Shown here: positions 1 through 53,316 of the stretch, piece by piece
How positions within the stretch are numbered: position 1 is the stretch's first letter
Layout: each line of letters opens with the position of its first letter
From: Verrucomicrobium spinosum
GTDB taxonomy: Bacteria; Verrucomicrobiota; Verrucomicrobiia; JADLBR01; JAIBCM01
NCBI GenBank assembly: GCA_020718645.1
Contig: DYRQ01000006.1
Span: 1 to 53,316, forward strand
Direction of reading: 5' to 3'
DNA length: 53,316 bases
Notes under the pieces: generated by a model
What the model was told of the DNA's origin: nothing
The model's input: the letters and a program-made list of their open reading frames with translations, nothing else
Database searches by the model: none
Translations under genes and position numbers: made by a program

Positions 1-130
1 CCCCTCGCGCCTCGCACCTACGCCCATCGCGCTCTATTGCAAGATCTGGGTTGAAGAGAGAATGAAGCAAAATCCAGATCACCAAAATGGCGAACAAATA
101 AACGCTGCAAGAAGAGCAGATTTTTCTGTG

Positions 131-159
131 GTGACACCCGCCACACCGCCCACCATAGT
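131..159 (+). promoter_or_regulatory. Putative sigma70-type promoter of rph, probably leaderless
   Basis: GTGACA (131-136), 17 nt, CATAGT (154-159), 6 nt, then ATG at 166. Confidence 0.45.
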
Positions 160-165
160 CCGACC

Positions 166-978
166 ATGACCAAGAAAAAATCTACTGCACACTCACTTCG
201 CCACGACGGTCGCCGCGCCGACCAGCTCCGTCCCATTCGATTCCAGAAAAACATCGCCCCGCACGCCCTCGGCTCCGTGCTCTGCTCTTTCGGCCACACC
301 GAAGTGATCTGCGCCGCCTGCATCACCGAGGAAGTTCCCCGCTGGATGAAAGAACAAGGCGTCGGCGGCGGATGGCTCACCGCCGAGTATTCCATGCTCC
401 CCTACTCCACGCTCGACCGCAAAACCCGAGATATTGCCAAAGGCAAAATTGACGGGCGCAGCCAAGAAATCCAGAGACTCATCGGCCGTTCCCTCCGCGC
501 AGTCGTGGATCTCGAAAAACTCGGGTCTCGCACCCTGTGGATAGACTGCGATGTCCTGCGTGCCGACGGCGGCACCCGCACCGCGAGTATTACTGGTGCC
601 TTCATCGCTGCTTCTCTGGCTTTCGACCAATTGATCCGCGATAAAAAAATTACAGAATCCCCCTTCACCGACACCGTAGCCGCCGTCAGTGTGGGCATGG
701 TCTGCGGCACGCCCGTGCTCGATCTGGATTACATCGAAGATAAAGACGCTGCCGTGGACATGAATGTGGTCATGACCGGCTCAGGCAGATTCGTCGAGGT
801 GCAAGGCAGTGGCGAGGAAGCCACCTTCTCTGAAGCAGAACTGGCCTCCCTGCTGGCACTCGCCAAAAAGGGCATTACCGAATTGGGCTCCCTGCAACAA
901 GCTGCTCTCGGCACGAAGCGTGCCAAGCCCGCCACCAGCCGCACTTCAAAAAATAAGCCACAAAAAAACCGCAGCTAA
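166..978 (+). CDS. rph: Ribonuclease PH
   Basis: RNase PH motifs [46 protein letters not shown] and DMNVVMT...VEVQG; basic C-terminal tail. Confidence 0.97.
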
Positions 979-991
979 AAGGCTGCGGTTT
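962..991 (-). terminator. Intrinsic terminator hairpin between convergent rph and peroxiredoxin
   Basis: Perfect 10-bp stem aaaccgcagc (966-975) / gctgcggttt (982-991) with a 6-nt loop. The A-run at 962-968 reads as a U-tail on the minus strand. Overlaps the rph stop codon. Confidence 0.7.
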
Positions 992-1032
992 CTGCCGACT
1001 GCGCGGCGTTAAGGGTGTGAGCTGGGTGAGCC

Positions 1033-1503
1033 TCAGGACTTGAGCGCTGCCTTGACCTTCTCGAAGTCGGGTAGATCTTTGGGCGTAGGGGTCTGCTCGC
1101 TGTATTTGATCACACCATCGGTGCCGATCACAAACGCAGCGCGAGCCGAAGTCGCTCCGAAACCGAACAGGTCAGGGAGAAGCACGCCATAGGCCGGGGC
1201 AACTTCCTTGTTCAAATCGCTCAACAAAGTGATGCCGATGTTTTCTTTCTGCGCCCAGGCTTCTTGGGCAAAAGGACTGTCCACGCTGATGCCGAACACT
1301 TCGGCGTTCAAATCACTGTAGGCACTCAGGCCACCTGTGATGTCGCACATTTCCTGAGTGCAGACGCCGGTGAAGGCGAGGGGGAAAAAGAGCAGGACGA
1401 CATTTTTTTTGCCGAGCCTGTCGCTGAGTTTGATGTCGCTTACATCCCCGCGTTTCGATTTGAGGGTGAAATCGGGGGCTTTGGTTCCAACTGCTAGTGC
1501 CAT
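1033..1503 (-). CDS. Peroxiredoxin (AhpC/TSA family, AhpE/PrxQ-like)
   Basis: FFPLAFTGVCTQEMC has the peroxidatic PxxxTxxC plus a second Cys 5 residues later; FGISVDSPF. Start moved to ATG 1503, which has GGAG upstream. Confidence 0.92.
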   Translation of the reverse strand: MALAVGTKAPDFTLKSKRGDVSDIKLSDRLGKKNVVLLFFPLAFTGVCTQEMCDITGGLSAYSDLNAEVFGISVDSPFAQEAWAQKENIGITLLSDLNKEVAPAYGVLLPDLFGFGATSARAAFVIGTDGVIKYSEQTPTPKDLPDFEKVKAALKS

Positions 1504-1612
1504 AAATATAATCTCCTTGTTTTGGGTTTGGCATGAACATGGATGGCTTCCGTATTCGTGCAAGTGCTTTTCTGCGATTTGACATTTATAGCCGTCGTCA
1601 TTATGTGCCCGT

Positions 1613-3268
1613 ATGCAATTATTACGGTTCTGGCTCTTGTTCTGCCTTCTTGTGTCATCCTTCAACTGCTTCGCAGGGACGCCTCCCCTGAATATAGCCG
1701 CACCCGATGCTGTCGCGCCGCTCGAATCGCTGCCGGTTCAATCCGATGGACGCATCAAGCCCGCGCTGTCGTTTGCCAAAGAAAAACTGACCGCGATCTA
1801 CGGACGCGCCTCTTTCAAATTACCCGACGGCACGCGCATTCCTGCACTGGCTGTCACCTTGGATCTCCTGGCACGCCCGGAGGTTTGGAAGAAAACCGAG
1901 ATTGTTCTCGTTGAGGAAGCCACCCTCCGCGCCGCGGTTGGGCTACCCGCAAAACGGCGATATTTTTCACTCGAAGAACTCGCCGCAAACGAGGCTTTGC
2001 AGTCGCTCGTGCAACAGGCAAAAATCCGCAGGGCTGCGGGCACAAAAATCTCGGGTGTAGAACAAGTCTCACTCCAAGTGGATGCGCGACTCCACCTCCT
2101 CACCGAGCTGCTGGAGGGACAACTATTTCGTCCTGTGCCCAACCCGCACCACCCCAAAAAACTCTGGGGCACACCCGCCGATGCCGCGTCACTTTATCCC
2201 GGCCAAGGCGCTGAGGTGACCGCTGCTTGGGAACAGTTCCGGCTCTTGGTGCCCTCGGGTGATTCCACCTCTCTCCGCACGAGCGCCAGCAAATTCGCAC
2301 AAGCCTGCTCCGTTTTGAAACCGGAATTTCTACCTTCCCAAAGCGTCGTGTTCACTGAAGTTTTCTACAACAAAAGCCATCCATTTCGCCTCGCCTGGAT
2401 CGCCTTACTGCTCGCCTCGATCGTGCTGATGACCACTTCTCTTCAACAGGGTGGCAGCGGTTATAAACTCGGCTGGTGGCTGGCGTGCGCCGGGCTGGGT
2501 TTCGTGGTGGTGGGCATGCTCGCGCGACTGTATATTTCAGGCCGCCCACCCGTTACGAACATGTATGAATCGGTGGTCTGGCTAGCCTTCGGCGTGATGG
2601 CATTTGGCTTGAGTTACGAGTGGCGATACCGTTGTCGCTGGTATCTGGCCAGCGCCTGCCCGCTAGCGGCCTTGGCTTTGATACTGGCAGACTCGCAACC
2701 CGCCATCCTCGACGCCTCGATCAAGCCGCTGGTGCCTGTGTTGCGCAGTAATTTTTGGCTCACGGTGCATGTGCTCACCATCACCCTGAGCTACGCCGCT
2801 TTTGCCCTAGCGACAGCCGTGGCACACGCGGTCTTGGGGAGCCTCTGTTTCCTCGGAAAAGAACCGGCAGCAGCACTGCACGGCTACCTCTACAAAGTGC
2901 TCCAAATCGGCGTCCTCCTGCTCGCGATTGGCATCGTGCTCGGCGGGGTATGGGCCAATTATTCTTGGGGCCGTTTCTGGGATTGGGATCCGAAAGAAAC
3001 TTGGTCGCTGGTGGCGTTATTGAGTTACCTCTTTTTGCTCCACGGCAGGCTACTCGGATGGTGGCGCGGATTTGGAATGGCAGCGGGTGCCATCCTCTGT
3101 TTTCAGACCGTGCTCTTTGCTTGGTATGGGGTGAACTTTATCTTGGCCACAGGGCTGCACAGCTACGGCTTCGGCGCAGGCGGCACGACTTACATCGCCA
3201 TCTATCTCGGAGCTGAAACCGCATTTCTCGTGGCTGCTTGGATCATGAAATCCAAGGTCAGCCGGTAG
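1613..3268 (+). CDS. ccsA: Cytochrome c biogenesis protein CcsA/ResC (system II) with large N-terminal periplasmic domain
   Basis: WWD motif WGRFWDWDPKETW, TM histidine in LTVHV, GLHSYG, GRPPVTNMYES, multiple TM segments. Confidence 0.92.
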   Translation: MQLLRFWLLFCLLVSSFNCFAGTPPLNIAAPDAVAPLESLPVQSDGRIKPALSFAKEKLTAIYGRASFKLPDGTRIPALAVTLDLLARPEVWKKTEIVLVEEATLRAAVGLPAKRRYFSLEELAANEALQSLVQQAKIRRAAGTKISGVEQVSLQVDARLHLLTELLEGQLFRPVPNPHHPKKLWGTPADAASLYPGQGAEVTAAWEQFRLLVPSGDSTSLRTSASKFAQACSVLKPEFLPSQSVVFTEVFYNKSHPFRLAWIALLLASIVLMTTSLQQGGSGYKLGWWLACAGLGFVVVGMLARLYISGRPPVTNMYESVVWLAFGVMAFGLSYEWRYRCRWYLASACPLAALALILADSQPAILDASIKPLVPVLRSNFWLTVHVLTITLSYAAFALATAVAHAVLGSLCFLGKEPAAALHGYLYKVLQIGVLLLAIGIVLGGVWANYSWGRFWDWDPKETWSLVALLSYLFLLHGRLLGWWRGFGMAAGAILCFQTVLFAWYGVNFILATGLHSYGFGAGGTTYIAIYLGAETAFLVAAWIMKSKVSR

Positions 3269-3387
3269 GAATAGTGGCCGATAGATTATAAAATCGGAGG
3301 CATCTGTGGAGACACAGTGCGCGGATCGTTTCGACTGCGTTTTCAGCTCCAGCTCCTGCGGAGTAAACGCTCTGAGCGGTTGGACAA

Positions 3388-4119
3388 CTATTGTCCTGCA
3401 CCCAGCAAGGACGCCTTCACCCCGGTGGGCAGCTCCCCTTGGGTATTGGGGATTTTAATGCGCAGGCGCACGGTATTGCTTGCCGCGTCGGTCACAGGTG
3501 AAACGAACTCCACCACACCGCGAACCTCTGCGCCGACATCCCCCACAGAGACGCGCACCGGCTGATCTTTGGAGTATTGACGCGCCTCGGTCGGAGGTAG
3601 GAACAGCTGCACCAAGAGATTATTCAACTCCACGACAGTAAAGATGTAGGGCACCGCGGGAGTCATACTTTCCGAGAGTTTGCGTTTCACCTCCGTAACC
3701 ACCCCATCGCACGGACTGCGAATGGTGCGCAGTTCGATTTCAGCCTCGACTGCTGCGACTTTGTTGCGCTGCACCTCCAGCTCCATCCGCGCTTTGTCGT
3801 ATTCCTCGGGAGAGAGACGACCCGATTTTTTTAGCTCTTCAAATTTCTCAAAGCGGGTTGCAAAAAACTCCGCCTGCGCTTTGGCGATACCCAACTCCGC
3901 CTCGAACCGCCGACAATCTAGGCGAGCGAGCAATTGCCCCACCTGAACCCGATCCCCTTCTTTTACGGGCATTTCGCGCAGGATGCCAGTCTCAGAGAGA
4001 GAGAGCTTATAGGAGTTGTAAGGCTCCAAGTAGCCAAAAGAGACCGCGTGGTCGCTGGGATTGGCACCCGCAAAACTCAGCGCCAACAGCCAAAAAGCGA
4101 TGGGCGCAACTCGGATCAC
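3388..4119 (-). CDS. Efflux/secretion periplasmic adaptor (membrane fusion protein, HlyD/RND-MFP family)
   Basis: Lipoyl half-motifs GILREMPVKEGDRVQVGQLLARLD and IRSPCDGVV around a short helical hairpin; GVVEFVSPVTDAASNTVRLRIKIPN; signal peptide; overlaps the TolC stop by 4 nt. Confidence 0.9.
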   Translation of the reverse strand: MIRVAPIAFWLLALSFAGANPSDHAVSFGYLEPYNSYKLSLSETGILREMPVKEGDRVQVGQLLARLDCRRFEAELGIAKAQAEFFATRFEKFEELKKSGRLSPEEYDKARMELEVQRNKVAAVEAEIELRTIRSPCDGVVTEVKRKLSESMTPAVPYIFTVVELNNLLVQLFLPPTEARQYSKDQPVRVSVGDVGAEVRGVVEFVSPVTDAASNTVRLRIKIPNTQGELPTGVKASLLGAGQ

Positions 4120-5924
4120 TTGGCTAAACCGGCGTCAGCCTTGGTCTCTGATACCGGCTCTGCTGCGGAGGTAGGCGCCCCTGTCACTGGGCCGTTCACC
4201 TTCAAGACATTGACAGGAAGCCCGTCCTCGCCTTGCTGTTTCACTAGGCTGATATTTTCATAGGCCAGCAGATTGCCCTGAGCCCGCTCCAGCGCAACTT
4301 GGGCGATGGCATAGGTGGCTATGCTGCGGAGAAAATCTTCTTCGGCACGGGAGAGGCGATCTTGGGAATCGAGGAAGAAATCCAAGAAGCTCATGGTGGC
4401 ACCCTCGGCACCGGCCTGCACGGCACGGCGCTGGCGCAGATCTTCCAACTCCTCGATGGCAGATGCCATGACCTCGTATTTGGCCACAATATCACGCCAG
4501 GCAGTGCGCACCTCGCGGGCGGCAACTTTTACTTCGAGCAACACTGTCTCGACTGTCGTGCGGAACTGGGCGTATTGCTGGCGCAACTCGATGCGGCGGC
4601 GATCCAGACGGGCATCTGCAATATTATTTTCGAGCGGAATTTCAAAATTGAGCCCGACCAAGAATCCCGGTCCACCCGTGCGAACTTGGCGGTTCATGGC
4701 ACCACCGACATCATCGCCTTCTTTTAATCCAGCGAGGTAGGTTTCTATGATCAAGTTGAGCGTCGGCAAGTGCTCGTTCTTCTGCATTTTCTCGCGGATA
4801 GCAGCGGAACGGAGCTGCTTGATCGCCTGAGAAATTTCAGGGCGATGCTCTATGGCATGCAGGGCGCAAGCCTTCAGATCCACAGGCACCTCGTTCAGTG
4901 CCAAGGCATCAGCAGGGATCAGTTCCATGTTGGATGCCAAGTTAAAATCAGGGTCGTTGAGCAGGGACTTCACACGATCTTGCGAGTTGCGAATAGCTAT
5001 CTCGGAACGCACCAAGCTAGCCATGCGATCAGCGTAGGCGGAACGGGCGCGCAGCACTTGGGTGCGATTGGCGTCCACATCTTGCCGGGCGTCATACTCA
5101 CCGACAATCTTGGCGGTTTCTTGCACCAGACGCTTCTGCTGCACATGCAGGGAACGGGACATGTAGAGAGTCCAATACGAGCGGCAAATCTCCATGAGAT
5201 GCGACTCGATCTGGCGGAGCGCCTCGTGCTGAGCTATCTCCGAATCGAGCTTGGCGATATGGATAATGCTGCGGTTGTAATTGACGCCGGCACCTTTGAG
5301 CAGGGGCTGGACGACCGAGAGCTTGAGCTTGCTGGCCGCTTGTGGATTAGGGGTAAAAAACTCCGAATTATTCTGCGTGCGACTCATCTCCTGTGAGAGA
5401 GAGAACTCGGCACCGGTCACAGCGCGTTTGCGCAGACCGGCCTCGACCGACCACTGCTCCTGCTCGAACCGTCCGATGTTCCCGGTGGTCAGCGTGCTGC
5501 CGACGGGATCGTCTTGGGAATCAAATTTCGATTCAACAAAAGCGCGGGTGTCAAAGGCACCCTTGGCCTCTTGGATGCCCGTCTCGCGAATGAGCGGAAT
5601 ATCGGAGAATACTTTGATCTGCGTCGAGTGCTCGATTGCGGAGAGATAGAGACTTTCCGTCGGCATGGCTTTGGGCTCGGAATCAGCAAACATCTGCTGG
5701 GACACATTCACATGCCACCATGGCGAGAAATTGGCAGGCATTTTCTCAGGCACAGCGGTAGAAACCTGATATTCCAGAGTTGTCGCCTCTGCTTTGAAGC
5801 CACTCAAAATCGCTTCCAGTTCGGGATCAACATCCTTCTGGATCACGGGCTCGTAGCCAGAGCTGTTTGAGACTGCTCCCACGAGCAGCACCGCCAATAT
5901 CAATCGTGTAATTATCGTATTCAC
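4116..5924 (-). CDS. TolC-family outer membrane channel with N-terminal extension
   Basis: Signal peptide and two TolC-like repeats (EAKGAFDTRAF...LSVVQPLLKGAG; NEHLPTLNL...GLNFEIPLENNIA...VKVAAREV). Confidence 0.9.
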   Translation of the reverse strand: MNTIITRLILAVLLVGAVSNSSGYEPVIQKDVDPELEAILSGFKAEATTLEYQVSTAVPEKMPANFSPWWHVNVSQQMFADSEPKAMPTESLYLSAIEHSTQIKVFSDIPLIRETGIQEAKGAFDTRAFVESKFDSQDDPVGSTLTTGNIGRFEQEQWSVEAGLRKRAVTGAEFSLSQEMSRTQNNSEFFTPNPQAASKLKLSVVQPLLKGAGVNYNRSIIHIAKLDSEIAQHEALRQIESHLMEICRSYWTLYMSRSLHVQQKRLVQETAKIVGEYDARQDVDANRTQVLRARSAYADRMASLVRSEIAIRNSQDRVKSLLNDPDFNLASNMELIPADALALNEVPVDLKACALHAIEHRPEISQAIKQLRSAAIREKMQKNEHLPTLNLIIETYLAGLKEGDDVGGAMNRQVRTGGPGFLVGLNFEIPLENNIADARLDRRRIELRQQYAQFRTTVETVLLEVKVAAREVRTAWRDIVAKYEVMASAIEELEDLRQRRAVQAGAEGATMSFLDFFLDSQDRLSRAEEDFLRSIATYAIAQVALERAQGNLLAYENISLVKQQGEDGLPVNVLKVNGPVTGAPTSAAEPVSETKADAGLAK

Positions 5925-5949
5925 TTTTATCTGTTACTCTCTCTTTGTA

Positions 5950-8900
5950 TCAATATCCCGAAGCCGTGGCTTGGGCAGCTAAAAATTCTGATTCGTGGGC
6001 GCTGAAATCCATACGCACAGGGCGATTCATATAATCCATGAGGATCATCACCGTGCCCACGGAGCGTTTACCAAAAATATTGGCGACATCTACACCTTCG
6101 TAGAAGAATTCACCAGCCTGCAAAGCGGGCGCAAAGAAGGCGCGAATGTTGTAATTACCATCGCCAGATGAGTTGTAGCTCGGATTGGTGGTGCTGATGG
6201 ATACCGAACGGGGATAGTCCGTAATCACAGCATTCGGGAAAGTCGCCAGCCAGTTACCACCCGAGTCAGCCACAACAGTCTGAGTGCCTATCACATCACC
6301 TTTAGCGCCAACCATGACCAACACCAATGTGGAACCAGGATCCGATTTACCACTGTAGATAGGAGCCAGCGGCAGCAGCGGTTGAGCATAGGGAAGGATA
6401 CGCTCTTCAGGACGGAAGATTGGGCGTTGGCGGGGTTCTAGATTGCCGGTCTTATCCAGAGCTTCATCCGGCTCTACACGGAAAGTGCTTGTGACCAGAT
6501 GGGATATTGCCGTGGTAGGGGTAGTGGTAGGCGTCGGGGTGGGTGTAGGCGTCGGGGTTGGCGGGGTGACAGCCGGGGGTATCTTATAACCGAAATCCAC
6601 ATCCGTGCGATTCTGACCCGCAGTCAGGGTAACAGCTGTAGCTGCGTTAGCCGAAACCAAACCATCGAGGTCATAAGTTTGGGTGGTGTAAGTTCCGAGC
6701 GTAGAAGTATCCACGCGGACGATATAAGTTCCCGCTACGAGACCACCGATGGTGTAGCTGCCTGCGCCGTTGGTAATAGCCGTGCTTTCGCCCACATCGT
6801 AGATGCCATCGTTGTCAGCGTCCAAGTAAACTCGGACACCGGCAATACCGGCCTCGCCACCATCTTGCACGCCGTCACCGTCCACATCATGCCAGACAAA
6901 ATCCCCAAGGCTTGCTGCTACGGCTGGGGTGGTCAGGCGGACGGTATCTTGGGCGAAATCCGTGGTGGCGTTATGCACCTCGTTAGCGGTGACAGCGCCG
7001 TAGTCCCGGTCATTGGTGCCATCTGCGGCATAGCGGGAGTCAGCGTCCGGCGTGCCCGAGAGTGTGTGCGCTTCATCGCCGGCCAAATCATCCCAGTAGA
7101 TTTTCGCTGTATTCTCGAGGGTAGCATTGAGCCCGACCCAGGCCGAAACCGTGCCTGTGTAAGTGATCGTGATCGTGCTGCCCACAGCGAGCTGGTCGAG
7201 GGAAAGAACGATGTTGTTGCCCGCAGAGGTATTCGAATTCACCGTGGCACCAGTCACATTGATCGAGGCAACATTCAGCGTGATGTCCGCAGGCAAACTA
7301 TCACGCACAGCGATATCGTAAGCTGTCTGCGTGCTGGCAGCGCGGTGATCAATCGTCAGCGTATAAGTCACCACTTGGCCAGGACTGACCACATCGTCGG
7401 CATCATTCTCCGCCTTGGTAATCTGCAAGATGGGTTCCACCACGGTTACAGGGACATTGGGTGTGGTGGCATCGGGCGTAGCCCCGCCTGGCACATTGAC
7501 AGAGGCCTGATTGTTGAGAACAGTTTGGCTACCACTGGCACCGACATTACCCGCCACATCGAGGACAAGCGCCTGCAACGAGATGGTAAAGCTGTTGTTG
7601 GTGGTAACATTATCTGCGACCACAGAAACAGTGCTAAAGGTCCAGATCACATCATCGCCACTGCCGCTGCCACCCGTCTGATTGAAGTTCACGCCACTGG
7701 TGGCGATGGTGCCATTAAAGGAGGCTGTATTGAACGAAGCACTGCCCGTTACATAGGACAATCCGGCTGGCAGGAGATCCGTTACGGTCACCGTGCCCAC
7801 TGGTCCTTCCGGTAGAGTCACAGTGATAGTATAAGTCACCGTCTCGCCAATAGCGACATTCGAGCCTGTGGTTCCAGCTTGGTCAGTGGCGGAAAGAACC
7901 TTAGTGATTGTCGGAGTGCTTACAGTCGTGCTGACAACAGTAGAGGTATCAGCATAATCGTTCAGCGCGCCACCCTCGCCATCTGCACCTGTGCGCTCAT
8001 CAGCATCGCTGCCGTCCACAGCACCGCTGTTCAAGCTGGTCCATGTCGCTGTAGCTGAGTTGGAAATCGTCTGGTTTGGGACAACATCCGTATCGAGATT
8101 ACCAGAAACAGTGTAAGTCTGCGAGGCACCAGCAGCCAAGGTTCCGATGGTCCAAGTATAGACGAGGCTATTACCATCAGAACCCGTGCTACCCGGAGTG
8201 CCAGTGGCGGAAGCCGAGCGGATGTCATTATTGATAGCGTCAGTCATGGACACATCAAACGCATCATAAGAACCTGTGTTCTGCACGACAATCTGGTAGG
8301 CGATAGCATCACCAGCATCCGATGGTGTAGTGGTAATCGTCTTGGTCACTGTAATGACAGGCTCACGGACGGTCACGATGGGGTCGTTGCCGGGCGTGCC
8401 ATCGGGTATAGCGACCGTGCCGCCCGTGTCGGGATTGGTGTAGGCGACTGAAGACTGATTTTCCAGCGTGGTGGAGGCTTGGTTGCCGACCACATTGGTC
8501 GTGATAGCTTGGACACGGATGATAAATGAGTTATCGCCACTGGCGCCATTGGCAGCAAGAGTGATGTTACCGAAAGCGAGTTGCATATCCACGCCGTCGT
8601 TACCCAAGGTGCCAGCACCGAAAGCCGTGACCGTAGGAGCCCCTAAAGCAGCACCAAAATCCGTAGTCATTTGTCCACCGCTAGCCGCGGCAGTGGTGAT
8701 GAGCTGATAACCCAAGCCGCCGTTGTAAGTGGTGTCCAGACGCAGACCCGAGGGAACAAGATCACGCACGGTCAGACCATTAGTCGTGCCTTCAGCCAAA
8801 GTGACTAAAATATCGTAGATGACCGACTCACCGATCACGACATTGGCAAGAGTCGTATGGGAGGCGCTCGTGTCATCATTCGTGATCGAGCCACCCTGGA

Positions 8901-11900
8901 ATCGCTTGTCCACCGAGGGGGCACCCACTTGCACAGCAAACTGCGCCCCAACTTCGTAGTTATTCAGGCCAGTGTTATAAACTGGGAAAGTGTTGTCAGT
9001 GGCAGTCACACTAGAACCGTCACGGGCTCCATCAGCAGCTCCTGAAGCTCCTGGCGTGGAGGAGCCAGTTGTATTCGCACCACCCACGGTTCCCGTGCCA
9101 CCCGGCAGTGAGGCATAAGAAACCAGGACATTATTAGAGAGAATATCCCCAGAGATAGCGGCGTCGCCTAGCTTCGCTGTCACGGTCACTGTGATATTTT
9201 TCACAGCACCACCGATGGCAGCTACATCCGGGAGTGAATCAAAGGTCAAAGTGAATGAACCACCAGCACCGGCCGTTACAGTGCGCGCTGTTTCAGACAC
9301 GCCAACAGGAATATTGGTGCCAGCAGCCGAGGCCGTAACACTGACCAGCTCAATACCGGCAGGCAGTGTGTCGGCCACTGTGATGTTATAAGCTGGCATC
9401 TGCACGATGCGACGCCATTGCATATTAGTGCCTGCGACATCAGGACCGAGCACATTGGTGATGCTTGAATACATTCCGAAACTCTGTCCGGATAGAGTGG
9501 TTCCCTGCTGGATATAAACTTGGTAGCCCAGAGGTATCTCAGACGAGTTATCGAAATCCGACACACGACGCAGGCTCGCAGTGCCTGCCACAGCAGTGAC
9601 TTCGTAGATGCCATTCTGGGTTTGAGTGCTTTGATTTTTTATCAGCACGCGATCCCCAACCACGAGCGCCACGCTGTCCAGTGTGGTGGCGATACCTGTG
9701 ATGGTAGCCTGTGATCCTGCTGCGCCAGTGAAACCAGCCAAGTTAGCCGTAGTGGCCACTTTGACGGCAGTGGAGTTCTGCACGAGCGCGAAAGCAAGAG
9801 CTGTAGTGTTGAGCGTGACAGAGGCAGACTCTTGCAGGTAAACACGCCCTGAGTTCGTCGTGCCACCGCTCACGGCAAAGCGAGAATTATCAGTCACCTC
9901 GGCGTTTGCATCATAGTCAGGAGCACGATCGAGTATCACTGTATCCGTCTGTGCATCTACATAAAACACACGGTAAACACCGTTCTGAGTCCCTGTAGCC
10001 TGATCTTTGACCAGCACCCGGTCACCCGCGTTCAGAGAAACACCATCAATAGTGCGAGCAACCCCGGTAAACTGGCCTGTGCCACCCACTCCACTGGCAG
10101 CGTTGTAAGTAGCTCCTGTCAATGCTGCCGTGGTGGCAACCTGAACGGACGGAATACCTGTAATTTCAAAAACCGGCTGGTTGGAGAAAGTAATGGTATA
10201 AGTGAAAGTATCACCTCCGTCAGCAGGCAGAGCCGAGGTCACCTGCGTCTTCAGGTTAGTGATCTGTGGTTCGACTACATTGACAGACACACTGCCGACA
10301 CCAGACGCCAGCGCATCGTTGGCGGAGTTAGCTTTGATATCCACCGTATTTGTGAGAGCAACTCCCGCTTGGTTAGCTGCGACATTTTCTACCAATGCGT
10401 TAAATTCGATGATGATATATTCTTTGTCAGCATCATTGTCTGAATTAACTATATCGCCGAGTTTGAACTGAGGGTCTGTGCCGCTGACATACGAATCAGT
10501 GTTGACAGTCAGGCTTGTGCTGGATCCGATGTTAACATTACCGAGCACAACTGTCACCGCGACAGAGGTCGGGTCATCCACTGTAGCAGAGGCGTTGGGA
10601 TCTGCCTGCCATGGTCCATTGGCCAAAGCTAGAGCCAAGGTCGAACCAGTTGGCTCCGACGAAGTAATACCGTTGTTAGTATCCGAGACAAAGGCGATTT
10701 TAGTGGTTCCGTCGTTGATAAAACGCATGCCGGTTGGCAGGTTGTCGTCCACGATCAAATTGGTCGTTGTGCCTTCGGGGATTTCGATCTGGATGCGATA
10801 GCGGACTATTTCACCGATAGCCACAGTGTTCGTCGTGCCTGCTAACCCAGTGCCAGGCTCGGAGGTGGCAACAATGGTCTTGGTCACAGCAAAGTTCGCG
10901 GTATTGATATCAGCTACTTCAGTCTTGTTGACCTGCAAGTGATCGTATCCACCTTCTTTGCCTGCGTATTTTGTCAGAGAGGCCGTGTTCCGAATATAGG
11001 CATCGGTCGGTGTCTGCGCTGTGAAATAGTTAGGAGAAACATTGGAGGAGAGCGTCAACTCGTAGCTGACAATGACAAAATTGAAACCATCAGTCCGCTC
11101 ACTTGCATCCTGATTCAAACCACGATTCAAACCGCCCTGTTTGCTCTCGCCGCCATCCGCATCAGCGTAGTTATCTACCAGTTCAATCGAAAAGGTGTTG
11201 GCGCCATCATTCCATGTCAGATTGTAACCCACGCCATGCACGAGCGCCGTGCGATCGCCCCGTTGCACGACGAGGTTGGTCGCCGTGATAAACTGGTTGG
11301 CCGTCAGCGCACCGGGATCCACAAACTGAGCTAGGATAGTATCTTCAAAAGTAACATCGTAAGCATCGGAACGACCTGTATTGCCCACAATGAGGGCATA
11401 GCGGACTTTATCTCCGGCATCAGGAAGTGTTCCAGTAGTCAAGTTGCTGTTACTGAAAGTTGTGGCATCAGCCACGGCATCCATCACACCCGCAGTGACA
11501 CCTGTGCCAGCTCCGATAGCACCAAAGGTCAGCCCACCCAGAGTCGCTGATGCGATGACCCCAGCTTTTTCACTGGCAACGACACCCTTGTAAATTTCCA
11601 CATCAGGCTCATTGAGCACGATCTGGATGATCGAGTCTGCCACCTGTTTTGATCCGGGCGACTGAGTATTTTCTTCCTCTGAACGGACTTGGTTGGTCAG
11701 GTAAAGACCATCTGCAAACGGATCGTCATCCACCGTCACGGTGAACATGAAATCAGCCTTCAACTGGGTATTAGCACCGTAGTCGTAGTCTAGCCCCGGA
11801 TAGAAACGGAGACTGTTGTTCGTAGCATCCACTGACGCAACAGCCGGAGTGTGTCCACTGGCCGCTGTAAAAGTATCTGTAGAACCAAGAATGACATGTC

Positions 11901-14232
11901 CAGTTGCTGGGGCACTGCCAGCCCAAGCGCCGTCATACACCCACTCTCCGAGCCCACCGGCGGCACCGTCAGTGTTGGGATCGTTGGCCTTGTAAACCGG
12001 CATCGGCAGGTAGTCTGTAAAAGCGAGGTTTTCTACATCGCCAGTAGGAATAGTATATTCAATTCGATAAGTGACCGTATCCCCTGGGCTCACTTGCACC
12101 TGACCACTAACGATAGGAAGTGTCGTGCTCCCGTTGACTGCGTAGATGGTCTTGGTTAGCACACCTGATGTGATGGTCACATCGGCACCACTATCATCAA
12201 TGGGCGTGTTCGTGGAGGCTCCTCCGTCACTATCCGCGAGTGTGTCGTTGTCCAACACTCGTCCGGTGATCTCGACATCGTTTGTTAAAACATCACGGGG
12301 GTTCACTGGAGACTCGCCACTGGGGTAGTCCTCTTCAAAGTTGTTTTGGATGACGAGACGGAACTTCAAAGTGCCAGTAGTCGCACCGAAAGGCAAAGCC
12401 CCAGGAGCCACAAGTGGGTTATTGTAATCCGTAGGATCCGCTGTGCCCTTCACGCCGCCACCGAGCAACATGCCGTCCACGCCACCTAGACCATCGCCAT
12501 CCCAATTCAGGCGAATCAATTCGTTGGAAATATTGAACGAGAGCTGGCGACCGCCCTCCAGCGTCACATCGTTATTGTTGTCCGTTCCATCGCCGAGCAA
12601 AGTCTGGGACCAGTTTGTGGCAGCAAAAGCTCCCGTCCCGCTGGCTCCAGTGAACGAGCTGTTGGTGATCGAACTACCATGAGAAGTGATGTTCAGAATC
12701 GGGGCGAAAGTTGTGTCGAGACGCAAACCATCGGAATACAGATCCGTTATGACAAGGTTGTCGAAGGCAAAGTAGTCCGATACCTGAAAATTCAAAGTAT
12801 ATTCCAGCGTGTTACCCACATTGTAAGTGCTGTTGCCAGTAGTGACATTTGACACTGATTTCTGGATGGCGATAGACTGCGCTTGCAGGGTGTGCTCGTG
12901 GTCGCCGTCAAGCACAGGATTTGCCGGATTCAGCGGGTTGCCATCCACTGTAGCTTGGTCGGCAGTGCGAATGTCCGAATCGCGGGTGTCTAGCGGATCC
13001 CAAACCCCGTGTCCGTAAGCCTCGTTGAAGTGGTTTTCAAAAGCACCTGTCGTGGCATTGAGCACGGCGTTGCCATCACCATCAATGCGAGGAACGAAAA
13101 ATGAAAACTCTATGTAGGCATCCACTGAAGCAGTCCCACCCAACACGGGGTTGTCAAACAAGATTTCCAATGTGCCACCGGGACTGGTGGTTAACACGGT
13201 ATGGTTGACCGTAGTAGAGTAGGCTGCAGAACTACCCGTGAAGGCGACAAACTGCATCGCATCAGGAATACCGTCTCCAGCGAGCCCAGGCATCACATCG
13301 GCCAGAGTCAAACTCGACAGCGTCTGGCCATTGGCAATGTCCACATTAATGCGGTAGCGGCGCTCAAAATTTGGGCCGGTGGCCGTCTCGTCTTCAGGAC
13401 CAATATACTGCTTGGTCACCGTCATGATGGAAGGTTTGGCATGATCAGAACTTGCCGCCCCAAAAATGGTTTGTTCGACAGGGAGCGACCCGCCTCCATC
13501 GGGATCAACCCCCGGATTATCCAAAGGATCATTTCCGTAACGGAACCCACCGCGAGCTGTGACTTCTAGCTCAGTCACTGTCGCGTTGGTCGAGTCGTAG
13601 AGATCCGCCTGATTGCTCATGCTGGCATCAATAGTGATAGTCGCAGCGGGCTGATCGGCAGCAAAACTACCAAACGGCAGTTCGATCACGATGATCTGAT
13701 CCCCGTTCTGGTAACGGCCACCTAACCAAGCATCAGTCGTCTTGATGTAAATACCATTTCCGGAGGAATCCTTAGCGTAGGGATGGAGAACACCATCGGT
13801 GGCATCAAGGGAGTCACCGTCATTGTTGCTGTCGTCGTCGAGAGTCAATATCTGGTAATTGACATTGGACCCAAGGTATTTGACCTTGCCAGAGGCTCCG
13901 ACCGTGATGCCATCCGCCACAGAGGTCCAAGTGTTGGTCTGAGAGTTGTAAACACCATCGGCACCTGTGCGATCAATCGCTAGGTCAATGAACGGGCCGT
14001 AGCCCTCTTGGGTGGCATGGGTGTTGTCAAAGTTGACTTGAATCTGAAAATCCTCACCTATTTTAGGATCTGGTGTCGTGACAGAAACCGTAGGCGTAGC
14101 ACTGTAGAGAATACGATTTTCGAGCGTTTCCAAAACCAGTTGTGACTTTTTCGCTCCGCGAGCACGCGCCGACCCTGACGCCAGTTCCCCGCCAGCCCAG
14201 CTCTTCAACTTGTCTGCCAATTTTGCAATCAT
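5950..14232 (-). CDS. Giant secreted adhesin-like protein, 2760 aa: LEPRxLL motif, about 10 isopeptide-type/DUF11-like Ig modules, SdrD B-like domain, PT linker, C-terminal Ig-like domain
   Basis: LETLENRILYS near the N terminus; repeated K...GExVxYxIxV...DxLPxG...NxA modules; GDFVWHDVDGDGVQDGGEAGI (SdrD B-like); PIYSGKSDPGS...VVADSGGNW (Ig-like); directly upstream of TolC and the adaptor. Confidence 0.88.
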   Translation of the reverse strand: MIAKLADKLKSWAGGELASGSARARGAKKSQLVLETLENRILYSATPTVSVTTPDPKIGEDFQIQVNFDNTHATQEGYGPFIDLAIDRTGADGVYNSQTNTWTSVADGITVGASGKVKYLGSNVNYQILTLDDDSNNDGDSLDATDGVLHPYAKDSSGNGIYIKTTDAWLGGRYQNGDQIIVIELPFGSFAADQPAATITIDASMSNQADLYDSTNATVTELEVTARGGFRYGNDPLDNPGVDPDGGGSLPVEQTIFGAASSDHAKPSIMTVTKQYIGPEDETATGPNFERRYRINVDIANGQTLSSLTLADVMPGLAGDGIPDAMQFVAFTGSSAAYSTTVNHTVLTTSPGGTLEILFDNPVLGGTASVDAYIEFSFFVPRIDGDGNAVLNATTGAFENHFNEAYGHGVWDPLDTRDSDIRTADQATVDGNPLNPANPVLDGDHEHTLQAQSIAIQKSVSNVTTGNSTYNVGNTLEYTLNFQVSDYFAFDNLVITDLYSDGLRLDTTFAPILNITSHGSSITNSSFTGASGTGAFAATNWSQTLLGDGTDNNNDVTLEGGRQLSFNISNELIRLNWDGDGLGGVDGMLLGGGVKGTADPTDYNNPLVAPGALPFGATTGTLKFRLVIQNNFEEDYPSGESPVNPRDVLTNDVEITGRVLDNDTLADSDGGASTNTPIDDSGADVTITSGVLTKTIYAVNGSTTLPIVSGQVQVSPGDTVTYRIEYTIPTGDVENLAFTDYLPMPVYKANDPNTDGAAGGLGEWVYDGAWAGSAPATGHVILGSTDTFTAASGHTPAVASVDATNNSLRFYPGLDYDYGANTQLKADFMFTVTVDDDPFADGLYLTNQVRSEEENTQSPGSKQVADSIIQIVLNEPDVEIYKGVVASEKAGVIASATLGGLTFGAIGAGTGVTAGVMDAVADATTFSNSNLTTGTLPDAGDKVRYALIVGNTGRSDAYDVTFEDTILAQFVDPGALTANQFITATNLVVQRGDRTALVHGVGYNLTWNDGANTFSIELVDNYADADGGESKQGGLNRGLNQDASERTDGFNFVIVSYELTLSSNVSPNYFTAQTPTDAYIRNTASLTKYAGKEGGYDHLQVNKTEVADINTANFAVTKTIVATSEPGTGLAGTTNTVAIGEIVRYRIQIEIPEGTTTNLIVDDNLPTGMRFINDGTTKIAFVSDTNNGITSSEPTGSTLALALANGPWQADPNASATVDDPTSVAVTVVLGNVNIGSSTSLTVNTDSYVSGTDPQFKLGDIVNSDNDADKEYIIIEFNALVENVAANQAGVALTNTVDIKANSANDALASGVGSVSVNVVEPQITNLKTQVTSALPADGGDTFTYTITFSNQPVFEITGIPSVQVATTAALTGATYNAASGVGGTGQFTGVARTIDGVSLNAGDRVLVKDQATGTQNGVYRVFYVDAQTDTVILDRAPDYDANAEVTDNSRFAVSGGTTNSGRVYLQESASVTLNTTALAFALVQNSTAVKVATTANLAGFTGAAGSQATITGIATTLDSVALVVGDRVLIKNQSTQTQNGIYEVTAVAGTASLRRVSDFDNSSEIPLGYQVYIQQGTTLSGQSFGMYSSITNVLGPDVAGTNMQWRRIVQMPAYNITVADTLPAGIELVSVTASAAGTNIPVGVSETARTVTAGAGGSFTLTFDSLPDVAAIGGAVKNITVTVTAKLGDAAISGDILSNNVLVSYASLPGGTGTVGGANTTGSSTPGASGAADGARDGSSVTATDNTFPVYNTGLNNYEVGAQFAVQVGAPSVDKRFQGGSITNDDTSASHTTLANVVIGESVIYDILVTLAEGTTNGLTVRDLVPSGLRLDTTYNGGLGYQLITTAAASGGQMTTDFGAALGAPTVTAFGAGTLGNDGVDMQLAFGNITLAANGASGDNSFIIRVQAITTNVVGNQASTTLENQSSVAYTNPDTGGTVAIPDGTPGNDPIVTVREPVITVTKTITTTPSDAGDAIAYQIVVQNTGSYDAFDVSMTDAINNDIRSASATGTPGSTGSDGNSLVYTWTIGTLAAGASQTYTVSGNLDTDVVPNQTISNSATATWTSLNSGAVDGSDADERTGADGEGGALNDYADTSTVVSTTVSTPTITKVLSATDQAGTTGSNVAIGETVTYTITVTLPEGPVGTVTVTDLLPAGLSYVTGSASFNTASFNGTIATSGVNFNQTGGSGSGDDVIWTFSTVSVVADNVTTNNSFTISLQALVLDVAGNVGASGSQTVLNNQASVNVPGGATPDATTPNVPVTVVEPILQITKAENDADDVVSPGQVVTYTLTIDHRAASTQTAYDIAVRDSLPADITLNVASINVTGATVNSNTSAGNNIVLSLDQLAVGSTITITYTGTVSAWVGLNATLENTAKIYWDDLAGDEAHTLSGTPDADSRYAADGTNDRDYGAVTANEVHNATTDFAQDTVRLTTPAVAASLGDFVWHDVDGDGVQDGGEAGIAGVRVYLDADNDGIYDVGESTAITNGAGSYTIGGLVAGTYIVRVDTSTLGTYTTQTYDLDGLVSANAATAVTLTAGQNRTDVDFGYKIPPAVTPPTPTPTPTPTPTTTPTTAISHLVTSTFRVEPDEALDKTGNLEPRQRPIFRPEERILPYAQPLLPLAPIYSGKSDPGSTLVLVMVGAKGDVIGTQTVVADSGGNWLATFPNAVITDYPRSVSISTTNPSYNSSGDGNYNIRAFFAPALQAGEFFYEGVDVANIFGKRSVGTVMILMDYMNRPVRMDFSAHESEFLAAQATASGY
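6513..6575 (-). repeat. Pro/Thr low-complexity linker inside the adhesin
   Basis: Encodes PPAVTPPTPTPTPTPTPTTTPTT; the 14-mer gtaggcgtcggggt occurs at 6527-6540 and 6545-6558. Confidence 0.85.
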
Positions 14233-14403
14233 TTTAACATTTTCCCTTAGGACTAAGTATTTTCACTAGTCTGCATCTGAGTTTTAGCAATGATTATTTT
14301 GTCACGCCTGATTATTATTAGATGATCATAAGCAGTTGTTTAACATGATTAGATTCTCTGATACCTGCATGAAGACGGGGTGCATTGAATTCAGCGATCA
14401 GCT

Positions 14404-16983
14404 TTATCGCTGCTGCAGGGTCAGGTAGGTCAAGTCAAGGTAGTTGGCCTGTAGGCGCCAGCCTCGCACGGCTTCTCCCCGATGAAACACCGCTCCTCCC
14501 GAGCTTTCCTCGCCTTTGTGCATTTCATCAAAATAGACGGTGTCCTTGCCGCGAGTGAAGCGGACGCTGAAGTCTGTCTGCCTGCCATGGTTCCACCAAA
14601 AGACATGCTCAGTCCCGTCCGCAAGACGACGCGACGACACGCCACACCTTGCAAAGACTTCGACCAGACACCGGATCTGTTCCGTAGAAAATTCCGGGAT
14701 AAACTGGCCAATCGAGCGGATATCGTCCGAGAATCGTCGCCCGGTCTCAGCCATCTGCCGTGGACCGTGACTGCTCATGCGAAAGGTTTTTACCAAAGCC
14801 AAAAAATCCTCTTCGGTATAATTCGTAAGAAGACCCACACCACCCTCGAACAGCACCTCTATTTTCTCGCCATCTCGGAGAGCGATGGGAGCGCTCACCC
14901 AATCGCCTCCCTCTCTCTGCATGGGGAAGGTGTCCCCCACACCACGGATCGAGAGTATCGCTTGCTTCGCCACAAAACCGCGAAGGCGAAGGCGAGCCTG
15001 CTGCGACCAACGACGGTTGCCACCCAACTGGGAGAAGGTAACGAAGAGCCGTTCCCCCTGCCACTCGGTGGTGCAGGACACCTCAGCGTAGTCCCCATTT
15101 TGATAGGCTGCTGACTCCCCGTCATCATCATAGAACTTCGATGTATGGGAACCGGGGAAAACGAGCCATTCAGACCCGGCACTCTCCATAGGAAAAGCAG
15201 CGCCACCCACTGCGAATAGCGGGATTTGATCGGGGGCACAATGCACGGCACTCCAACCTGACTGCTCAATTTTTCTTCCGGTCTGGAAATCAAACCACTC
15301 GCCCTCTGGGAACCAGACATCGCGACGGGATAACCCTGTCGAGGCGTCAGCCGGAGCCACCACTGGCGCCGCTAGCAGATCGGGGCCAAAGGAGTATTGG
15401 TCAGGGCAGAGATAGGCATCCTCGATTTCAGGGTGGCGGTAGTAGAGTGGCAGACAGAGAGGTAGCCCCCCACAGGAATTGTCACGCACCGCCGTGTAGA
15501 TGTAGGGCATCAGCGCACGACGCAAGTGCAAGGCACCCAGAGCCGCAGAACGATAAGGCTCAGGTTTATGCCACGGCTTATAATCCAGCGTGGGGTCGCC
15601 ACAGTTGTGGAATCGCATGACAGGGCTCAGGCAGCCAAACTGCACCCAGCGCACGAACAGATCGTGATTGTTCGGATCACCCTTCTGGAACCCCCCGATG
15701 TCGTGGCTCCAACAGCCGTAGCCCACATTGGCTGACTGCGATGTCAGGCGCACCTGATAATCCAAAGAGGCCCACGATGATACAGCATCCCCAGAAAACC
15801 CAACAGGGTAACGGTGCGACCCGGCTCCACCCCAGCGAGACAAGATCAGCGGACGACGAGAACCATCGCGGGCGATGTCCAGAGCGTGAAGGTGGTTCAG
15901 ATACCAGAGAGGATCGAGCCCGGCCAATTGCGTGGTTTTTTCCTGCTGCCAATCTATCCACCAAAAGTCCACCCCCTGCTTCTCGAGGGGATGGTGCAGA
16001 AAACGAAAATAGGCCTCGATGAATTTCGGGTTGGCTATATCGAATTTTACAGTCTCTTTCGACGCGGGATCCACGCCCATGAAAGAAGCTATCTCAGCAT
16101 AGGCAGACTCATGTTCAGCCACGCCCGAGGAGGGATGCAAGTTCAGGCAGGCATGTGCGCCCTTGGCATGGATGCGCTGAAAAAAGCCTTCGGGGTCAGG
16201 AAAAAATGCCGGGCTCCATGTGTAGCCAGTCCAACCTGGCATGTGCCAATCCATATCCACAACACAGACAGAAAGCGGCAGCCCATGCGTCTCAAACTCA
16301 TCTACGATACCCTCCAGATCCGACTGACGGTATTTCTCCCAGCGGCTCCACCAGAGCCCGAGAACCCACTTGGCGACCAAGGGTGGAGCTCCAGCAATTT
16401 TATAATAATCCGCGAGAGCCTCTGAAAAGCGGTGGCCATAACCAAAGAAATAAAAATCTACCCCTCGCTGCTGTCTCGGACGCAACCAACCTTCCTCGCT
16501 GAAAACCAGTGAAGTGCTGTCGTCCACCACAGCCCAGCCCGATCGTGAAACAATACCCTCTGACACCGCCACGGGACGGCACTCGCTGTAGTGCATCTCT
16601 CCATCACAGTTGTCGAGCGTCCGCACGCTGCCTTTTAAATTGGCTGTATCCGCCTGTCCATAGTGCCAAGTAAATCCCGTAGCTTTCAGGGTGACTGCCA
16701 GACTTTCCCTCGAGAAAAAACCTTGGGAGGAACACTCGAGCACCAAAGCTTCTGTCTCGATCCTGACCCCACCATCATGAAAAACCTGTCCACGGAACTC
16801 CACGGCACCGAGGTCGCGATGCCAAAAATGTTGTGAAGAGGCATCTTCAAAACTCCCCTCTGCCTGCCACTGACAACGGATCAAGCTGGGCGTGATCACC
16901 GTGAAACGCAGCGAACCACTGCTGACAATATTGGAGGGATTTGCTTGAGATTTTCCCGGAACAACGAAATGGCTCAAATTCAT
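14404..16983 (-). CDS. Glycoside hydrolase family 31 (alpha-glucosidase/alpha-xylosidase type)
   Basis: VVDMDWH, WTGYTWSPAFFPDP, nucleophile motif GVDFWWIDWQQ, RYPVGFSGD, WSHDIGGF, RWVQFGCLSPVMRFH. ATG start taken at 16983. Confidence 0.93.
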   Translation of the reverse strand: MNLSHFVVPGKSQANPSNIVSSGSLRFTVITPSLIRCQWQAEGSFEDASSQHFWHRDLGAVEFRGQVFHDGGVRIETEALVLECSSQGFFSRESLAVTLKATGFTWHYGQADTANLKGSVRTLDNCDGEMHYSECRPVAVSEGIVSRSGWAVVDDSTSLVFSEEGWLRPRQQRGVDFYFFGYGHRFSEALADYYKIAGAPPLVAKWVLGLWWSRWEKYRQSDLEGIVDEFETHGLPLSVCVVDMDWHMPGWTGYTWSPAFFPDPEGFFQRIHAKGAHACLNLHPSSGVAEHESAYAEIASFMGVDPASKETVKFDIANPKFIEAYFRFLHHPLEKQGVDFWWIDWQQEKTTQLAGLDPLWYLNHLHALDIARDGSRRPLILSRWGGAGSHRYPVGFSGDAVSSWASLDYQVRLTSQSANVGYGCWSHDIGGFQKGDPNNHDLFVRWVQFGCLSPVMRFHNCGDPTLDYKPWHKPEPYRSAALGALHLRRALMPYIYTAVRDNSCGGLPLCLPLYYRHPEIEDAYLCPDQYSFGPDLLAAPVVAPADASTGLSRRDVWFPEGEWFDFQTGRKIEQSGWSAVHCAPDQIPLFAVGGAAFPMESAGSEWLVFPGSHTSKFYDDDGESAAYQNGDYAEVSCTTEWQGERLFVTFSQLGGNRRWSQQARLRLRGFVAKQAILSIRGVGDTFPMQREGGDWVSAPIALRDGEKIEVLFEGGVGLLTNYTEEDFLALVKTFRMSSHGPRQMAETGRRFSDDIRSIGQFIPEFSTEQIRCLVEVFARCGVSSRRLADGTEHVFWWNHGRQTDFSVRFTRGKDTVYFDEMHKGEESSGGAVFHRGEAVRGWRLQANYLDLTYLTLQQR

Positions 16984-17043
16984 TTGCAAAACACTCTACC
17001 TTTCCGCATTGAAAAACACGATAAAAAAATACCGCTGACAGAG

Positions 17044-18102
17044 CTACTTTTTCTTAGGCAGCATCTCAGGTCGAACTGTCACACGGTGCGTGGCCGTGCT
17101 CATTTCTTTCGGGGTCGCCAACTCGGGCATGTAATCCGGATCACGCGCGTTGCTCAACCGCCCAGTGTAGGGGCAATAGGCTCTCCACGCCCCGCCAACT
17201 TTATTCCAGTAGATGACTTGGGCCACCGCCGTCTTACCTTCCTCCAGACTCAAGAGCAGTCGTGCCGACGCCTGCCCTGCCACATCCCTCTCAGCAGAGA
17301 GCAGACGCACGCGGCTGCGAAGCGTGCCACCGGCAACAGGAGTGTAGAACAACTCAGTGCCCGATGGGAGCAAGTAGATTGGTGCAAGCCAAGGCTGTTG
17401 CACCACCCCCAGCGGGTCAAAATGTATTTCCCAATAGCCATCCTGCGCACCAGCACGAGCCAGCAGCTTCAGCTCAACACCTGATTCTGTCTTGTTCCAC
17501 TGACCCTCTGCCACGACAGCAGATCCACTCCCCCGGGCGTCCACGCGTTGGAACTCACGAATTTTAAAAGCGGCGCCTTGTTCTACATTCAAAATCGGGG
17601 CGCAGACAAAACCTGACCCATACTCCCATCGCGCGGTCTTCAGCTCGAGAGAAAGACGCAAAGAAGCTTTGGTGCCTCTCTGGCAGAGAGGTAATTCCGA
17701 CGCGGCCATGGATCCCCCCACGCTCACAGGTGAACCCGGCGAGGGTGCCACCCCCATGCGCCATTTTTCGAAACCTTCAAAAAGCAGGAACACCGTAGCG
17801 TCAAATTTCTTCGTCAGGTTGTTCGTGACCGTCACTGTAAAAGGCACACGATCCGCTTGGCTGACTCGAGAGACGGATCGGGTCACCTCCACCACAGCAG
17901 CAGCCAACTCGGTATCCTCATCCACCTGATCTGGATCGGGAACAGCAGGAGTCGGGGAGGGAGCCGCGCTTTCCGCAGGCACCAAGGATGCCGCCGTGGA
18001 TTCTGGTAACTCATCGCCACCGGTCTGGGCTAGCACGGGTGCAGCACCGCACAGGGCGGTTATCGCTATCCCAATCATTCTTCTAATAAATCGCGTTGCC
18101 AT
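17044..18102 (-). CDS. Hypothetical secreted protein
   Basis: 352-aa ORF filling the gap between GH31 and pheS; signal-peptide-like N terminus (IGIAITALCGAAPVLA), Pro/Glu linker, beta-rich body. No family recognised; the start could be 18078. Confidence 0.7.
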   Translation of the reverse strand: MATRFIRRMIGIAITALCGAAPVLAQTGGDELPESTAASLVPAESAAPSPTPAVPDPDQVDEDTELAAAVVEVTRSVSRVSQADRVPFTVTVTNNLTKKFDATVFLLFEGFEKWRMGVAPSPGSPVSVGGSMAASELPLCQRGTKASLRLSLELKTARWEYGSGFVCAPILNVEQGAAFKIREFQRVDARGSGSAVVAEGQWNKTESGVELKLLARAGAQDGYWEIHFDPLGVVQQPWLAPIYLLPSGTELFYTPVAGGTLRSRVRLLSAERDVAGQASARLLLSLEEGKTAVAQVIYWNKVGGAWRAYCPYTGRLSNARDPDYMPELATPKEMSTATHRVTVRPEMLPKKK

Positions 18103-18125
18103 GTGGCTCCCTCTTTTGACATTCT
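18096..18125 (+). promoter_or_regulatory. Putative promoter of pheS, probably leaderless
   Basis: TTGCCA (18096-18101), 18 nt, TGn-extended CATTCT (18120-18125), 7 nt, then ATG at 18133. Confidence 0.45.
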
Positions 18126-18132
18126 CCCAACC

Positions 18133-19146
18133 ATGCTTTCCGAACTCGACCAGATTTTGTCATCCGGTGAAACCGCGCTGTCCCATGCGGCCAGCTTGCA
18201 GGCGCTGGAAGATGCCCGTCTCCTCTTCTTGTCAAAGAAAGGTGCCCTGGCGTCAATCACAGAACGCTTCAAAGAAGTGCCCAAAGACCAAAAACCTCTC
18301 TTCGGCAAAAAACTCAACGAGGTCAAAAGCCGGCTGGAAACCCTCTGGGAAACCCGCAAAGGTGAACTCGAAGATGCCGCGCTCGAGTCCTCTGTTGACG
18401 CCACCTTACCTGGACGCCCCGTGCCCCGAGGCTCACTCCATCCCCTGACTCAAACGCTCTACCGCATCACGGATATTTTTGCGCGCATGGGATTCAGCCT
18501 CGCGGAAGGCCCCGATATCGAGACCGAATTTAATAACTTCGACGCGCTCAACACGCCGTCCGACCACCCGGCACGCAACGAGAAAGATACCTTTTTTGTA
18601 GATCTGCCGGGACATCCCACCGAGGGGAAACTCCTCCTGCGCTCCCAGACATCGCCCGTGCAAATCCGCGTGATGAAAAACAGCAAGCCACCGCTGCGGA
18701 TTATCTGCCCCGGTCGGTGCTACCGTCGCGACGAGATTGATGCCACCCATGCCGCCAGCTTCCACCAAGTGGAAGGGCTCGTCGTGAGCGAGGGCATCGG
18801 GCTCGCCGACCTCAAAGGCACACTCGAATTCTTTTTCAAAGAGTTGCTCGGCGACAAAACGCAGATTCGGTTCAGACCCCACTTTTTCCCGTTCACCGAG
18901 CCCAGCTTTGAAGTAGATGTAAGCACGCCGCTGCTCGCAGCCAAAGGCAAGACATGGCTCGAGATCATGGGATGTGGCATGGTGGATCCCGCTGTATTCG
19001 CGGCTGTCGGATATGATGCGGAACGATACACCGGCTATGCCTTCGGCATGGGAGTCGAGCGTTTAGCCATGACTCTACAAGGCGTGCCCGACCTGCGCCA
19101 CTACGAGCAGAACGACCTCCGCTTCCTCTCGCAGTTTGCCGGCTGA
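18133..19146 (+). CDS. pheS: Phenylalanine--tRNA ligase alpha subunit
   Basis: RGSLHPL, NFDALNTPSDHPARNEKDTF, LLRSQTSPVQIR, FHQVEGL, FPFTEPS, GYAFGMGVERL. Confidence 0.97.
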   Translation: MLSELDQILSSGETALSHAASLQALEDARLLFLSKKGALASITERFKEVPKDQKPLFGKKLNEVKSRLETLWETRKGELEDAALESSVDATLPGRPVPRGSLHPLTQTLYRITDIFARMGFSLAEGPDIETEFNNFDALNTPSDHPARNEKDTFFVDLPGHPTEGKLLLRSQTSPVQIRVMKNSKPPLRIICPGRCYRRDEIDATHAASFHQVEGLVVSEGIGLADLKGTLEFFFKELLGDKTQIRFRPHFFPFTEPSFEVDVSTPLLAAKGKTWLEIMGCGMVDPAVFAAVGYDAERYTGYAFGMGVERLAMTLQGVPDLRHYEQNDLRFLSQFAG

Positions 19147-19156
19147 AGCGCCCCCC

Positions 19157-19756
19157 TTATTGGGTCGCCTTCACCTCGGGAACCAGCAAACTGTCTAGTC
19201 CCAGTCGCGACTGCGAACGGTAGTCTTCCATTTTGCTCAAGATGGTTTGCACATAGGCTTTCGTGCTCGGAAACGAGATGCGCTCGATGAACTCCTGCGC
19301 TCCGAGCGGAACACCCTCGCTCGCCGCCCAGCGCAGCGCGTTGGATCGTCCGGCGTTGTATTCCGCCAAGGCAAAGGGCACCGGATCGTCGCGGTCTTTC
19401 CACCGTTTCAGAGCGCGCTGGAGATACCAGCACCCTGCCATGATTCCCGTGCGCGGATGCGCGAGTTGTTCGACTTGGAATTTTTTTATTTTTTCGCTCT
19501 TGGCCCATTCTTCGGCAGCGACGGGCGTGACCTGCATCAGACCCCGCTCCTGCGCAGAGCCCAGTTTCGTCGGATCAAAATTTGTCTCCCGCCAGATCAC
19601 CGCCCGGATGAGATCCGAGTCGAGATCCCACTTGGTAGCAGCCTCGGCAATCCACTCGTCATAGAGCGAAGCTTGATGGCTCCGTTGCTCGTGCCACCAG
19701 AGGGCGAGCGCGAAGGCGAGCAGCAACGAGAATACAAGTTTGGCAACAAAAGCCAT
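19157..19756 (-). CDS. Lytic transglycosylase (SLT domain), membrane-anchored
   Basis: Catalytic Glu in AVIWRETNF, GLMQV, AEYNAG; N-terminal TM helix. Confidence 0.9.
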   Translation of the reverse strand: MAFVAKLVFSLLLAFALALWWHEQRSHQASLYDEWIAEAATKWDLDSDLIRAVIWRETNFDPTKLGSAQERGLMQVTPVAAEEWAKSEKIKKFQVEQLAHPRTGIMAGCWYLQRALKRWKDRDDPVPFALAEYNAGRSNALRWAASEGVPLGAQEFIERISFPSTKAYVQTILSKMEDYRSQSRLGLDSLLVPEVKATQ

Positions 19757-19837
19757 ACCAGTAGCCTAGCGCAAAAATGCACCTTGGCACGCCTTGTTTT
19801 ATGGACGAGAGTGGGGGGACTGCCGCACCATAGATCC

Positions 19838-22051
19838 ATGCCCGACATCGCCAGAGTGCTTACCGATATCGCGCTCGACCGGACCTTCGATTACGAGATC
19901 CCGCCCGAGATGCGGGATCGCATCCAGCTCGGGCACCGCGTGCGGGTGCCTTTTGGCGGACGAGAATGTTGGGGCTTCGTGATCGCATTCCCCGAGGTAG
20001 CAGGACATTCGCGTCTCAAACCCGTGTCCGCCCTGCATAGCGATACCCCCTTGATTCCGTCCACCTTGGTGCAGCTCGCCTCGTGGATGGCCACTTACTA
20101 CCTCTGCCCCTTGGAAAAAGCGATGACAGGCATCCTGCCCGAGTCGGTGCGCAACACGGACAGTTCGTTCAAGACCCTGATCTATGCGCACCTCGAAAAC
20201 TTGCCAGATGCAGTGCAGATGCAAGCCCTGCGAAAAAAAGCTCCGAAACAGGCCGAAGCCCTCGAGACACTCACTACCACAGGCCCGCTCCCCGTTACCG
20301 ATCTCGTAGCGAGGGGCATACCCCGGCAAGCGCTCCAAGCCCTCACCCGCAAGGGGTGGGTCTCCTTGCAAGACCAAACGGTGGAACGCGAGCCCGAATC
20401 CAGCGGCCTCTTCGCCGAAAGTGCTCCCACCACTTTGACCGATGAGCAAGTGGTGGCGCTGGACAGGGTCATGGCAGAGATGTCGAAGCCCGAGCCCGCA
20501 CCCGTGCTCTTGCACGGCGTCACAGGCAGTGGCAAGACGGAGGTCTATCTCCGCGCCATCGGCGATGCGCTGGCTCGGGGAAAAAGTGCTATCGTGCTCG
20601 TGCCAGAAATTTCACTGACCCCCCAGAGTGTGGACCGCTTTCGCTCCCGCTTCTCCCGCTTGGCTGGTGGCATAGCCGTGTTGCACTCCAACCTCTCGGC
20701 AGGAGAGCGGCATGACCAATGGCATAAAATCCGTGCGGGCACCTCCCGCCTCGTCATCGGCGCGCGCTCCGCGGTGTTCGCCCCAGTGCAAAACCTCGGC
20801 ATCATCGTCGTGGATGAAGAGCACGAGCCCGGCTACAAGCAGCAGGATGCCCCACGCTATCACGCGCGTGATGTGGCCGTGGTGCGCGGGCGCATGGAGC
20901 ACGCGGCGGTGCTGCTCGGGAGCGCCACCCCTTCCCTCGAGACATGGCACAATGCCAAGAGTGGAAAATATGGTCTGACCTCCTTGACTTGCCGGGTGGA
21001 TTCACAACAAATGCCAACCCTTTTTGTCGTGGACATGCGCCGCGAGAAGCAAGGCCCCGGTGGCGCGGTGATCTCGCGCAAACTCCACGAGGCAGTGCTG
21101 CAAAGGCTGGAAAAGGGCGAGCAAACCATACTTTTTATCAACCGCCGAGGGTTCGCCTCATCCCTGCTCTGCACAGCGTGCGGTCACACGGTGACTTGCC
21201 AGCACTGTTCCGTGCCTCTGACCTACCACCGCACGGGGCAACGGATGGCCTGCCACCTGTGCGGGCACACGGAGCCAGCTCCGACCAAATGCCCCGCGTG
21301 CGGCGACCCGAAAATCCGTTTTGGAAGCGCAGGCACGCAAAAGGTGGAGCTGACTATTTCCAAGCTCTTCCCGAAGGCGAGCCTGGCTCGGGTGGACTCT
21401 GACACGATGTCGAAAAAAGGCGCTTACACCGGAATGTTGTCCGCTTTTAAAACTGGCAAAATAGACATCTTGGTGGGCACGCAAATGATCGCCAAAGGAC
21501 TCCATTTCCCGAATGTGACTCTGGTGGGAGTCATTCATGCTGACCTAGCACTGGGGCTGCCGGATTTCCGCGCCAGCGAGAGAGTCTTCCAACTCCTCGT
21601 GCAAGTCGCCGGACGGGCAGGCCGCGGCGGGATTCGCGGGGAGGTCATCGTCCAGAGCTACTCCCCAGGCCATCCGGCTATCCAATACGCCCGACGCCAC
21701 GACTACCACGGGTTTGTCGAGGAGGAGTTAGGGTTTCGCCAGCACTACGCCTATCCCCCCAGCCTGCGCTGCGTGCTGTTCACAGTCAGGGCGCGATCCG
21801 AGGAGAAGGCGGAATTTTCCGCACGCCACCTCGAGGGACTACTGAGGCAGGCGGCGGGAGCTGTAGCAGAAATTGGAGCGGCAGCTCCTGCACCCATCGA
21901 GAAGATGCAAGACTGGCATCGCTGGCAGGTCTTTGCCAAGACAAGCAGCATGACCCGGTTTGGGGCATTGGCGCGTCCAGTGCTGTTGGAAGCCCGCTGG
22001 CCCGAAGGGGTCTGGGTGGCCGCCGATGTGGATCCAGTCTCCCTGATGTGA
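19838..22051 (+). CDS. priA: Primosomal protein N' (replication restart helicase)
   Basis: Walker [29 protein letters not shown], two CxxC zinc clusters, ILVGTQMIAKGLHF. Start moved to ATG 19838 (MPDIARV). Confidence 0.97.
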   Translation: MPDIARVLTDIALDRTFDYEIPPEMRDRIQLGHRVRVPFGGRECWGFVIAFPEVAGHSRLKPVSALHSDTPLIPSTLVQLASWMATYYLCPLEKAMTGILPESVRNTDSSFKTLIYAHLENLPDAVQMQALRKKAPKQAEALETLTTTGPLPVTDLVARGIPRQALQALTRKGWVSLQDQTVEREPESSGLFAESAPTTLTDEQVVALDRVMAEMSKPEPAPVLLHGVTGSGKTEVYLRAIGDALARGKSAIVLVPEISLTPQSVDRFRSRFSRLAGGIAVLHSNLSAGERHDQWHKIRAGTSRLVIGARSAVFAPVQNLGIIVVDEEHEPGYKQQDAPRYHARDVAVVRGRMEHAAVLLGSATPSLETWHNAKSGKYGLTSLTCRVDSQQMPTLFVVDMRREKQGPGGAVISRKLHEAVLQRLEKGEQTILFINRRGFASSLLCTACGHTVTCQHCSVPLTYHRTGQRMACHLCGHTEPAPTKCPACGDPKIRFGSAGTQKVELTISKLFPKASLARVDSDTMSKKGAYTGMLSAFKTGKIDILVGTQMIAKGLHFPNVTLVGVIHADLALGLPDFRASERVFQLLVQVAGRAGRGGIRGEVIVQSYSPGHPAIQYARRHDYHGFVEEELGFRQHYAYPPSLRCVLFTVRARSEEKAEFSARHLEGLLRQAAGAVAEIGAAAPAPIEKMQDWHRWQVFAKTSSMTRFGALARPVLLEARWPEGVWVAADVDPVSLM

Positions 22052-22123
22052 CCCCGGCAGCTTCAGAGAGCAGCCGTGATGTTCTAGTTGACGCGCTGGG
22101 CGACTGTCCATTAGATAGGCACT

Positions 22124-22630
22124 GTGAATCAGCCCATATTGTGGGTCAGCACTTCGGCTGACCGGGCGTTGTTCAAGGTGACCGGCAAGGGTTCTTTCCA
22201 GAACTCTAGGATCTTGAAGGACGCTGGTAAAAAAATTTTGGACGGTGGCTCTAAGCATTTCTGCTTCGACCTGTCGCAGTGCTTAGGCATGGACAGCACT
22301 TTCCTCGGAACCTTGGCGAGCTTGGCTTTGCGCCTGCGTCAGTCCGGTGGGGAGATGACCCTTTGCGCCACGCAGGGACGCAACCTCGAACTCATCGAGA
22401 ACATGGGATTGGATAAATTACTGACAGTGAGCGCAGATCCTGCCCCGTCTGATTTTCCGGAACCCACCCCGATCGACACACCCAAACCTGCCGCCAAATC
22501 CGAAGTCACCCAGACCATGATCGACGCCCATAAGACTCTGATCCAGATTGATTCTGGTAACGAGTCCAAATTCAAAGATGTCGTAAAACTCCTCGAGGAA
22601 GAGGCAGCTTCCGATCCCAAAAAGAAATAA
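22124..22630 (+). CDS. STAS-domain protein (anti-sigma factor antagonist)
   Basis: FDLSQCLGMDSTFLGTL carries the phosphorylatable Ser motif; GTG start. Confidence 0.88.
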   Translation: MNQPILWVSTSADRALFKVTGKGSFQNSRILKDAGKKILDGGSKHFCFDLSQCLGMDSTFLGTLASLALRLRQSGGEMTLCATQGRNLELIENMGLDKLLTVSADPAPSDFPEPTPIDTPKPAAKSEVTQTMIDAHKTLIQIDSGNESKFKDVVKLLEEEAASDPKKK

Positions 22631-22646
22631 GCGAGCCTCGCACCCC

Positions 22647-22979
22647 ATGAAATCTACCGCCAACCGCATCCTGAATTTTTTGCTCTGGATCAGCGCTTGC
22701 GTTCTGACCTCCACTGGCTTTGCTCTCGCATTCAAGCTCGGGCGCGGACCGAAGAATCGCGGTAATGAATTACTCACTATGGACAAGCACGAGTGGAGCG
22801 ACTTGCACACTTGGTGCAGCTACCTGTTCGTTGCCTTGCTCATACTGCACTTGGCGTTGCACTGGCAATGGCTTTGGAAAGTGGCGACCAAGGGGCACCG
22901 CTTGCCCATGTTGCTCGGTTTGGCCTCCGGTATCTTGATCGTCATCGTGCCCCTGCTTCTCCCTATCCACAAACCGTAA
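22647..22979 (+). CDS. DUF4405-like small membrane protein (His-bearing, cytochrome b-like)
   Basis: Three TM helices; pattern W..LH.W.SY.F..L..LHL.LHW.W. Confidence 0.75.
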   Translation: MKSTANRILNFLLWISACVLTSTGFALAFKLGRGPKNRGNELLTMDKHEWSDLHTWCSYLFVALLILHLALHWQWLWKVATKGHRLPMLLGLASGILIVIVPLLLPIHKP

Positions 22980-23043
22980 GATACTCAAGGGCTAGACTTC
23001 TCGTCACTGGGGTTTGACACAAGTGCTATAAAAATCCCCCTCC

Positions 23044-23871
23044 ATGCCACCGAAAAAAAAGACTATCTCTGCAAAGAAGAAAAAAGTTTCTTTGGACAGC
23101 CTGACTTCTAGACCCGGGATCACCCCAGTCTGGTCAGCTATCATCAGCGATATCCACGCTAATGTCGTAGCTCTGGATGCCGTGCTAGCCGACATAGACA
23201 GTTTCGAGTGCGAGCAGATATATTGTCTCGGCGATATTATTGGTTACGGTGCCGACCCTTCGGACTGCTTGGAGAAAGTGATGTCCCGCTGCGGCTACGG
23301 TGCCACCGTCTTGGGCAACCACGAGGTTCTACTCCGTGTGCTGGGTTCCATTGATCTCCCCGACCGTATTGCCAACCCCTTAGCCCTGGCAGAACGCACG
23401 CTTTCCTCCGAACAACAAGCTTGGTTGAACGAGCTGCCCATCGTCGCAGAACTCGGGGCTTTGACTCTTTGCCATTCATCGCTCAATAACCCAACCCAGT
23501 TCAACTACCTGGACACTGCCGAGGAAGTCCTAGCCCATTTTTCCAATCAGACTTCGCCTATCTGTTTCGTCGGGCATACTCATATCCCCATGCTCCTGCA
23601 ATCTGCTCCCGAGGGATGCAGCTTGCTTGAGCTGCCAGTGGACGACCCGATCCGACTCGATCCCGCCAACAGCTACACTGTGAATGTCGGTAGCGTCGGT
23701 CAGCCACGCGACAGCGATAGCCGTGCGAGTTATTGTCTCTATGACCGCCACACCCAGACACTGCGTCTGCGCCGAGTCTCCTACGACATCGAACAAGCCC
23801 AACAAAGATTCAAAGACGCGGGTATCCCAGAGGATAACTATCTTCGTCTCGGGGATTTTATTAACGGCTGA
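23044..23871 (+). CDS. Metallophosphoesterase (calcineurin-like, YfcE/MJ0936 family)
   Basis: ISDIHAN, CLGDIIGYG, GNHE, VGHTH, NVGSVGQPRD. Confidence 0.92.
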   Translation: MPPKKKTISAKKKKVSLDSLTSRPGITPVWSAIISDIHANVVALDAVLADIDSFECEQIYCLGDIIGYGADPSDCLEKVMSRCGYGATVLGNHEVLLRVLGSIDLPDRIANPLALAERTLSSEQQAWLNELPIVAELGALTLCHSSLNNPTQFNYLDTAEEVLAHFSNQTSPICFVGHTHIPMLLQSAPEGCSLLELPVDDPIRLDPANSYTVNVGSVGQPRDSDSRASYCLYDRHTQTLRLRRVSYDIEQAQQRFKDAGIPEDNYLRLGDFING

Positions 23872-23883
23872 AGCCTTGGCTCT

Positions 23884-24756
23884 TTATGCGCTGGACGGTC
23901 GGATGGGCTGCACAGGAGCTGTTTTTTTTCGCCCAACAGCTATGCGATAGATGCCGGCCAAGTCTTGAATCGTGCCCACATCCACCAATCCAGCATCCCA
24001 GAAGACCTGTTCGACGGCCATGTTCTGCTCCGGGGCGATTTCGAGAGCACAGGCTCCATCAGGTTTGAGTATGGAAGGTAGAGCTTTCACCAGAGGCAGA
24101 ATCAGCCGCAACCCATCGTGCCCACCATCAAGCGCGAGGCGAGGATCGTGTTGCACCTCGGGCTGCAAGCCGGCAATCCAGCCTGATGGCAAGTAGGGCA
24201 AATTTGCAGCTACGGCATCTACCATGCCTTTGACAGAATCCAGCAGGTGCGCTTGGACAAACAACATCCGCCCATCCACTGCGTGGAGAGCGGCATTTTC
24301 CTTGGCAAGGGAAAGGGCTTCCAGCGAGATATCACTAGCAACGGCCTTCCACCCTGGTTTGTGTTTCAGAAAAGAGATGGCGATAATACCGCTGCCGGTG
24401 CCGACATCCCACAATACACCTTCCGATGGAGCACAGTGGTTCAACAATGTCTGCACCAACACCTCTGTTTCTGGCCGGGGTATCAACGCTCTTTTGTCGC
24501 AGCGAAAATCAAACCCGAAAAAATGGGCTGTGCCCACTATATGCTGCAAAGGCTCTCGTTCGCCCCGGCGCTTGACCAAGGGGCGTAGGGCGTCCAGCTC
24601 CTGCTGGGTCATGACCCGTTGGAACTGGAGATAGAGGTCGAGCCTTTTCACCCCAAGAGTGGCGGCAGTGATCTGCTCGGCGTTGAGGCGGGGCTGCACC
24701 ACTCCTTTTTTCAGGAAGTAGTCGGCTGTCGCATTCAACAGTTCGAGCAGTGTCAT
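23884..24756 (-). CDS. prmC: Release factor glutamine methyltransferase
   Basis: REPLQHIVG, ALIPRPETE, DVGTGSG, ANLPY, ALDGGHDGL; overlaps the prfA stop by 4 nt. Confidence 0.95.
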   Translation of the reverse strand: MTLLELLNATADYFLKKGVVQPRLNAEQITAATLGVKRLDLYLQFQRVMTQQELDALRPLVKRRGEREPLQHIVGTAHFFGFDFRCDKRALIPRPETEVLVQTLLNHCAPSEGVLWDVGTGSGIIAISFLKHKPGWKAVASDISLEALSLAKENAALHAVDGRMLFVQAHLLDSVKGMVDAVAANLPYLPSGWIAGLQPEVQHDPRLALDGGHDGLRLILPLVKALPSILKPDGACALEIAPEQNMAVEQVFWDAGLVDVGTIQDLAGIYRIAVGRKKTAPVQPIRPSSA

Positions 24757-25850
24757 GGCTGGCTATTCTGCATGTCCAATAGCTTTTGCGCCACAAAATC
24801 CTGCACGAGCGCATCCAGCATTTCTTGGATATAGCCCTCCATGAAGGAGGACAGATCGTTGGTAGTGCGACCGATACGGTGGTCGGTGATCCGGTTTTGG
24901 GGGTAGTTGTAGGTGCGGATTTTTTCGTTGCGGTCGCCGGTGCCCACCTGCGATTTGCGCTGGGCTGCCATCTGCTGATCTGCCTCGGCCTGCTTTTGCT
25001 CAAGCAGTCGGGAGCGGAGAATGCTCAAGGCTTTATCCTTGTTCTTGAGTTGGGAACGCCCGTCTTGGCACCGCACAATCATGCCGGTGGGTATGTGCGT
25101 GATCTGCACGGCAGAATCTGTGGTATTGACCCCTTGCCCACCCGGGCCACCGGCGCGACAGACCTCGATGCGCAACTCATCGGACTTGATGACCAGATCC
25201 ACTTCCTGTGCTTCTGGCAACACAGCTACGGTTGCTGTCGAGGTATGAATGCGACCTTGGGCTTCGGTAGCTGGCACGCGCTGCACCCTGTGGACCCCGC
25301 TCTCGAATCGGAGTTGGCGAAAAACCTGTTCTCCTGACACACAAAAAATAACTTCTCGCAGTCCGCCAATATCAGCAGGGCTACACTCTAGAACCTCGAT
25401 TTTCCATCCTGCTTTGCGTTCGATGAATCGGCTATACATCCGGAAAAGGTCGGCGGCAAACAGTGCTGCCTCGCTACCTCCCGTGCCTGCCCGAATCTCA
25501 AACATCACATTTCGGTCATCGGCTGGATCAGGGGGCAGGATGGCCGACTCGACTCCGAGCCTGAGCCGGCAGATGTCGGCCTCGAGTTCGCCCTGCTCGA
25601 CTTCAAGCATCTTGAGGAATTCTGGATCTTCGTTTTCTGGCTTAGCCAGCAGGCAAGCATTGTCTGCTAGGGAGCGCTCTTTGCGCCCCATCTCAGCGTG
25701 GTTCTCCAGCGCCAGCTTAAGCCGGCTATGCTCGCGGGTCACTTCCTGCGCTTTGGCGGGATTGGAGAATACAGAGCCTTCAGCCAGTTGCCCCTCGAGT
25801 TCCTCAAACCTGTTGTGGAGCCTTGCGATATGGGGGGTCAGATCAAACAT
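24753..25850 (-). CDS. prfA: Peptide chain release factor 1
   Basis: EIRAGTGG, ESGVHRVQRVPATE (PxT anticodon), GGPGGQGVNTTDSAV, RTYNYPQNRITDHRI. Confidence 0.97.
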   Translation of the reverse strand: MFDLTPHIARLHNRFEELEGQLAEGSVFSNPAKAQEVTREHSRLKLALENHAEMGRKERSLADNACLLAKPENEDPEFLKMLEVEQGELEADICRLRLGVESAILPPDPADDRNVMFEIRAGTGGSEAALFAADLFRMYSRFIERKAGWKIEVLECSPADIGGLREVIFCVSGEQVFRQLRFESGVHRVQRVPATEAQGRIHTSTATVAVLPEAQEVDLVIKSDELRIEVCRAGGPGGQGVNTTDSAVQITHIPTGMIVRCQDGRSQLKNKDKALSILRSRLLEQKQAEADQQMAAQRKSQVGTGDRNEKIRTYNYPQNRITDHRIGRTTNDLSSFMEGYIQEMLDALVQDFVAQKLLDMQNSQP

Positions 25851-25937
25851 GGCTGGATCATCCCTCGGTTCAGGCCACTAGAAAAAATAAAAAAGGTGAG
25901 AGTCGAGAGACCCTCACCCACACTCTTTCTGCTACCG

Positions 25938-26177
25938 CTATTTGCCAGCGGCTTTTTTCGCTGCTTTTTCGGCAAGCTTGGTTGCGCCATAGCGGCGGCT
26001 GAATTTTTCCACACGGCCTGCGGTGTCCACAAACTTCTGCTGACCGGTGAAGAACGGATGGCAGGAGGCACAGATGCCAACATGCATTTCCCTTTTCACC
26101 GATCGGGTATGGTAAGTCGCGCCGCAGGTGCACCGAATGATGCACTCCGCGTAATCGGGATGAATGTCCTTTTTCAT
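25938..26177 (-). CDS. rpmE: 50S ribosomal protein L31 (Zn-binding type A)
   Basis: MKKDIHPDY...CTCG...ICASCHPFFTGQQKFVDTAGRVEKF; start moved to 26177. Confidence 0.97.
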   Translation of the reverse strand: MKKDIHPDYAECIIRCTCGATYHTRSVKREMHVGICASCHPFFTGQQKFVDTAGRVEKFSRRYGATKLAEKAAKKAAGK

Positions 26178-26295
26178 GAGGGGGGCGAGTATGTATGACC
26201 ACCGAAAAGCATCAAGCAAAAAATAAGGGCACCCAATAATCATCTCACCTCTGGGCTTGCAAATCCGGATCTACGCCACACTCTCAGGATAGATT

Positions 26296-26757
26296 ATGAA
26301 CCGAAACGCTATCGTTGTGCTGTCCATTGCCGCCCTCCTTCTGGTCGGTGTCACTACTATCTTTCTCATGAAACAGGGTCAGATGGAGTCGCAAATCCAA
26401 CAGGCAGAACGCCGCGCAGCCCAAGCCGAAAGCACCGCTTTGCGCGAAGGGCAAAAGGCTGGGGAAATTGACCAAGCCAAGGCCACCATCACAGCTCTCG
26501 AACAGCGTGTCCGTGAAACTGAAAAGATGACCCGCGAACTCGAGACAGCCAGACAGAAAATTGCAGCTCTCGAAGACGAGATGAAACGCCGCGAGGAGGA
26601 AAGCAAGCAACTCCCCGCACTCACCGACGGCGTCCCTCCCCTGCCTGCCGACAGCATGCAGAACAGCACCGATTCCGGATACGAAAGCATAGACGGACCC
26701 AAGCGCGGCAGCGGCAAAGGTCTCGAGCCCATGCCAGGCGTGCTGAAACGCAAATAG
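26296..26757 (+). CDS. Hypothetical membrane-anchored coiled-coil protein
   Basis: N-terminal TM/signal, about 75-aa coiled coil, Pro/Gly tail; ends 29 bp upstream of the hybrid kinase. Confidence 0.7.
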   Translation: MNRNAIVVLSIAALLLVGVTTIFLMKQGQMESQIQQAERRAAQAESTALREGQKAGEIDQAKATITALEQRVRETEKMTRELETARQKIAALEDEMKRREEESKQLPALTDGVPPLPADSMQNSTDSGYESIDGPKRGSGKGLEPMPGVLKRK

Positions 26758-26786
26758 CTCTCCGCCTCTAGGCGGGCTCCCTGCTT

Positions 26787-29700
26787 ATGCCGACACTACC
26801 CGCATCCCGATACAGTCTAGTATTCCAAGTCCTTTTTTTCGTTGGCTTGGGCTGTATCGGATGGCTCACGGCTGACTGGCGGCAAGACTCCGTGGATGCC
26901 GAGATGCGAGGTCGCATCTTGCGCACGGTCGAAGATTTGGCCACGGCCATCCCCCCTCAATCAGCACTGGCTTTGACCTTCACGGCCGATGACAAGTTCA
27001 GGCCCCAGTTTGACCAGATTGCAGTTCTGATGCAGGACTATTCCAAAAGCATCCCCAACAGCGGCATCTACAGCATGGCCATGCGGGATGGCCGTATTGT
27101 TTTTGGTCCGGAAACTTATCCAGAAAATAGCCCGATGGCTTCTCCGCCTGGTTCTCTCTACCTAGAGCCAACCGCAACAACTCTCCAGATTTTCCAAAAT
27201 AAAAAAGCCTGTGTCCAAGGCCCCTACAAAGACGAGTTTGGCTCGTTCATCTCGGGCATGGCTCCTGTCTTACACCCTGAGACAGGGGAGGTGATCTGTG
27301 TGGTCGGCCTCGATGTAGAGGCCTGCTACTATTTGGCTCGGCTGGAGAGAATCCGCCAAGGCGTCTTGGGTGCTTTTGCCGCTTTCGTTGCTATCGTTGC
27401 ACTCGCCCGAGCCACTCTCACCTGGCTCTCGAAAACAACCGCCGGACAAGAACCCAAAAAAGTTTTAATTCTCACGGCTCTCCCTCCTATTGTAGCAGGA
27501 ACAACCATCCTCTGGCTCACTCTACAGTTTTGGGATCTTCAGAAACACACTCAACAAGAGCAGCGCACAAGCACACGCCTGCTGGAACTCAATGGCCGCA
27601 TCCTGTATTACGACGAGGTCACAGCCTTTTCTTCCAAATGGAGTATTCTCACTGGCAAAGAAGGCCAGGGAGGCAACCTCCCCCTCGAAGATCGTTACCG
27701 CCGGCACCGCATTCTACTGCTCGACGCCTTGATTCAGCTCAAAAAACTGCTGCCAAAGTCTTCGCGCATGCAGAACGCTTCTCTCAAGGACACTTATGAC
27801 CGTCTGGACGAACTGCGCCAAGAGGCTTTTGACTTGCTCAAAAGCGGCGATAAGCAGGCTGCGCTGCGGCTGATCACTGGCTGCGAATACCGCCGACACT
27901 CTGAAGCCGTTGCCTCTCTGCTCAGACAGCTAGCCATTGAGATTGAGACGAATCGACATCAAGTGCTCGACGAACTCAGCAACAACCTCCACCAGGTGTT
28001 TGCAGCCCTGCTTGGCGTGTTGCTCTCTCTGTCCATGTTCTGGAGACGCTGGCTAGAGGCGGAGAAAACTGCCCGCGAATCCACCCAGAAAGCACAGCTT
28101 GAACTCAAGCAAAAAATTGAAGAAGCCACCGCTGCTCTCCAGCTAACTAATCGCGATCTCGCTGAGCGGGACGAACGCCTCACCCTGACGCTCGACTCCA
28201 TCAACGAGGCTTTTATTACGAGCAATGAGCAAGGTTTGATTATCGCTTGGAATAAGGCAGCCGAACAGATTTTCGGATGGAGTGCCGCAGAAGCCATCGG
28301 CCAACCTCTTTCCATCATTATCCCCTCTCGCTACCGAGCCAGGCACGAGGAAGGAATGTCTCGTTACCGCAATATGCGGACGACAAAGGTTGCCGGCCAA
28401 TTACTCGAAGTCGAAGGCACCCGCAAGGATGGGAGCGAATTTTCGATGGAGTTGACCGTGAGCCCCTGGGAGAGATATGGCAGCCTATTCTTCACCAGCG
28501 TCGCCAAGGATGTATCCGAGCGAAACAAGACCAAAAATGAACTGCGAAAGCTGAGTCGCGTAGTCGAACAAGCTCCCGTGCCGATCGTAATTACCGACTG
28601 TCAAGGCATCATCGAATATGCTAATCCAGCAACAGCGCAGACTACAGGCTACAGCCTGGAGGAAATCCTTGGAGGCACTCCGAGAATCTTCAAGTCGGGC
28701 ATCTCTCCCGACTCGGTTTATAAGGAGATGTGGGAGACCCTCATGTCAGAGCGCGAATGGCGCGGAGAGATGGCCAACAGGCGAAAAAATGGTGAGTTCT
28801 ACTGGGAAATCGTCACTATTTCCCCCATCAAAAACGACGCGGGAGAGACCACCCACTTCGCCTCGGTCAAACAAGATATCACAGAACGAAAATTGGCTGA
28901 GGAACACCTGCTCCAAGCCAAAACTGAATCCGATGCAGCCAACTTGGCAAAAACCCAGTTTCTAGCTACCATGAGCCATGAACTCCGCACGCCGCTCAAC
29001 GCGGTTCTGGGATACGCCCAAATATTGCTGCGAGAGCACCAGTCAGATGCCAAGACCAGCCGCGCCCTCACCACTATCCTCCGATCAGGTGAACACCTTC
29101 TCTCGCTGATCAACGATGTCCTCGACATCTCCAAAGTCGAAGCCGGCCGGGTCGAATTATTTCCCAAGAATATCCACTTGCACGACTTCCTCGACAACAT
29201 CTGGGCTTTAATCAAACCACGGTTCTCAGAGAAAAAATTAGTGGGTCGAATCGTCCGCGATGAGACGCTCCCTGAAGGCATCCAAGTGGACGAGCAGAAG
29301 TTACGGCAGGTGCTCCTCAACCTCTTGGGCAACGCAGTCAAATTCACGGACAAAGGCTCCATCGAACTCCGGGCACTCTGCCAAGGCGGGCGGCTGATCT
29401 TCGAAATCCAAGACACTGGCCCTGGCATCGCACCCCAAGATCTCTCCACTATTTTTGAGCCATTCCAGCAGGTTGGCTCCATAGAACGGCGCGCCGAGGG
29501 ATCTGGCCTAGGGTTGGCCATCGTCAAGCGAATCCTCTCTCTCATGTCCGGCTCTGTCCAAGCTTCTTCTATCCTTGGCCAAGGCAGCCTTTTCACAGTA
29601 GATATCCCCTTGGTTCCAGTAACGCTGGATCCCAGCGCTATGTCGTCCCCTGTTACCCACTGCCACCCACAAGGCTACGAAGGCCCTCGCAAGAAAATTT

Positions 29701-30341
29701 TGGTCGTGGATGACAAAACCGAAAACCGTAGTTTACTGATGGATCTCTTGCAGCCTCTCGGCTTCGAAATACGCCTGTGCGACAGCGGCAACCGCGCGAT
29801 CGAGACTGCCAGCATCTGGCAACCGCACCTCATCTTTATGGACCTGCGCATGCCCAGTATAGACGGCCTAGAAACCACCCGTCTGCTGCGCAGCTCCATT
29901 CTAGGACCCGGCGTCAAAATCATAGCTATTTCCGCCAGTGCTTTTGATTTGGATCAAGCCGACTGCCTCCAGGCAGGCTGTAATGATTTCCTACCAAAAC
30001 CATTCAAAGAGCAGGCGCTCTTCGATATGATTTCAAGGCACCTCGGCATCACTTGGAATACTGCCCCTCAAACTCAACAGCTTGACCGGCCCATCCCTGA
30101 TTTGGAGTGGGATCCCGGCCACGCCCTACCCAGCAAAGACCAACTCTCCCATCTGCTCGACCTCGCTAAGCGCGGTAATCTCAAACAAGTCGGCGAGCAG
30201 GCAGCCTCCTTGGCGCTGGAAAACCACAAACTCCAGCCGTTCTCGGACAGGGTCGCTAACTTGGTCTCTTCCTACAAAATCAAACTGTTGAAAGAATGGA
30301 TTGAATTGCTGATCAAAACTAATAAAAATAACCCTTTATGA
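26787..30341 (+). CDS. Hybrid sensor histidine kinase (two extracytoplasmic domains, 2 PAS, HisKA, HATPase_c, REC)
   Basis: H-box FLATMSHELRTPL, N-box LLNLLGNAVKFT, DTGPGI, GSGLGL, REC ILVVDD...FMDLRMP...KPF; PAS motifs IIAWNKAAEQIFGW and IEYANPA. Confidence 0.95.
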   Translation: MPTLPASRYSLVFQVLFFVGLGCIGWLTADWRQDSVDAEMRGRILRTVEDLATAIPPQSALALTFTADDKFRPQFDQIAVLMQDYSKSIPNSGIYSMAMRDGRIVFGPETYPENSPMASPPGSLYLEPTATTLQIFQNKKACVQGPYKDEFGSFISGMAPVLHPETGEVICVVGLDVEACYYLARLERIRQGVLGAFAAFVAIVALARATLTWLSKTTAGQEPKKVLILTALPPIVAGTTILWLTLQFWDLQKHTQQEQRTSTRLLELNGRILYYDEVTAFSSKWSILTGKEGQGGNLPLEDRYRRHRILLLDALIQLKKLLPKSSRMQNASLKDTYDRLDELRQEAFDLLKSGDKQAALRLITGCEYRRHSEAVASLLRQLAIEIETNRHQVLDELSNNLHQVFAALLGVLLSLSMFWRRWLEAEKTARESTQKAQLELKQKIEEATAALQLTNRDLAERDERLTLTLDSINEAFITSNEQGLIIAWNKAAEQIFGWSAAEAIGQPLSIIIPSRYRARHEEGMSRYRNMRTTKVAGQLLEVEGTRKDGSEFSMELTVSPWERYGSLFFTSVAKDVSERNKTKNELRKLSRVVEQAPVPIVITDCQGIIEYANPATAQTTGYSLEEILGGTPRIFKSGISPDSVYKEMWETLMSEREWRGEMANRRKNGEFYWEIVTISPIKNDAGETTHFASVKQDITERKLAEEHLLQAKTESDAANLAKTQFLATMSHELRTPLNAVLGYAQILLREHQSDAKTSRALTTILRSGEHLLSLINDVLDISKVEAGRVELFPKNIHLHDFLDNIWALIKPRFSEKKLVGRIVRDETLPEGIQVDEQKLRQVLLNLLGNAVKFTDKGSIELRALCQGGRLIFEIQDTGPGIAPQDLSTIFEPFQQVGSIERRAEGSGLGLAIVKRILSLMSGSVQASSILGQGSLFTVDIPLVPVTLDPSAMSSPVTHCHPQGYEGPRKKILVVDDKTENRSLLMDLLQPLGFEIRLCDSGNRAIETASIWQPHLIFMDLRMPSIDGLETTRLLRSSILGPGVKIIAISASAFDLDQADCLQAGCNDFLPKPFKEQALFDMISRHLGITWNTAPQTQQLDRPIPDLEWDPGHALPSKDQLSHLLDLAKRGNLKQVGEQAASLALENHKLQPFSDRVANLVSSYKIKLLKEWIELLIKTNKNNPL

Positions 30342-31450
30342 CCGACCCATCTCCCACCATCCTCCTTGTGGATGACACCTCGGCTAACTTGGGTGTCTTG
30401 GCAGAAATGCTGGAAGTGTCCGGCTATCAAACCCGTGTGGCTGAAGACGGTGCCAGCGCCCTCGAACAGATGGAATTCGGACTGCCCGACTTAGTTTTAC
30501 TGGATGTTATGATGCCGGGCATTGACGGCTTCGAAACCTGTCGGCGACTAAAAAAAGATAATCGTTTTTCCTCCACGCCAGTTATTTTCATGACCGCCTT
30601 GGCGGAAACCGGCTACAAGGTCCTAGGGTTCGAGGTCGGTGCAGTGGATTACATCACCAAGCCTTTCCAGCATGAAGAGGTTTTGGCTCGGGTGCGCACC
30701 CACCTGGAAATTGTCCGTCTCAGGAAAAATCTCGAGCAACAAAGCGCCCTGAAAGACCGCTTTATGCAGATCGCTGCCCACGACTTGCGCAACCCTCTCG
30801 CCTCTATCCAACTTGCAGGCGATCTCCTCCTCGATATGCTGGGCGATTCATCTTCCCCAGAAGAAATGATCCCCATAGCAGCAGGCATCGCTAAAGCCTC
30901 CCGCAGGATGAACGAGATGATCGGCAGCTTTCTCGACTACCGAAAAGCGGCTGCCAACCGTCTGGATGTCCAGATTACCACGCTCGACCTGCCTGCCCTC
31001 TTAGCCTCTGTCACCGACAACCACCAATCTCTAGCAGACAAGAAAAAGATAGCGCTGGAAACAAGTATCCCAGATAACCTTCCCCTCTGCTCTGGTGATG
31101 AAAACCGCAGCCACCAGATCATCACCAACCTCGTCAGCAATGCTGTAAAATACACCCCCACCCGAGGCCGCGTTTCCCTCAGCCTACTCCCAGAAAATCA
31201 CCATCTCAAACTCGTTGTAGCCGATACCGGCCCAGGCATCCCTGAAAACGAAAGATCCAAGCTGTTTACTGAATTTGCTTCTATCTCGACTTCACCGACT
31301 GGTGGAGAACAGAGCACGGGAATCGGTCTCTGGATTGTGCGAAAAATGGCTCAAGCTCAAGGTGGAGAATGTGGAGCAGATTTCCCTCCCAGTGGCGGAT
31401 CGGCATTCTGGGCAACATGGCCGCTGTCTCTCCCTGCAGCCCAAACCTAG
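30338..31450 (+). CDS. Hybrid response regulator/histidine kinase (REC-HisKA-HATPase_c)
   Basis: ILLVDD, LLDVMMPGIDG, ITKPF, AAHDLRNPL, NLVSNAVKYT, DTGPGI, GIGL; ATGA overlap with the upstream kinase. Confidence 0.93.
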   Translation: MTDPSPTILLVDDTSANLGVLAEMLEVSGYQTRVAEDGASALEQMEFGLPDLVLLDVMMPGIDGFETCRRLKKDNRFSSTPVIFMTALAETGYKVLGFEVGAVDYITKPFQHEEVLARVRTHLEIVRLRKNLEQQSALKDRFMQIAAHDLRNPLASIQLAGDLLLDMLGDSSSPEEMIPIAAGIAKASRRMNEMIGSFLDYRKAAANRLDVQITTLDLPALLASVTDNHQSLADKKKIALETSIPDNLPLCSGDENRSHQIITNLVSNAVKYTPTRGRVSLSLLPENHHLKLVVADTGPGIPENERSKLFTEFASISTSPTGGEQSTGIGLWIVRKMAQAQGGECGADFPPSGGSAFWATWPLSLPAAQT

Positions 31451-31536
31451 AGCCCTAGAGATTCGCAGCTCTGGCTACCTGCAAGTGCCCTTGTGCCATG
31501 CACGGAATCCTGAACAAACGGCTTGTTGGGCTCAGC

Positions 31537-31788
31537 CTAAAACCCAATCGGGATCGCCTCGTCTTTCAAAAGCACAGGAATGCCATCCCTGATCGGATAA
31601 ATATATTTCTCGTCCGCCCTCACCAAGCCGCTTTCGATTTTATCCCGAACCGGTTTTCCCCCGCGATTGTTTTGGACTCCATTGGTGATGGCTCGATTGA
31701 TGGCACTAATCTGCACCGGATGAGCCACCATGAGTTCTTCATGGTTGTCAGGGCAGCACAGCATTTTCAGAAGCGTGGCGTCTATCAT
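31537..31788 (-). CDS. Trm112-like protein (YcaR family)
   Basis: LLKMLCCP at the N terminus and YPIRDGIPVLLKDEA at the C terminus; start moved to 31788. Confidence 0.88.
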   Translation of the reverse strand: MIDATLLKMLCCPDNHEELMVAHPVQISAINRAITNGVQNNRGGKPVRDKIESGLVRADEKYIYPIRDGIPVLLKDEAIPIGF

Positions 31789-31918
31789 GCCCTCCATTCT
31801 CCCCCCATGCAGCCGCCTCGACAAGCCAGAAACACCGCTCACACCCCATCCTCCTCAACCTTGTAGTTGTGATTGTCAACGGCACCATCCTAATGCTATG
31901 AATCAGCATTGAAGTGTT

Positions 31919-34900
31919 TTGAACTCTGAAATCTACATCCATCAGGAGGGGCAAGACCTCGGTCCATTTACTCTGGAAGAGCTGACCGAGGCCGTTGTTG
32001 CGGGCATGGTTCAACCTGACGAATGGGCCTACACAAAAGACGGTGCCGACTGGGTCTCCGTCCTCTCCATGCTCCCTCCAGACACTGCCGCTTCGGTGCC
32101 CCGCGCTACCTCTGCCGGTGTTCCCGTTATCCTCCCTCCTCCGTCTCAACCACGGCCTGTTCAGAAAATCGTTGAGTTCGACAAAGTCGAGCCCCCCCTA
32201 GATGCCATCAAACAGCCCATACCCCACTCAGCTTCTGCTGGAGGCAAAAGACAGGCCGATAACCCGACACATCCCGAAACTATTTCGGATTCCAGCTTAG
32301 CAGCCCTGATCATCGAACCACCTGCTGAAACGCCCACACAGCTCGATACTCAGAGAGAAATCACTCCCCACACGCCACAACCCCAGCCACCTCCCCAGAG
32401 CGTTGCACAGCCCGACAAAGCTCGCCACGAACTGGAACTCCGCGCCGCTGACTTGGACGCCAGCATCGAAAAAACTCAGGCAGAAAACAGCGCCCTCCAG
32501 AAAGAGCAAACCGCTGCCACCGAAGCGCTCGATGCCCTCAAAGCTAAGATTGCCTCCCTCGAAAAAGAACTCGCCGAGGAGACCGCCAAGCTGGCTGAAG
32601 AACGCGATCGCACGGCTGCCGTGACCGGCAAGGAAAGCGACAAAGAAGATCTCAAAAAACGAATCCGCACCTGTGAAACTGAGATTTCGGAAATCAAGCG
32701 CCTGCGAGGCGAACTCACGGCCACGCGCGAGGCAACAGCTAACAAATCCGCTCAAATCCGAAAACTGAAAGACCAGTCGGACGAGGCCTCCGCCAAAGCC
32801 ATGGCGGAACGAGACGCCCTCAAATCTGAGCTGGAAACCACCCAGCGCATGATCGCGGATTTCGAGGAAACCAAACGCCTCATCTCGGTCAATAAAAACT
32901 CGGTTTACAAGCTGCAGGTGGAGCGGGAGGAAATGCTCGTCCGCATTGCCCAAGCTAAGGAAATCCTTCAGAGACGCCCAGAAGTGGACCAAGAATTAGC
33001 TTTGGTCAAACAGCAGGTGGCCGAAAAGGAAACTCAGCTCGCTTCTGCCACAGAAGAAATCCTCTCCATCCAGTCAAAACTCGGCGAACTCGAGGAAGTT
33101 CGCCTCAAAATCGAAGCTGAGCAAGCCACCCTCGCCACTGTCTCAAATAACGAGCGCCAAGCACAGTCCGAACTCGATCAAGCCCAAGCAAAACTCGCGG
33201 AACTCGAGTCGGAGAAAAAACGCCTTGCAGAGCTTCACACCGAGGAGTCCACACGCACAGCCACTATCCTCGCCCTCCGCTCGGATCTCCAAAAAACGAT
33301 ACAATCCCAAGAGGCAGCCCTCGCTGACATCGGAGCAGAACAGGTTGCCATCGAGACCGAACTCGCCGAAGTCGCTGGCATCCGCTTGTCCATAGACGAG
33401 ACACGAAAAAAACTCGATTCCGTCAGCAGGCAAAAAGACGAATTCGACAAACACCTCGAATCGCTCAAAGAAAAATTGATCGAGGCTCCCACCATCCGAG
33501 AAGCTCGAGATGCCGTGCGCGAACAGCTTCGCAAAACCGAGCAAGAACGCGCCTCGGTCATGGAACAGATCGAAATTGTGGATACCCAGCTCGCTGAGCT
33601 CAACCGCCACAAAATCGAGTTGGAAGAAGAAAAACGCGCTCTCGATAATCTCCGCCGCTCCGTCGCAGAACTCCGCGATACCGCCTTGCGCAAAGAGGAT
33701 GCTCTGGCCGAAGGCTCAGAAATCCGGCTTCGCCTCGCTGACAACAAAGTCCAGCTCGAGCAGAAGCTCAAAGAGAAAGATGTTACTTGCCTCCAGATCG
33801 CCGCCCTCGACGAACGGCTCAAGACCCTCGAAACCCTGAAGGCTGATTTGCTCGAAAGCAGCACTTCCCTGCAAAAAGCTCTCGACGCTCAAGCGGAACT
33901 CCGCAGCAGAGTGGATCAGGCTGAACGCCAGCTTGCCACAGGCGCCGACATCTCACGCCAGCTCGAACACAACCTCTCTCTCGAACACCAGTCCCAAGCT
34001 GTCAGCTCCGCTCTCCAGCGCCGCCTCGATAATCTCAACGACGGCCTCGGCTCCCTCGAGGCCCAGAGAGTCACTCTCACCCAAGTCGAACACCGCGTCT
34101 CAGAAGCCCGCCGCGCTAACGAAGAGCTTCAGTCCAAGGTGCAGGCTGCAGCAGCTCGCCTAGTAGAAAAACCAGAAATCGAAAGCCGCGTGGCCGACGG
34201 CCAACGGGAATTCGACCGCCTCACGGCAGAGAACGAAAACTTCGTGGCTCGCATCGCCTCTCTGGCCACCGAGCAGGAACAGCTCCAGCGCAACCGGTCC
34301 CACTTGGCAGCGCTCGACGAAGAGCTCCGTGCGATCAAATCCGAATCCGCCGCTCTCCAAACCAAAGCTCTCTCTCTCCAAGGAACTCTCTCGGATAAAG
34401 AGCCCATCGAGGCTGAGATTCGTGATCTCCACACCCAAATCGAATCTACCCGATCTGAGACTGCTTTTGCCGTAGCCAAGCTCAATGAGACCCAGACGCG
34501 ATCCGATGATCTCGCACTGAAAAAACAAGTGCTCGAACGCCTCCAAGTCGAACTATCCTCTGCTGAGCATGAGAGGCTCGAGACTCAGACGCAGCTCACC
34601 AACCTACAAGCTTCCCTCGCTGATTTCGATGCTGTCCGTGCTCGGTGCGACTCCCTGCGCGAGCAACTGGACAACGCCCGTTCCGTGGTCTCCGCCTCCT
34701 CCGCCCAGCTCGACGCTCTCAAAGACCGCTCCGCTGAGCTTGAGCGCATGCAGCAAGAACTTCTCGACCTCGAACAAGAACAGCGCCGCATGGAAACAGA
34801 TCGCGCCCAATCCGAACACGCTGCCAACCACCTCCGCCTGCAGCTCGAACAAGTCGAGGATGTCCGCACGCAGCTCGCCACCACCACAAAACAAACCCAG

Positions 34901-35374
34901 TCCCAGCGCGACGATCTCTCCCGCCTCCTCTCCCTCAACCAAGATCAGGCCAACAAACTCAAAGCCGAGCGCGACACCCTCAACGAACGCATGCGCAGCA
35001 TGCAGGATCAGATGCAGGAAATCGAAAACATCAAAGCCCAGCAGACGGCCTGCCTCGAGGATATTACCCGCTGCGACCGCGAGATTACCTCCATCAAATC
35101 CCGCATCGCCGAGTCGGAAATCCAGATCACCGAGATGGACCAGGTCCGCCGCCAACTCGCAGAAACCCAAGCTCAGACAGCCAAGACCTCGCTCGCCCTC
35201 CAAAAACAGCTTGCTGAACAGGACGCACACAACCGCAAACTTGAGTCGGCACGCGACGCTCTTCGCCAGCAACTGGATGCCACCCAAAAAGAGGTCGGCT
35301 ACTTCACTGGCTTGAAAAAACAGATGGCCGACGCCCACCGCTCCACCACGATTCTCGAGTCGGAAAAACGCTAG
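31919..35374 (+). CDS. GYF_2 (DUF4339) domain protein with a very long periodic coiled coil
   Basis: IYIHQEGQDLGPFTLEEL...GMVQPDEWAY...DW (GYF_2), Pro-rich linker, then about 980 aa of E/Q/L/A/K/R-rich helix; TTG start; no TM or signal peptide. Confidence 0.85.
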   Translation: MNSEIYIHQEGQDLGPFTLEELTEAVVAGMVQPDEWAYTKDGADWVSVLSMLPPDTAASVPRATSAGVPVILPPPSQPRPVQKIVEFDKVEPPLDAIKQPIPHSASAGGKRQADNPTHPETISDSSLAALIIEPPAETPTQLDTQREITPHTPQPQPPPQSVAQPDKARHELELRAADLDASIEKTQAENSALQKEQTAATEALDALKAKIASLEKELAEETAKLAEERDRTAAVTGKESDKEDLKKRIRTCETEISEIKRLRGELTATREATANKSAQIRKLKDQSDEASAKAMAERDALKSELETTQRMIADFEETKRLISVNKNSVYKLQVEREEMLVRIAQAKEILQRRPEVDQELALVKQQVAEKETQLASATEEILSIQSKLGELEEVRLKIEAEQATLATVSNNERQAQSELDQAQAKLAELESEKKRLAELHTEESTRTATILALRSDLQKTIQSQEAALADIGAEQVAIETELAEVAGIRLSIDETRKKLDSVSRQKDEFDKHLESLKEKLIEAPTIREARDAVREQLRKTEQERASVMEQIEIVDTQLAELNRHKIELEEEKRALDNLRRSVAELRDTALRKEDALAEGSEIRLRLADNKVQLEQKLKEKDVTCLQIAALDERLKTLETLKADLLESSTSLQKALDAQAELRSRVDQAERQLATGADISRQLEHNLSLEHQSQAVSSALQRRLDNLNDGLGSLEAQRVTLTQVEHRVSEARRANEELQSKVQAAAARLVEKPEIESRVADGQREFDRLTAENENFVARIASLATEQEQLQRNRSHLAALDEELRAIKSESAALQTKALSLQGTLSDKEPIEAEIRDLHTQIESTRSETAFAVAKLNETQTRSDDLALKKQVLERLQVELSSAEHERLETQTQLTNLQASLADFDAVRARCDSLREQLDNARSVVSASSAQLDALKDRSAELERMQQELLDLEQEQRRMETDRAQSEHAANHLRLQLEQVEDVRTQLATTTKQTQSQRDDLSRLLSLNQDQANKLKAERDTLNERMRSMQDQMQEIENIKAQQTACLEDITRCDREITSIKSRIAESEIQITEMDQVRRQLAETQAQTAKTSLALQKQLAEQDAHNRKLESARDALRQQLDATQKEVGYFTGLKKQMADAHRSTTILESEKR

Positions 35375-35407
35375 CACACCAGTCCGCTAGGAATCCTCGC
35401 TGGTTGC

Positions 35408-35436
35408 TTGCTTTTCACCCACGCCTCCCGCAGAGT
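35408..35436 (+). promoter_or_regulatory. Putative promoter of the M42-gloA-rpe operon
   Basis: TTGCTT (35408-35413), 17 nt, CAGAGT (35431-35436), 10 nt, then ATG at 35447. Confidence 0.4.
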
Positions 35437-35446
35437 CTCCCTCACT

Positions 35447-36517
35447 ATGAGACAAGAATCTCTGGCTTTCCTAAAAAAACTCCTCTCCACCCCATCCCCA
35501 TCCGGTTTCGAATCCAAAGGCCAGCGCGTCTGGCTCGATTATGTCGCGCAGTTCGCCGACCTCACTGAGACCGACGCCTACGGCAATGCCTACGCCATCC
35601 TCAACCCCGAAGGCTCTCCCAAAATCCTGCTCGGCGGCCACGGCGATGAACTCGGTTTCATGGTCTCCTATATCAATGACGACGGCTTCCTCTTTTTCAA
35701 AGCCATCGGTGGGGTAGATCTCTCCCTCGTGCGCGGCCAGCGAGTGATCATCCACTCGGCCAAAGGTCCCGTTCACGGCGTCACCGGACTCCTCGCCATC
35801 CATCTCCAAGATCCCGACGACCGCAAGAAAGTGCCCGAGATCCACGACATGTTCATTGACATCGGTGCAACCTCAAAAGCCGAAGCAGAAAAACTGGTCC
35901 GCGTCGGCGACCCTGTCACCTACGACTGCGAACCTGTCATGCTTTCCGAGCACCGCCTCTGCGCCCGCGGCTGCGATAACCGCATCGGCACTTTCGCTGC
36001 TGCCGAGGGTTTGAGACTCGCAGCCGCCGCTGGCTCTAAATTGCGCTGTTGCATCGTCGCCGCCAGCACGATCCAAGAGGAAAACGGGCTCTACGGCGCT
36101 CACATGGCAGGTTATACAATCTCCCCCGATGCCGCCCTGATTGTGGATGTCACCCACGCCACCGACATTCCCGCGTGCAACAAAGCCAAGCACGGCGATG
36201 TCCGCCTCGGCAAAGGCCCGGTCATCTCGGTCGGTAGCGCCAACCACCCGGTCTTGAACCACCTTCTGGAACAAGCTGCATCCCGCAAAAAAATTCCTCT
36301 CCAATACGAGGTCAACCCCCGCTGGACCGGCACGGATGCCGATGCCTTTTTCCTCGAACGCGGCGGTATCCCCACCACCAGCATCGGCCTGCCTAACCGC
36401 TTCATGCACTCGCCCGTAGAGGCCATTGATCTGCGCGATTTGGAGCAGATTGCTGAACTCCTTGCCACCTTCTGCACCGCGGCCAAACCCAACGACCGCT
36501 ACGCTGTGAAAATCTAA
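35447..36517 (+). CDS. M42 family metallopeptidase (TET aminopeptidase-like)
   Basis: TPSPSGFE, GHGDELG, RGCDNRIG, STIQEENGL, IVDVTHA, GTDADAF, RFMHSPVE. Confidence 0.93.
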   Translation: MRQESLAFLKKLLSTPSPSGFESKGQRVWLDYVAQFADLTETDAYGNAYAILNPEGSPKILLGGHGDELGFMVSYINDDGFLFFKAIGGVDLSLVRGQRVIIHSAKGPVHGVTGLLAIHLQDPDDRKKVPEIHDMFIDIGATSKAEAEKLVRVGDPVTYDCEPVMLSEHRLCARGCDNRIGTFAAAEGLRLAAAAGSKLRCCIVAASTIQEENGLYGAHMAGYTISPDAALIVDVTHATDIPACNKAKHGDVRLGKGPVISVGSANHPVLNHLLEQAASRKKIPLQYEVNPRWTGTDADAFFLERGGIPTTSIGLPNRFMHSPVEAIDLRDLEQIAELLATFCTAAKPNDRYAVKI

Positions 36518-36538
36518 CCAACCACCAAAAATACCCCC

Positions 36539-36919
36539 ATGCACATCCGGCGCCTCCTCCACACACGCTACCGCGTGGACGACCTCGATAAAACCATCGC
36601 CTTTTACCGCGATGTCCTTGGCCTGACTGAAACCCGACGCAGTGAATCTCCTCGCGGCTCAAAACTGGTCTTTTTCAAAGCCCCCGGCAGCGACCATGAA
36701 ATTGAAATCTCTTACTTCCCGGGCAGCGGCCCAGTCATTGTCCAAGCTGACCTCACCCACCTAGCTTTCGAGGTGGACGATCTCGCCGCCTTCGCCAAGC
36801 ATGCTGAGTCGCTCGGCTACCCGCTCACCGATGGCCCCACGAATACTTCTTCTGGTCACATCATCGGATTCATTGACGCACCTGAAGGCTACGAAATCGA
36901 ACTCATCCAGCGCCACTAA
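36539..36919 (+). CDS. gloA: VOC family protein, lactoylglutathione lyase (glyoxalase I)-like
   Basis: LLHTRYRVDDLDKTIAFYRDVLG, THLAFEVDDL, FIDAPEGYEIELI. Confidence 0.82.
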   Translation: MHIRRLLHTRYRVDDLDKTIAFYRDVLGLTETRRSESPRGSKLVFFKAPGSDHEIEISYFPGSGPVIVQADLTHLAFEVDDLAAFAKHAESLGYPLTDGPTNTSSGHIIGFIDAPEGYEIELIQRH

Positions 36920-36937
36920 CCCGCGCACTCCATTCCC

Positions 36938-37591
36938 ATGCCACTCCCCACCATCATCGCCCCATCTCTGCTGGCCGCTGATCCCTCGGACTTGACCGCT
37001 GCCTGTCGCACTTGCGAGGCTGCTGGCGCCCCGTGGCTCCATGTGGATGTCATGGACGGACACTTCGTCCCCAACCTCACCTTCGGCCCCCACATCGTCG
37101 AAGCCTTGCGCAAAAAAACTTCGATGGTGCTCGATGTCCACCTCATGCTCCAGCACCCCGACCGCTTTGTGACACCGTTCATCCAAGCAGGAGCAGACAT
37201 TGTCACCGTCCATGTCGAAGCCGATCACGACCTCTCTGCCACACTCCGCGACATCCGCGCCCGTGGTGCCAAAGCCGGCTTGGCCATCAACCCGCCTACC
37301 CCGTTTTCCCATGTCGTCCCTTACTTGGATCAGATTGACCTCCTGCTCTGCATGACCGTTAACCCCGGTTTTGGCGGGCAGAGTTTCATCCCGGAAGTTT
37401 TGGAAAAAACACGCGAAGCCCAGCAGATACGCGAACGCGCAGGACTCTCTTTTCACATCGAAGTGGACGGCGGTGTCAACCCTGCCAACGCCGCCGCGTG
37501 CCGCGAGGCCGGGGTCAATGTCCTCGTCGCTGGCACTTCATTTTTCAAATCTGCCCAACCCCAGGAAACCCTGCGGACGCTGATGAGCTAA
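36938..37591 (+). CDS. rpe: Ribulose-phosphate 3-epimerase
   Basis: [48 protein letters not shown]. Confidence 0.97.
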
Positions 37592-37680
37592 CGCTCCGGG
37601 CCTTCCCTGATCTCGAGAAAATCTTGCCCTTCCCGCCTCGCGGCGCAACAATCAACCCAACACCCAACAGGAGTTTTTTT

Positions 37681-39324
37681 ATGGACATACCCGCTTTCGA
37701 ATACCAAGAACCCTTCCCCCTCGGCCCCGATGAAACCCAATACAGGCTCGTCTCCCAAGACGGTGTCTCCACCGCTTCGTTCGAGGGTCAAGAGCTGCTC
37801 AAAATCGAACCCTCCGCCATCGCCCTCCTCGCCAATGCCGCCATGCGCGATGTCTCCTTCCTGCTCCGCCCAGCGCATCTCAAACAGGTAGCTGCCATCC
37901 TCCACGATCCCGAGGCTAGCGCCAACGATCGCGGCGTGGCCTTGGCCATGCTCAAAAACGCCGAAGTGGCCGCCCGTGGCATCCTCCCCTTCTGCCAGGA
38001 CACCGGCACTGCCACCGTCGTCGCCAAGAAAGGCCAAAAAGTCTGGACCGGTTGCTGCGACGAGGAGGAAATCTCCCGTGGTATCTACAAGACTTACACC
38101 GAAGAAAACTTGCGCTACTCCCAGACCGCCGCGCTCGATATGTATGAGGAGGTCAACACCGGCTGCAACCTACCAGCCCAGATTGACCTCTACGCCACCA
38201 AGGGCGATGAATACAAATTCCTCTTCGTCGCCAAGGGCGGTGGCTCTGCCAACAAAACCTACCTCTACCAAGAGACCAAAGCTCTCCTGAACCCGACCAG
38301 CCTCGAAAAATTCCTCACGGAAAAAATGCTCACCTTGGGCACCGCGGCCTGCCCCCCCTACCACCTCGTCTTCGTCATCGGCGGCACTTCCGCTGAAGCC
38401 TGCCTCAAGACGGTCAAACTCGCTTCCACCAAATACCTCGACAGCCTCCCCACCACAGGCAACAAAGCGGGGCGCGCCTTCCGCGATATTGAGATGGAAC
38501 AAAAAGTTCTCGCGGCTGCCCAGAAATGTGGTTTTGGCGCACAGTTCGGTGGCAAATATTACGCTCTCGATGTCCGCATCGTGCGCCTCCCACGCCACGG
38601 CGCCTCGTGCCCCGTTGGCATGGGCGTTTCCTGCTCGGCCGACCGCAATATCAAAGCCAAAATCAACAAAGACGGTCTCTGGGTCGAAGTGCTCGAAACC
38701 AACCCCGGCCAATATATCCCCGAGAAATATCGCGCCGTCACCGCAGACCATGGTGTGGTGAAAATTGACCTCAACCAGCCCATGTCCGAGATCCTTGCGG
38801 AACTCTCCAGACACCCCGTCACCACGCGCCTCTCGCTCAAGGGCACCATCGTTGTCGCCCGCGACATCGCCCACGCTAAACTCAAAGAGCGCGTGGACCA
38901 AGGTCTCGGCTTGCCCGACTATTTCAAAAATCATCCAGTCTATTACGCCGGCCCGGCCAAGACTCCCAAGGGTCTGCCCTCCGGCTCCTTCGGCCCCACC
39001 ACAGCAGGTCGCATGGATTCGTATGTGAACTTGTTCCAGTCTCTCGGAGGCTCGATGGTCATGATCGCCAAAGGTAACCGCAGTCAGGCGGTCACTGATG
39101 CGTGCAAAAAATTCGGCGGATTCTACCTCGGTTCCATCGGTGGTCCCGCCGCCATCCTCGCCCAAGATAACATCAAAAAAGTCGAGGTTCTCGAATACCC
39201 TGAACTCGGCATGGAAGCCGTCTGGAAAATTGAGGTGGAGGATTTTCCTGCCTTCATTCTCGTGGACAACAAGGGCAACGATTTCTTCCAGCAGATCGCC
39301 TCGTGCGCGAGCTGCGCTCATTGA
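37681..39324 (+). CDS. fumA: Class I (Fe-S) fumarate hydratase
   Basis: [52 protein letters not shown]; AGGAG upstream of ATG 37681. Confidence 0.93.
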
Positions 39325-39344
39325 CCGCAGAGCACCCCATAAAT

Positions 39345-40526
39345 ATGCGCTACCGCCGTTTTAGAAAAACTGGGCTCCAGATGCCCGTGTTCACCTGCGG
39401 TGGTATGCGCTACCAGCAGAGTTGGCAGGATATGGACCCGGCCACCATCCCCGCCGAGAACCAGGCCAATCTGGAAGCTACGATCCTCCGTGCGCTCGAG
39501 CTGGGCATCAACCACATCGAGACGGCGCGAGGCTACGGCACCTCGGAGATCCAGCTCGGCAAACTCTTGCCCACGCTCCCCCGTGACAAGATGATCGTGC
39601 AGACCAAAGTCGGCCCGTGCGACACCGCTGCTGAGTTTTTGAAAACTTGCGACCTCTCGCTGCGCAACCTCGGCCTCGAGTTCGTGGATCTGCTGTCCAT
39701 CCACGGTATCAACGACGAGAAAACCTACTGGCAAGCCATGCGCCCCGGCGGTTGTTTGGAAGCAGCACGCCAACTCCAGGCCCAAGGACGCGCCCGCCAC
39801 ATCGGCTTCTCCTCACACGGTTCCTGCTACCAGATCCAGCGCGCCATCGAGTCCGGCGGCTTCGATTATGTGAACCTCCACTGGTATTTCGTGAACCACC
39901 TGAACTGGCCAGCCGTCGTAGCGGCACACAAGCTCGACATGGGCGTGTTCATCATCAGCCCCAACGACAAAGGCGGCAAACTCTACGCGCCACCCGACAA
40001 GCTGCGACAGCTCTGCGAGCCTCTCAGCCCGATGGCTTTCAATAACCTCTACTGCCTCTCCCGCCCCGAGGTTCATACCCTCAGCGTCGGCGCTGCCCGA
40101 CCCTCTGATTTCGACGAACACGATTGCTCGCTCGAGCACTACGATCGCGCCGCTGAAATCATCGCCCCTGTGGAAGCCCGTCTGCGCGACGCCATGACCT
40201 CCTCTCTCGGTGCTGATTGGTGTGCTCGGTGGGATGAAGGTTTGCCCGAATTCTGGGACATTCCCGGCGATATCAATGTCAAAGAAATCTGCCGCCTATG
40301 GACCTACGCCAAGGGTCTCGACCTAGTGGATTTCGGCAAGATGCGCTACAATTTACTCGGCACAGCCGGGCACTGGTTCCCCGGTCAGAAAGCCGCGAGC
40401 TTCGACAGCACAGCCATCGTGCAAGCCTGCTCCGGCAGCCCCTTCGCAGACCGTCTGCCCGACATCCTGCGCGAAGCGCACTCTCTCCTCGACGACGCTC
40501 CCAAAAAACGGCTGAGCCAATCCTGA
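39345..40526 (+). CDS. Aldo/keto reductase family protein
   Basis: MRYRRFRKTG, GINHIETARGYGTSE, QTKV, HIGFSSHG; start moved to 39345. Confidence 0.9.
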   Translation: MRYRRFRKTGLQMPVFTCGGMRYQQSWQDMDPATIPAENQANLEATILRALELGINHIETARGYGTSEIQLGKLLPTLPRDKMIVQTKVGPCDTAAEFLKTCDLSLRNLGLEFVDLLSIHGINDEKTYWQAMRPGGCLEAARQLQAQGRARHIGFSSHGSCYQIQRAIESGGFDYVNLHWYFVNHLNWPAVVAAHKLDMGVFIISPNDKGGKLYAPPDKLRQLCEPLSPMAFNNLYCLSRPEVHTLSVGAARPSDFDEHDCSLEHYDRAAEIIAPVEARLRDAMTSSLGADWCARWDEGLPEFWDIPGDINVKEICRLWTYAKGLDLVDFGKMRYNLLGTAGHWFPGQKAASFDSTAIVQACSGSPFADRLPDILREAHSLLDDAPKKRLSQS

Positions 40527-40556
40527 TTATTCTGGCACGCTCCCAGCCGAAACAAA

Positions 40557-42629
40557 TTACGGTTTTGGACGGGCTCGTTTGCGATTTTTGACTGTGCTTT
40601 TCGGCGACTGATAACGAACTGGTTTTCCGCCTTTTTCCAAAAGAGGCTCCATGCCAGCACCTCGCTTGACCTCGAGTATCTGGTCGCGAAGCAACGCGGC
40701 TTTCTCGAATTCGAGACCGGACGACGCTTCTATCATCTCCTTCTCCAACTCGACCAAAAGTGCGGCGGCATCAAAATTATCACCATGCTGCCCAGCGATT
40801 TTTTCCTCCACCTCTCGCCCGCGAACTATGGTGTGCAAAGACTCTTGCTCGGCGCGTTTGACGCTCTGCGGGGTGATGCCGTGCTCAAGGTTGTGAGCCG
40901 CTTGCTTGGCACGACGGCGCTCTGTGGTTTCTAACAAGACTTTGATCGAATCGGTCATCTGATCCGCGTAGAGAATAACTTCGCCGTTGATATGTCGTGC
41001 GGCGCGGCCCGCTGTCTGAATCAAGGATGTGGCCGAACGCAGAAAACCCTCTTTGTCGGCATCGAGGATCGCGACCAGCGAAACCTCGGGCAGGTCGAGT
41101 CCTTCGCGCAGAAGATTGATCCCCACGAGCACATCGCATAGCCCCGAGCGCAGACCCCGCAAAATTTCGACACGCTCGATAGCGTCAATCTCCGAGTGCA
41201 GGTATTGCACGCGGATGCCTGTCTCGCGCAAGTAATCAGCCAAATCCTCCGCCGTGCGTTTGGTGAGCGTAGTCACCAAAACACGCTCTCCGACAGTCAC
41301 CCGTTTTTTCGCTTGTTCGATCAAATCATCAATCTGACCGCGCAGAGGCTTGATGGTGATCACCGGATCCATCAGGCCCGTGGGCCGGATGATCTGTTCA
41401 ACCGCTTTACCCCCCACGAGATTCATCTCGTAAGGCGTGGGTGTGGCCGAGACAAAAATTAGCTGGGGCGCGAGTGTGTTAAACTCCTCCGCATTGAGCG
41501 GGCGGTTATCCAGCGCGCTGGGCAAACGGAATCCGTGCTCCACCAGCACCGTTTTGCGTGCACGATCCCCATGATACATGCCCCGAATCTGCGGCATCGT
41601 GACATGCGATTCGTCTATAAACCACAGTGCGTCGTCCGGAAAAAAGTCGAGCAAACAGTAAGGCCGCGAACCGGGCTCCCTGCCCGTGAGATGGCGGGAA
41701 TAATTTTCAATACCCGTGCAAAAACCCACCTCTTGCAGCATCTCGAGATCGTATTCGGTGCGCTGTTTGATCCGCTGCGCCTCGAGCAGTTTTCCGAGTT
41801 TTTCAAACTCGCCCACCCGCAGCTCCATCTCCGTGCGAATCCCCGCCAGCGCCCTGCGAATTTTATCCGCAGGAGTCACGAAATGCCGAGCCGGCGTGAG
41901 ATTATATTTTTGGTAATCGGCCAAAGTATCGCCCGTGAGCGGATCAAACCGGGTGAGCCTCTCGATCTCGTCTCCAAAAAATTCGAGGCGCAAACCATCC
42001 TCGGAATCTGCTGGCCAAATTTCCACTACATCCCCGCGCACACGAAACTTACCGCGATCCGGTGCAATGTCGTTGCGCTCGTATTGCATGTCCACCAGCT
42101 TGGTCAAGACCATCTCCCTCTGCACCCGCATGCCGCGCTCGATCGGGAATAGCATGTTATAAAAATCCTCGGGGGAACCGAGCCCGTAGATACACGACAC
42201 GCTGGCCACTACGACAACATCCCGCCTCGAGAGCAGCGATGCCGTGGCCGAGAGACGCAGACGCTCGATCTCATCGTTGATGGCCGAATCTTTTTCGATG
42301 TAAGTATCGCTCTGGGGAATGTAGGCCTCGGGCTGATAATAATCGAAGTAGCTAACGAAATATTCTACCGCGTTATTCGGGAAAAATTGTTTGAATTCGC
42401 TGTAGAGCTGCGCGGCCAAGGTCTTGTTGTGGGACATCACTAGCGCGGGGCGACCCGAGCGAGCCATGACATTGGCCATCGTAAAAGTTTTACCCGAACC
42501 CGTGACTCCCAACAGCACTTGGTGTTTATCCCCTCGCACCACACCTTGCGTGAGCGCTTCAATAGCTTGCGGTTGGTCGCCCAACGGCGGGAAGCTGGAG
42601 CACAGTTCAAAATCCATCGCACCAGTCAT
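40557..42629 (-). CDS. uvrB: Excinuclease ABC subunit B
   Basis: [61 protein letters not shown]-terminal UVR domain. Confidence 0.98.
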
Positions 42630-42691
42630 AGGGCAAGATCAACTTGGGAGCAAACTAGGAGATGATTAACAACAACAAGACTCACATTCCC

Positions 42692-43216
42692 TCAGCCCTG
42701 TGCCATCTGCGCGTAGAGCCACAGAAGGTCGGCGAGGCGATTCAAGTAGCGCACGATTTCAGGATTCTCCTCGCGGCATTCCTCACCCAAAAATATAATT
42801 TCTCTCTCGGCACGCCTGCAAGTCGTGCGAGCTAGATGCAGGGCTGCCGAGGCTGCGGTGGCACCCGGCGTATCCCAACCCTCGCAGGTCACCCCTCCCA
42901 GCTCGATCGCCTCAACCAGAGAACCCAGCCGATCCACCATTGCGGTGGTGACCAGCAGGAAACCTTTGGACACATATTTGTCGCGGTCGTCAGGGTGCGT
43001 GGCCAACTCGCCCATGAGCACGACCAGCTCTTTCTGGATGCGGTAAAGTTCCTCGGCCCAGAGCGAACCCACCCCGTGGGAACGAGCCAGACCGATGGCG
43101 GCATTCAGCTCGTCCACTGCCCCGTAGGCGCAGACACGAGGCTCCGTCTTGGATACACGGCGGTTGAACATGAGGCCGGTTGTGCCGGCATCCCCTGTTT
43201 TGGTGGCGATGGACAT
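42692..43216 (-). CDS. pduO: Cob(I)alamin adenosyltransferase, PduO type
   Basis: IATKTGDAGTT, RVSK, YGAVDELNAAIG, LHLARTTCRRAER, YLNRLADLL. Confidence 0.9.
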   Translation of the reverse strand: MSIATKTGDAGTTGLMFNRRVSKTEPRVCAYGAVDELNAAIGLARSHGVGSLWAEELYRIQKELVVLMGELATHPDDRDKYVSKGFLLVTTAMVDRLGSLVEAIELGGVTCEGWDTPGATAASAALHLARTTCRRAEREIIFLGEECREENPEIVRYLNRLADLLWLYAQMAQG

Positions 43217-43252
43217 GGGACTCACGCTAGTCTATTTTCGATTTCTTGCATC

Positions 43253-44359
43253 ATGAAAAATCGCATCCACTACGCTGCCAGTGAACACGACCCCGACATG
43301 CTCTACGCCACTCGCTTTTTTGCGCCTGACCCTTTCCTCTGGTTTCAAAAAGGCCGCCGCACCACGGTTATCCTCTCCGACCTCGAGGTAGATCGCGGCA
43401 AAGCCACGGCCCAGTGTGATGCCGTGCTATCACTCAGCGAGGAGTGCAAACGGCACGGCTGCACGGCGGGTCAGACGGCGAAATGGATAGCTGCCGCGCT
43501 CAAGAGCCGTAAGATTATCGAGGCCGAGGTCCCACCGCATTTTCCTCTGGGTCTAGCCCAAGAACTCGGTCGGCTCGGCATCAAACTGACACCGGCCAAA
43601 GGTTCGTTTTTTCCTGAGCGCGAAATCAAATCACCCGATGAGATAGCCCTCATCACAGCCGCTCAGCGCGTGGCTGAAATTGGCATCACCCGGGTCCGCG
43701 AAATTTTATCTGCTTCGTCTATTGCAAAAAATAGAACCCTCACATGGTGTGGCAGCACCCTGACCTCCGAGCGGCTCCAGGGCGAGATCAACGCCGCCAT
43801 CGCCCTCTCGGGTGGTTGCGCCTCTGGCACCATCGTAGCTGGTGGCGAACAAGCCTGCGACCCGCACGAACGGGGCAGTGGACCTCTCCGCGCCAGTGAA
43901 GCGATCATCGTGGATGTATTCCCGCGCATGAACAAAACGGGTTACTGGGGCGACATCACCCGCTCGTTTATCAAAGGCACCCCCAGCACCGCGCTGGCCC
44001 ATCTCTACCACACCGTTCTGGCCGAACAACGCCGCGCTTTGAAAGAATTGAAAGCCGGCGTGGACGGCTCCCTTTACGAAAAAGAACTCCGCGCCCGTTT
44101 CGAGTCGGCAGGTTATCCCACAGGTGAAAAGGACGGACGCCGCGTCGGTTTTTTCCACGGGCTCGGACATGGGGTCGGTCTAGAAATCCATGAGAAACCG
44201 CGCATCTCCGCAGGGAAACTCAAGGACGGACAAGTGATCTCGGTGGAGCCGGGCCTTTATTGTCCCGGCCTCGGCGGGGTGCGGGTCGAAGATCTCGTGG
44301 CCGTGGAAAAGGGGCGCATTCGCAACCTCACTAAACTCCCTAAAGACTGGGTGTTATAA
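43253..44359 (+). CDS. Xaa-Pro aminopeptidase (M24 family)
   Basis: IIVDVFP, YWGDITR, FFHGLGHGVGLEIHEKP, SVEPGLY, GVRVED. Confidence 0.93.
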   Translation: MKNRIHYAASEHDPDMLYATRFFAPDPFLWFQKGRRTTVILSDLEVDRGKATAQCDAVLSLSEECKRHGCTAGQTAKWIAAALKSRKIIEAEVPPHFPLGLAQELGRLGIKLTPAKGSFFPEREIKSPDEIALITAAQRVAEIGITRVREILSASSIAKNRTLTWCGSTLTSERLQGEINAAIALSGGCASGTIVAGGEQACDPHERGSGPLRASEAIIVDVFPRMNKTGYWGDITRSFIKGTPSTALAHLYHTVLAEQRRALKELKAGVDGSLYEKELRARFESAGYPTGEKDGRRVGFFHGLGHGVGLEIHEKPRISAGKLKDGQVISVEPGLYCPGLGGVRVEDLVAVEKGRIRNLTKLPKDWVL

Positions 44360-44379
44360 AAAATCGGCAGCAGGCACCC

Positions 44380-44407
44380 TTGCGTCCTCGCCGCCGTGTG
44401 GCATATT
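44380..44407 (+). promoter_or_regulatory. Putative htpX promoter
   Basis: TTGCGT (44380-44385), 16 nt, CATATT (44402-44407). Confidence 0.4.
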
Positions 44408-44443
44408 GCTCACGCACAAAAAACGAAAACTGGAGGTAACATT

Positions 44444-45337
44444 ATGAAAAGAGTCATTCTATTTATTGCAACCAACTTGGCGGTGATGCTCGTGCTATCG
44501 CTGACGACCAGCTTGCTCGGGTTCAACCGCTTCATCGAAGGCAACGGCCTGAATATGGGCGCGCTGCTCGGCTTTGCTGCCGTGTTCGGTTTCCTGGGCA
44601 GTTTCATCTCGCTCTGGATGTCCAAGTGGATCGCCAAGACTGCCTACAATATCCAAATCATCGAAAGCCCGAGGAGCGAGGCCGAACGCTGGCTGTTTGA
44701 GACCATACAGGAACAGGCTAAAATCGCCGAGATACCGATGCCAGAAGTCGGCGTTTATGATAGCCCCGAGGCCAACGCTTTCGCCACCGGCCCCTCGCGC
44801 AACAACGCGCTGGTGGCTGTCAGCAGCGGGCTCCTCAGCAGCATGCGCAAACGCGAAGTCGAGGGCGTGCTCGCCCACGAGATCGCCCACATCGCCAATG
44901 GGGACATGGTCACTATGACCCTGCTGCAAGGCGTGCTCAACACCTTCGTGATATTCATCTCGAGAGTGGTAGGCTTCGTCATAGACCGCGCCATTTCCAA
45001 GAACGATGACGAGCGCTCTGGCGTTGGGTTCGGCTATTACATCGCTGTGTTCGTGTGCGAAATCGTCTTTGGCATGCTGGCCAGCATGGTGGTCATGTGG
45101 CACTCGCGCCGACGCGAGTTCAGCGCAGACGCCGATGCCGCCCGCATCTGGGGCCGCGACCCGATACGCGATGCGCTGGTGCGCTTGAAAGAAATCACCG
45201 AAAACGGCGGTGTGCTGGACGATCGCTCCAAGGCGCTCGCCGCTTTCAAAATCAACCATCCCGGCGGCTGGATGAAAGCCTTCGCCTCGCACCCTCCGCT
45301 TGAGGAACGCATCGAGGCTTTGAACAAAATGCAATGA
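44444..45337 (+). CDS. htpX: Zinc metalloprotease HtpX (M48)
   Basis: PEANAFATG, VLAHEIAHIANGDMVTMTLLQG, SRRREFSAD, FASHPPLEERI; GGAGG SD. Confidence 0.96.
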   Translation: MKRVILFIATNLAVMLVLSLTTSLLGFNRFIEGNGLNMGALLGFAAVFGFLGSFISLWMSKWIAKTAYNIQIIESPRSEAERWLFETIQEQAKIAEIPMPEVGVYDSPEANAFATGPSRNNALVAVSSGLLSSMRKREVEGVLAHEIAHIANGDMVTMTLLQGVLNTFVIFISRVVGFVIDRAISKNDDERSGVGFGYYIAVFVCEIVFGMLASMVVMWHSRRREFSADADAARIWGRDPIRDALVRLKEITENGGVLDDRSKALAAFKINHPGGWMKAFASHPPLEERIEALNKMQ

Positions 45338-45364
45338 CCTAGCACTAGCTTGGCACAGGCATGG

Positions 45365-45394
45365 AAACCGCGCCCAACAAGGTGCGGTTTTTTT
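45365..45394 (+). terminator. Intrinsic terminator after htpX
   Basis: Stem aaaccgcgcc / ggtgcggttt (one G-U pair), loop caacaa, followed by a T-run. Confidence 0.8.
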
Positions 45395-45469
45395 ATGTCT
45401 AGCGTGGCTTGGGATGAGGTAGTCGAAAAGGGTCTCACGCGTGTGAGGACGCCTTTCGCAACGGGGCGA

Positions 45470-45868
45470 TTACAACATCGCCATGGGCAAGACAGCCACA
45501 GCCTCGATCTCGACCCGAGCACCTTTGGGCAACGCGGCTACTTGCACAGTGCTGCGAGCAGGGGAGTCTCCCATGCCAAAATATTCCGCGTAGATCGCGT
45601 TCATCGCAGGAAAATCAGCGAGGTCGGTCATGAACACCGTGGTTTTCACGACATCGCGCAGTGAGGCCCCTGATGCCTCGAGCACAGCACGCAGGTTTTC
45701 CATGACACGGCGAGTTTGCATGGCCGTGTCGCCCGTTACCAAGTCGCCCGTGACAGGGTCGAGCGGTATTTGTCCTGCTAGGAAAACGAAACCGTTGGCG
45801 ATGACAGCTTGTGAGTAAGGCCCCACAGGAGCGGGCGCTGATGGTGAGAGGACGACATGCTTGGCCAT
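45470..45868 (-). CDS. ridA: RidA family enamine/imine deaminase
   Basis: APAPVGPYSQA, FLAGQIP, VVKTTVF, PARSTVQVAALPKGARVEIEA. Confidence 0.93.
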   Translation of the reverse strand: MAKHVVLSPSAPAPVGPYSQAVIANGFVFLAGQIPLDPVTGDLVTGDTAMQTRRVMENLRAVLEASGASLRDVVKTTVFMTDLADFPAMNAIYAEYFGMGDSPARSTVQVAALPKGARVEIEAVAVLPMAML

Positions 45869-46041
45869 AGGCTCGAATCTAGCAGCCTCCCGTCTGGCAA
45901 GTCAAAGCCCGTCTTGCCCCCCCCTTGGGGCTCGTCTCCCTCTTCTGCACCGAGTTCATCCGCCCTGCCTTTTGGTCATGTTCGTATTTGCCTCTGCTTG
46001 TTATTGCCGTTACTTTCGCTGTGATTTCAAAATACACGCCC

Positions 46042-47175
46042 ATGAAAAACGACCCTGATACCCAACTGCTGCAAGAGAAAATCTGGCGGGCGGCGCTGAC
46101 GGCTCTCAGCATCGCCACCCTCTGCACCGTGCTGGGTGCCTTGGCATGGTTGCTGGTGCAGGTCGCCGTTTTTTTTAAACCCATCCTGCTGCCCGTCTGC
46201 ATCGCCGCAGTGGTGGCCTACCTGTGCGAACCGGCCATCCATTTTCTTGAACACAAAAAAATTTCCCGCCCCTGGGGCGTAGCTCTCCTATTCGTCGCTG
46301 GCGGAGCGCTGCTCCTGACCTTTCTTGGACTAGCCGTGCCGAGAGCGATCGAGGAGGCCAGCGCTCTCAGCCGGACAGCTCCGGTGCTCTGGGAGCGCGC
46401 CTCGCAGATGGTCACCGACTATTACCTGCGAATCGGCGTGAGTATGAAAACCCACCCCGAATGGTTGGGACGCGCACAGGAATTTGCGGGCGCGAATGGC
46501 CCTAAAATGCTTTCTGCCCTCGGGGGTTGGGTGCTGCGCGGGGTGCAGAGTTTGCCCGCCTGGCTCTCGCTCGTTTTCGGGTTAGCCTTGGTGCCACTCT
46601 ATGTTTTCTACATGCTCGTGGAGCGTCACTCGATCGAGGCTAACTGGAAAAACTACATTCCCCTGCGCAAAGAGTGGTTCCGCGAAGAGATCACACACTT
46701 GATCGAAGAAATCAACCGCTACCTGATCGTCTTCTTCCGCGGCCAAGTGTTTGTGAGCGCCTGCATCGGTGCCCTGACAGCCGTGGGATTATGGGCGATC
46801 GGCATGGATTTCGCTCTTTTGCTCGGAGTGTTGACTGGCGTGCTCAGCATCGTGCCCTACTTGGGCATTGCGCTCAGCCTGCTCCCCACACTCCTCATGG
46901 CTTATTTGCAGACGCAAGGATGGGAATTGCCAGCCATGGCTCTCGGCGTGTTTGGGCTCACGCAGATGATCGAAGGTTTTTTTATCACACCCAAAATCAT
47001 GGGAGAGCGTGTGGGTCTGCACCCTCTCACCATCGTGCTCGCTATTTTGGTATGGGGACAGATCCTTGGTGGGCTCCTCGGAGCGGTGCTCGCTATCCCG
47101 CTGACAGCTACTCTGAAAGTGCTCTTTTTCCGCTATATCCTGCCCCATCCCCAAGCAGCAGAAACCAACGGCTGA
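46042..47175 (+). CDS. AI-2E family transporter (UPF0118)
   Basis: Multi-TM; FFRGQV, LSIVPYLG, PKIMGERVGLHP, GLLGAVLAIP; start moved to 46042. Confidence 0.9.
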   Translation: MKNDPDTQLLQEKIWRAALTALSIATLCTVLGALAWLLVQVAVFFKPILLPVCIAAVVAYLCEPAIHFLEHKKISRPWGVALLFVAGGALLLTFLGLAVPRAIEEASALSRTAPVLWERASQMVTDYYLRIGVSMKTHPEWLGRAQEFAGANGPKMLSALGGWVLRGVQSLPAWLSLVFGLALVPLYVFYMLVERHSIEANWKNYIPLRKEWFREEITHLIEEINRYLIVFFRGQVFVSACIGALTAVGLWAIGMDFALLLGVLTGVLSIVPYLGIALSLLPTLLMAYLQTQGWELPAMALGVFGLTQMIEGFFITPKIMGERVGLHPLTIVLAILVWGQILGGLLGAVLAIPLTATLKVLFFRYILPHPQAAETNG

Positions 47176-47177
47176 GA

Positions 47178-49280
47178 CTAAACTGCATCCCAGTAAACGC
47201 GCAGTTCTCGCGGGCCGAGGCCGTGGATCAGAATCTCGAGGCCGTGGAACTGTTCGTCAAAGGTGAAGTGTATCCTGTGTCCATCCAGTAAAACGCAAGA
47301 TGGCCTGCGGTCGCTCCACGCCAAAAATCGGCCTCCCCAGCGCAGGTGGACGACGCAAACACCGTGAATATCAAACTCCTTGCTCGTGACTACCCCAGCG
47401 CTGTTGAACATGTCCGGCAGTCCGATAGGGGCAAAACCGTTTTCAATCGGCACTACCGTCACCACTTCGGCTTGGCGGGGTGCCAGGCTGATCTCGCGTT
47501 GCTCTTCGAGCACCATCTCCAACAATTCTGTCGTGTGATGACAATAGACAGCCAATCTCTCTCCCTCCAACCCCTCGACATCCTGCGGGGAAAATACTGC
47601 CTGCAGGTTCGTGGACGAAGCCTCCCCCGCTCCCTGCTGGCAGTGGAATATCCCGATGACACCAGACCTCAAGTTGCGGTTGAAAATCTTGTAAAGCACC
47701 GGGTCTGTCGTGGGATTGACGAAGAGACAGTCGCGAGTGGGTAGCGCGGGATCCGCAGGACGCAAGACCTCACCACTAGGGAGCACCAGCTTGGCCAAGA
47801 GCGCAGCATCATGATGTCCCGGCTTGTCAGAAACATAGACCGGCCCACCAGAAAGAGCTCTGGCTACGGCATGCAGATTGGCTGCTTCGTGCTGGGTCTG
47901 AAACATGTCCCAATCCGGGTGCACAAACTCCCCAAACCAGAGTGAAAACAGGGCGTTGTTAAAAATATGTTTGCCGTGCGACTCGGCTTTGTCGGGATAA
48001 TAATCTGGAGAGGATCGGTAAAGCACTGTGCTGGCCGAATGATAGATTAGCTCGGCGGGGTGAGCCATGCAGTGGATCACATTACCCTCGAGATGCACAT
48101 GGACAGCTCCCTCGACGGCTTCGCGCATCTTGCGGGAGACTGAGACACGCCCTCCGTGGTCGGCTGTGTAGGCTTCTAAGTAGCCTTGCCCATCCAGCTT
48201 CAATCCATCCACACCACAGCTACGCAGGTAGGCGGCGTTATCATGAAAAAAACGGTAGGCATCGTCCGGATGCACTATCTCGCGGGCGCAGGCCTGGCGA
48301 GGATTGAACCGGCGCGCTGCCCGGATGCTATCGCTGAAACGCCCCTCTGTTCGGGCAAAACGATACTGCGGGAACTCATGGGCCTCCGCCCCTCCCCAAT
48401 ACCCGAAGAGGGCTTGCCAGACGAGCAGGTAGCGCAATCCGTAGGTTTGCTTGCTAGCCCATGAAAGCCCAGCCAATCCACCAGGAAACTTCTCATTGGC
48501 CTCCCACGCCGTGAGGACGGACGGCGTATTTTCTCCACAAGGACGAACGCTCTGCCAACCGTCATCGAGCACGAGAAAAGCGGGTGCTCTCCCCGCCGCC
48601 GCCAGAGATGCGAGACCCGATAGCACCCCCTCTTGAGATACCTCAGTGTAAAATGCGTCCCAAGTACACCAGCCGAATAGCTCTGCAAATGCGGGCACTT
48701 TTTTATCCCGCCGCAAGCGCACGGTCCCACAGCTCCCAGCCACTTGTTTAGCTGCTGCTTGGATCAGCAAATAAGGATCATATCCCGCCGCAACATAAAG
48801 CCCTGTGACTTGCGGCAGACAGGCGCCATCCTCGCCTGAATCAGCATAGATTTCGAGACGATCTAAGTCGTTGCCCCGAATGGAACAGGGGTAAGGACCA
48901 TCCACCAGAGATACCAGCACGAAGTAGCCGCCAGCCCCAAGGGTTCCGATCAAAAAATAAGTTTCGTAGGGAATGTCCCACGACCGGGTTCCCGTAAATG
49001 CCTCCATCCAGGCAGGCTCAGTGCGGGCGCATCCGCAAAACTGAGTATGAGCACCAAGACACCCACACTCGAGCAAATGTCGGGAGGCAAGAGGAAGATG
49101 GTTCCAGCGGAGAAAAACACCAGTGCCAGCCGCATCCACTGACGCCGTCACCTGAGAGGGCAGCCGATTCAGCAGAACTGCACCACACCATGAGAGGCTG
49201 CCGTTTGTGAAGCCGTAGGGAGCAGCAACTCCCGACGAGTCGGGCTGGAACTGAGGCCGGCTCTCACCGGCATCATTCAC
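47178..49280 (-). CDS. Raffinose synthase/Sip1-like alpha-galactosidase (GH36)
   Basis: FGWCTWDAFY, LVLDDGWQ, DGLKLDGQ, RSSPDYYP, PDWDMFQT, ALSGGPVYVSDKPG. The GTG start at 49280 overlaps the FHA gene stop (GTGA). Confidence 0.92.
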   Translation of the reverse strand: MNDAGESRPQFQPDSSGVAAPYGFTNGSLSWCGAVLLNRLPSQVTASVDAAGTGVFLRWNHLPLASRHLLECGCLGAHTQFCGCARTEPAWMEAFTGTRSWDIPYETYFLIGTLGAGGYFVLVSLVDGPYPCSIRGNDLDRLEIYADSGEDGACLPQVTGLYVAAGYDPYLLIQAAAKQVAGSCGTVRLRRDKKVPAFAELFGWCTWDAFYTEVSQEGVLSGLASLAAAGRAPAFLVLDDGWQSVRPCGENTPSVLTAWEANEKFPGGLAGLSWASKQTYGLRYLLVWQALFGYWGGAEAHEFPQYRFARTEGRFSDSIRAARRFNPRQACAREIVHPDDAYRFFHDNAAYLRSCGVDGLKLDGQGYLEAYTADHGGRVSVSRKMREAVEGAVHVHLEGNVIHCMAHPAELIYHSASTVLYRSSPDYYPDKAESHGKHIFNNALFSLWFGEFVHPDWDMFQTQHEAANLHAVARALSGGPVYVSDKPGHHDAALLAKLVLPSGEVLRPADPALPTRDCLFVNPTTDPVLYKIFNRNLRSGVIGIFHCQQGAGEASSTNLQAVFSPQDVEGLEGERLAVYCHHTTELLEMVLEEQREISLAPRQAEVVTVVPIENGFAPIGLPDMFNSAGVVTSKEFDIHGVCVVHLRWGGRFLAWSDRRPSCVLLDGHRIHFTFDEQFHGLEILIHGLGPRELRVYWDAV

Positions 49281-49780
49281 GAGAAGAGCATCCTGAAGAG
49301 CATGAAGCCAACGCTCAAGACAGCCAACGAGCCCAACCCCCAAGTGATCCATTTAGCAGGCGAAGCCTCCGCATCTGAAATACGACGGCCCAAGGGAGAA
49401 GTATTCTTGAAGTCGGCTGGACGCACGCTGGTATTGGAAGGATTGAGAGGCAGCCCTCGCACGGCTTCCGGCAAAGGCATCGCATCTCCACCTACCTCTG
49501 AATCATAGAGAAATACGATATTGCCAAACTGCACCATGTCGCCCCGCGTGAGCTTCTGCTGCATGACCTTCGTGCCATTGACTCTGGTGCCATTGGTGGA
49601 GTTGAGATCTTTGACATTATAATCGCCATCCACATTCGTCAGCACGGCATGGCGTCCCGAGACACTCCCATGCGCTACACACATTGGATTTTCTGGAAGT
49701 CTGCCGAGATGCATCTCGGCCTCGGTCAACTCAAAGGTGACTTCCTGAAACTCGGTGGTCTGTCCGATCAAACGCGGCAT
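49277..49780 (-). CDS. FHA-domain protein with C-terminal TM helix
   Basis: LGR...SVSGRHA...DLNSTNGTRVNG (phosphothreonine-binding residues intact); C-terminal WITWGLGSLAVLSVGFMLF. Confidence 0.92.
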   Translation of the reverse strand: MPRLIGQTTEFQEVTFELTEAEMHLGRLPENPMCVAHGSVSGRHAVLTNVDGDYNVKDLNSTNGTRVNGTKVMQQKLTRGDMVQFGNIVFLYDSEVGGDAMPLPEAVRGLPLNPSNTSVRPADFKNTSPLGRRISDAEASPAKWITWGLGSLAVLSVGFMLFRMLFS

Positions 49781-49793
49781 GGCGATGACTGTA

Positions 49794-50930
49794 TTAAAAT
49801 CCTTTGAATTCCGCAACTCTTTTGGCAAATAGGTCAAAAAAGTAATCTGCATCGTGCGGACCAGGCGCCGCCTCCGGGTGATATTGCACGGAGAACACGC
49901 TCTCGCCCTTGTGCCTCATCCCCTCGCAAGTGCCGTCGTTCAGATTGCTGTGCGTGACCTCCACCTCGCCATTGGGCACCGATTGGGTATCCACCGCAAA
50001 TCCGTGGTTCTGCGAGGTGATGGTGACCTTGCCGGTCATCAGGTCTTTCACGGGCTGATTGCCTCCACGATGCCCAAACTTGAGCTTGTAAGTCGAGCCA
50101 CCCATGGCATAGCCGAGAATCTGGTGCCCGAGACAGATACCAAAAATCGGCTGTTTCCCGATCAGCCCACGCACTGTTTTGTGAGCATAGTCGAGCACGG
50201 ACGGGTCGCCTGGACCATTCGACAAAAATACGCCGTCCGGCTTCAGTGCCAGCACCTCTTCTGCCGAAGTCCGAGCCGGCACCACCCGCACCTGAAACCC
50301 GCGCTGCCTCAGGCTGCGCAGGATGTTGCGTTTGATACCGAAATCGAATGCGACTATCTTCATGGTTGCAGGAGGCAGTGGCTTGCGCCCTCCGAGCGTC
50401 CACTCGCGACTTTCCATCTCCTCCGTATCCCAGTCATAAGCCTGCGGTGTCGAAACCTGCTCCACGAAATCTATACCCTCGTAGCTGGCAGACTTGGCCA
50501 GATCCACAGCGGCCGCATCGGTGACCTCTTCCGTCGTGATCACCCCGCGCAACGCACCTCTCGTGCGCAAGTGGGAAGTCAGGGCACGGGTGTCCACTTC
50601 GCAGATGCCAGGGATGCCGTGGGCGATGAGAAAATCTTCCAAGCTCTGAGTGGAACGCCAGTTGGAGGCCACAGGCGAAAGTTCGCGCACCACAAAGCCA
50701 CTGACCTGCGGGCGGTCGGACTCGTTATCTTCCGGGCAGATACCGTAGTTGCCTATCTCGGTGTAGGTCATCGAGACGATCTGCCCACGGTAGGAGGGAT
50801 CTGTCAAAACCTCCTGATAACCTGACATCGAGGTATTGAAACAAACCTCACCCAACGCCTGAGAGCGGGCACCAAAGGCACGCCCCCTCAATACAAACCC
50901 ATCTTCCAACGCCAAAATAGCTGCACTCAT
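49794..50930 (-). CDS. carA: Carbamoyl-phosphate synthase small subunit
   Basis: [47 protein letters not shown]; GGAAGGAG SD upstream of 50930. Confidence 0.97.
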
Positions 50931-51123
50931 CGGGCTGACTCCTTCCTGTCGTTCAACGGCTCGGTGACCAGCGGTGTCGGACTCCCGCACCAGCGCGGGA
51001 AAACTACCGTGATCAAGAAGAGCTTGTTGGTGGCCGAAGTTGCACGAACGCGGAGGGAGGTCAAAAAATATTTGGCCAAGAGTCAAAATTTCTCTCCGAA
51101 CCCTATCCGAGACCCCACCCCTC

Positions 51124-51828
51124 TCAACCCGTCTCTTGACCCCACCTTTGCTGGGCTGTCATGGGAAAATCTTGTTCTTGCAACCCAAACCCCTTCTGGA
51201 TTTCAGAAAACTCGGCTCGCATCCACTCTGAAGCGCGTTGGCATGCCTCCTGTGATCCGCCACACTCTTCCACGCACAGCGGAGGACCCACCGAGATAAA
51301 TATCTGCGTGCTGCCCGGCCACCACGCGGAGGCTCGGTAGAGTTTATCAGCTCCCACAATCAACATAGGCACCAGCGGCACTCCCGACATGCGGGCGAGC
51401 GATCCCATCCCAGCCTCCAGAGGAGCCCCGAAAAGAAGCGAGCCTTCTCGCTGCCGTATCCCACCCTCAGGAAAAATCCCGACCGGCGCCCCTGCCTTCA
51501 GAGCCCGGACTATTTTCTTGGTCGCCTGCCGATCCACAGACGCCCGGTTCACGGGAATGCTCCGAATCCCGTCGAAGATAGCCCCCATTAACTTGGAAAC
51601 ATAAAGATCCCCAGCGACCACCCAAGTCATGTGTCTCGGCAAAACAGTCGTGATCAACGGCGGATCAAAGTGGCTGATATGGTTGCCCACGAGCAGGAAT
51701 GCCCCGCTGCGAGGGATATGCCCGATACCAGAAACCCTCAAATCCAGCGTGAGCCTACTCAAGCACCAGACGGTGGCGTAAAGCAAATCATAGAACCAGC
51801 CGGGCCTGCGAAAATCAGTGTCAGTCAT
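51124..51828 (-). CDS. plsC: 1-acyl-sn-glycerol-3-phosphate acyltransferase (PlsC family)
   Basis: NHISHFD (HxxxxD), SIPVNR, GIFPEGG, VPLVP. Confidence 0.88.
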
Positions 51829-51841
51829 GGTGTCAGAGCAT

Positions 51842-51880
51842 AAAAAAACCCCTCCCAACAAATGATGCGGGAGGGGTTTT
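51842..51880 (-). terminator. Intrinsic terminator after the SWIB gene
   Basis: Perfect 12-bp inverted repeat aaaacccctccc (51845-51856) / gggaggggtttt (51869-51880); gives a 7-U tail on the minus strand. Confidence 0.85.
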
Positions 51881-51891
51881 CTAACAGAATC

Positions 51892-52158
51892 TCAGCTTAC
51901 ATGAGCACTGACCAACTTGGTCATCTCGAACATGGAAACAGTATCTTTGCCACCAAAGATAGCCTTGAGCTTATCATCGGCATTGATGTTGCGCTTGTTC
52001 TTCGCATCTTGGAGATTGTTCTTCTTGATGTAATCCCACAGACGCTTGGTAATCTCCGTGCGGGGTATGGGCTCGCTGCCCACCACCGCTGCTAATATAG
52101 CATCGGGCTGCACGGGCTTCATGAACTTGGTGTTCGGTTTTTTGGTTTCGCTTGGCAT
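51892..52158 (-). CDS. Stand-alone SWIB/MDM2 domain protein
   Basis: FMKPVQPDAILAAVVG...PRTEITKRLWDYIKKNNLQDAKNKRNINADDKL...MFEMTKLVSAH. Confidence 0.93.
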   Translation of the reverse strand: MPSETKKPNTKFMKPVQPDAILAAVVGSEPIPRTEITKRLWDYIKKNNLQDAKNKRNINADDKLKAIFGGKDTVSMFEMTKLVSAHVS

Positions 52159-52184
52159 AAATGTTCTCGTCAATCCTGAGATGC

Positions 52185-52682
52185 TCAGCTCTTAGCCTCG
52201 GGAGTTTTGGATGCGGCCCAACGACGGCGCTGCGCAGCGGCAATACGCTCACGAGCTTCAGGGCTGATGTTGCGGACTTTCTTGTCTTTTTTGACCTTCG
52301 CAGGCTTGGCTGCTTTGGCTGCTTTTGCTGCTTTGGCGGTTTTCACTTCAAGTTTGAGCGAGTCAACGGCGGCGCTGGACTTGGCCCAGCGGGCTTTCTG
52401 CGCGGCAGCAATGCGGGCGCGGCCAGCAGCGCTCATGTTACGCTTTTTGCGACCACGACGGACGGGTTCGGCTGCATCAAGAATGCTCTCAACCTTCTTT
52501 TTACGACCACGGCGGCCTTTGGTCACGGGAGCTTCATCTGCGGCTGTTACACTCTTTGCTGCAGCGCCGAATTTGCTGAGTATGGCGATCAGCTCCTTTT
52601 CGAGCGATGCGATTTTATCTTTTAATGTTTGTATCCGCTGAAACTCAGCGGCTGACAAATTCAATAATGGGCTTTGAATCAT
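52185..52682 (-). CDS. Basic Lys/Ala/Arg-rich putative nucleoid-associated protein
   Basis: N-terminal coiled coil, RGR motifs, AAK repeats and a duplicated S..(G/A)R.RIAAAQ..RWA motif; 26 bp upstream of SWIB. Confidence 0.8.
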   Translation of the reverse strand: MIQSPLLNLSAAEFQRIQTLKDKIASLEKELIAILSKFGAAAKSVTAADEAPVTKGRRGRKKKVESILDAAEPVRRGRKKRNMSAAGRARIAAAQKARWAKSSAAVDSLKLEVKTAKAAKAAKAAKPAKVKKDKKVRNISPEARERIAAAQRRRWAASKTPEAKS

Positions 52683-53243
52683 ATGTCGCGGTTGTCGCGC
52701 CGGACTTAGCGTAAGTCAACTCTTTTTATCTCGAATCAAACAAACCATCAAAGTCAGGCGCTGATGAAAGTAAGTATTCCCACGGAAAAACTGTAATCTC
52801 CCGCCCCACTACCCCCATGTCTCTAGGCGCAGGAAGTAATCACCTGCCAACCTTGTCCGAGATACCGAGAAACAGGTGAAACTACCGATTCTGTATTATT
52901 TTAATTATGAGACAAAGTCTATTATCCCCCCCCGTTGGACGAACAGCCCCACAGACACCAATTCCGAAAAGCTCTGCAGCATGGCATGCTCATGGAACTT
53001 TTCCCTTGCAGATCCACCTTGGGTGGAGGAAGAGATTCCAAATCTTACTCCAGACTAATTTGAACCCACAGCCAGACTCTCCCCAGGCAGGATAGGGGCT
53101 CACAACAATGGCTAGAATCCTCTGACCGGGAAATGAGCCCATAGAACTTCCTTGATCGCACCAAAAAAGGAGGGCACACAAAAACGGGTTGCGTTTTTTT
53201 ATTTACGAACAGCCCCTTTCATCTAGTTTATGAGGCTAGCCCC

Positions 53244-53315
53244 GCCGGCTTAGCTCAGTGGTAGAGCAACGGTTTTGTAAACCGTCGGTCATCGGTTCGA
53301 ATCCGATAGCCGGCT
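53244..53315 (+). tRNA. tRNA-Thr (anticodon UGU)
   Basis: Cloverleaf: acceptor GCCGGCT/AGCCGGC, D arm GCTC-AGTGGTA-GAGC, anticodon stem ACGGT-TTTGTAA-ACCGT, T arm ATCGG-TTCGAAT-CCGAT. The base after the discriminator is T, so CCA is not encoded. Confidence 0.97.
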
Positions 53316-53316
53316 T

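What the first reader, a model, noticed from the sequence alone, without database searches (positions are those of the whole stretch)
3388..14232. Giant LEPRxLL protein + TolC + short adaptor with no ABC transporter and no RTX signal: candidate non-canonical secretion system
Seen: adhesin, TolC (25 bp gap) and adaptor (4-nt overlap) form one operon that ends convergent to ccsA, so no ABC or RND pump is encoded here. The cargo has no Sec-type hydrophobic signal and no GGxGxDxL RTX repeats, but has a basic N-terminal leader ending in LETLENRILYS (14101-14139). The adaptor is only 243 aa and starts with a signal-like peptide, lacking the cytoplasmic N-tail of HlyD. Established: type I secretion needs ABC + MFP + TolC and reads a C-terminal signal; the LEPRxLL / planctomycete extracellular motif is of unresolved function. 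Inference: an N-terminal-motif-directed TolC export pathway whose inner-membrane energiser is non-ABC or encoded in trans.
Basis: partly seen in the sequence, partly recalled or inferred. Interest (0 to 1): 0.75.

Follow-up and report, generated by a model that had tools for sequence, protein, structure and literature searches.

The report
Giant adhesin with SecA-like TolC exporter
A 2,760-residue surface protein with an unusual non-hydrophobic N-terminal leader sits beside the outer-membrane channel and small adaptor of a little-known, never-tested secretion machine that uses a SecA-like ATPase where type I secretion uses an ABC pump; this points to what that machine exports.

Summary
Three co-oriented genes on the minus strand encode a 2,760-aa protein with a LEPR-XLL leader, a divergent TolC and a 243-aa adaptor. 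No ABC or RND pump lies in the 53-kb window.

The pair is not an orphan. The short adaptor and this TolC subtype belong to a widespread module: TolC, truncated SecA-like ATPase, short adaptor, GAF-adaptor fusion, M50-type protease-adaptor fusion, sometimes DUF3467. Kamneva et al. (2015) described it from genomics, role unknown. In relatives at 44-50% identity (L005, L098, L105) the SecA-like gene lies in the same cluster as TolC and the adaptor, next to an orthologous giant gene.

New here: giant genes beside the module carry LEPR-type leaders. In homologues the leader takes the place of a Sec signal peptide. A conserved C-terminal domain co-occurs with the leader.

Best reading: cargo plus outer half of this exporter, with the inner-membrane parts encoded elsewhere. 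I could not verify that for this genome. All evidence is comparative.

The parts
14233..14403 (-). AT-rich intergenic region upstream of the giant gene; candidate promoter and ribosome-binding site
   Evidence: 171-nt gap after the GH31 gene. A sigma-70-like match (TAAACA-17-AATAAT) lies at 14342-14314, and AAGGGA sits about 13 nt before the ATG. These are consensus matches only.
14101..14232 (-). N-terminal leader (aa 1-44): basic, non-hydrophobic stretch ending in the LEPR-XLL-type motif LVLETLENRILYS (14101-14139)
   Evidence: NF012209 at 19.1 bits, cut-off 17. My own leader HMM scores 20.6 bits. Controls gave 0 reversed and 2 shuffled hits at 9 bits or more among 7,932 ORF N-termini. The most hydrophobic 12-residue window upstream scores 0.10 on the Kyte-Doolittle scale.
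5950..14232 (-). Giant secreted or surface protein gene (2,760 aa): LEPR leader, FDNT/GYGP N-domain, DUF11 and isopeptide-type repeats, SdrD_B domain, Pro/Thr linker, conserved C-terminal domain
   Evidence: The protein has no cysteine, 299 D+E against 117 K+R, and no RTX motif. Orthologues lie in L002 (P0206), L005 (P0208) and L105 (P0215).
12733..14100 (-). Mature N-terminal domain (aa ~45-500) with no Pfam match, shared with Sec-signal-bearing homologues in other phyla
   Evidence: 149 homologues: 18 LEPR-type, 57 Sec-type, 36 truncated, 9 ambiguous. The LEPR motif ends 30-35 aa before the G[YF]GP anchor. No Pfam hit.
6586..9381 (-). Repeat region: DUF11/CLIPPER repeats, isopeptide-forming D2-type domains, bMG10-like and SdrD B-like domains (aa ~1618-2549)
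   Evidence: PF01345 x4, TIGR04226 x4, TIGR01451 x5, PF17973, PF17210.
5953..6549 (-). Conserved C-terminal domain (aa ~2562-2760): Ig-like sandwich plus a ~75-aa tail ending ...YEF......G.P.GY
   Evidence: No Pfam or PDB sequence match. 317 clusters at 50% identity carry it, at the extreme C-terminus in nearly all of the 150 listed, in proteins up to 7,305 aa. It co-occurs with LEPR leaders. AF2 model: Ig-like part pLDDT ~88, tail below 50.
4116..5924 (-). Divergent TolC-family outer-membrane factor (602 aa) with an N-terminal signal peptide
   Evidence: PF02321 OEP at 85 bits over 2 stretches; TIGR01844 only 34 bits against a cut-off of 225. It is 48-50% identical to the TolC genes that sit in the same cluster as SecA-like genes in L005, L098 and L105.
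3388..4119 (-). Short periplasmic adaptor (243 aa): signal-like helix, lipoyl domain, MexA-length alpha-hairpin, beta-barrel; no membrane-proximal domain and no cytoplasmic tail
   Evidence: AF2 model at pLDDT 92. Foldseek best matches are MexA, AcrA and MacA, E 5e-16. The family sits next to a SecA-like gene in 33 of 39 loci.
3269..3387 (.). Convergent intergenic region that ends the gene cluster, facing the ccsB-type gene (1613-3268, +)
   Evidence: No convincing intrinsic terminator was found.

Best explanation
The three genes encode a cargo and the outer half of a SecA-like-driven, TolC-dependent exporter. This is the module that Kamneva et al. (2015) found around 'secondary SecA_DEAD' proteins.

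The full module, as seen in relatives, has five or six parts:
- a divergent TolC;
- a truncated SecA paralogue (NBD1, preprotein-binding domain, NBD2; no wing domain, two-helix finger or C-terminal tail);
- a short periplasmic adaptor;
- a cytoplasmic-GAF / one-TM / adaptor fusion;
- a fusion of a small N-terminal domain, a polytopic HExxH (M50-type) intramembrane protease and an adaptor;
- often a DUF3467 protein.

Proposed mechanism (inferred, not shown):
1. The giant, acidic, cysteine-free protein is kept unfolded and engaged through its basic LEPR-XLL leader.
2. The SecA-like ATPase pushes it N-terminus first through an inner-membrane assembly built from the M50 and GAF fusions.
3. The three adaptor types bridge the periplasm to TolC, so export happens in one step.
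4. The M50-type domain is related to RiPP leader peptidases and may remove the leader near ...LYSA|TP.
5. The conserved C-terminal domain emerges last and may hold the adhesin at the channel, a mirror image of LapA-type retention.

In this genome the SecA-like, M50 and GAF genes are not in the window and would have to act in trans.
For: **Conserved triad.** L001 and L002-L004 keep the order giant, TolC, short adaptor, at 51-57% protein identity.

**Relatives that carry the rest of the machine** (TolC 48-50% and adaptor 44% identical to the window's):
- L005: giant, TolC, SecA-like, adaptor, then M50 fusion, GAF fusion and DUF3467.
- L098: the same set.
- L105: giant divergent from TolC, SecA-like, adaptor. 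Its giant is 36-39% identical to the window giant over more than 2,000 aa.

**Scan anchored on the M50 fusion** (at least 596 loci, best 80 kept):
- GAF fusion in 74 loci, short adaptor in 49, SecA-like in 39, TolC in 25.
- Taxa are mostly Planctomycetota and Verrucomicrobiota.

**Scan anchored on the short adaptor**: 33 of 39 informative loci have an adjacent SecA-like gene.

**No ABC exporter.** None of 184 loci holds a HlyB-type ABC gene.

**Cargo link.**
- 16 of the 80 module loci carry an adjacent ORF of 500 aa or more with an N-terminal LEPR motif.
- 12 of 21 ORFs of 1,000 aa or more with a visible N-terminus have the motif.
- Controls: 0 reversed and 2 shuffled hits among 7,932 ORF N-termini, against 23 forward.
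- L098, L105, L110, L153 and L183 add further cases.

**Leader behaves as an export signal.**
- Among 120 homologues of the mature N-domain, 18 have a LEPR leader with no hydrophobic stretch and 57 have a classical Sec signal peptide.
- Both kinds of leader are followed by the same conserved N-domain.
- Named LEPR-type homologues are Planctomycetota or Verrucomicrobiota. Sec-type homologues are Chloroflexi, Acidobacteria and others. That matches where the module occurs.

**Component features.**
- The M50 half matches NF041824 (daptide intramembrane metalloprotease) at E 1e-45 and NF058609 (YydH/LiaK). HExxH is present in 103 of 105 members.
- The SecA-like protein aligns to B. subtilis SecA residues 23-606 only. 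The Walker A motif GEGKT is present in 73 of 76 members.
- Adaptor fold.

**Prior literature.** PMC4452313.
Against: - Nothing here is experimental. Every step of the mechanism is inference from gene neighbourhood and homology.
- The SecA-like, M50 and GAF genes are absent from the 53-kb window. Two guesses at candidates from the same assembly (GCA_974337675.1) hit other genomes.
- The window, L001 and L002 all lack a SecA-like gene between TolC and the adaptor. This clade may therefore work differently, or with another energiser.
- Two LEPR-type homologues looked up in Planctomycetes (P0092, P0127) are not next to the module. The cis association is only partial.
- The strictly conserved C-terminal domain could itself be the signal.
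- The PqqD-like hit in the M50 fusion is weak (E 0.067).
- Leader cleavage is untested.
Confidence: 0.6

Rival explanations
1. Classical type I secretion with the ABC transporter (and perhaps a long HlyD) encoded elsewhere. The conserved C-terminal domain or tail is the secretion signal, the protein leaves C-terminus first, and the LEPR motif has another role.
For: - TolC and an adaptor lie next to a giant, acidic, cysteine-free repeat protein, as in T1SS adhesin loci.
- A conserved C-terminal module ends in a low-confidence ~75-aa tail.
- T1SS genes are sometimes split across a genome (established knowledge).
Against: - No HlyB-type ABC gene appears in any of 184 related loci.
- The adaptor family is coupled to SecA-like genes instead.
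- The adaptor lacks the N-terminal cytoplasmic tail, the TM segment and the long hairpin of HlyD.
- There are no RTX repeats.
- The LEPR leader replaces Sec signal peptides in homologues.
Confidence: 0.1
2. The cargo does use the SecA-like module, but the C-terminal domain is the recognition signal. The LEPR motif is a retention, anchoring or processing tag rather than the targeting signal.
For: - The C-terminal domain co-occurs strictly with LEPR leaders in giant proteins. It lies at the extreme C-terminus in nearly all of the 150 listed matches, out of 317 clusters.
- Giants that sit directly upstream of TolC carry it.
Against: - Some LEPR giants beside the module have a different C-terminus: L026 and L048 end in a TM-like segment with an FDPLPI motif.
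- The leader occupies the position of a Sec signal peptide.
- SecA-type motors are known to act on N-terminal signals and to move substrate N to C (established knowledge).
Confidence: 0.15
3. In this clade (window, L001, L002) the SecA-like and other inner-membrane parts have been lost. TolC plus the short adaptor then act as a stand-alone outer-membrane dock or pore for the giant protein, which crosses the inner membrane by another route.
For: - Three lineages share TolC directly abutting the adaptor with no SecA-like gene between them.
- No inner-membrane part was found within 53 kb of the window or in the 33.8-kb contig behind L001.
Against: - The giant has no Sec or Tat signal for crossing the inner membrane.
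- Split modules are common. Verrucomicrobial loci often hold only the GAF and M50 fusions. L104 holds only the SecA-like gene and the adaptor. PMC4452313 also reports components encoded elsewhere in the genome.
Confidence: 0.1
4. Chance adjacency: TolC and the adaptor are part of an ordinary efflux pump and have nothing to do with the giant protein.
For: The adaptor passes the TIGR01730 RND_mfp threshold (123 bits against 94.9).
Against: - The synteny with giant LEPR genes recurs across phyla.
- No RND, ABC or MFS pump is adjacent in the window.
- The adaptor lacks the membrane-proximal domain that contacts a pump.
Confidence: 0.03

Closest known systems
Secondary SecA_DEAD / type-I-like module of Planctomycetes, Verrucomicrobia and some Proteobacteria (Kamneva, Poudel & Ward 2015, PLoS One, PMC4452313)
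   Same: The window's short HlyD/biotin-lipoyl adaptor and OEP protein belong to the families that are co-encoded there with the SecA_DEAD paralogue, the peptidase_M50-like HlyD protein and the GAF-HlyD protein. The taxa match, and so does the habit of splitting components over several loci.
   Different: - The window holds only TolC and the short adaptor, plus a cargo gene.
- That paper named no substrate and called the biological role 'completely unknown'.
- Additions here: the link to LEPR-XLL giant proteins, the conserved C-terminal cargo domain, DUF3467, and the homology of the M50 half to RiPP leader peptidases.
Type I secretion of giant adhesins (HlyBD-TolC; LapA/LapBCE, MpIBP)
   Same: - One-step export through TolC and a periplasmic adaptor.
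- Giant, acidic, cysteine-poor, Ig-like repeat cargo encoded next to the machinery.
- Possible retention of one terminus at the channel.
   Different: - No ABC transporter.
- The adaptor lacks HlyD's cytoplasmic tail, TM segment and long hairpin.
- No RTX repeats.
- The putative signal is N-terminal, so polarity would be reversed and any retention module would be C-terminal rather than N-terminal.
Accessory SecA2 systems of Gram-positive bacteria (SecA2/SecY2 export of serine-rich repeat adhesins)
   Same: A second, specialised SecA paralogue dedicated to a small set of very large surface proteins with atypical N-terminal leaders.
   Different: - The paralogue here is truncated after NBD2. It aligns only to SecA residues 23-606.
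- No SecY2 is present.
- Its partners are adaptors and TolC in a diderm envelope.
Peptidase-containing ABC transporters and RiPP leader peptidases (C39 PCATs; daptide and YydH/LiaK HExxH intramembrane proteases)
   Same: A non-Sec N-terminal leader would be recognised and removed by a protease built into the export apparatus. The M50 half matches NF041824 at E 1e-45 and NF058609.
   Different: - The cargo is thousands of residues long, not a peptide.
- The protease is fused to an adaptor domain, not to an ABC transporter.
- Scores fall below the equivalog cut-offs.
- Cleavage is untested.
LEPR-XLL domain (NCBIfam NF012209) / Planctomycete extracellular motif (Pfam PF07595)
   Same: The window leader passes the NF012209 cut-off. 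A homologue (P0180) carries PF07595.
   Different: I found no published function for either model. 'LEPR-XLL' occurs in two unrelated papers and 'planctomycete extracellular' in none. This locus offers a candidate pathway for the motif.

Membership tests
Classical type I secretion system (ABC-MFP-OMF) | Dedicated HlyB-type ABC transporter | tested here: not met
   None among the 20 larger window ORFs scanned against Pfam. None in 184 related loci by an ABC-NBD profile. The rest of the genome was not searchable.
Classical type I secretion system (ABC-MFP-OMF) | HlyD-type adaptor with an N-terminal cytoplasmic tail, a TM helix and a long alpha-hairpin | tested here: not met
   The adaptor is 243 aa, with a signal-like helix at residues 7-18 directly followed by the lipoyl domain. 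The hairpin helices are 29 and 27 residues. TIGR01843 scores 51 bits against a cut-off of 209.
Classical type I secretion system (ABC-MFP-OMF) | TolC-family outer-membrane factor | tested here: met
   PF02321 at 85.5 bits (cut-off 22), two OEP stretches. It is a divergent subtype: TIGR01844 scores 34 bits against 225.
Classical type I secretion system (ABC-MFP-OMF) | C-terminal uncleaved secretion signal, usually with RTX GGxGxD repeats | tested here: inconclusive
   No GGxGxD motif. A conserved C-terminal domain with a poorly modelled tail does exist. Whether it acts as a signal cannot be decided in silico.
Secondary SecA_DEAD / type-I-like module (PMC4452313) | Short HlyD/biotin-lipoyl adaptor of the family co-encoded with the SecA_DEAD paralogue | tested here: met
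   The window adaptor is 44-46% identical to the adaptors of L005, L098, L104 and L105, each of which sits next to a SecA-like gene. A SecA-like gene is adjacent in 33 of 39 family loci.
Secondary SecA_DEAD / type-I-like module (PMC4452313) | OEP/TolC of the module's subtype | tested here: met
   48-50% identity over more than 540 aa to the TolC genes in the same cluster as SecA-like genes in L005, L098 and L105. 37-41% identity to those in L016, L025 and L065.
Secondary SecA_DEAD / type-I-like module (PMC4452313) | Truncated SecA_DEAD paralogue present | tested here: not met
   Absent from the window. Presence elsewhere in GCA_974337675.1 could not be examined with these tools.
Secondary SecA_DEAD / type-I-like module (PMC4452313) | Peptidase_M50-like adaptor fusion and GAF-adaptor fusion present | tested here: not met
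   Absent from the window. Two guesses at same-assembly candidates hit other genomes. Split loci are common in this module.
LEPR-XLL domain proteins (NF012209) | N-terminal ~24-aa LEPRxLL-type motif in a very large protein | tested here: met
   19.1 bits against a cut-off of 17, at residues 32-54 of 2,760. The motif reads LETLENRILYS.
RND tripartite efflux pump | RND inner-membrane pump plus an adaptor with a membrane-proximal domain | tested here: not met
   No RND gene among the 20 larger window ORFs scanned. The adaptor matches only positions 18-239 of 322 in TIGR01730, and the model has no membrane-proximal domain.
Sec- or Tat-dependent secreted protein | Hydrophobic h-region, with or without a twin-arginine motif, in the N-terminal signal | tested here: not met
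   The most hydrophobic 12-residue window in the leader scores 0.10 on the Kyte-Doolittle scale, and there is no RR motif followed by an h-region. Sec-type homologues reach 1.9 or more.

The most novel reading that the evidence does not exclude
The LEPR-XLL / planctomycete extracellular leader is the targeting signal of a distinct one-step secretion pathway of diderm bacteria.

- A truncated SecA paralogue replaces the ABC transporter as the motor.
- A heteromeric set of three adaptors (short, GAF-fused, M50-protease-fused) couples to a dedicated TolC.
- The M50 domain acts as leader peptidase.
- A conserved C-terminal domain retains giant adhesins at the channel, with polarity opposite to LapA-type T1SS.

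This window would then be a cargo-plus-outer-half locus of that pathway.
Probability: 0.4. Interest if true: 0.85.

Novelty: new member of a known kind. Interest (0 to 1): 0.68.

Why it matters
The SecA_DEAD / three-adaptor / TolC module is widespread. The M50 fusion alone gave at least 596 genome loci and more than 1,000 protein clusters. It has had no known substrate or function since it was noticed in 2015. LEPR-XLL and planctomycete-extracellular leaders head some of the largest bacterial proteins and also have no assigned pathway.

This locus and its relatives join the two open questions into one testable hypothesis: a non-ABC, SecA-like-powered, N-terminal-leader-directed route through TolC for giant surface proteins. 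If it holds, it would:
- add a new branch to the catalogue of Gram-negative secretion systems;
- explain how Planctomycetes and Verrucomicrobia display giant adhesins;
- give annotators a rule for predicting this secretome.

Tried and rejected
**Search for an energiser in the window.** I found no ABC, RND or MFS pump among the 20 larger ORFs scanned.

**Literature.**
- 'LEPR-XLL' returned two unrelated papers.
- 'planctomycete extracellular' returned none.
- 'DUF3467' returned one unrelated paper.
- The Omnitrophota giant-gene preprint describes SecA-like domains fused inside giant proteins, which is a different arrangement.
- A search for later papers holding both 'Kamneva' and 'SecA_DEAD' found one unrelated paper and no functional follow-up.

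**Finding the inner-membrane parts in the window's own assembly.**
- The assembly is GCA_974337675.1, contig CDCNCU010000010.1.
- None of the 80 genome loci comes from it.
- Two candidates picked from the M50-fusion homologue list belong to other assemblies.
- Cluster look-ups show no accession numbers.
- The DNA runs that hold the window are metagenome contigs. I did not lay them on relatives because the expected nucleotide identity is below 80%.

**LEPR-type N-domain homologues in Planctomycetes.** P0092 and P0127 are not next to the module. The association is therefore not obligatory in cis.

**C-terminal domain.** No Pfam or PDB sequence hit. The AF2 tail has low confidence, so I ran no fold search on it.

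**DUF3467.** No PDB sequence relative.

**Other dead ends.**
- A stricter leader regex under-called variants such as LEDRILC and LEDRVLY, so I used the HMM and direct reading instead.
- The promoter and terminator scan gave nothing beyond consensus-level matches.
Full report
**1. The observation**

The minus strand carries three tightly packed genes.
- Giant ORF at 5950-14232 (2,760 aa).
- TolC-like ORF at 4116-5924 (602 aa), after a 25-bp gap.
- Adaptor ORF at 3388-4119 (243 aa), overlapping TolC by 4 nt (GTGA).

A CcsB-type cytochrome c assembly gene (1613-3268, +) is convergent downstream. A GH31 glycosidase gene lies upstream on the same strand, behind a 171-nt AT-rich spacer.

Family scans gave the following.
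- TolC-like: two OEP stretches, PF02321 at 85 bits.
- Adaptor: HlyD_3, HlyD_D23 and TIGR01730 at 123 bits, but only model positions 18-239 of 322.
- Giant: DUF11/CLIPPER, isopeptide-D2, bMG10 and SdrD_B domains.
- Giant residues 32-54: NF012209 (LEPR-XLL) at 19.1 bits, cut-off 17.

The leader MIAKLADKLKSWAGGELASGSARARGAKKSQ-LVLETLENRILYSATP is basic and has no hydrophobic core. The protein has no GGxGxD motif, no cysteine, and 299 acidic against 117 basic residues. None of the 20 larger window ORFs scanned against Pfam is a transporter energiser.

**2. The triad is conserved and belongs to a larger machine**

Homologues of the short adaptor form a small family of 233-300-aa proteins.

In L001 and L002-L004 the order giant, TolC, adaptor recurs. 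TolC is 55-57% identical to the window's and the adaptor 51-56%.

Relatives at 44-50% identity carry more parts.
- L005: giant (4,040 aa), TolC, a 611-aa SecA-like protein, the adaptor. On the other strand lie an M50-type protease-adaptor fusion (733 aa), a GAF-adaptor fusion (642 aa) and DUF3467.
- L098: the same set.
- L105: a giant gene divergent from TolC, SecA-like, adaptor. That giant is 36-39% identical to the window giant over more than 2,000 residues.

I ran two reciprocal surveys.
- Anchored on the M50 fusion in species-representative genomes: at least 596 loci. In the best 80, the GAF fusion occurs in 74, a short adaptor in 49, a SecA-like gene in 39 and this TolC subtype in 25. The usual orders are TolC, SecA-like, adaptor, GAF, M50, or adaptor, GAF, M50, SecA-like.
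- Anchored on the short adaptor in metagenomes: 33 of 39 loci with enough flank have an adjacent SecA-like gene, and 27 have the M50 fusion.

Carriers are mainly Planctomycetota and Verrucomicrobiota. There are also Thiotrichales and Beggiatoa, Desulfobulbaceae, Saprospiraceae and a few others.

An ABC-NBD profile found only seven small ABC ATPase ORFs in all 184 loci. None is HlyB-sized and none lies inside the module.

**3. The machinery is already in the literature**

[quoted passage not shown] These were co-encoded with three HlyD-domain proteins (peptidase_M50-like, HlyD/biotin-lipoyl, GAF-HlyD) and sometimes with OEP.

Their proposals and caveats were as follows.
- The SecA_DEAD protein replaces the ABC ATPase.
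- The M50-like protein may form the membrane passage.
- Components can be encoded elsewhere in the genome.
- The biological role was 'completely unknown'.

A search for later papers holding both 'Kamneva' and 'SecA_DEAD' found one unrelated paper and no functional follow-up. The window's TolC and adaptor are therefore members of a known, untested system.

**4. What the components look like**

- SecA-like protein. Median length is 664 aa. It aligns to B. subtilis SecA residues 23-606 only: NBD1, the preprotein cross-linking domain and NBD2. The wing domain, two-helix finger and C-terminal tail are missing. The Walker A motif GEGKT is kept in 73 of 76 members.
- M50 fusion. Its N-terminal half matches NF041824 (daptide intramembrane metalloprotease; 153-166 bits, E about 1e-45) and NF058609 (YydH/LiaK RiPP protease). 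HExxH is present in 103 of 105 members, and HExxH together with NxxPxxxDG in 93 of 105. A faint PqqD-like signal sits at its N-terminus (E 0.067).
- Window adaptor. The model is confident (pLDDT 92): a signal-like helix, lipoyl domain, hairpin of 29 and 27 residues, and beta-barrel. It superposes on MexA, AcrA and MacA (E 5e-16) but has no membrane-proximal domain.

**5. The cargo link (the new part)**

*Leaders next to the module.* I built a small HMM from 20 leaders.
- It finds an N-terminal LEPR-type motif in an adjacent ORF of 500 aa or more in 16 of the 80 M50-anchored loci.
- It finds the motif in 12 of 21 ORFs of 1,000 aa or more whose N-terminus is visible.
- Controls: 0 reversed and 2 shuffled sequences reach the threshold, against 23 forward.
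- Direct reading adds L098, L105, L110, L153 and L183.
- These genes lie either divergent from TolC or the SecA-like gene, or just downstream of the module.

*Leader in place of a Sec signal.* Among 120 homologues of the giant's mature N-domain:
- 18 carry a LEPR leader with no hydrophobic stretch;
- 57 carry a classical Sec signal peptide;
- 36 are truncated and 9 are ambiguous.

The LEPR motif ends 30-35 residues before a conserved G[YF]GP anchor (median 31). The Sec h-region ends a median of 48 residues before the same anchor. Both kinds of leader are thus followed by the same conserved N-domain.

Named LEPR-type homologues come from Planctomycetota and Verrucomicrobiota. Sec-type homologues come from Chloroflexi, Acidobacteria and others. 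That mirrors the distribution of the module.

*Conserved C-terminal domain.*
- The giant's last ~145-195 residues are conserved in the giants directly upstream of TolC in L001, L002, L005, L025, L065 and L091.
- An exhaustive search found 317 clusters at 50% identity. The match lies at the extreme C-terminus in nearly all of the 150 listed, in proteins up to 7,305 aa.
- Of 64 hits of 1,400 aa or more, 28 pass the leader HMM and about 9 more are visibly LEPR-like.
- Most of the rest look N-terminally truncated. The only two with Sec-type signals matched through internal repeats.
- The AF2 model shows an Ig-like sandwich followed by a poorly predicted ~75-aa tail.

**6. Mechanism**

*Shown.* Gene content, synteny, domain architectures, motif conservation, and the positional equivalence of the leader and a Sec signal peptide.

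*Inferred.*
- The LEPR leader targets the unfolded giant protein to the SecA-like motor.
- The M50 and GAF fusions supply the inner-membrane part.
- Together with the short adaptor they bridge to TolC.
- The M50 domain may cleave the leader.
- The C-terminal domain, which emerges last, may retain the adhesin. That would be the reverse polarity of LapA-type T1SS.

In the window's clade the SecA-like gene is missing between TolC and the adaptor. The inner-membrane parts would have to be supplied in trans. This is plausible because split loci are common. Many verrucomicrobial loci hold only the GAF and M50 fusions. L104 holds only the SecA-like gene and the adaptor. The 2015 paper notes the same. 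It remains unverified for GCA_974337675.1.

**7. Weaknesses**

- All the evidence is comparative.
- Two LEPR-type homologues looked up in Planctomycetes are not near the module.
- The conserved C-terminal module keeps a C-terminal-signal model alive.
- The window clade might have lost the motor.

**8. Verdict**

This is a partial locus of the SecA_DEAD-associated, type-I-like module published in 2015, so it is a new member of a known (in silico) kind.

Its value lies in the cargo, which connects LEPR-XLL giant proteins and a conserved C-terminal domain to that orphan machinery. That makes both directly testable.

Noticed in passing
window 31919-35374 (+): A 1,151-aa protein with an N-terminal GYF_2 domain followed by about 1,000 residues of Glu/Gln/Ala/Leu-rich coiled coil. 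It coincides with the strongest AT skew (0.31) and GC skew in the window.
   Followed up: partly
L026 5186-12847 and L048 3-4745: L026 is a LEPR-leader giant beside the module. Its C-terminus is a hydrophobic TM-like segment followed by a conserved P.W..FDPLPI motif, not the window-type C-terminal domain. L048 shares that C-terminus, though its N-terminus is cut off. This suggests a second cargo class with another way of anchoring.
   Followed up: no
L005 14938-15261; L009 3522-3881; L098 7842-8120; L100 7652-7975 and others: A ~100-aa DUF3467 protein often sits directly upstream of the GAF-adaptor fusion. It is not mentioned in the sections of the 2015 paper that I read. It has no PDB sequence relative. 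A chaperone role is only a guess.
   Followed up: partly
L044 4764-6881 and 12521-14578: Two SecA-like genes flank one module in a Pirellulaceae MAG.
   Followed up: no
L009 10878-11546 and L010 10878-11546: A 2OG-Fe(II) oxygenase (PF13759) gene overlaps the end of the short-adaptor gene. It could modify the cargo.
   Followed up: no
P0193 (477 aa, ENA): This homologue of the giant's N-terminal region carries a precomputed Pfam hit to PF07516, the SecA wing/scaffold domain. It may be a chimeric gene call or a real fusion.
   Followed up: no
window 14404-16989 (-): A GH31 alpha-glucosidase/xylosidase-like gene (861 aa, TTG start) lies just upstream of the giant gene on the same strand, separated by a 171-nt AT-rich spacer. 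Co-transcription was not tested.
   Followed up: no
window 53244-53315 (+): tRNA-Thr (TGT) at the very end of the window.
   Followed up: no
window 17044-18102 (-): A 352-aa ORF with no Pfam family, lying between the GH31 gene and pheS.
   Followed up: no

Follow-up and report, generated by a model that had tools for sequence, protein, structure and literature searches.

The RTX adhesins, such as FrhA of Vibrio cholerae and those of Aeromonas, carry ligand-binding domains that can be recognized by their emergence from 'split' domains (PMC12077191, PMC10865825). CLIPPER (DUF11; PF01345) is a CnaA-like stalk domain of the intramolecular-isopeptide type (PMC12617251; PDB entry 9IFR). A description of domains nested in CLIPPER modules was not found in the searchable literature, and literature searches that paired DUF11 with tail fibre, or phage with insertions of domains into fibrillar adhesins, returned nothing relevant. 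Accessory Ig-like and carbohydrate-binding domains, for example those of Hoc from phage T4, occur on phage capsids and tails and are common to bacterial surface proteins; domains of the Hoc type are displayed in many copies and are believed to bind surface polymers weakly and polyvalently.

Here, we describe a giant fibrillar adhesin encoded in a 53,316-nucleotide stretch of Verrucomicrobium spinosum DNA (contig DYRQ01000006.1; hereafter the window). Two tandem copies of a domain known also from tail fibres and capsid decoration proteins of phages interrupt one of its DUF11 modules. The interpretation that we favour, to which a probability of roughly 0.55 is assigned, is that the pair would be a laterally displayed ligand-binding unit on a split CLIPPER stalk module and that this nesting is ancient.

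Adhesin gene and genomic neighbourhood

The adhesin and the two genes that follow it are located as follows.

5950–14232, minus strand: gene for the giant fibrillar adhesin, 2760 aa (ORF list and translation)
4116–5924, minus strand: gene for a TolC-like outer-membrane protein, downstream of the adhesin (Pfam OEP)
3388–4119, minus strand: gene for a short HlyD-like membrane-fusion protein (243 aa), downstream of the adhesin (Pfam HlyD_3 and HlyD_D23)

The adhesin has an LEPR-XLL motif near its N-terminus (NCBIfam scan of the whole protein) and contains multiple DUF11/CLIPPER and isopeptide-D2 modules together with a PT-rich linker. No exact match to it was present in the assembly collection. 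Pfam matches comprise DUF11 (four), a single SdrD_B domain and bMG10, while the NCBIfam matches are to TIGR04226 (four), TIGR01451 (five) and LEPR-XLL. RTX nonapeptide repeats and the HemolysinCabind families were absent from the Pfam and NCBIfam scans of the whole adhesin, and PF12571 and PF21882 (the DUF3751 collar and C-terminal tip domains of tail fibres) were absent from its Pfam scan. The adhesin is not a tail fibre of the P2 gpH-like (COG5301) kind; one domain is common to both.

The TolC-like and HlyD-like proteins may be export partners of the adhesin. At the orthologue locus a similar order is seen downstream, with an unannotated 687-aa gene followed by a 238-aa gene that has a weak match to BSH_RND (membrane fusion). 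No ABC transporter gene was found among the scanned ORFs neighbouring the adhesin, a set that leaves out the minus-strand ORF 1033–1665. The remaining neighbours, as assigned by Pfam, encode RNase PH, GH31, PheS and PriA, and no phage genes were seen among those scanned. Rfam and tRNA scans of the window returned tRNA-Thr alone, at its far end.

The split host module

The module and its insert run in the following order along the protein.

10180–10281, minus strand: N-terminal part of the split CLIPPER/DUF11 module (aa 1318–1351), with strand A VEPQITNLKTQV and strand B TFTYTITFSN (DUF11 match of the joined flanks, AlphaFold2 strands at model residues 8–14 and 25–33, conservation among homologues)
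10156–10179, minus strand: linker from strand B to copy 1 (aa 1352–1359), QPVFEITG (translation; outside the envelope of the domain HMM)
9772–10155, minus strand: copy 1 of the phage tail-fibre/decoration-type domain (aa 1360–1487; domain HMM iE 2.6e-38; PHROG, AlphaFold2 and BFVD matches)
9397–9771, minus strand: copy 2 of the same domain (aa 1488–1612; domain HMM iE 5.3e-34; PHROG match and identity to copy 1)
8878–9396, minus strand: C-terminal part of the split module (aa 1613–1785), starting with strand C AYNITVADTLP and ending with LNNYEVGAQFAVQVG (alignment to paralogues, DUF11 match, AlphaFold2, comparison with 9IFR)

The module breaks off after YTITFSN (starting at aa 1345, nt 10200) and resumes at PAYNITVADTLP, with PAYNITVADTLPAG starting at aa 1613 (nt 9396), giving an insert of 261 aa between the flanks; intact reference modules of the same adhesin, as quoted earlier, read YQIVVQNTGSYDAFDVSMTD (aa 1979) and YALIVGNTGRSDAYDVTFED (aa 945). 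Once the insert is taken out, the flanks score 30.6 bits with the DUF11 model of Pfam (PF01345; cut-off 24.6); residues 19–116 of the joined sequence correspond to positions 12–106 of the 114 in the profile, a stretch that spans the joint at residue 34/35. An alignment of the flanks with intact paralogous modules likewise runs through the joint (E ∼5e-9), and a VEPQI[NT]N[LV] motif in the N-terminal flank is conserved among homologues. The flanks are one DUF11 domain, intact at the sequence level. An earlier note on this DNA had placed the insert in a loop of one Ig-like module of the adhesin, and both the DUF11 match above the cut-off and the alignment to paralogues support this; the outcome that would have spoken against it, flanks that do not form one Ig module, was not found.

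Structure prediction had been suggested in the same note as a check on the host fold. AlphaFold2 places confident β-strands on either side of the insert (TFTYTITFS and AYNITVADT; pLDDT ∼84–90) and predicts both insert domains in the composite model with pLDDT above 90, whereas the overall pTM of the composite is 0.63 and its Foldseek match to 9IFR has a TM score of 0.48 (probability 0.98). The C-terminal flank and joint also align with the sequence of the 9IFR crystal structure, weakly and continuously across the joint. A candidate isopeptide triad is provided by the lysine in NLKTQV, the aspartate in VADTLP and the asparagine in LNNYEV, which lie at the expected positions in strand A, strand C and the last strand; the aspartate is invariant among split-module homologues and, in the weak alignment, pairs with the NDTL aspartate of 9IFR. 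From the model and these alignments we infer that the split falls in the B–C loop of one isopeptide-type CLIPPER module, with strands B and C in contact. When the three-domain composite was compared with known folds, the matches were weak and Ig-like or integrin in type (best E 5.6e-4, TMq all <0.2), and they are uninformative on the insert.

The inserted pair and its phage homologues

The insert holds one domain in two tandem copies, as had been noted, and the coordinates given for it proved exact: VQVATTA of copy 1 lies at aa 1363 (nt 10146) and VKVATTA of copy 2 at aa 1490 (nt 9765), a spacing of 127 aa. Identity between the copies amounts to 42% across 104 aa (BLASTP E 1e-19), well above what chance would give, and no similarity is detectable at the DNA level, indicating that the duplication is old. 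Both keep all of the residues that are conserved in the family (A-T-T, the Asp of IDG, D-R-x-L, the invariant Gln, N-G-x-Y, Arg and the Gly of EGT; alignment A2). Copy 1 alone gave a single-domain AlphaFold2 model with a pLDDT of 96.6, and the inserted domain is predicted to be an autonomous all-β unit of ∼125 aa. A match to a proteasomal-ATPase OB domain in the Pfam/NCBIfam scan of the insert (26.7 bits, 28 residues) was rejected as a sub-domain match that reflects generic small-barrel resemblance and not membership.

The relationship to phage tail-fibre and virion proteins, which the note had offered from recall, was recovered by several searches, and viral databases do contain members, so that homologues are not confined to cellular adhesins. 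About ten PHROG families annotated as tail fibre, head decoration or virion structural proteins match at E 1e-33 to 1e-8 (including PHROGs 30390, 2647, 11518, 24595 and 2824), the best matches of copies 1 and 2 having E values of 2.6e-19 and 1.7e-17, respectively. A profile built from 30 family members retrieved from the PDB the tail fibre of Legionella phage LME-1 (9EFK; E 2.6e-29) and a capsid decoration protein (9NX3; E 2.7e-15). A paper describing 9NX3 was not found in the literature search, and the mycobacteriophage Douge paper was ruled out as its source. Using tblastn, 95 phage records annotated as tail fibre were matched, among them ORF25 of Ralstonia phage RSY1 at the position of P2 gpH, and at least 583 IMG/VR loci carry the domain. 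In a structural comparison the copy 1 model matched 88 BFVD structures at E ≤1e-3, with a TM score of ∼0.85 overall and best values of 0.82–0.87 (r.m.s.d. 2–3 Å). Adhesin and phage members share the motif ATT...IDGV...GDRVLVKDQ...QNGIY...R..D...EGT and are alike in length and predicted fold. Sequence and predicted structure both show the inserted domain to be a homologue of one found in the tail fibres and capsid decoration proteins of phages and in other proteins of the virion surface.

A Foldseek search of the single domain against the PDB gave nothing significant (best E 0.86, to PilZ and phage baseplate barrels): no Ig-like, CBM or known ligand-binding fold matched, no solved structure of known function resembled the domain, and no characterized structural family accounts for its fold. 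Entry 9EFK was itself not retrieved by this search, consistent with the density of the distal fibre not having been modelled in the LME-1 structure (PMC12407071). The family amounts to 46,054 clusters at 50% identity in the representative library, and no Pfam or NCBIfam model covers it; the analysis flags a very large family without a profile model or a functionally interpreted structure. We know of no ligand for any of its members.

Possible function of the pair

In the favoured reading, and going by secondary structure, pLDDT and sequence, the host module would still fold as one β-sandwich despite the split and the two inserted domains would project sideways from the stalk. The pair would then form a ligand-binding side branch, probably for a surface polymer or glycan, adding specificity or avidity. 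This binding role is modelled on the split-domain display of RTX adhesins and on the decoration of phage fibres and capsids by the same domain. The specificity module envisaged in the earlier note is plausible by analogy with RTX split domains (PMC12077191) and from the fast divergence of the copies. In a comparison with the closest orthologue, identity is 85 and 77% in the flanks, 64% in copy 1 and 43% in copy 2; the copies on display have thus changed far more quickly than their scaffold. Sequences this divergent are saturated at synonymous sites. Against a binding role, faster divergence of the insert could mean relaxed constraint and not changing specificity. Since the adhesin lacks RTX repeats and is not an RTX protein, the split-domain analogy also crosses families.

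The pair might instead bind no ligand and be a structural elaboration, a bulky knob on the side of the fibre that would stiffen, space or shield it and that perhaps corresponds to a shaft bead in phage fibres and tandem arrays. We consider this unlikely, although it carries appreciable weight. Many family members are tandem arrays of 5–10 copies joined by linkers of 3–7 aa, which is the pattern of stalk beads, and no known ligand-binding fold was matched. P2-like fibres have the domain away from the tip, with the N-terminal attachment region on one side of it and the C-terminal part on the other. In phage fibres it often sits in mid-shaft and not at the receptor-binding tip, which makes a structural role possible; it often follows the DUF3751 collar there and precedes the tip. 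A stalk bead, however, would normally be placed in series, and nesting in a loop adds no length to the fibre. The rapid evolution of the nested copies relative to the scaffold also speaks against a knob, as does the presence of the domain on capsid decoration proteins, where the common theme is exposure and not fibre building.

A broader form of the binding hypothesis, which we regard as a long shot, is that the domain is a conserved cell-surface recognition module, for glycans or envelope polymers, common to phages (tail fibres and capsids) and to giant adhesins of Verrucomicrobiota, Chloroflexota and Acidobacteriota. If this were true, free-living bacteria would attach to microbes or polysaccharide matrices by a phage host-finding device, the fast-diverging copy 2 would tune specificity and the >46,000 sequence clusters would represent a major unnamed binding-domain family.

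It is improbable, more so than either of these, that the domain mediates self-association, that is, lateral adhesin–adhesin or cell–cell contacts in aggregation or a biofilm matrix, by reuse of an oligomerization surface from trimeric fibres. In phages the domain does sit in trimeric proteins such as the LME-1 fibre, which works as a trimer and accounts for 18 chains in the tail (PMC12407071), and the strongly conserved polar residues (Asp, Arg, Gln, Asn and Tyr) could form an interface. However, the domain is confidently predicted to fold as a monomer and is nested singly as well as in pairs in presumably monomeric adhesins. Such monomeric nested copies suggest that the domain folds and works alone, so that it should lend itself readily to expression and to ligand screens.

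Recurrence and age of the nesting

Among the best 120 adhesin homologues, 24 carry one to four copies of the domain at several distinct sites, three of which have recognizable DUF11-module flanks. A scan with alignment A3 found 20 loci in metagenome-assembled genomes (MAGs) from Verrucomicrobiota, Roseiflexus, Caldilineales, Anaerolineales, Victivallales and Ca. Solibacter, and the complete split module with its tandem pair is present in 17 of them. The same pair in the same loop is thus seen in adhesins of Verrucomicrobiota, Chloroflexota, Victivallales and Acidobacteriota (at least four phyla), while positional homologues from Gemmatales and Planctomycetota have an uninterrupted loop, TYTVTFSNTGTATAFDAILTDTLP, without the insert. 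The note had proposed comparing relatives for variable presence of the insert, and such variation, absence in Planctomycetota and presence in other phyla, is what the comparison gave. Single copies are placed in other loops of other adhesins, as illustrated by the homologues of one paralogous module in the window.

10942–11427, minus strand: paralogous module (aa ∼936–1097) whose 'site B' is empty in the window (BLASTP, insertion-site survey)

Homologous modules elsewhere carry one copy at site B, a loop different from that of the split module; in the BLASTP alignment of window aa 900–1110 with one such homologue (P0135), two segments flank the insert of the latter.

When adhesins are compared, the first copies group together and so do the second copies, and the nearest relatives of both are copies in other adhesins (49–64% identity); phage-like matches to the insert reach at most ∼50% identity over partial alignments. 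The GC content of the insert is 0.535, compared with 0.534 in the remainder of the gene, and its codon-usage distance ranks 43rd of 76 windows, matching the host gene. The shared pair in at least four phyla, the copy-wise grouping, the host-like composition and the lack of phage genes nearby together indicate that the nesting is ancient. On the favoured reading it would have arisen once, long ago, with the pair duplicating before the carrier lineages diverged and later being inherited or exchanged among adhesins, with no recent capture from phage. Transfer of the domain between phages and cells may have occurred in either direction, both being compatible with the data.

On these observations, the discrete capture of a viral domain by this adhesin, as the earlier note had proposed, is not supported in that form. 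Because the domain is abundant in phages, a recently captured tail-fibre fragment or fused prophage remnant acting as a decoy or a mimic of a receptor-binding protein was considered; it is very improbable, being rejected on composition, relatives and the architecture conserved identically across four phyla, and largely refuted as regards recency, with housekeeping genes and not phage genes flanking the adhesin. The decoy found no support, and it would require mimicry of the host receptor and not of the phage fibre. An assembly or annotation artefact, such as a chimeric adhesin–phage contig, has a negligible chance and was rejected even though the window is metagenome-derived and present only in soil and biofilm metagenome runs: a single uninterrupted ORF passes through both junctions, two independent runs contain 96% of the sampled words from nt 9300–10300, and the same junctions occur in a 65%-identical orthologue and in the 17 loci from independent MAGs.

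Comparison with known systems

No new mechanism is shown here, and the function is an inferred one. One domain found in several loops, together with homologues in which the site is empty, nevertheless makes a clean natural example of domain nesting. Phages carry the domain in line with the other parts of a trimeric fibre, or else on a protein that decorates the capsid, whereas the present copies sit inside a loop of a chromosomal adhesin, away from any virion context. The likeness to T4 Hoc-type domains is that of small β-domains common to virion surfaces and cell-surface proteins; the fold is nevertheless unlike, with no Ig-like or CBM match. With CLIPPER the host module shares a match above the DUF11 threshold once its flanks are joined, the candidate Lys, Asp and Asn residues and its place in the tandem stalk of a fibrillar adhesin. 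It differs in the B–C loop, which has ∼5–7 residues in 9IFR and in the intact modules of the window but 261 here.

The RTX split-domain adhesins are similar in that one or more autonomous domains emerge sideways from a loop that breaks up a β-sandwich module of the stalk or extender, a likeness that here concerns architecture only. Both are also giant fibrillar surface proteins of Gram-negative bacteria, and TolC-like and HlyD-like genes adjoin the present adhesin. However, the host module is of the CLIPPER/DUF11 isopeptide type and not a BIg extender, there are no RTX repeats, the N-terminus is of the LEPR-XLL type, no ABC transporter was seen among the scanned neighbours, and the inserted domain has another, uncharacterized fold, for which ligand binding is putative. 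With this comparison, the rule that split domains point to ligand-binding regions is carried over from RTX adhesins to the CLIPPER/isopeptide fibrillar adhesins of little-studied phyla, which offers a practical route to the business end of these giant proteins.

The split adhesin module

A single open reading frame on the minus strand encodes a 2760-residue protein that is a giant fibrillar adhesin of the CLIPPER type. It matches four DUF11 domains, one SdrD_B domain and one bMG10 domain in Pfam, and four isopeptide-D2 domains (TIGR04226), five TIGR01451 repeats and an N-terminal LEPR-XLL motif in NCBIfam. An earlier note, made from the sequence alone, had described a tandem pair of domains splitting one module of this protein; every motif that it used as a landmark is found in the translation exactly where it was placed.

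Landmarks of the adhesin gene
5950-14232, minus: adhesin gene, one 2760-aa reading frame containing the whole split region
nt 10200 (aa 1345), minus: YTITFSN, end of the N-terminal flank
nt 10146 (aa 1363), minus: VQVATTA, motif of copy 1
nt 9765 (aa 1490), minus: VKVATTA, motif of copy 2
nt 9396 (aa 1613), minus: PAYNITVADTLPAG, where the host module resumes

The two copies share 42% identity across 104 residues (E 1e-19), with no similarity between them at the DNA level. When aa 1352-1612 are deleted, the flanks are recognized as DUF11 at 30.6 bits (gathering score 24.6) in a match that spans the joint. Intact paralogous modules likewise align with the joined flanks over the joint (E about 5e-9), as does, weakly, the CLIPPER crystal structure 9IFR, in which a seven-residue B-C loop occupies the position of the insert. 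These results bear out a tandem pair interrupting one module, an anatomy that is nearly certain; an artefactual origin of the split, which the single reading frame and the presence of the same junctions in other adhesins contradict, has a negligible likelihood.

The C-terminal ~190 residues (aa ~2560-2760; 5950-6700, minus), which follow a Pro/Thr-rich linker, match no Pfam or NCBIfam family and may form an anchoring or secretion domain. Sub-threshold matches to one third of the domain HMM occur at aa 102-180 (~13693-13929; iE 0.03) and aa 1185-1259 (~10456-10680; iE 0.09), and probably reflect chance or a generic small-barrel resemblance.

A phage-associated domain family

Scans of the insert against Pfam-A and NCBIfam identified no model for the domain, the sole match being a stretch of 28 residues that resembles an OB sub-domain. 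The link to phage tail fibres that the earlier note had drawn is supported, and the domain is clearly phage-associated. The pair, and each copy separately, strongly matched PHROGs (best E 1.3e-33) annotated as tail fibre (phrog_11518), head decoration (phrog_2647) and virion structural protein (phrog_24595 and phrog_2824), along with several families of unknown function. A tblastn search of 50,697 phage genomes located the domain in 95 records, the annotated ones being tail fibre or tail proteins; carriers include Methylophilales phage Melnitz, Pelagibacter phage Mosig, Synechococcus S-CBS4 and many P2-like Ralstonia phages. ORF25 of Ralstonia phage RSY1, which occupies the position of P2 gpH behind the baseplate genes, carries the domain at about residues 160-280. 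At least 583 domain loci were confirmed in IMG/VR using one back-translated motif.

A profile built from 30 members was searched against PDB sequences and 1.84 billion representatives. In the PDB it matched the tail fibre of Legionella phage LME-1 (9EFK orf22, residues 261-385; E 2.6e-29) and a 'capsid decoration protein' (9NX3, residues 32-126; E 2.7e-15). The 18 chains of 9EFK orf22 agree with the hexamer of trimers reported for the LME-1 fibre (PMC12407071). Among the representatives the family comprises 46,054 clusters at 50% identity, 36,878 of them with an E of 1e-10 or better, and no Pfam family covered the domain in any of the nine multi-copy representatives scanned. The best matches to the insert are mostly proteins of 200-460 residues, many with the tail-collar domain PF12571 and PF21882, and one two-copy protein is encoded beside a Mu-type portal gene in a contig of 226 kb. 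CLIPPER modules occur in only 4 of the 149 best multi-copy representatives. Some proteins (P0253, P0259, P0264) consist of 6-10 head-to-tail copies joined by linkers of 3-7 residues, with no other Pfam domain.

Predicted fold

An AlphaFold2 model of copy 1 from a 30-sequence alignment (pLDDT 96.6, pTM 0.90) is all-beta with about eight strands. Foldseek returned 88 matches in BFVD at an E of 1e-3 or better, the best of which (TM 0.82-0.87, rmsd 2-3 Å) are nearly all Caudovirales tail-fibre-like proteins. The same model matched nothing significantly in the PDB (best E 0.86, with a weak likeness to PilZ and phage baseplate barrels), and the fold is thus essentially uncharacterized; that 9EFK was not retrieved would be explained by the distal LME-1 fibre density having been left unmodelled (PMC12407071). 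A composite model of the split module and the pair (mean pLDDT 79.9, pTM 0.63) has confident strands in both flanks and both inserted domains above 90 pLDDT. Judged by predicted strands, pLDDT and sequence, the host sandwich would reassemble across the insert and the pair would probably point outward.

Recurrence and age of the insertion

A whole-adhesin search identified the orthologue P0121 (65% identity), in which the tandem pair recurs, and 24 of the 120 best adhesin homologues have one to four copies according to the domain HMM. The copies occupy several distinguishable insertion sites, and at three of these the flanks are recognizable as DUF11 modules.

Insertion sites
Site A (that of the window): '...VEPQINNLxK...FTYTLRFANG-[two copies]-AFDVTVYDQLP...'; all intact proteins seen have a tandem pair here
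Site B: single copy between 'FAVRRGDGTLLTGDVV' and 'DYYAVYNPLTG'; in P0135, P0210 and other related proteins, between 'RGDGTLLTGxVV' and 'DYYAVYNPLTG'
Site C: single copy following 'DFSATGFY'
Further site: single copy close to the N-terminus

Scanning a single genome for each GTDB species revealed 20 related loci in MAGs of Verrucomicrobiota, Roseiflexus, Caldilineales, Anaerolineales, Victivallales and Ca. Solibacter, with the split module and pair covered in 17. Variable presence of the insert, which the earlier note had proposed to examine, is indeed observed among homologous modules. The loop is uninterrupted in a positional homologue from a Gemmatales MAG, which has the same upstream 'KLGD..N.D.DA..EY.IIEFNA' domain, and in a related module from a Planctomycetota MAG ('TYTVTFSNTGTATAFDAILTDTLP'); site B is empty in the window, in the paralogous module homologous to its host module (10942-11427, minus; aa ~936-1097).

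The nearest relatives of copy 1 are the first copies of other adhesins (64% in the orthologue, about 46-52% for the next best) and those of copy 2 are second copies (about 49%), so the duplication is older than the divergence of the lineages that carry it. The four best other matches in this comparison are long proteins (1806-4653 residues), at least two of which (P0265 and P0269) carry CLIPPER modules, and phage-like matches in an insert-only search reach at most about 50% identity in partial alignments. The GC content of the insert is 0.535 versus 0.534 for the rest of the gene, and its codon usage is unremarkable (rank 43 of 76 windows). The neighbouring genes are housekeeping genes, PheS in the window is 70% identical to Verrucomicrobiae MAG proteins, placing the organism among the Verrucomicrobiota, and the locus occurs in soil and biofilm metagenome runs only. 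With other adhesins as its kin and the composition of the host gene, the insert is excluded as a recent capture from a phage.

Proposed function

DUF11, renamed CLIPPER, has been shown to be a CnaA-like stalk domain that a Lys-Asn isopeptide bond, catalysed by Asp, stabilizes (PMC12617251; 9IFR). At the corresponding positions of the split module there is a candidate triad, namely the lysine of 'NLKTQV', the aspartate of 'VADTLP', which is invariant across homologues, and the asparagine of 'LNNYEV'. A covalently clamped sandwich could plausibly carry a large insertion in one of its loops. Emergence from 'split' domains is the feature by which the ligand-binding domains of RTX adhesins are recognized (PMC12077191, PMC10865825).

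Identity to P0121
N-terminal flank: 85%
C-terminal flank: 77%
Copy 1 (9772-10155): 64%
Copy 2 (9397-9771): 43%

The displayed domains, copy 2 most of all, thus diverge much faster than their scaffold, while both retain all residues conserved in the family, as expected of an exposed specificity module. This pattern, together with the presence of the domain on tail fibres and capsid decoration proteins, favours a pair that would project laterally from the stalk as a binding module, its ligand probably being a surface polymer. The split-module anatomy with a laterally displayed binding pair is given a probability of roughly 0.55, the binding function by itself standing at about even odds. The main rival, that the pair is a non-binding structural knob, draws on the long tandem arrays of the domain and is possible, if unlikely given the divergence pattern. 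Self-association mediated by the pair is improbable, and a recent capture or decoy is very improbable.

Gene neighbourhood and comparison with known systems

Genes directly downstream of the adhesin
Within 3388-5924, minus: TolC-like outer-membrane gene, 602 aa
Within 3388-5924, minus: HlyD-like gene, unusually short, 243 aa

No ABC transporter gene was seen beside these two. Downstream of the orthologue, a 687-aa gene without annotation is followed by one of 238 aa that has a weak membrane-fusion match. The gene next upstream of the adhesin, also on its strand, encodes a GH31 glycoside hydrolase (14404-16989, minus); a functional link between polysaccharide substrate and adhesion is speculative. 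The sole Rfam/ARAGORN match in the 53 kb is a tRNA-Thr (TGT) at the window end (53244-53315, plus).

The searchable literature yielded no description of such domain nesting, and the main value of the locus is that it reveals a very large, uncurated family of domains common to phages and adhesins, together with a tractable way to study it. The protein is not a tail fibre, since it lacks collar or tip domains and virion context, nor an RTX adhesin, since it lacks RTX repeats. It would work in the same way as split-domain adhesins, but differs from them both in its host module and in its guest domain, which is unnamed.

Follow-up and report, generated by a model that had tools for sequence, protein, structure and literature searches.

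The window, the whole stretch of DNA analyzed (53,316 nucleotides), belongs to a soil Verrucomicrobiota bacterium and carries a coding sequence at 31919..35374 for a protein of 1151 aa (ORF list); all parts of this coding sequence described below lie on the + strand. The frame starts with TTG at 31919, the sole start that retains a complete GYF domain, with an in-frame TGA upstream at 31910-12, and ends with a stop codon at 35372-35374. The open reading frame proposed in a first-pass annotation is real: the CDS was recovered by independent assembly from metagenome runs, at ~25-30x, and across independent metagenome samples the 3.4-kb frame was intact and identical except for one SNP (33418 T>G) causing a conservative D500E substitution. 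The GC3 of the gene resembles that of its neighbours, and none of the RNA runs checked showed its expression. Around it lie genes for two-component kinases, a Trm112-like protein and an M42 peptidase, chromosomal housekeeping surroundings that give no clue to function. A distinct RR-HK gene is found upstream, at 30338-31450, and no Glt, Agl or MglA genes were found within the window.

The N-terminal GYF_2 head (31934..32062; residues 6-48, folded unit about 1-57) was delimited using Pfam PF14237, AF2 and Foldseek. Residues 6-48 matched PF14237 with an E-value of 2.8e-6 and 27.4 bits, above the gathering threshold of 25.8, in agreement with the domain first named from the sequence. AF2 modelling of the head and linker (10-row alignment) gave a pLDDT of 86-92 for residues 1-50 and a bb-a-bb-a fold. 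The best Foldseek match was the GYF domain of Myxococcus xanthus GltJ (7z3c, E 6.3e-4), followed by those of Smy2, GIGYF and CD2BP2; matches 1, 4 and 6-16 were all GYF domains. The head is thus a member of the GYF fold both by profile and by fold superposition. Among 1.84e9 representatives, the sole matches to the protein fell on this head. The view that bacterial GYF_2 domains are uncharacterized is outdated, since the NMR structure of the GltJ domain has been solved and its ligand is the proline-rich sequence of AglZ, a coiled-coil protein (PMC11135422).

The head is followed, as had been noted, by a Pro-rich linker (32081..32443; residues 55-175), predicted to be disordered, with 19% Pro and the motifs PPP and PQPQPPP. 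Its pLDDT was below 55 in both AF2 runs. In the monomer model of head and linker, the linker was disordered and undocked from the GYF head, which argues weakly, and not decisively, against tight binding in cis.

The remainder of the protein is a helical rod of ~980 residues (AF2 helix 166-1143), although the AF2 monomer model is of low confidence (pLDDT 57, pTM 0.28). The rod composition (23% LIVMF, 35% charged) is coiled-coil-like, unlike that of a single alpha-helix. Opposite-charge pairs are in excess at i to i+3 (86) and i to i+4 (87) against 60 ± 6.5 expected, a helix-favouring design. The N-terminus is non-hydrophobic, with a maximum KD19 of 0.76, and a motif scan confirmed the reported absence of Walker A, transmembrane segment and signal peptide from the protein, and likewise found no hinge or CxxC. 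Given the lack of a signal peptide or transmembrane segment, the protein is best read as cytoplasmic.

The N-terminal rod (32444..32965; residues 176-349) is helical and heptad-like with a weak or degenerate register. The AF2 helix runs from 166 with a break at 235-238, the 38/11 phase is low and drifting, and matches to the unit profile do not exceed 3 bits. Three 38-residue units starting at 350, 388 and 426 (32966..33307) follow, with motif scores of 3-4 of 5 and a proline, P354, at unit position 5. They form a second in-phase block (38/11 phase 0.02-0.09 at residues 361-437), and residues 388-444 scored 10.4 bits against the unit profile. An 18-residue spacer (33308..33361; residues 464-481; QEAALADIGAEQVAIETE) widens the unit spacing from 426 to 482 to 56 residues. 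Across it the phase steps from ~0.05 to ~0.87, a register offset of ~0.2 turn, and residues 350-463 obey the 38/76 register after the 18-residue offset. The core periodic block (33362..34957; residues 482-1013) consists of 7 x 76 aa, or 14 x 38 aa. The C-terminal rod (34958..35371; residues 1014-1151; AF2 helix 996-1143) is helical and made mostly of plain heptads, with a constant heptad phase of 0.55-0.58 over residues 1007-1064 and weak unit resemblance (profile matches ~2 bits).

The periodicity was analyzed by several methods. In BLOSUM autocorrelation of residues 171-1151 the top lags were 76 (z 9.5) and 38 (z 8.1). Stacking at a period of 76 gave a z of 9.7, whereas none of 12 alternative periods, among them the in-phase 69 and 83, exceeded 3.7. 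A leave-one-out unit profile gave +9 bits when placed in register; shifted by ±38 it gave -10 to -16, and at all other placements -21 to -68. The 38/76 period reported earlier therefore exceeds chance by autocorrelation, stacking and leave-one-out profile alike. In the block 482-1013 the seven 76-mers scored 70-83 bits each and aligned without gaps (MAFFT). Amino acid identity between 76-aa units was about 17.6-17.8%, compared with about 11-13% in in-phase controls, and that of the 38-aa half-repeat was weaker, at 13.3%. The true sequence repeat is 76 aa, and 38 is a weaker half-repeat. As claimed before, there is no repeat identity at the DNA level: TRF found no relevant tandem repeat, and 228-nt units were 38% identical (34% at codon position 3). 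Nucleotide identity is at background and yet the register is kept, which indicates selection on structure.

The extent of the register had been overstated. Of the ~840 residues said to be in strict register, ~532 (482-1013) are strict and ~115 more are plausible; units 312, 1032, 1070 and 1126 gave weak or ambiguous matches. Similarly, the five-position motif ascribed to 21 units is fully present in just two of them (596 and 1070). Partial matches are nonetheless enriched: at least three of the five positions were matched in 18 of the 21 units and at least four in 10, whereas the corresponding frequencies over all rod positions were 4.8% and 1.2%.

Each 38-mer has 11 core positions (1, 4, 7, 11, 14, 18, 21, 25, 28, 32 and 35) with a single 3-3 spacing, and is composed of five heptads and one three-residue stammer at L1-x-E3-L4-x-x-I7-R8. 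Because each half is built in this way, the hydrophobic seam has a periodicity of 38/11 = 3.4545 residues per turn and not 3.50. This stammer basis is a new point beyond the first-pass annotation, which had set its proposal against a signal of heptads only. In the block 482-1013 the hydrophobic power was 52.1 at 3.4545 and 0.6 at 3.50. The whole-rod Fourier peak was at 3.46 (power 61), and the 38/11 phase stayed flat (0.81-0.96) over ~520 residues while the heptad phase precessed by about two turns. The rod does not hold 3.50 along its length, as a canonical heptad coiled coil would; with its AF2 helix and single coherent stripe at 3.4545, it is a coiled coil in the broad sense. A heptad comb was also present in the autocorrelation (lags 7, 14, 21, 38 ± 7 and 76 ± 7), and the rod is therefore heptad-based with regular insertions rather than heptad-free. 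Basic residues had a separate period of 7.6 residues (38/5; power 11.3), which is moderately significant only.

Helix breakers were found at the places given earlier. Pro or Gly occupies positions 4-6 of alternate (B-type) units in 5 of the 7 B-units of the block, and all four rod prolines (354, 524, 752 and 829) sit at unit position 5-6; the P value for three Pro within a 2-residue window of the 76 register was ~0.001. Three of these prolines mark putative hinges at B-type stammers: Pro524 (codon 33488..33490; unit 520, position 5; AF2 helix break 521-525), Pro752 (34172..34174; unit 748, position 5; break 749-751) and Pro829 (34403..34405; unit 824, position 6; break 824-827). Polar core positions give specificity in two-stranded, in-register coils, and core position 25 is mostly polar (K/R/N/Q/S/T in 11 of 14 units). 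The g to e' charge pairs are non-complementary overall (9 attractive, 9 repulsive), and only E3-R8 is complementary (6 versus 2). Leu prevails at a, not at d, with a beta-branched tendency at d, and the classic parallel-dimer pattern is absent. Non-heptad coiled coils nearly always have a periodicity above 3.5. The range accessible to coiled coils is 3.33-3.9, and stammers are rare, single and regarded as strained (PMC4786415).

Searches of 1.84 billion representatives, PDB, genomes and metagenomes found no homologues of the rod, and no orthologues of the protein were found in databases, genomes and metagenomes. As proposed before, the protein belongs to no known family, and nothing matches along its length, the only similarities being sub-threshold arm matches to SMC, Rad50, SbcC, LmuB and JetC. 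Several families were considered and rejected. For SMC/Rad50/SbcC/MukB-like proteins, the N-terminus is a GYF domain without Walker A, and NCBIfam scores were 5-10 times below the cut-offs and confined to the arms. An SMC-type hinge or CxxC zinc hook was rejected, as there is no CxxC or globular insert and the phase is constant mid-rod. A spectrin unit has ~100-110 residues, with three helices, two loops and a conserved Trp. The earlier term spectrin-like does not fit a 76-residue period in which each repeat has one helix breaker or none, nor a rod that lacks Trp, and neither Spectrin nor EzrA was matched in Pfam or NCBIfam. In the case of a phage tape measure, the sole PHROG match was the SbcC-like phrog_77 arm, the neighbours are housekeeping genes, and tblastn against 50,697 phage records gave no match. 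Lag 51, expected for a Scy/FilP-type repeat, was outside the top 25 lags, and there was no homology; the 38-residue unit excludes an SF-assemblin-type 29-residue unit. The N-terminal receiver domain of AglZ is absent, as no Response_reg match was found in the protein; a Pro-rich stretch with a ~1000-residue coiled coil behind it is shared with AglZ.

From the observed domain order, period, phase coherence, proline placement and absence of homologues, the protein was read as a lineage-restricted, cytoplasmic, GYF-headed scaffold with an overwound, segmented coiled-coil rod; the whole statement is given a probability of about 0.45. Its architectural part, a GYF head and tether followed by a stammer-based helical rod segmented at 38/76, is probably correct. 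It supports the earlier description of a head for interactions at the N-terminus and, behind it, a long coiled-coil rod that is segmented and non-canonical. The three parts would be a GltJ-type GYF adaptor, a disordered Pro-rich tether of ~120 residues and an alpha-helical rod of ~980 residues, up to ~145 nm long if extended. The chains would associate in parallel, probably as two strands, in a left-handed coiled coil wound more tightly than one made of heptads. At 3.62-3.64 residues per helical turn, the geometry is estimated to give one supercoil turn per ~68-76 residues, about one super-repeat, so that an identical face would recur every 5.6 or 11.2 nm. Stiff rod segments of ~11 nm may be linked by the Pro/Gly hinges. 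By analogy with GltJ-GYF and AglZ, the head would bind a proline-rich sequence, supplied by a partner or by the linker of a second molecule. Such a protein, with its regularly spaced binding faces, could act as a long tether or scaffold, or build up a self-associating fibre as its subunit; a role as an enzyme or SMC-type machine is disfavoured on this reading.

A stronger version, in which the coil is uniformly overwound at 38/11 for more than 500 residues with a pitch equal to the 76-residue repeat, and binding of the GYF head to its own or a neighbouring tether drives polymerization or switching, is doubtful. It would join the GltJ-AglZ link in a single gene and represent a novel sort of scaffold or cytoskeletal fibre for Verrucomicrobiota. 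The equality of pitch and repeat may be wrong because the isolated stammers described so far are accommodated locally, in a short stretch of 3-10 turns, with no uniform overwinding (PMC4786415).

An unlikely but possible alternative is an IF-like cytoskeletal protein of the crescentin/FilP/Scy kind, which would self-assemble laterally and longitudinally with a 5.6/11.2-nm stagger into filaments or striated cables. The head-rod layout and the very long coiled coil with a long-period, non-heptad repeat agree with it, and there is a bacterial precedent in Scy/FilP (Walshaw et al., 2010, as cited in PMC3718342). The Pro-rich head and regularly interrupted coiled coil of SF-assemblin make striated fibres (PMC2119799), and the 7.6-residue basic period (power 11.3) could encode the stagger, although the charge periodicity is only moderately significant. 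However, the searches linked the protein by sequence to none of the IF-like or CCRP families, and IF-like proteins are not known to have a GYF head.

The rod might instead fold back on itself, as an SMC-arm-like antiparallel hairpin or as stacked 76-residue helices connected through the Pro/Gly sites, giving a shorter, thicker bundle and not a 145-nm rod. The breaks at each 76 residues are possible turn sites, the a/d preferences and the lack of complementarity in the g-e' pairs suit antiparallel or higher-order assemblies no less than parallel dimers, and the arms of SMC, Rad50 and SbcC show weak profile similarity. This is nonetheless improbable: Pro or Gly is missing from two of the seven B-units, there is no ATPase head, hinge or zinc hook, and the autocorrelation at lag 152 (z 5.0) falls short of that at lag 76. 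Two-sided packing needs two hydrophobic stripes, whereas one stripe of constant phase was found.

Two further readings are very improbable. A role as molecular ruler or spacer, in which some dimension of the cell follows from the number of repeats, would agree with an integer count of equal 11.2-nm modules and regular hinges, but there are no orthologues in which repeat number could be correlated with any dimension and no linked structural genes, and this reading is indistinguishable from a generic scaffold. The absence of homologues and of expression in RNA runs would suit a fast-evolving orphan ORF with little or no function, its periodicity a residue of old tandem duplication; against this, the 38/76 register is exact and gap-free over 532 residues despite background nucleotide identity, the core positions, the E3/R8 pair and the proline placement are all kept, the frame is intact in independent samples bar the one conservative SNP, and GC3 is neighbour-like. 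That the protein belongs to an established family of long helical proteins, whether SMC/Rad50/SbcC, EzrA/spectrin-like or phage tape measure, is effectively refuted, since the matches (ASRP 78.9 bits, cut-off 300; SMC 59, cut-off 567; SbcC-like phrog_77, E 5e-10; LmuB, E 1e-7) are confined to coiled-coil arms, with the ASRP and SMC scores far under the curated cut-offs, and there is no Walker A, transmembrane segment, PDB sequence match or phage tblastn match in these housekeeping surroundings.

The gene is a single orphan, its genome is of the uncultured type, and its product is a candidate scaffold or cytoskeletal element of Verrucomicrobiota, about whose cell biology little is known. It would extend the only characterized bacterial GYF interaction beyond Myxococcus. 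A natural rod with at least 14 stammers, each exactly 38 residues from the next, would probe the limit of sustained left-handed overwinding and would reveal how Pro/Gly hinges ease stammer strain. Protein designers could take it as a model for rods that carry their own 5.6/11.2-nm ruler.

Among known systems, tropomyosin is a two-stranded rod with a period of ~39-40 residues over heptads, which presents equivalent faces to a periodic partner; it differs in its unbroken heptad phase (3.5) and lack of prolines, and has no homology to the rod. Scy and FilP of Streptomyces are likewise very long bacterial coiled coils; their repeat, too, is non-heptad and of long period, and they act as scaffolds or in the cytoskeleton. 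Their repeat is reportedly 51 residues and hendecad-rich, with a periodicity above 3.5, whereas the repeat here is 38/76 with a periodicity below 3.5; they lack a GYF head and show no sequence relation. In SF-assemblin and beta-giardin a Pro-rich, non-helical head precedes a fixed number of heptads with one regular discontinuity, and the sequence drifts while its 'sequence principle' stays (PMC2119799). The 29-residue unit of these proteins, four heptads and a one-residue skip, is almost straight (29/8 = 3.63) (PMC2119799), unlike the overwound 38/11 = 3.45 unit; they are eukaryotic and microtubule-associated, with no homology. The isolated stammers of MITF/TFE, L1ORF1p and the OMP100 stalk have the same three-residue insertion and local 3-3-4 (decad) spacing (PMC4786415, PMC6954422, PMC5940361), but occur singly or in small numbers and not in a long, evenly spaced succession.

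In its domain order the protein resembles a fusion of GltJ-GYF with the proline-rich and coiled-coil portions of AglZ, the two partners of the bacterial focal-adhesion pair of M. xanthus. AglZ consists of a receiver domain, a proline-rich sequence and a long coiled coil, its ~100-residue proline-rich stretch lying directly before a coiled coil of ~1000 residues, as here, and the GYF/proline-rich contact with GltJ was demonstrated experimentally in that system (PMC11135422). The receiver domain, ZnR domain and transmembrane segment of that pair have no counterpart in the present protein, and the AglZ rod is likened to it by description alone. Structurally, its head has the bacterial-type GYF fold and is nearest to GltJ-GYF 7z3c, and GYF head, proline-rich stretch and rod are here united in one polypeptide.

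In the ORF listing of the window, the gene for the rod protein is one unbroken ORF at 31919..35374 (+), encoding 1151 aa from a TTG start. TTG 31919 is the sole start that spares the whole N-terminal domain, because the next ATG (M30) cuts into the GYF domain and an in-frame TGA lies three codons 5' of the TTG. The DNA of the gene is real; its GC and GC3 are similar to those of the adjacent genes, and the locus was covered about 25-30x by contigs from soil and biofilm metagenome runs, with no indel and no joint. The single difference in these contigs over the locus was 33418 T>G (GAT>GAG, D500E, unit position 19), fixed in runs X1 (soil metagenome, 2012) and X2 (biofilm metagenome, 2014) and present also in a further run, X3. 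X1 and X2 gave contigs of the same lengths over the locus (6201 and 2765 nt) at similar depth, and the longest record was 62301 in both; they hold one and the same strain and are possibly the same material deposited twice. RNA-seq evidence was sought for the rod gene, and no RNA run was listed. The ORFs of 209-257 aa listed on the opposite strand within the gene, at 32297-32992, 33235-33864 and 34604-35377 (all (-)), are shadow ORFs and not genes to annotate, because the rod gene is compositionally biased and rich in GAR/CTN codons.

Autocorrelation of the rod was computed with BLOSUM62 over residues 171-1151 and compared with 300 shuffles. The highest values were at lag 76 (z 9.5) and lag 38 (z 8.1), followed by a heptad comb (21, 31, 69, 83, 7 and 14). 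Since any coiled coil scores at heptad-compatible lags, identity was compared with in-phase lags only; it was 17.8% at lag 76, 13.3% at lag 38 and about 10-13% at other in-phase lags. At a period of 76, stacking of residues 482-1013 (nt 33362-34957, the block) had a column-information z of 9.7; none of twelve other periods exceeded 3.7, and the seven 76-mers of the block aligned without gaps (MAFFT, alignment A2). In a leave-one-out profile test, the omitted unit averaged +9.0 bits in register, against -10 to -16 at a shift of 38; shifts that kept the heptad phase gave -21 to -35, and those that broke it -40 to -68. Because of the lag identity, the stacking, the gap-free alignment and the leave-one-out test, the rod sequence is a repeat of 76 residues with a weaker 38-residue half-repeat, far beyond chance. 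Between units, DNA identity is no higher than background (38% overall and 34% at third codon positions), and no tandem array was found in the gene by TRF; the duplication is therefore ancient, as a first-pass annotation made from the sequence alone had proposed. That the units have diverged deeply and yet kept register speaks for structural selection rather than decay.

The same annotation had put the strict 38/76 register at about 840 residues. By profile and phase, the register is proven over 532 residues and plausible over about 115 more, and the remainder is not shown to follow it. The unit profile recovered seven units within 482-1013 (70-83 bits apiece), and the sole region beyond the block to reach 10 bits was 388-444. 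The local phase of the 38/11 wave was 0.81-0.96 between about 475 and 990 and 0.02-0.09 at 361-437, an offset of about 0.21 turn, as predicted by an 18-residue spacer. From about residue 1007 onwards the rod reads as an ordinary heptad pattern; N-terminal to about 345 there is little signal. The 21 units listed earlier as matching (L/I)x(E/D)xxx(I/V/L)(R/K)xxL fared unevenly: all five positions were matched in two, and at least three of the five in 18, against 4.8% of rod positions. Ten of the 12 rod positions that scored at least 4 on the motif belong to that list.

Hydrophobic columns were found at positions 1, 4, 7, 11, 14, 18, 21, 25, 28, 32 and 35 of the 38-residue unit (n = 11), with core spacings of 3-3-4-3-4-3-4-3-4-3-4. 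The unit amounts to five heptads with an additional step of 3 residues; Brown, Cohen and Parry termed such a step a 'stammer' (summarised in Hartmann et al., PMC4786415), and it is located at the conserved unit start L1-x-E3-L4-x-x-I7-R8. Because the unit holds eleven core positions, the Fourier peak of the hydrophobic indicator over the whole rod was at 3.46 (power 61) and not at 3.50. Within the block the power was 52.1 at 38/11 = 3.4545 and 0.6 at 3.50, which upheld the 38-residue period against a heptad-only signal. Fourteen even, same-direction phase slips of 1/7 turn make up the two cycles that separate the 38/11 and 3.50 frequencies. Stammers raise left-handed supercoiling, the periodicity of nearly all known non-heptad coiled coils is above 3.5, 10/3 is regarded as the lower limit, and every stammer solved to date stands alone, taken up by a short 3-10 segment (PMC4786415). 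No description of a 38-residue coiled-coil repeat was found; the full-text matches for the phrase were globular desmoplakin repeats only.

The two halves of the 76-residue unit differ at the stammer. A-type units have Leu at position 4 in 6/7 and a helix that is predicted to be uninterrupted, and B-type units of the block have Pro or Gly within positions 4-6 in 5/7. The rod of 976 residues contains four prolines (354, 524, 752 and 829), all at unit position 5 or 6; the three block prolines would fall into one 2-residue window of the 76-residue register with a chance probability of about 0.001. Residues 166-1143 were predicted to be helical in a full-length AlphaFold2 (AF2) model built with no alignment (pLDDT 57), which was taken for helix and break positions only and not for tertiary packing; its breaks at 353-355, 521-525, 749-751 and 824-827 match the rod prolines. 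In 11 of the 14 units, position 25 is polar although it formally belongs to the core. The rod looks like a chain of helical segments, each about 76 residues (about 11 nm) long with a 'hard' stammer in mid-segment, and joined to the next at 'soft' stammers that would also act as hinges.

The rod has a composition of E14 A13 L13 Q9 R9 and a strong excess of opposite-charge pairs at i->i+3 and i->i+4 (86 and 87, against 60±6.5). A single-alpha-helix domain was rejected, as just 35% of residues are charged, 23% are LIVMF and the hydrophobic stripe is strong. Basic residues and net charge in the block (33362-34957) have a period of their own at 7.6 residues (38/5; power 11.3), distinct from the hydrophobic 38/11 period; this charge period might specify a binding stripe or the stagger in an assembly. 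Walker A, CxxC, a TM segment and a signal-like N-terminus were all absent from the rod protein, whose features are those of a cytoplasmic protein.

GYF_2 was detected at residues 6-48, over the Pfam gathering threshold. Residues 1-57 were modelled by AF2, with a 10-row alignment of the sole detectable relatives, as a bb-a-bb-a unit (pLDDT ~90). The top PDB match of the head was the NMR structure of the M. xanthus GltJ GYF domain (7z3c, E 6.3e-4), followed by eukaryotic GYF domains. The linker (residues 55-175) is 19% proline, including PPP and PQPQPPP, and was predicted to be disordered in both AF2 models. In most bacterial GYF proteins the domain is N-terminal with a membrane module behind it; the GltJ domain binds a proline-rich sequence of AglZ (receiver, proline-rich sequence and long coiled coil), and gliding-motility focal adhesions are assembled (PMC11135422).

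Word-indexed searches with the full length, the seven-unit 76-mer profile and the head alone returned nothing. An exhaustive phmmer search of 1.84 billion representatives gave nine weak matches, all to the GYF head (residues ~3-80) and none to the rod. The matched proteins are small and carry 2-4 GYF_2 domains in tandem, proline-rich linkers and often a C-terminal TM segment (seen in several of them); each GYF copy is followed by a conserved 'LLP...' and a proline-rich spacer. P0008 alone among them hints at a GYF-plus-helix layout elsewhere, through a short and highly charged helical tail at its end. The contigs carrying these proteins are too short for gene context. Searches of the PDB by sequence (full length and 76-mer profile) gave generic coiled coils only, at E above 0.006; no rod relative was found in a GTDB genome scan, a JGI metagenome scan or a phage tblastn, and neither the rod protein nor the neighbouring M42 peptidase had an exact sequence match on record. 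As judged by these searches, the rod gene is an orphan at present sampling depth, and the GYF head is the only part of the protein that can be assigned to a family.

Membership of known rod families was assessed by their defining features. A secreted M-protein-like fibril was dismissed for lack of a signal peptide and an anchor. The defining features of tape-measure proteins failed, in line with the phage search, as did those of SMC/Rad50: the NCBIfam, PHROG and PADLOC matches (ASRP, SMC, Rad50, SbcC, LmuB and JetC) were to coiled-coil arms only and lay 5-10 times under the curated cut-offs. Those of spectrin and EzrA failed as well, and the 'spectrin-like' part of the first-pass reading was not borne out.

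The window has the content of a bacterial chromosome (PriA, PheS, RF1/PrmC, UvrB, fumarase and CarA). The M42 peptidase gene lies 34 bp 3' of the rod gene, and its product is 61-64% identical to homologues of Verrucomicrobiota/Chthoniobacter MAGs, which makes a member of the Verrucomicrobiota the probable source of the window. The rod and M42 genes may share a transcript, as prediction placed no + strand terminator in the gap. Seven M42-anchored loci (48-64% identity; Verrucomicrobiota/Chthoniobacter MAGs and metagenomes) contained no long coiled-coil ORF. Directly 5' of the rod gene stand genes for a PAS-HisKA-HATPase-receiver hybrid kinase (26787-30341 (+)) and a receiver-HisKA-HATPase protein (30338-31450 (+)), which overlap by 4 nt. 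AglZ, for comparison, has a receiver domain ahead of its proline-rich stretch and rod. A small divergent Trm112p-like ORF (31537-31842 (-)) lies 76 nt from the rod-gene start, leaving scant promoter space. The two kinases, the Trm112-like protein and the M42 peptidase give no functional hint for the rod protein, and the window ORFs of at least 250 aa showed no Glt/Agl/Mgl, MreB, FtsZ or BtubAB genes. Elsewhere, a 2760-aa ORF with DUF11, SdrD_B-like and bacterial alpha-2-macroglobulin MG10 domains (5950-14232 (-)) adjoins an outer-membrane efflux gene (TolC-like, OEP; 4116-5924 (-)), and together they suggest a giant adhesin, or a secreted surface protein, and the partner for its export. A 352-aa ORF between a GH31 glycosidase gene and pheS (17044-18102 (-)) had no Pfam match at E <= 1e-5. 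A protein of the raffinose-synthase/Sip1 family, best known in plants, is encoded at 47178-49352 (-) (E 7e-128). The only RNA gene found by Rfam and ARAGORN in the window was tRNA-Thr (TGT), at 53244-53315 (+).

The first-pass observation is confirmed in part, strongly so for its core, with the extent and the strictness of the motif put too high. Its interpretation is supported in part: the segmented non-heptad coiled coil with an interaction head holds, and a cytoskeletal or ruler role is conjectural. The rod chains would associate into a homo-oligomeric coiled coil, for which a parallel two-stranded form is the simplest; this is consistent with the lone hydrophobic stripe, with one polar 'a' layer in each unit and with the conserved E3(g)-R8(e') pair. 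Oligomer state and orientation are not fixed by these features, because overall complementarity of the interchain g-e' charge pairs is absent and Leu prefers 'a'. If the stammers were delocalised, a 38/11 seam on a helix of 3.62-3.64 residues per turn would give one supercoil turn per 68-76 residues; by this arithmetic the pitch would roughly match the 76-residue super-repeat and present equivalent faces every 5.6 or 11.2 nm. The most economical mechanism would be an elongated scaffold or tether with a head that docks on a proline-rich ligand, for which GltJ and AglZ provide a bacterial precedent (PMC11135422). Candidate ligands would be a partner, the tether of another copy (forming a chain or network) or the protein's own tether. 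AF2 on head plus linker gave no docked pose of the linker on the head; that model lends no support to autoinhibition by such cis binding, which may nonetheless occur.

The protein was rated a putative coiled-coil-rich scaffold whose 38/11 stammer-based register had not been described before and whose GYF-plus-rod architecture is unusual; it is structurally unusual and testable, and is encoded by a single orphan gene. The SF-assemblin/beta-giardin unit is four heptads plus a skip (29 residues) behind a proline-rich head, and its principle is kept while the sequence drifts (PMC2119799). The rod protein belongs neither to this type nor to Scy/FilP, although it resembles both, the latter in their long-period rods. 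Unlike most bacterial GYF proteins it has no membrane module, and compared with the GltJ/AglZ pair it joins a GltJ-like head to an AglZ-like proline-rich stretch and rod in a single chain.

Follow-up and report, generated by a model that had tools for sequence, protein, structure and literature searches.

Two short genes followed by an intrinsic terminator lie on the minus strand at positions 51843-52682 of a 53,316-nucleotide stretch of Verrucomicrobium spinosum DNA (the window), which comes from a soil Verrucomicrobiota genome (G000). The upstream gene codes for a strongly basic protein of 165 residues with a repeated helix containing tryptophan (the W-helix), and the downstream gene codes for a stand-alone SWIB/MDM2-domain protein. 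We estimate at about 50% the probability that these genes form a probably bicistronic cassette, specific to the order, for two small basic proteins that associate with the chromosome. SWIB is already known, and a small basic oligomerizing nucleic-acid binder is a familiar kind of protein; the W-helix family is absent from the libraries and literature searched.

To our knowledge, almost everything learned about nucleoid proteins comes from model Proteobacteria, Firmicutes, and Actinobacteria, and we know of essentially none characterized beyond HU in Verrucomicrobiota and Acidobacteriota. These two phyla dominate many soils. Since the W-helix family is very large, sharply conserved, unannotated, and apparently built on an H-NS-like design, it is a concrete candidate for this gap. 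The order-specific operon also gives one of the rare genomic clues to the function of bacterial stand-alone SWIB proteins. Together, the cassette and the family offer a testable lead to what may be chromatin proteins of major soil phyla.

Results

Organization of the two-gene locus

The features of the locus are listed in Table 1. A sequence-only reading of this DNA had described both open reading frames with their coordinates, the motifs, the 26-nt gap, and a strong terminator, and every one of these items was found again in the sequence. The terminator hairpin has a fold energy of -26.8 kcal/mol (z = -4.8; 0 of 200 shuffles were equally stable) and lies 10 nt beyond the SWIB stop codon. A scan of the minus strand detected no terminator in the spacer between the two genes, and the short gap, the uninterrupted spacer, and the terminal hairpin agree with the proposal of a compact two-gene unit. 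A similar terminator is present 3' of the SWIB gene in a relative from the same order (G302, locus L008). The ATG start of the 165-residue frame is backed by a like N-terminus in the relative P0054 (MNEQSPLLTLS...).

Table 1. Features of the basic protein-SWIB locus, in window coordinates
Feature	Position	Strand	Basis or remark
Basic-protein gene (165 aa, pI 11.2, 17.9 kDa)	52185..52682	-	ORF; family profile A1, E 4.5e-17
N-terminal amphipathic helix, residues 11-44	52551..52652	-	4-3-4-3 hydrophobic spacing; AF2 pLDDT 94-96
First RGR hook KGRRGRKKK, residues 55-63	52494..52520	-	Sequence; relatives with RGRP core at matching position
Second RGR hook RRGRKKR, residues 75-81	52440..52460	-	Sequence; direct repeat D3
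W-helix repeat 1, MSAAGRARIAAAQKARWAK, residues 83-101	52380..52436	-	Family consensus; AF2 pLDDT 92-95
Lys/Ala-rich inter-repeat linker, KTAKAAKAAKAAKPAKVKKDKK, residues 114-135	52278..52343	-	Low to medium pLDDT
W-helix repeat 2, ISPEARERIAAAQRRRWAA, residues 139-157	52212..52268	-	Family consensus; AF2 helix 141-159, pLDDT 90-94
Intergenic spacer, 26 nt	52159..52184	-	Basic-gene stop ends at 52185, SWIB ATG at 52158
Stand-alone SWIB/MDM2-domain gene (88 aa, pI 9.7, no Lys-rich tail)	51892..52158	-	PF02201, E 3e-30
Intrinsic terminator, GC-rich stem and U7	51843..51882	-	Fold energy and shuffles; closes the two-gene unit

Downstream of the pair is a gene for a PlsC-type acyltransferase (PF01553). 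The mechanical TTG start of this frame (51861) falls within the SWIB terminator hairpin, and an ATG at 51826-51828 is the more likely start. Upstream, a divergent tRNA-Thr(TGT) gene is located 560 bp away. This intergenic region (52683-53243) is unusually long; no Rfam element, sigma-70-like promoter, or repeat array was found in it.

The SWIB protein of the window

The product of the second gene scores 104.2 bits against PF02201 (cut-off 25), covers model positions 1-74 of 74, and was found again in a whole-genome search. By these sequence measures it is an ordinary stand-alone SWIB protein, full-length like Waddlia Wcw_0377, Chlamydia trachomatis CT460, and plant SWIB-4. SWIB genes have been reported in ~60% of Verrucomicrobia, and ChIP-seq found the stand-alone SWIB protein Wcw_0377 bound along the whole Waddlia chromosome (PMC6426960). 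For plastid SWIB-4, a review (PMC4154389) of the work of Melonek et al. (2012) describes DNA binding, compaction of nucleoids, and complementation of an E. coli hns mutant. The earlier claim that a SWIB gene directly follows the basic gene is borne out by the PF02201 match, and an association of stand-alone SWIB proteins with DNA is documented in these two papers (PMC6426960, PMC4154389).

SWIB-4 has a Lys/Ala/Pro-rich, H1-like tail, which is missing from the window's cassette SWIB. Such tails occur on the cassette SWIBs of four relatives from the order (G301-G304), on f63 orthologs, and on a second SWIB protein of G000. The gene for the latter lies on the minus strand of another contig (C82:17223-17444; locus L002 1495-1914), and its product of 139 residues has a tail of ~60 residues fused N-terminally to the SWIB domain. 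This paralog adjoins a glycoside-hydrolase-like gene and has no W-helix gene near it.

The basic protein is predicted to be modular

The basic protein contains 26 Lys, 17 Arg, and 37 Ala residues. Its N-terminal helix includes LSAAEFQRIQTLKDKIASLEKELIAIL, and the Leu/Ile positions of this helix are conserved throughout the family; given its predicted structure, the helix is presumed to be a coiled-coil oligomerization element. The two RGR hooks are specified by a duplicated 19-nt stretch of DNA (D3), whose copies are 54 nt apart and 89% identical, and the DNA of the inter-repeat linker is built of 9-nt tandem repeats (D1).

Modeling with AF2 and the family alignment produced helices at residues 11-44, 85-123, and 141-159, with block pLDDT of 90-96 in the helix cores and a pTM of 0.29. 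The helices were not positioned relative to each other and the linkers were disordered. The same outcome was obtained for a two-repeat relative, P0075 (pTM 0.28). These pTM values, together with confident helices that stand apart on disordered basic linkers, indicate that the modeled protein is modular and extended rather than globular. The H-NS-like layout proposed earlier, with a putative coiled-coil helix, RGR hooks, and basic helices within 165 residues, is therefore recognizable in the sequence.

The RGR hooks were compared across the family. Of 264 members, 14 (~5%) have a canonical RGRP core, whereas shuffling predicts 1.1 and never gave more than 5 in 500 rounds; the position of the core is always between the N-terminal helix and the first W-helix, as in KRGRPRK or RRGRPPG. 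Orthologs in the same order have RGRGRPPGG, RRGRPPGSG, or RRGRPPR at the hook position (G301-G303). The hooks of the window protein (RRGRKKK and RRGRKKR) contain no Pro, and hence lack the R-G-R-P core of an AT-hook; they gave no match to Pfam AT_hook. DNA-binding families in Pfam, NCBIfam, and PDB likewise gave no match for the basic protein. The RGR(P) hooks are the only feature that specifically suggests DNA, an indirect hint at the level of sequence.

We also considered a resemblance of the W-helix repeat to the minor-groove helix of NUMOD3 (PF07460). This candidate was rejected: only 2 of 30 family members matched PF07460, at E 7.3; neither G000 nor the other carriers had a NUMOD3 match at E<=0.01; and the W-helix profile gave no score to a real NUMOD3 endonuclease with filters off.

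A large family of W-helix proteins

No described family could be assigned to the basic protein, as had been suspected: searches of Pfam, NCBIfam, PHROGs, PADLOC, and PDB returned no relative. Sequence searches of PDB gave nothing meaningful, whether the query was the protein itself, the profile of the whole family, or a profile of the repeat (26 residues). Scans of relatives with the other four libraries likewise assigned no family, and 30 relatives compared with Pfam produced only noise at E<=10. A word-seeded search identified 930 relatives, and all named ones are called 'hypothetical protein'. We found no description of the W-helix family in the literature on the motif and on nucleoid-associated proteins (NAPs) of these phyla.

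The family was defined by a profile (A1) that combines an N-terminal helix, L(S/T)xxQLxxAxxIKxxIxxLExxL, with at least one basic helix of the form S-x-x-x-R-x-R-I-x-A-A-x-K-x-R-W-A. The window protein conforms to both elements (E-value in Table 1), and its N-terminal helix and both W-helices align with those of its relatives. The general plan consists of the N-terminal helix, L(S/T)xxQLRxAAxLKxKIxxLExxLAxILG with 4-3-4-3 spacing, a variable basic linker, and one to four repeats, mostly two or three. The W-helix comprises 19-26 residues, and its consensus over 291 units from 120 relatives is KKKR(K/G)-M-S-A-A-G-R-A-R-I-A-A-A-Q-K-A-R-W-A-K-V-K-A. In these units, which were defined by their R-W pair, Ser is conserved at 97%, Ile at 89%, the central Ala pair at 95-96%, and the Ala after Trp at 99%; R-W-A is invariant in independent alignments. 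Such near-invariance over 291 units shows that the repeat motifs did not arise by chance. In our own reading of the consensus, a helical wheel would have an all-Ala face and an I/Q/W/V face, with Arg and Lys between them.

When 1.84 billion representatives were searched with the profile and no filters, 8,182 clusters (50% identity) matched at E<=1e-3 and 3,133 of them at E<=1e-10. Every cluster found is 105-240 residues long, and the family has a median pI of 11.8. GTDB species genomes contain at least 265 confirmed loci. Among the matches listed, carriers are mostly Verrucomicrobiota (Limisphaerales, 'subdivision 3', Chthoniobacter, and Prosthecobacter), Acidobacteriota (Terriglobia), and Binatia, mainly as soil and peat MAGs; the family is equally common in Acidobacteriota and Verrucomicrobiota, and Chlamydiae, which are rich in SWIB, are absent. 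Within the window's phylum the distribution is patchy, with 8 of 301 sampled genomes positive, a figure that may be an underestimate since only 15 candidates were scored per genome. The sequence-only reading had connected the pair with the condensed nucleoid of PVC bacteria; given this patchiness and the equal frequency in Acidobacteriota, such a connection is not supported.

Pairing of the two genes across genomes

Linkage of the two genes in relatives, which the sequence-only reading had proposed as a check, held within the window's order and nearly vanished elsewhere. Nine genomes of the order were compared. Six carry the basic gene, and in all six the SWIB gene is located directly downstream on the same strand, with 26 to ~110 nt between the genes. 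These six genomes represent four genera and three families. The pair is flanked by tRNA-Thr and an acyltransferase in the window, by GlmS and a NagZ-like gene in G301, and by aconitase and rpsI-rplM in G302-G304. Because the flanks are fully different between lineages and the pair is intact, the two genes have been kept as a unit while their surroundings changed. In the other three genomes, which lack the basic gene, there is one SWIB gene each and no W-helix gene beside it.

A SWIB gene within 3 kb was seen at only two of the best 80 loci in species genomes. One is in the same-order genome G304 and the other in a Chthoniobacter genome with a divergent pair; besides SWIB in these few cases, no recurrent neighbor could be named over the 80 loci. 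Three genomes of the same class that belong to other orders (G048, G123, and G153) contain both genes in unlinked positions, and of 32 genomes with the family, 24 lack a SWIB gene altogether. Pairing is conserved only in the window's order.

Two arrangements deserve separate description. In the Chthoniobacter sp. MAG (JANOBH010000131.1; L085 2612-3366), a SWIB gene on the minus strand and a two-repeat W-helix gene on the plus strand are divergent neighbors whose starts are only ~60-100 bp apart; the two genes adjoin here, in a different order, independently of the window's cassette. On contig C234 of G308 (L012 1-524), SWIB is preceded, 29 bp away, by only a frame of 37-48 residues with one W-helix (MDGRKGKNKRKMSAEAKAKIGAATRARWAKLKSEQAS). 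This frame has an in-frame stop upstream, and the contig begins 110 nt upstream of it; the frame represents a decayed copy or a mini-protein.

Discussion

Relationship to known DNA-associated proteins

H-NS, Lsr2, and MvaT work on a common principle: an oligomer with multiple weak DNA-binding elements coats or bridges DNA. Like H-NS/StpA, MvaT, Lsr2, and Rok, the basic protein is small and basic, and has an N-terminal oligomerization helix (here predicted), a flexible linker, and an RGR-type hook. Unlike this group, with which it has no sequence relationship, it has one to four isolated basic W-helices in place of a globular C-terminal DNA-binding domain. Searches for H-NS (Histone_HNS), Lsr2, and MvaT gave no Pfam or NCBIfam match at E<=1, and the AF2 model contains no globular domain.

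Other resemblances are more limited. The protein shares disordered basic segments with R-G-R(-P) cores with HMGA and CarD-type AT-hook proteins; in contrast to these, the window hooks are RGRK without Pro, and hooks are an accessory of the W-helix family rather than its defining part. With histone H1, Hc1/Hc2, and AlgP-type Lys/Ala repeat proteins it has in common the inter-repeat stretch KTAKAAKAAKAAKPAKVKK and a very high pI, but the likeness is confined to a low-complexity Lys/Ala linker of 22 residues, whereas the conserved parts of the family are the coiled coil and the W-helices. The window protein has no Pfam or NCBIfam match to histone H1 or Hc1. Since each test by HMM or defining motif was negative, the basic protein lies outside the H-NS, Lsr2, MvaT, Hc1, and AT-hook families. 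For the cassette as a whole, no SWIB operon with a coiled-coil or W-helix protein was found in the literature searched.

A proposed role and its alternatives

In the reading that we favor, the N-terminal coiled-coil helix (~35 residues) would make dimers or higher oligomers, and the disordered basic linker would contribute RGR, AT-hook-like hooks for the minor groove. The one to four W-helices (S-x-x-G-R-A-R-I-A-A-A-Q-K-A-R-W-A-K), with Lys-rich spacers between them, would serve as weak DNA-binding elements. By analogy with H-NS, an oligomer with many weak DNA contacts could coat or bridge DNA. In the window's order both genes would be co-expressed, and the two proteins, perhaps in cooperation, would probably influence the architecture of the nucleoid or transcription on a global scale. 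Since all nine genomes of the order encode HU, the basic protein would add to the standard NAP and not replace it; a role as an HU substitute was rejected on this ground. That the W-helix is an unrecognized DNA-binding element, and the family a new NAP class, is a tentative proposal to which we give clearly less than even odds. If true, this family of >8,000 clusters would be a major overlooked H-NS-like class in soil Verrucomicrobiota and Acidobacteriota. The stronger version, in which a new H-NS-like bridging class recruited SWIB as a direct physical partner in the window's order, seems distinctly improbable.

The adjacency of the two genes could have simpler causes. Linkage, or SWIB itself, is missing outside the order, so that the cassette could be a neutral juxtaposition peculiar to this lineage. 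The proteins would then act independently, and the basic one might, for instance, protect against stress or desiccation or bind polyanionic granules. Genomes of other orders that contain both genes without linkage, the variable spacing within the order, and the predominance of soil and peat MAGs among the carriers listed are all in line with this explanation. Nevertheless, we consider it unlikely, because adjacency and orientation have outlasted three full changes of flanks over three families, which is not expected of neutral synteny, and because a terminator is kept 3' of the pair with none inside it. Alternatively, the basic protein may bind RNA or the ribosome, and its position next to SWIB may be meaningless. 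Helices that are rich in Arg and Lys and have a conserved Trp are reminiscent of arginine-rich RNA-binding motifs, and the W-helices could equally bind RNA, either as part of an RNA chaperone or as an arginine-rich-motif helix. The tRNA-Thr gene in the window and rpsI-rplM in G304 are neighbors in line with such a role, and the family has no conserved DNA-related neighbor. These tRNA and ribosomal-protein neighbors differ between lineages, however, while the sole recurrent neighbor, SWIB, is DNA-associated, and the RGRP cores are enriched and fixed in position; a role in RNA binding thus appears rather unlikely as well.

The sequence-only reading went further and proposed that the RIAAAQxxRW helix is clamped in the SWIB cleft in the way that p53 is bound by MDM2, the two proteins forming a physical two-component chromatin module. 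SWIB and MDM2 have a helix-binding fold in common (cited in PMC6426960), and the candidate partner is an amphipathic helix with a Trp. The tight cassette of the order, kept in four genera despite altered flanks, the second, divergent juxtaposition in Chthoniobacter, and the single W-helix remnant directly upstream of SWIB in G308 may be counted in favor of this clamp. So may the situation in family f1, where the lone SWIB of the three genomes without the basic gene appears by sequence to resemble the tail-bearing paralog located elsewhere in G308; as only this paralog-like SWIB is kept there, the cassette may be gained or lost as a unit. The helix itself, however, is a poor match to that of p53: it is highly basic with an all-Ala face, and it lacks both the F-x3-W-x2-L pattern and the i/i+4/i+7 hydrophobic triad. 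The consensus has Gln at -4 from Trp (Ala in some units) and Val, Ile, or Ala at +3, and both window repeats have Gln and Ser at these positions. Moreover, the motif is equally invariant at the 78 of 80 loci without a SWIB neighbor, most carrier genomes have no SWIB gene, and the SWIB-rich Chlamydiae are not among the family matches listed. SWIB binding therefore cannot explain the near-invariance of the helix. The MDM2-p53-like lock is the least supported part of that reading, and we regard it as very doubtful; an order-specific interaction between the basic protein and SWIB is possible.

Copy number and repeat variation in the family

Several genomes have more than one W-helix gene. G048 has three (C7:3307-3627, C16:19838-20167, and C16:29767-30090), two of which are 10 kb apart on one contig, and several MAGs supply two of the best 80 loci each. 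The number of repeats varies from one to four across the family. The closest relatives, from metagenomes (P0002-P0006 and P0011), contain three or four near-identical LSPEARERIAAAQRARWAA units per protein, which suggests that the repeat has recently expanded in tandem or evolves in concert. Finally, one metatranscriptome contig of 159 nt maps to a Chthoniobacter homolog and shows that this homolog is transcribed.
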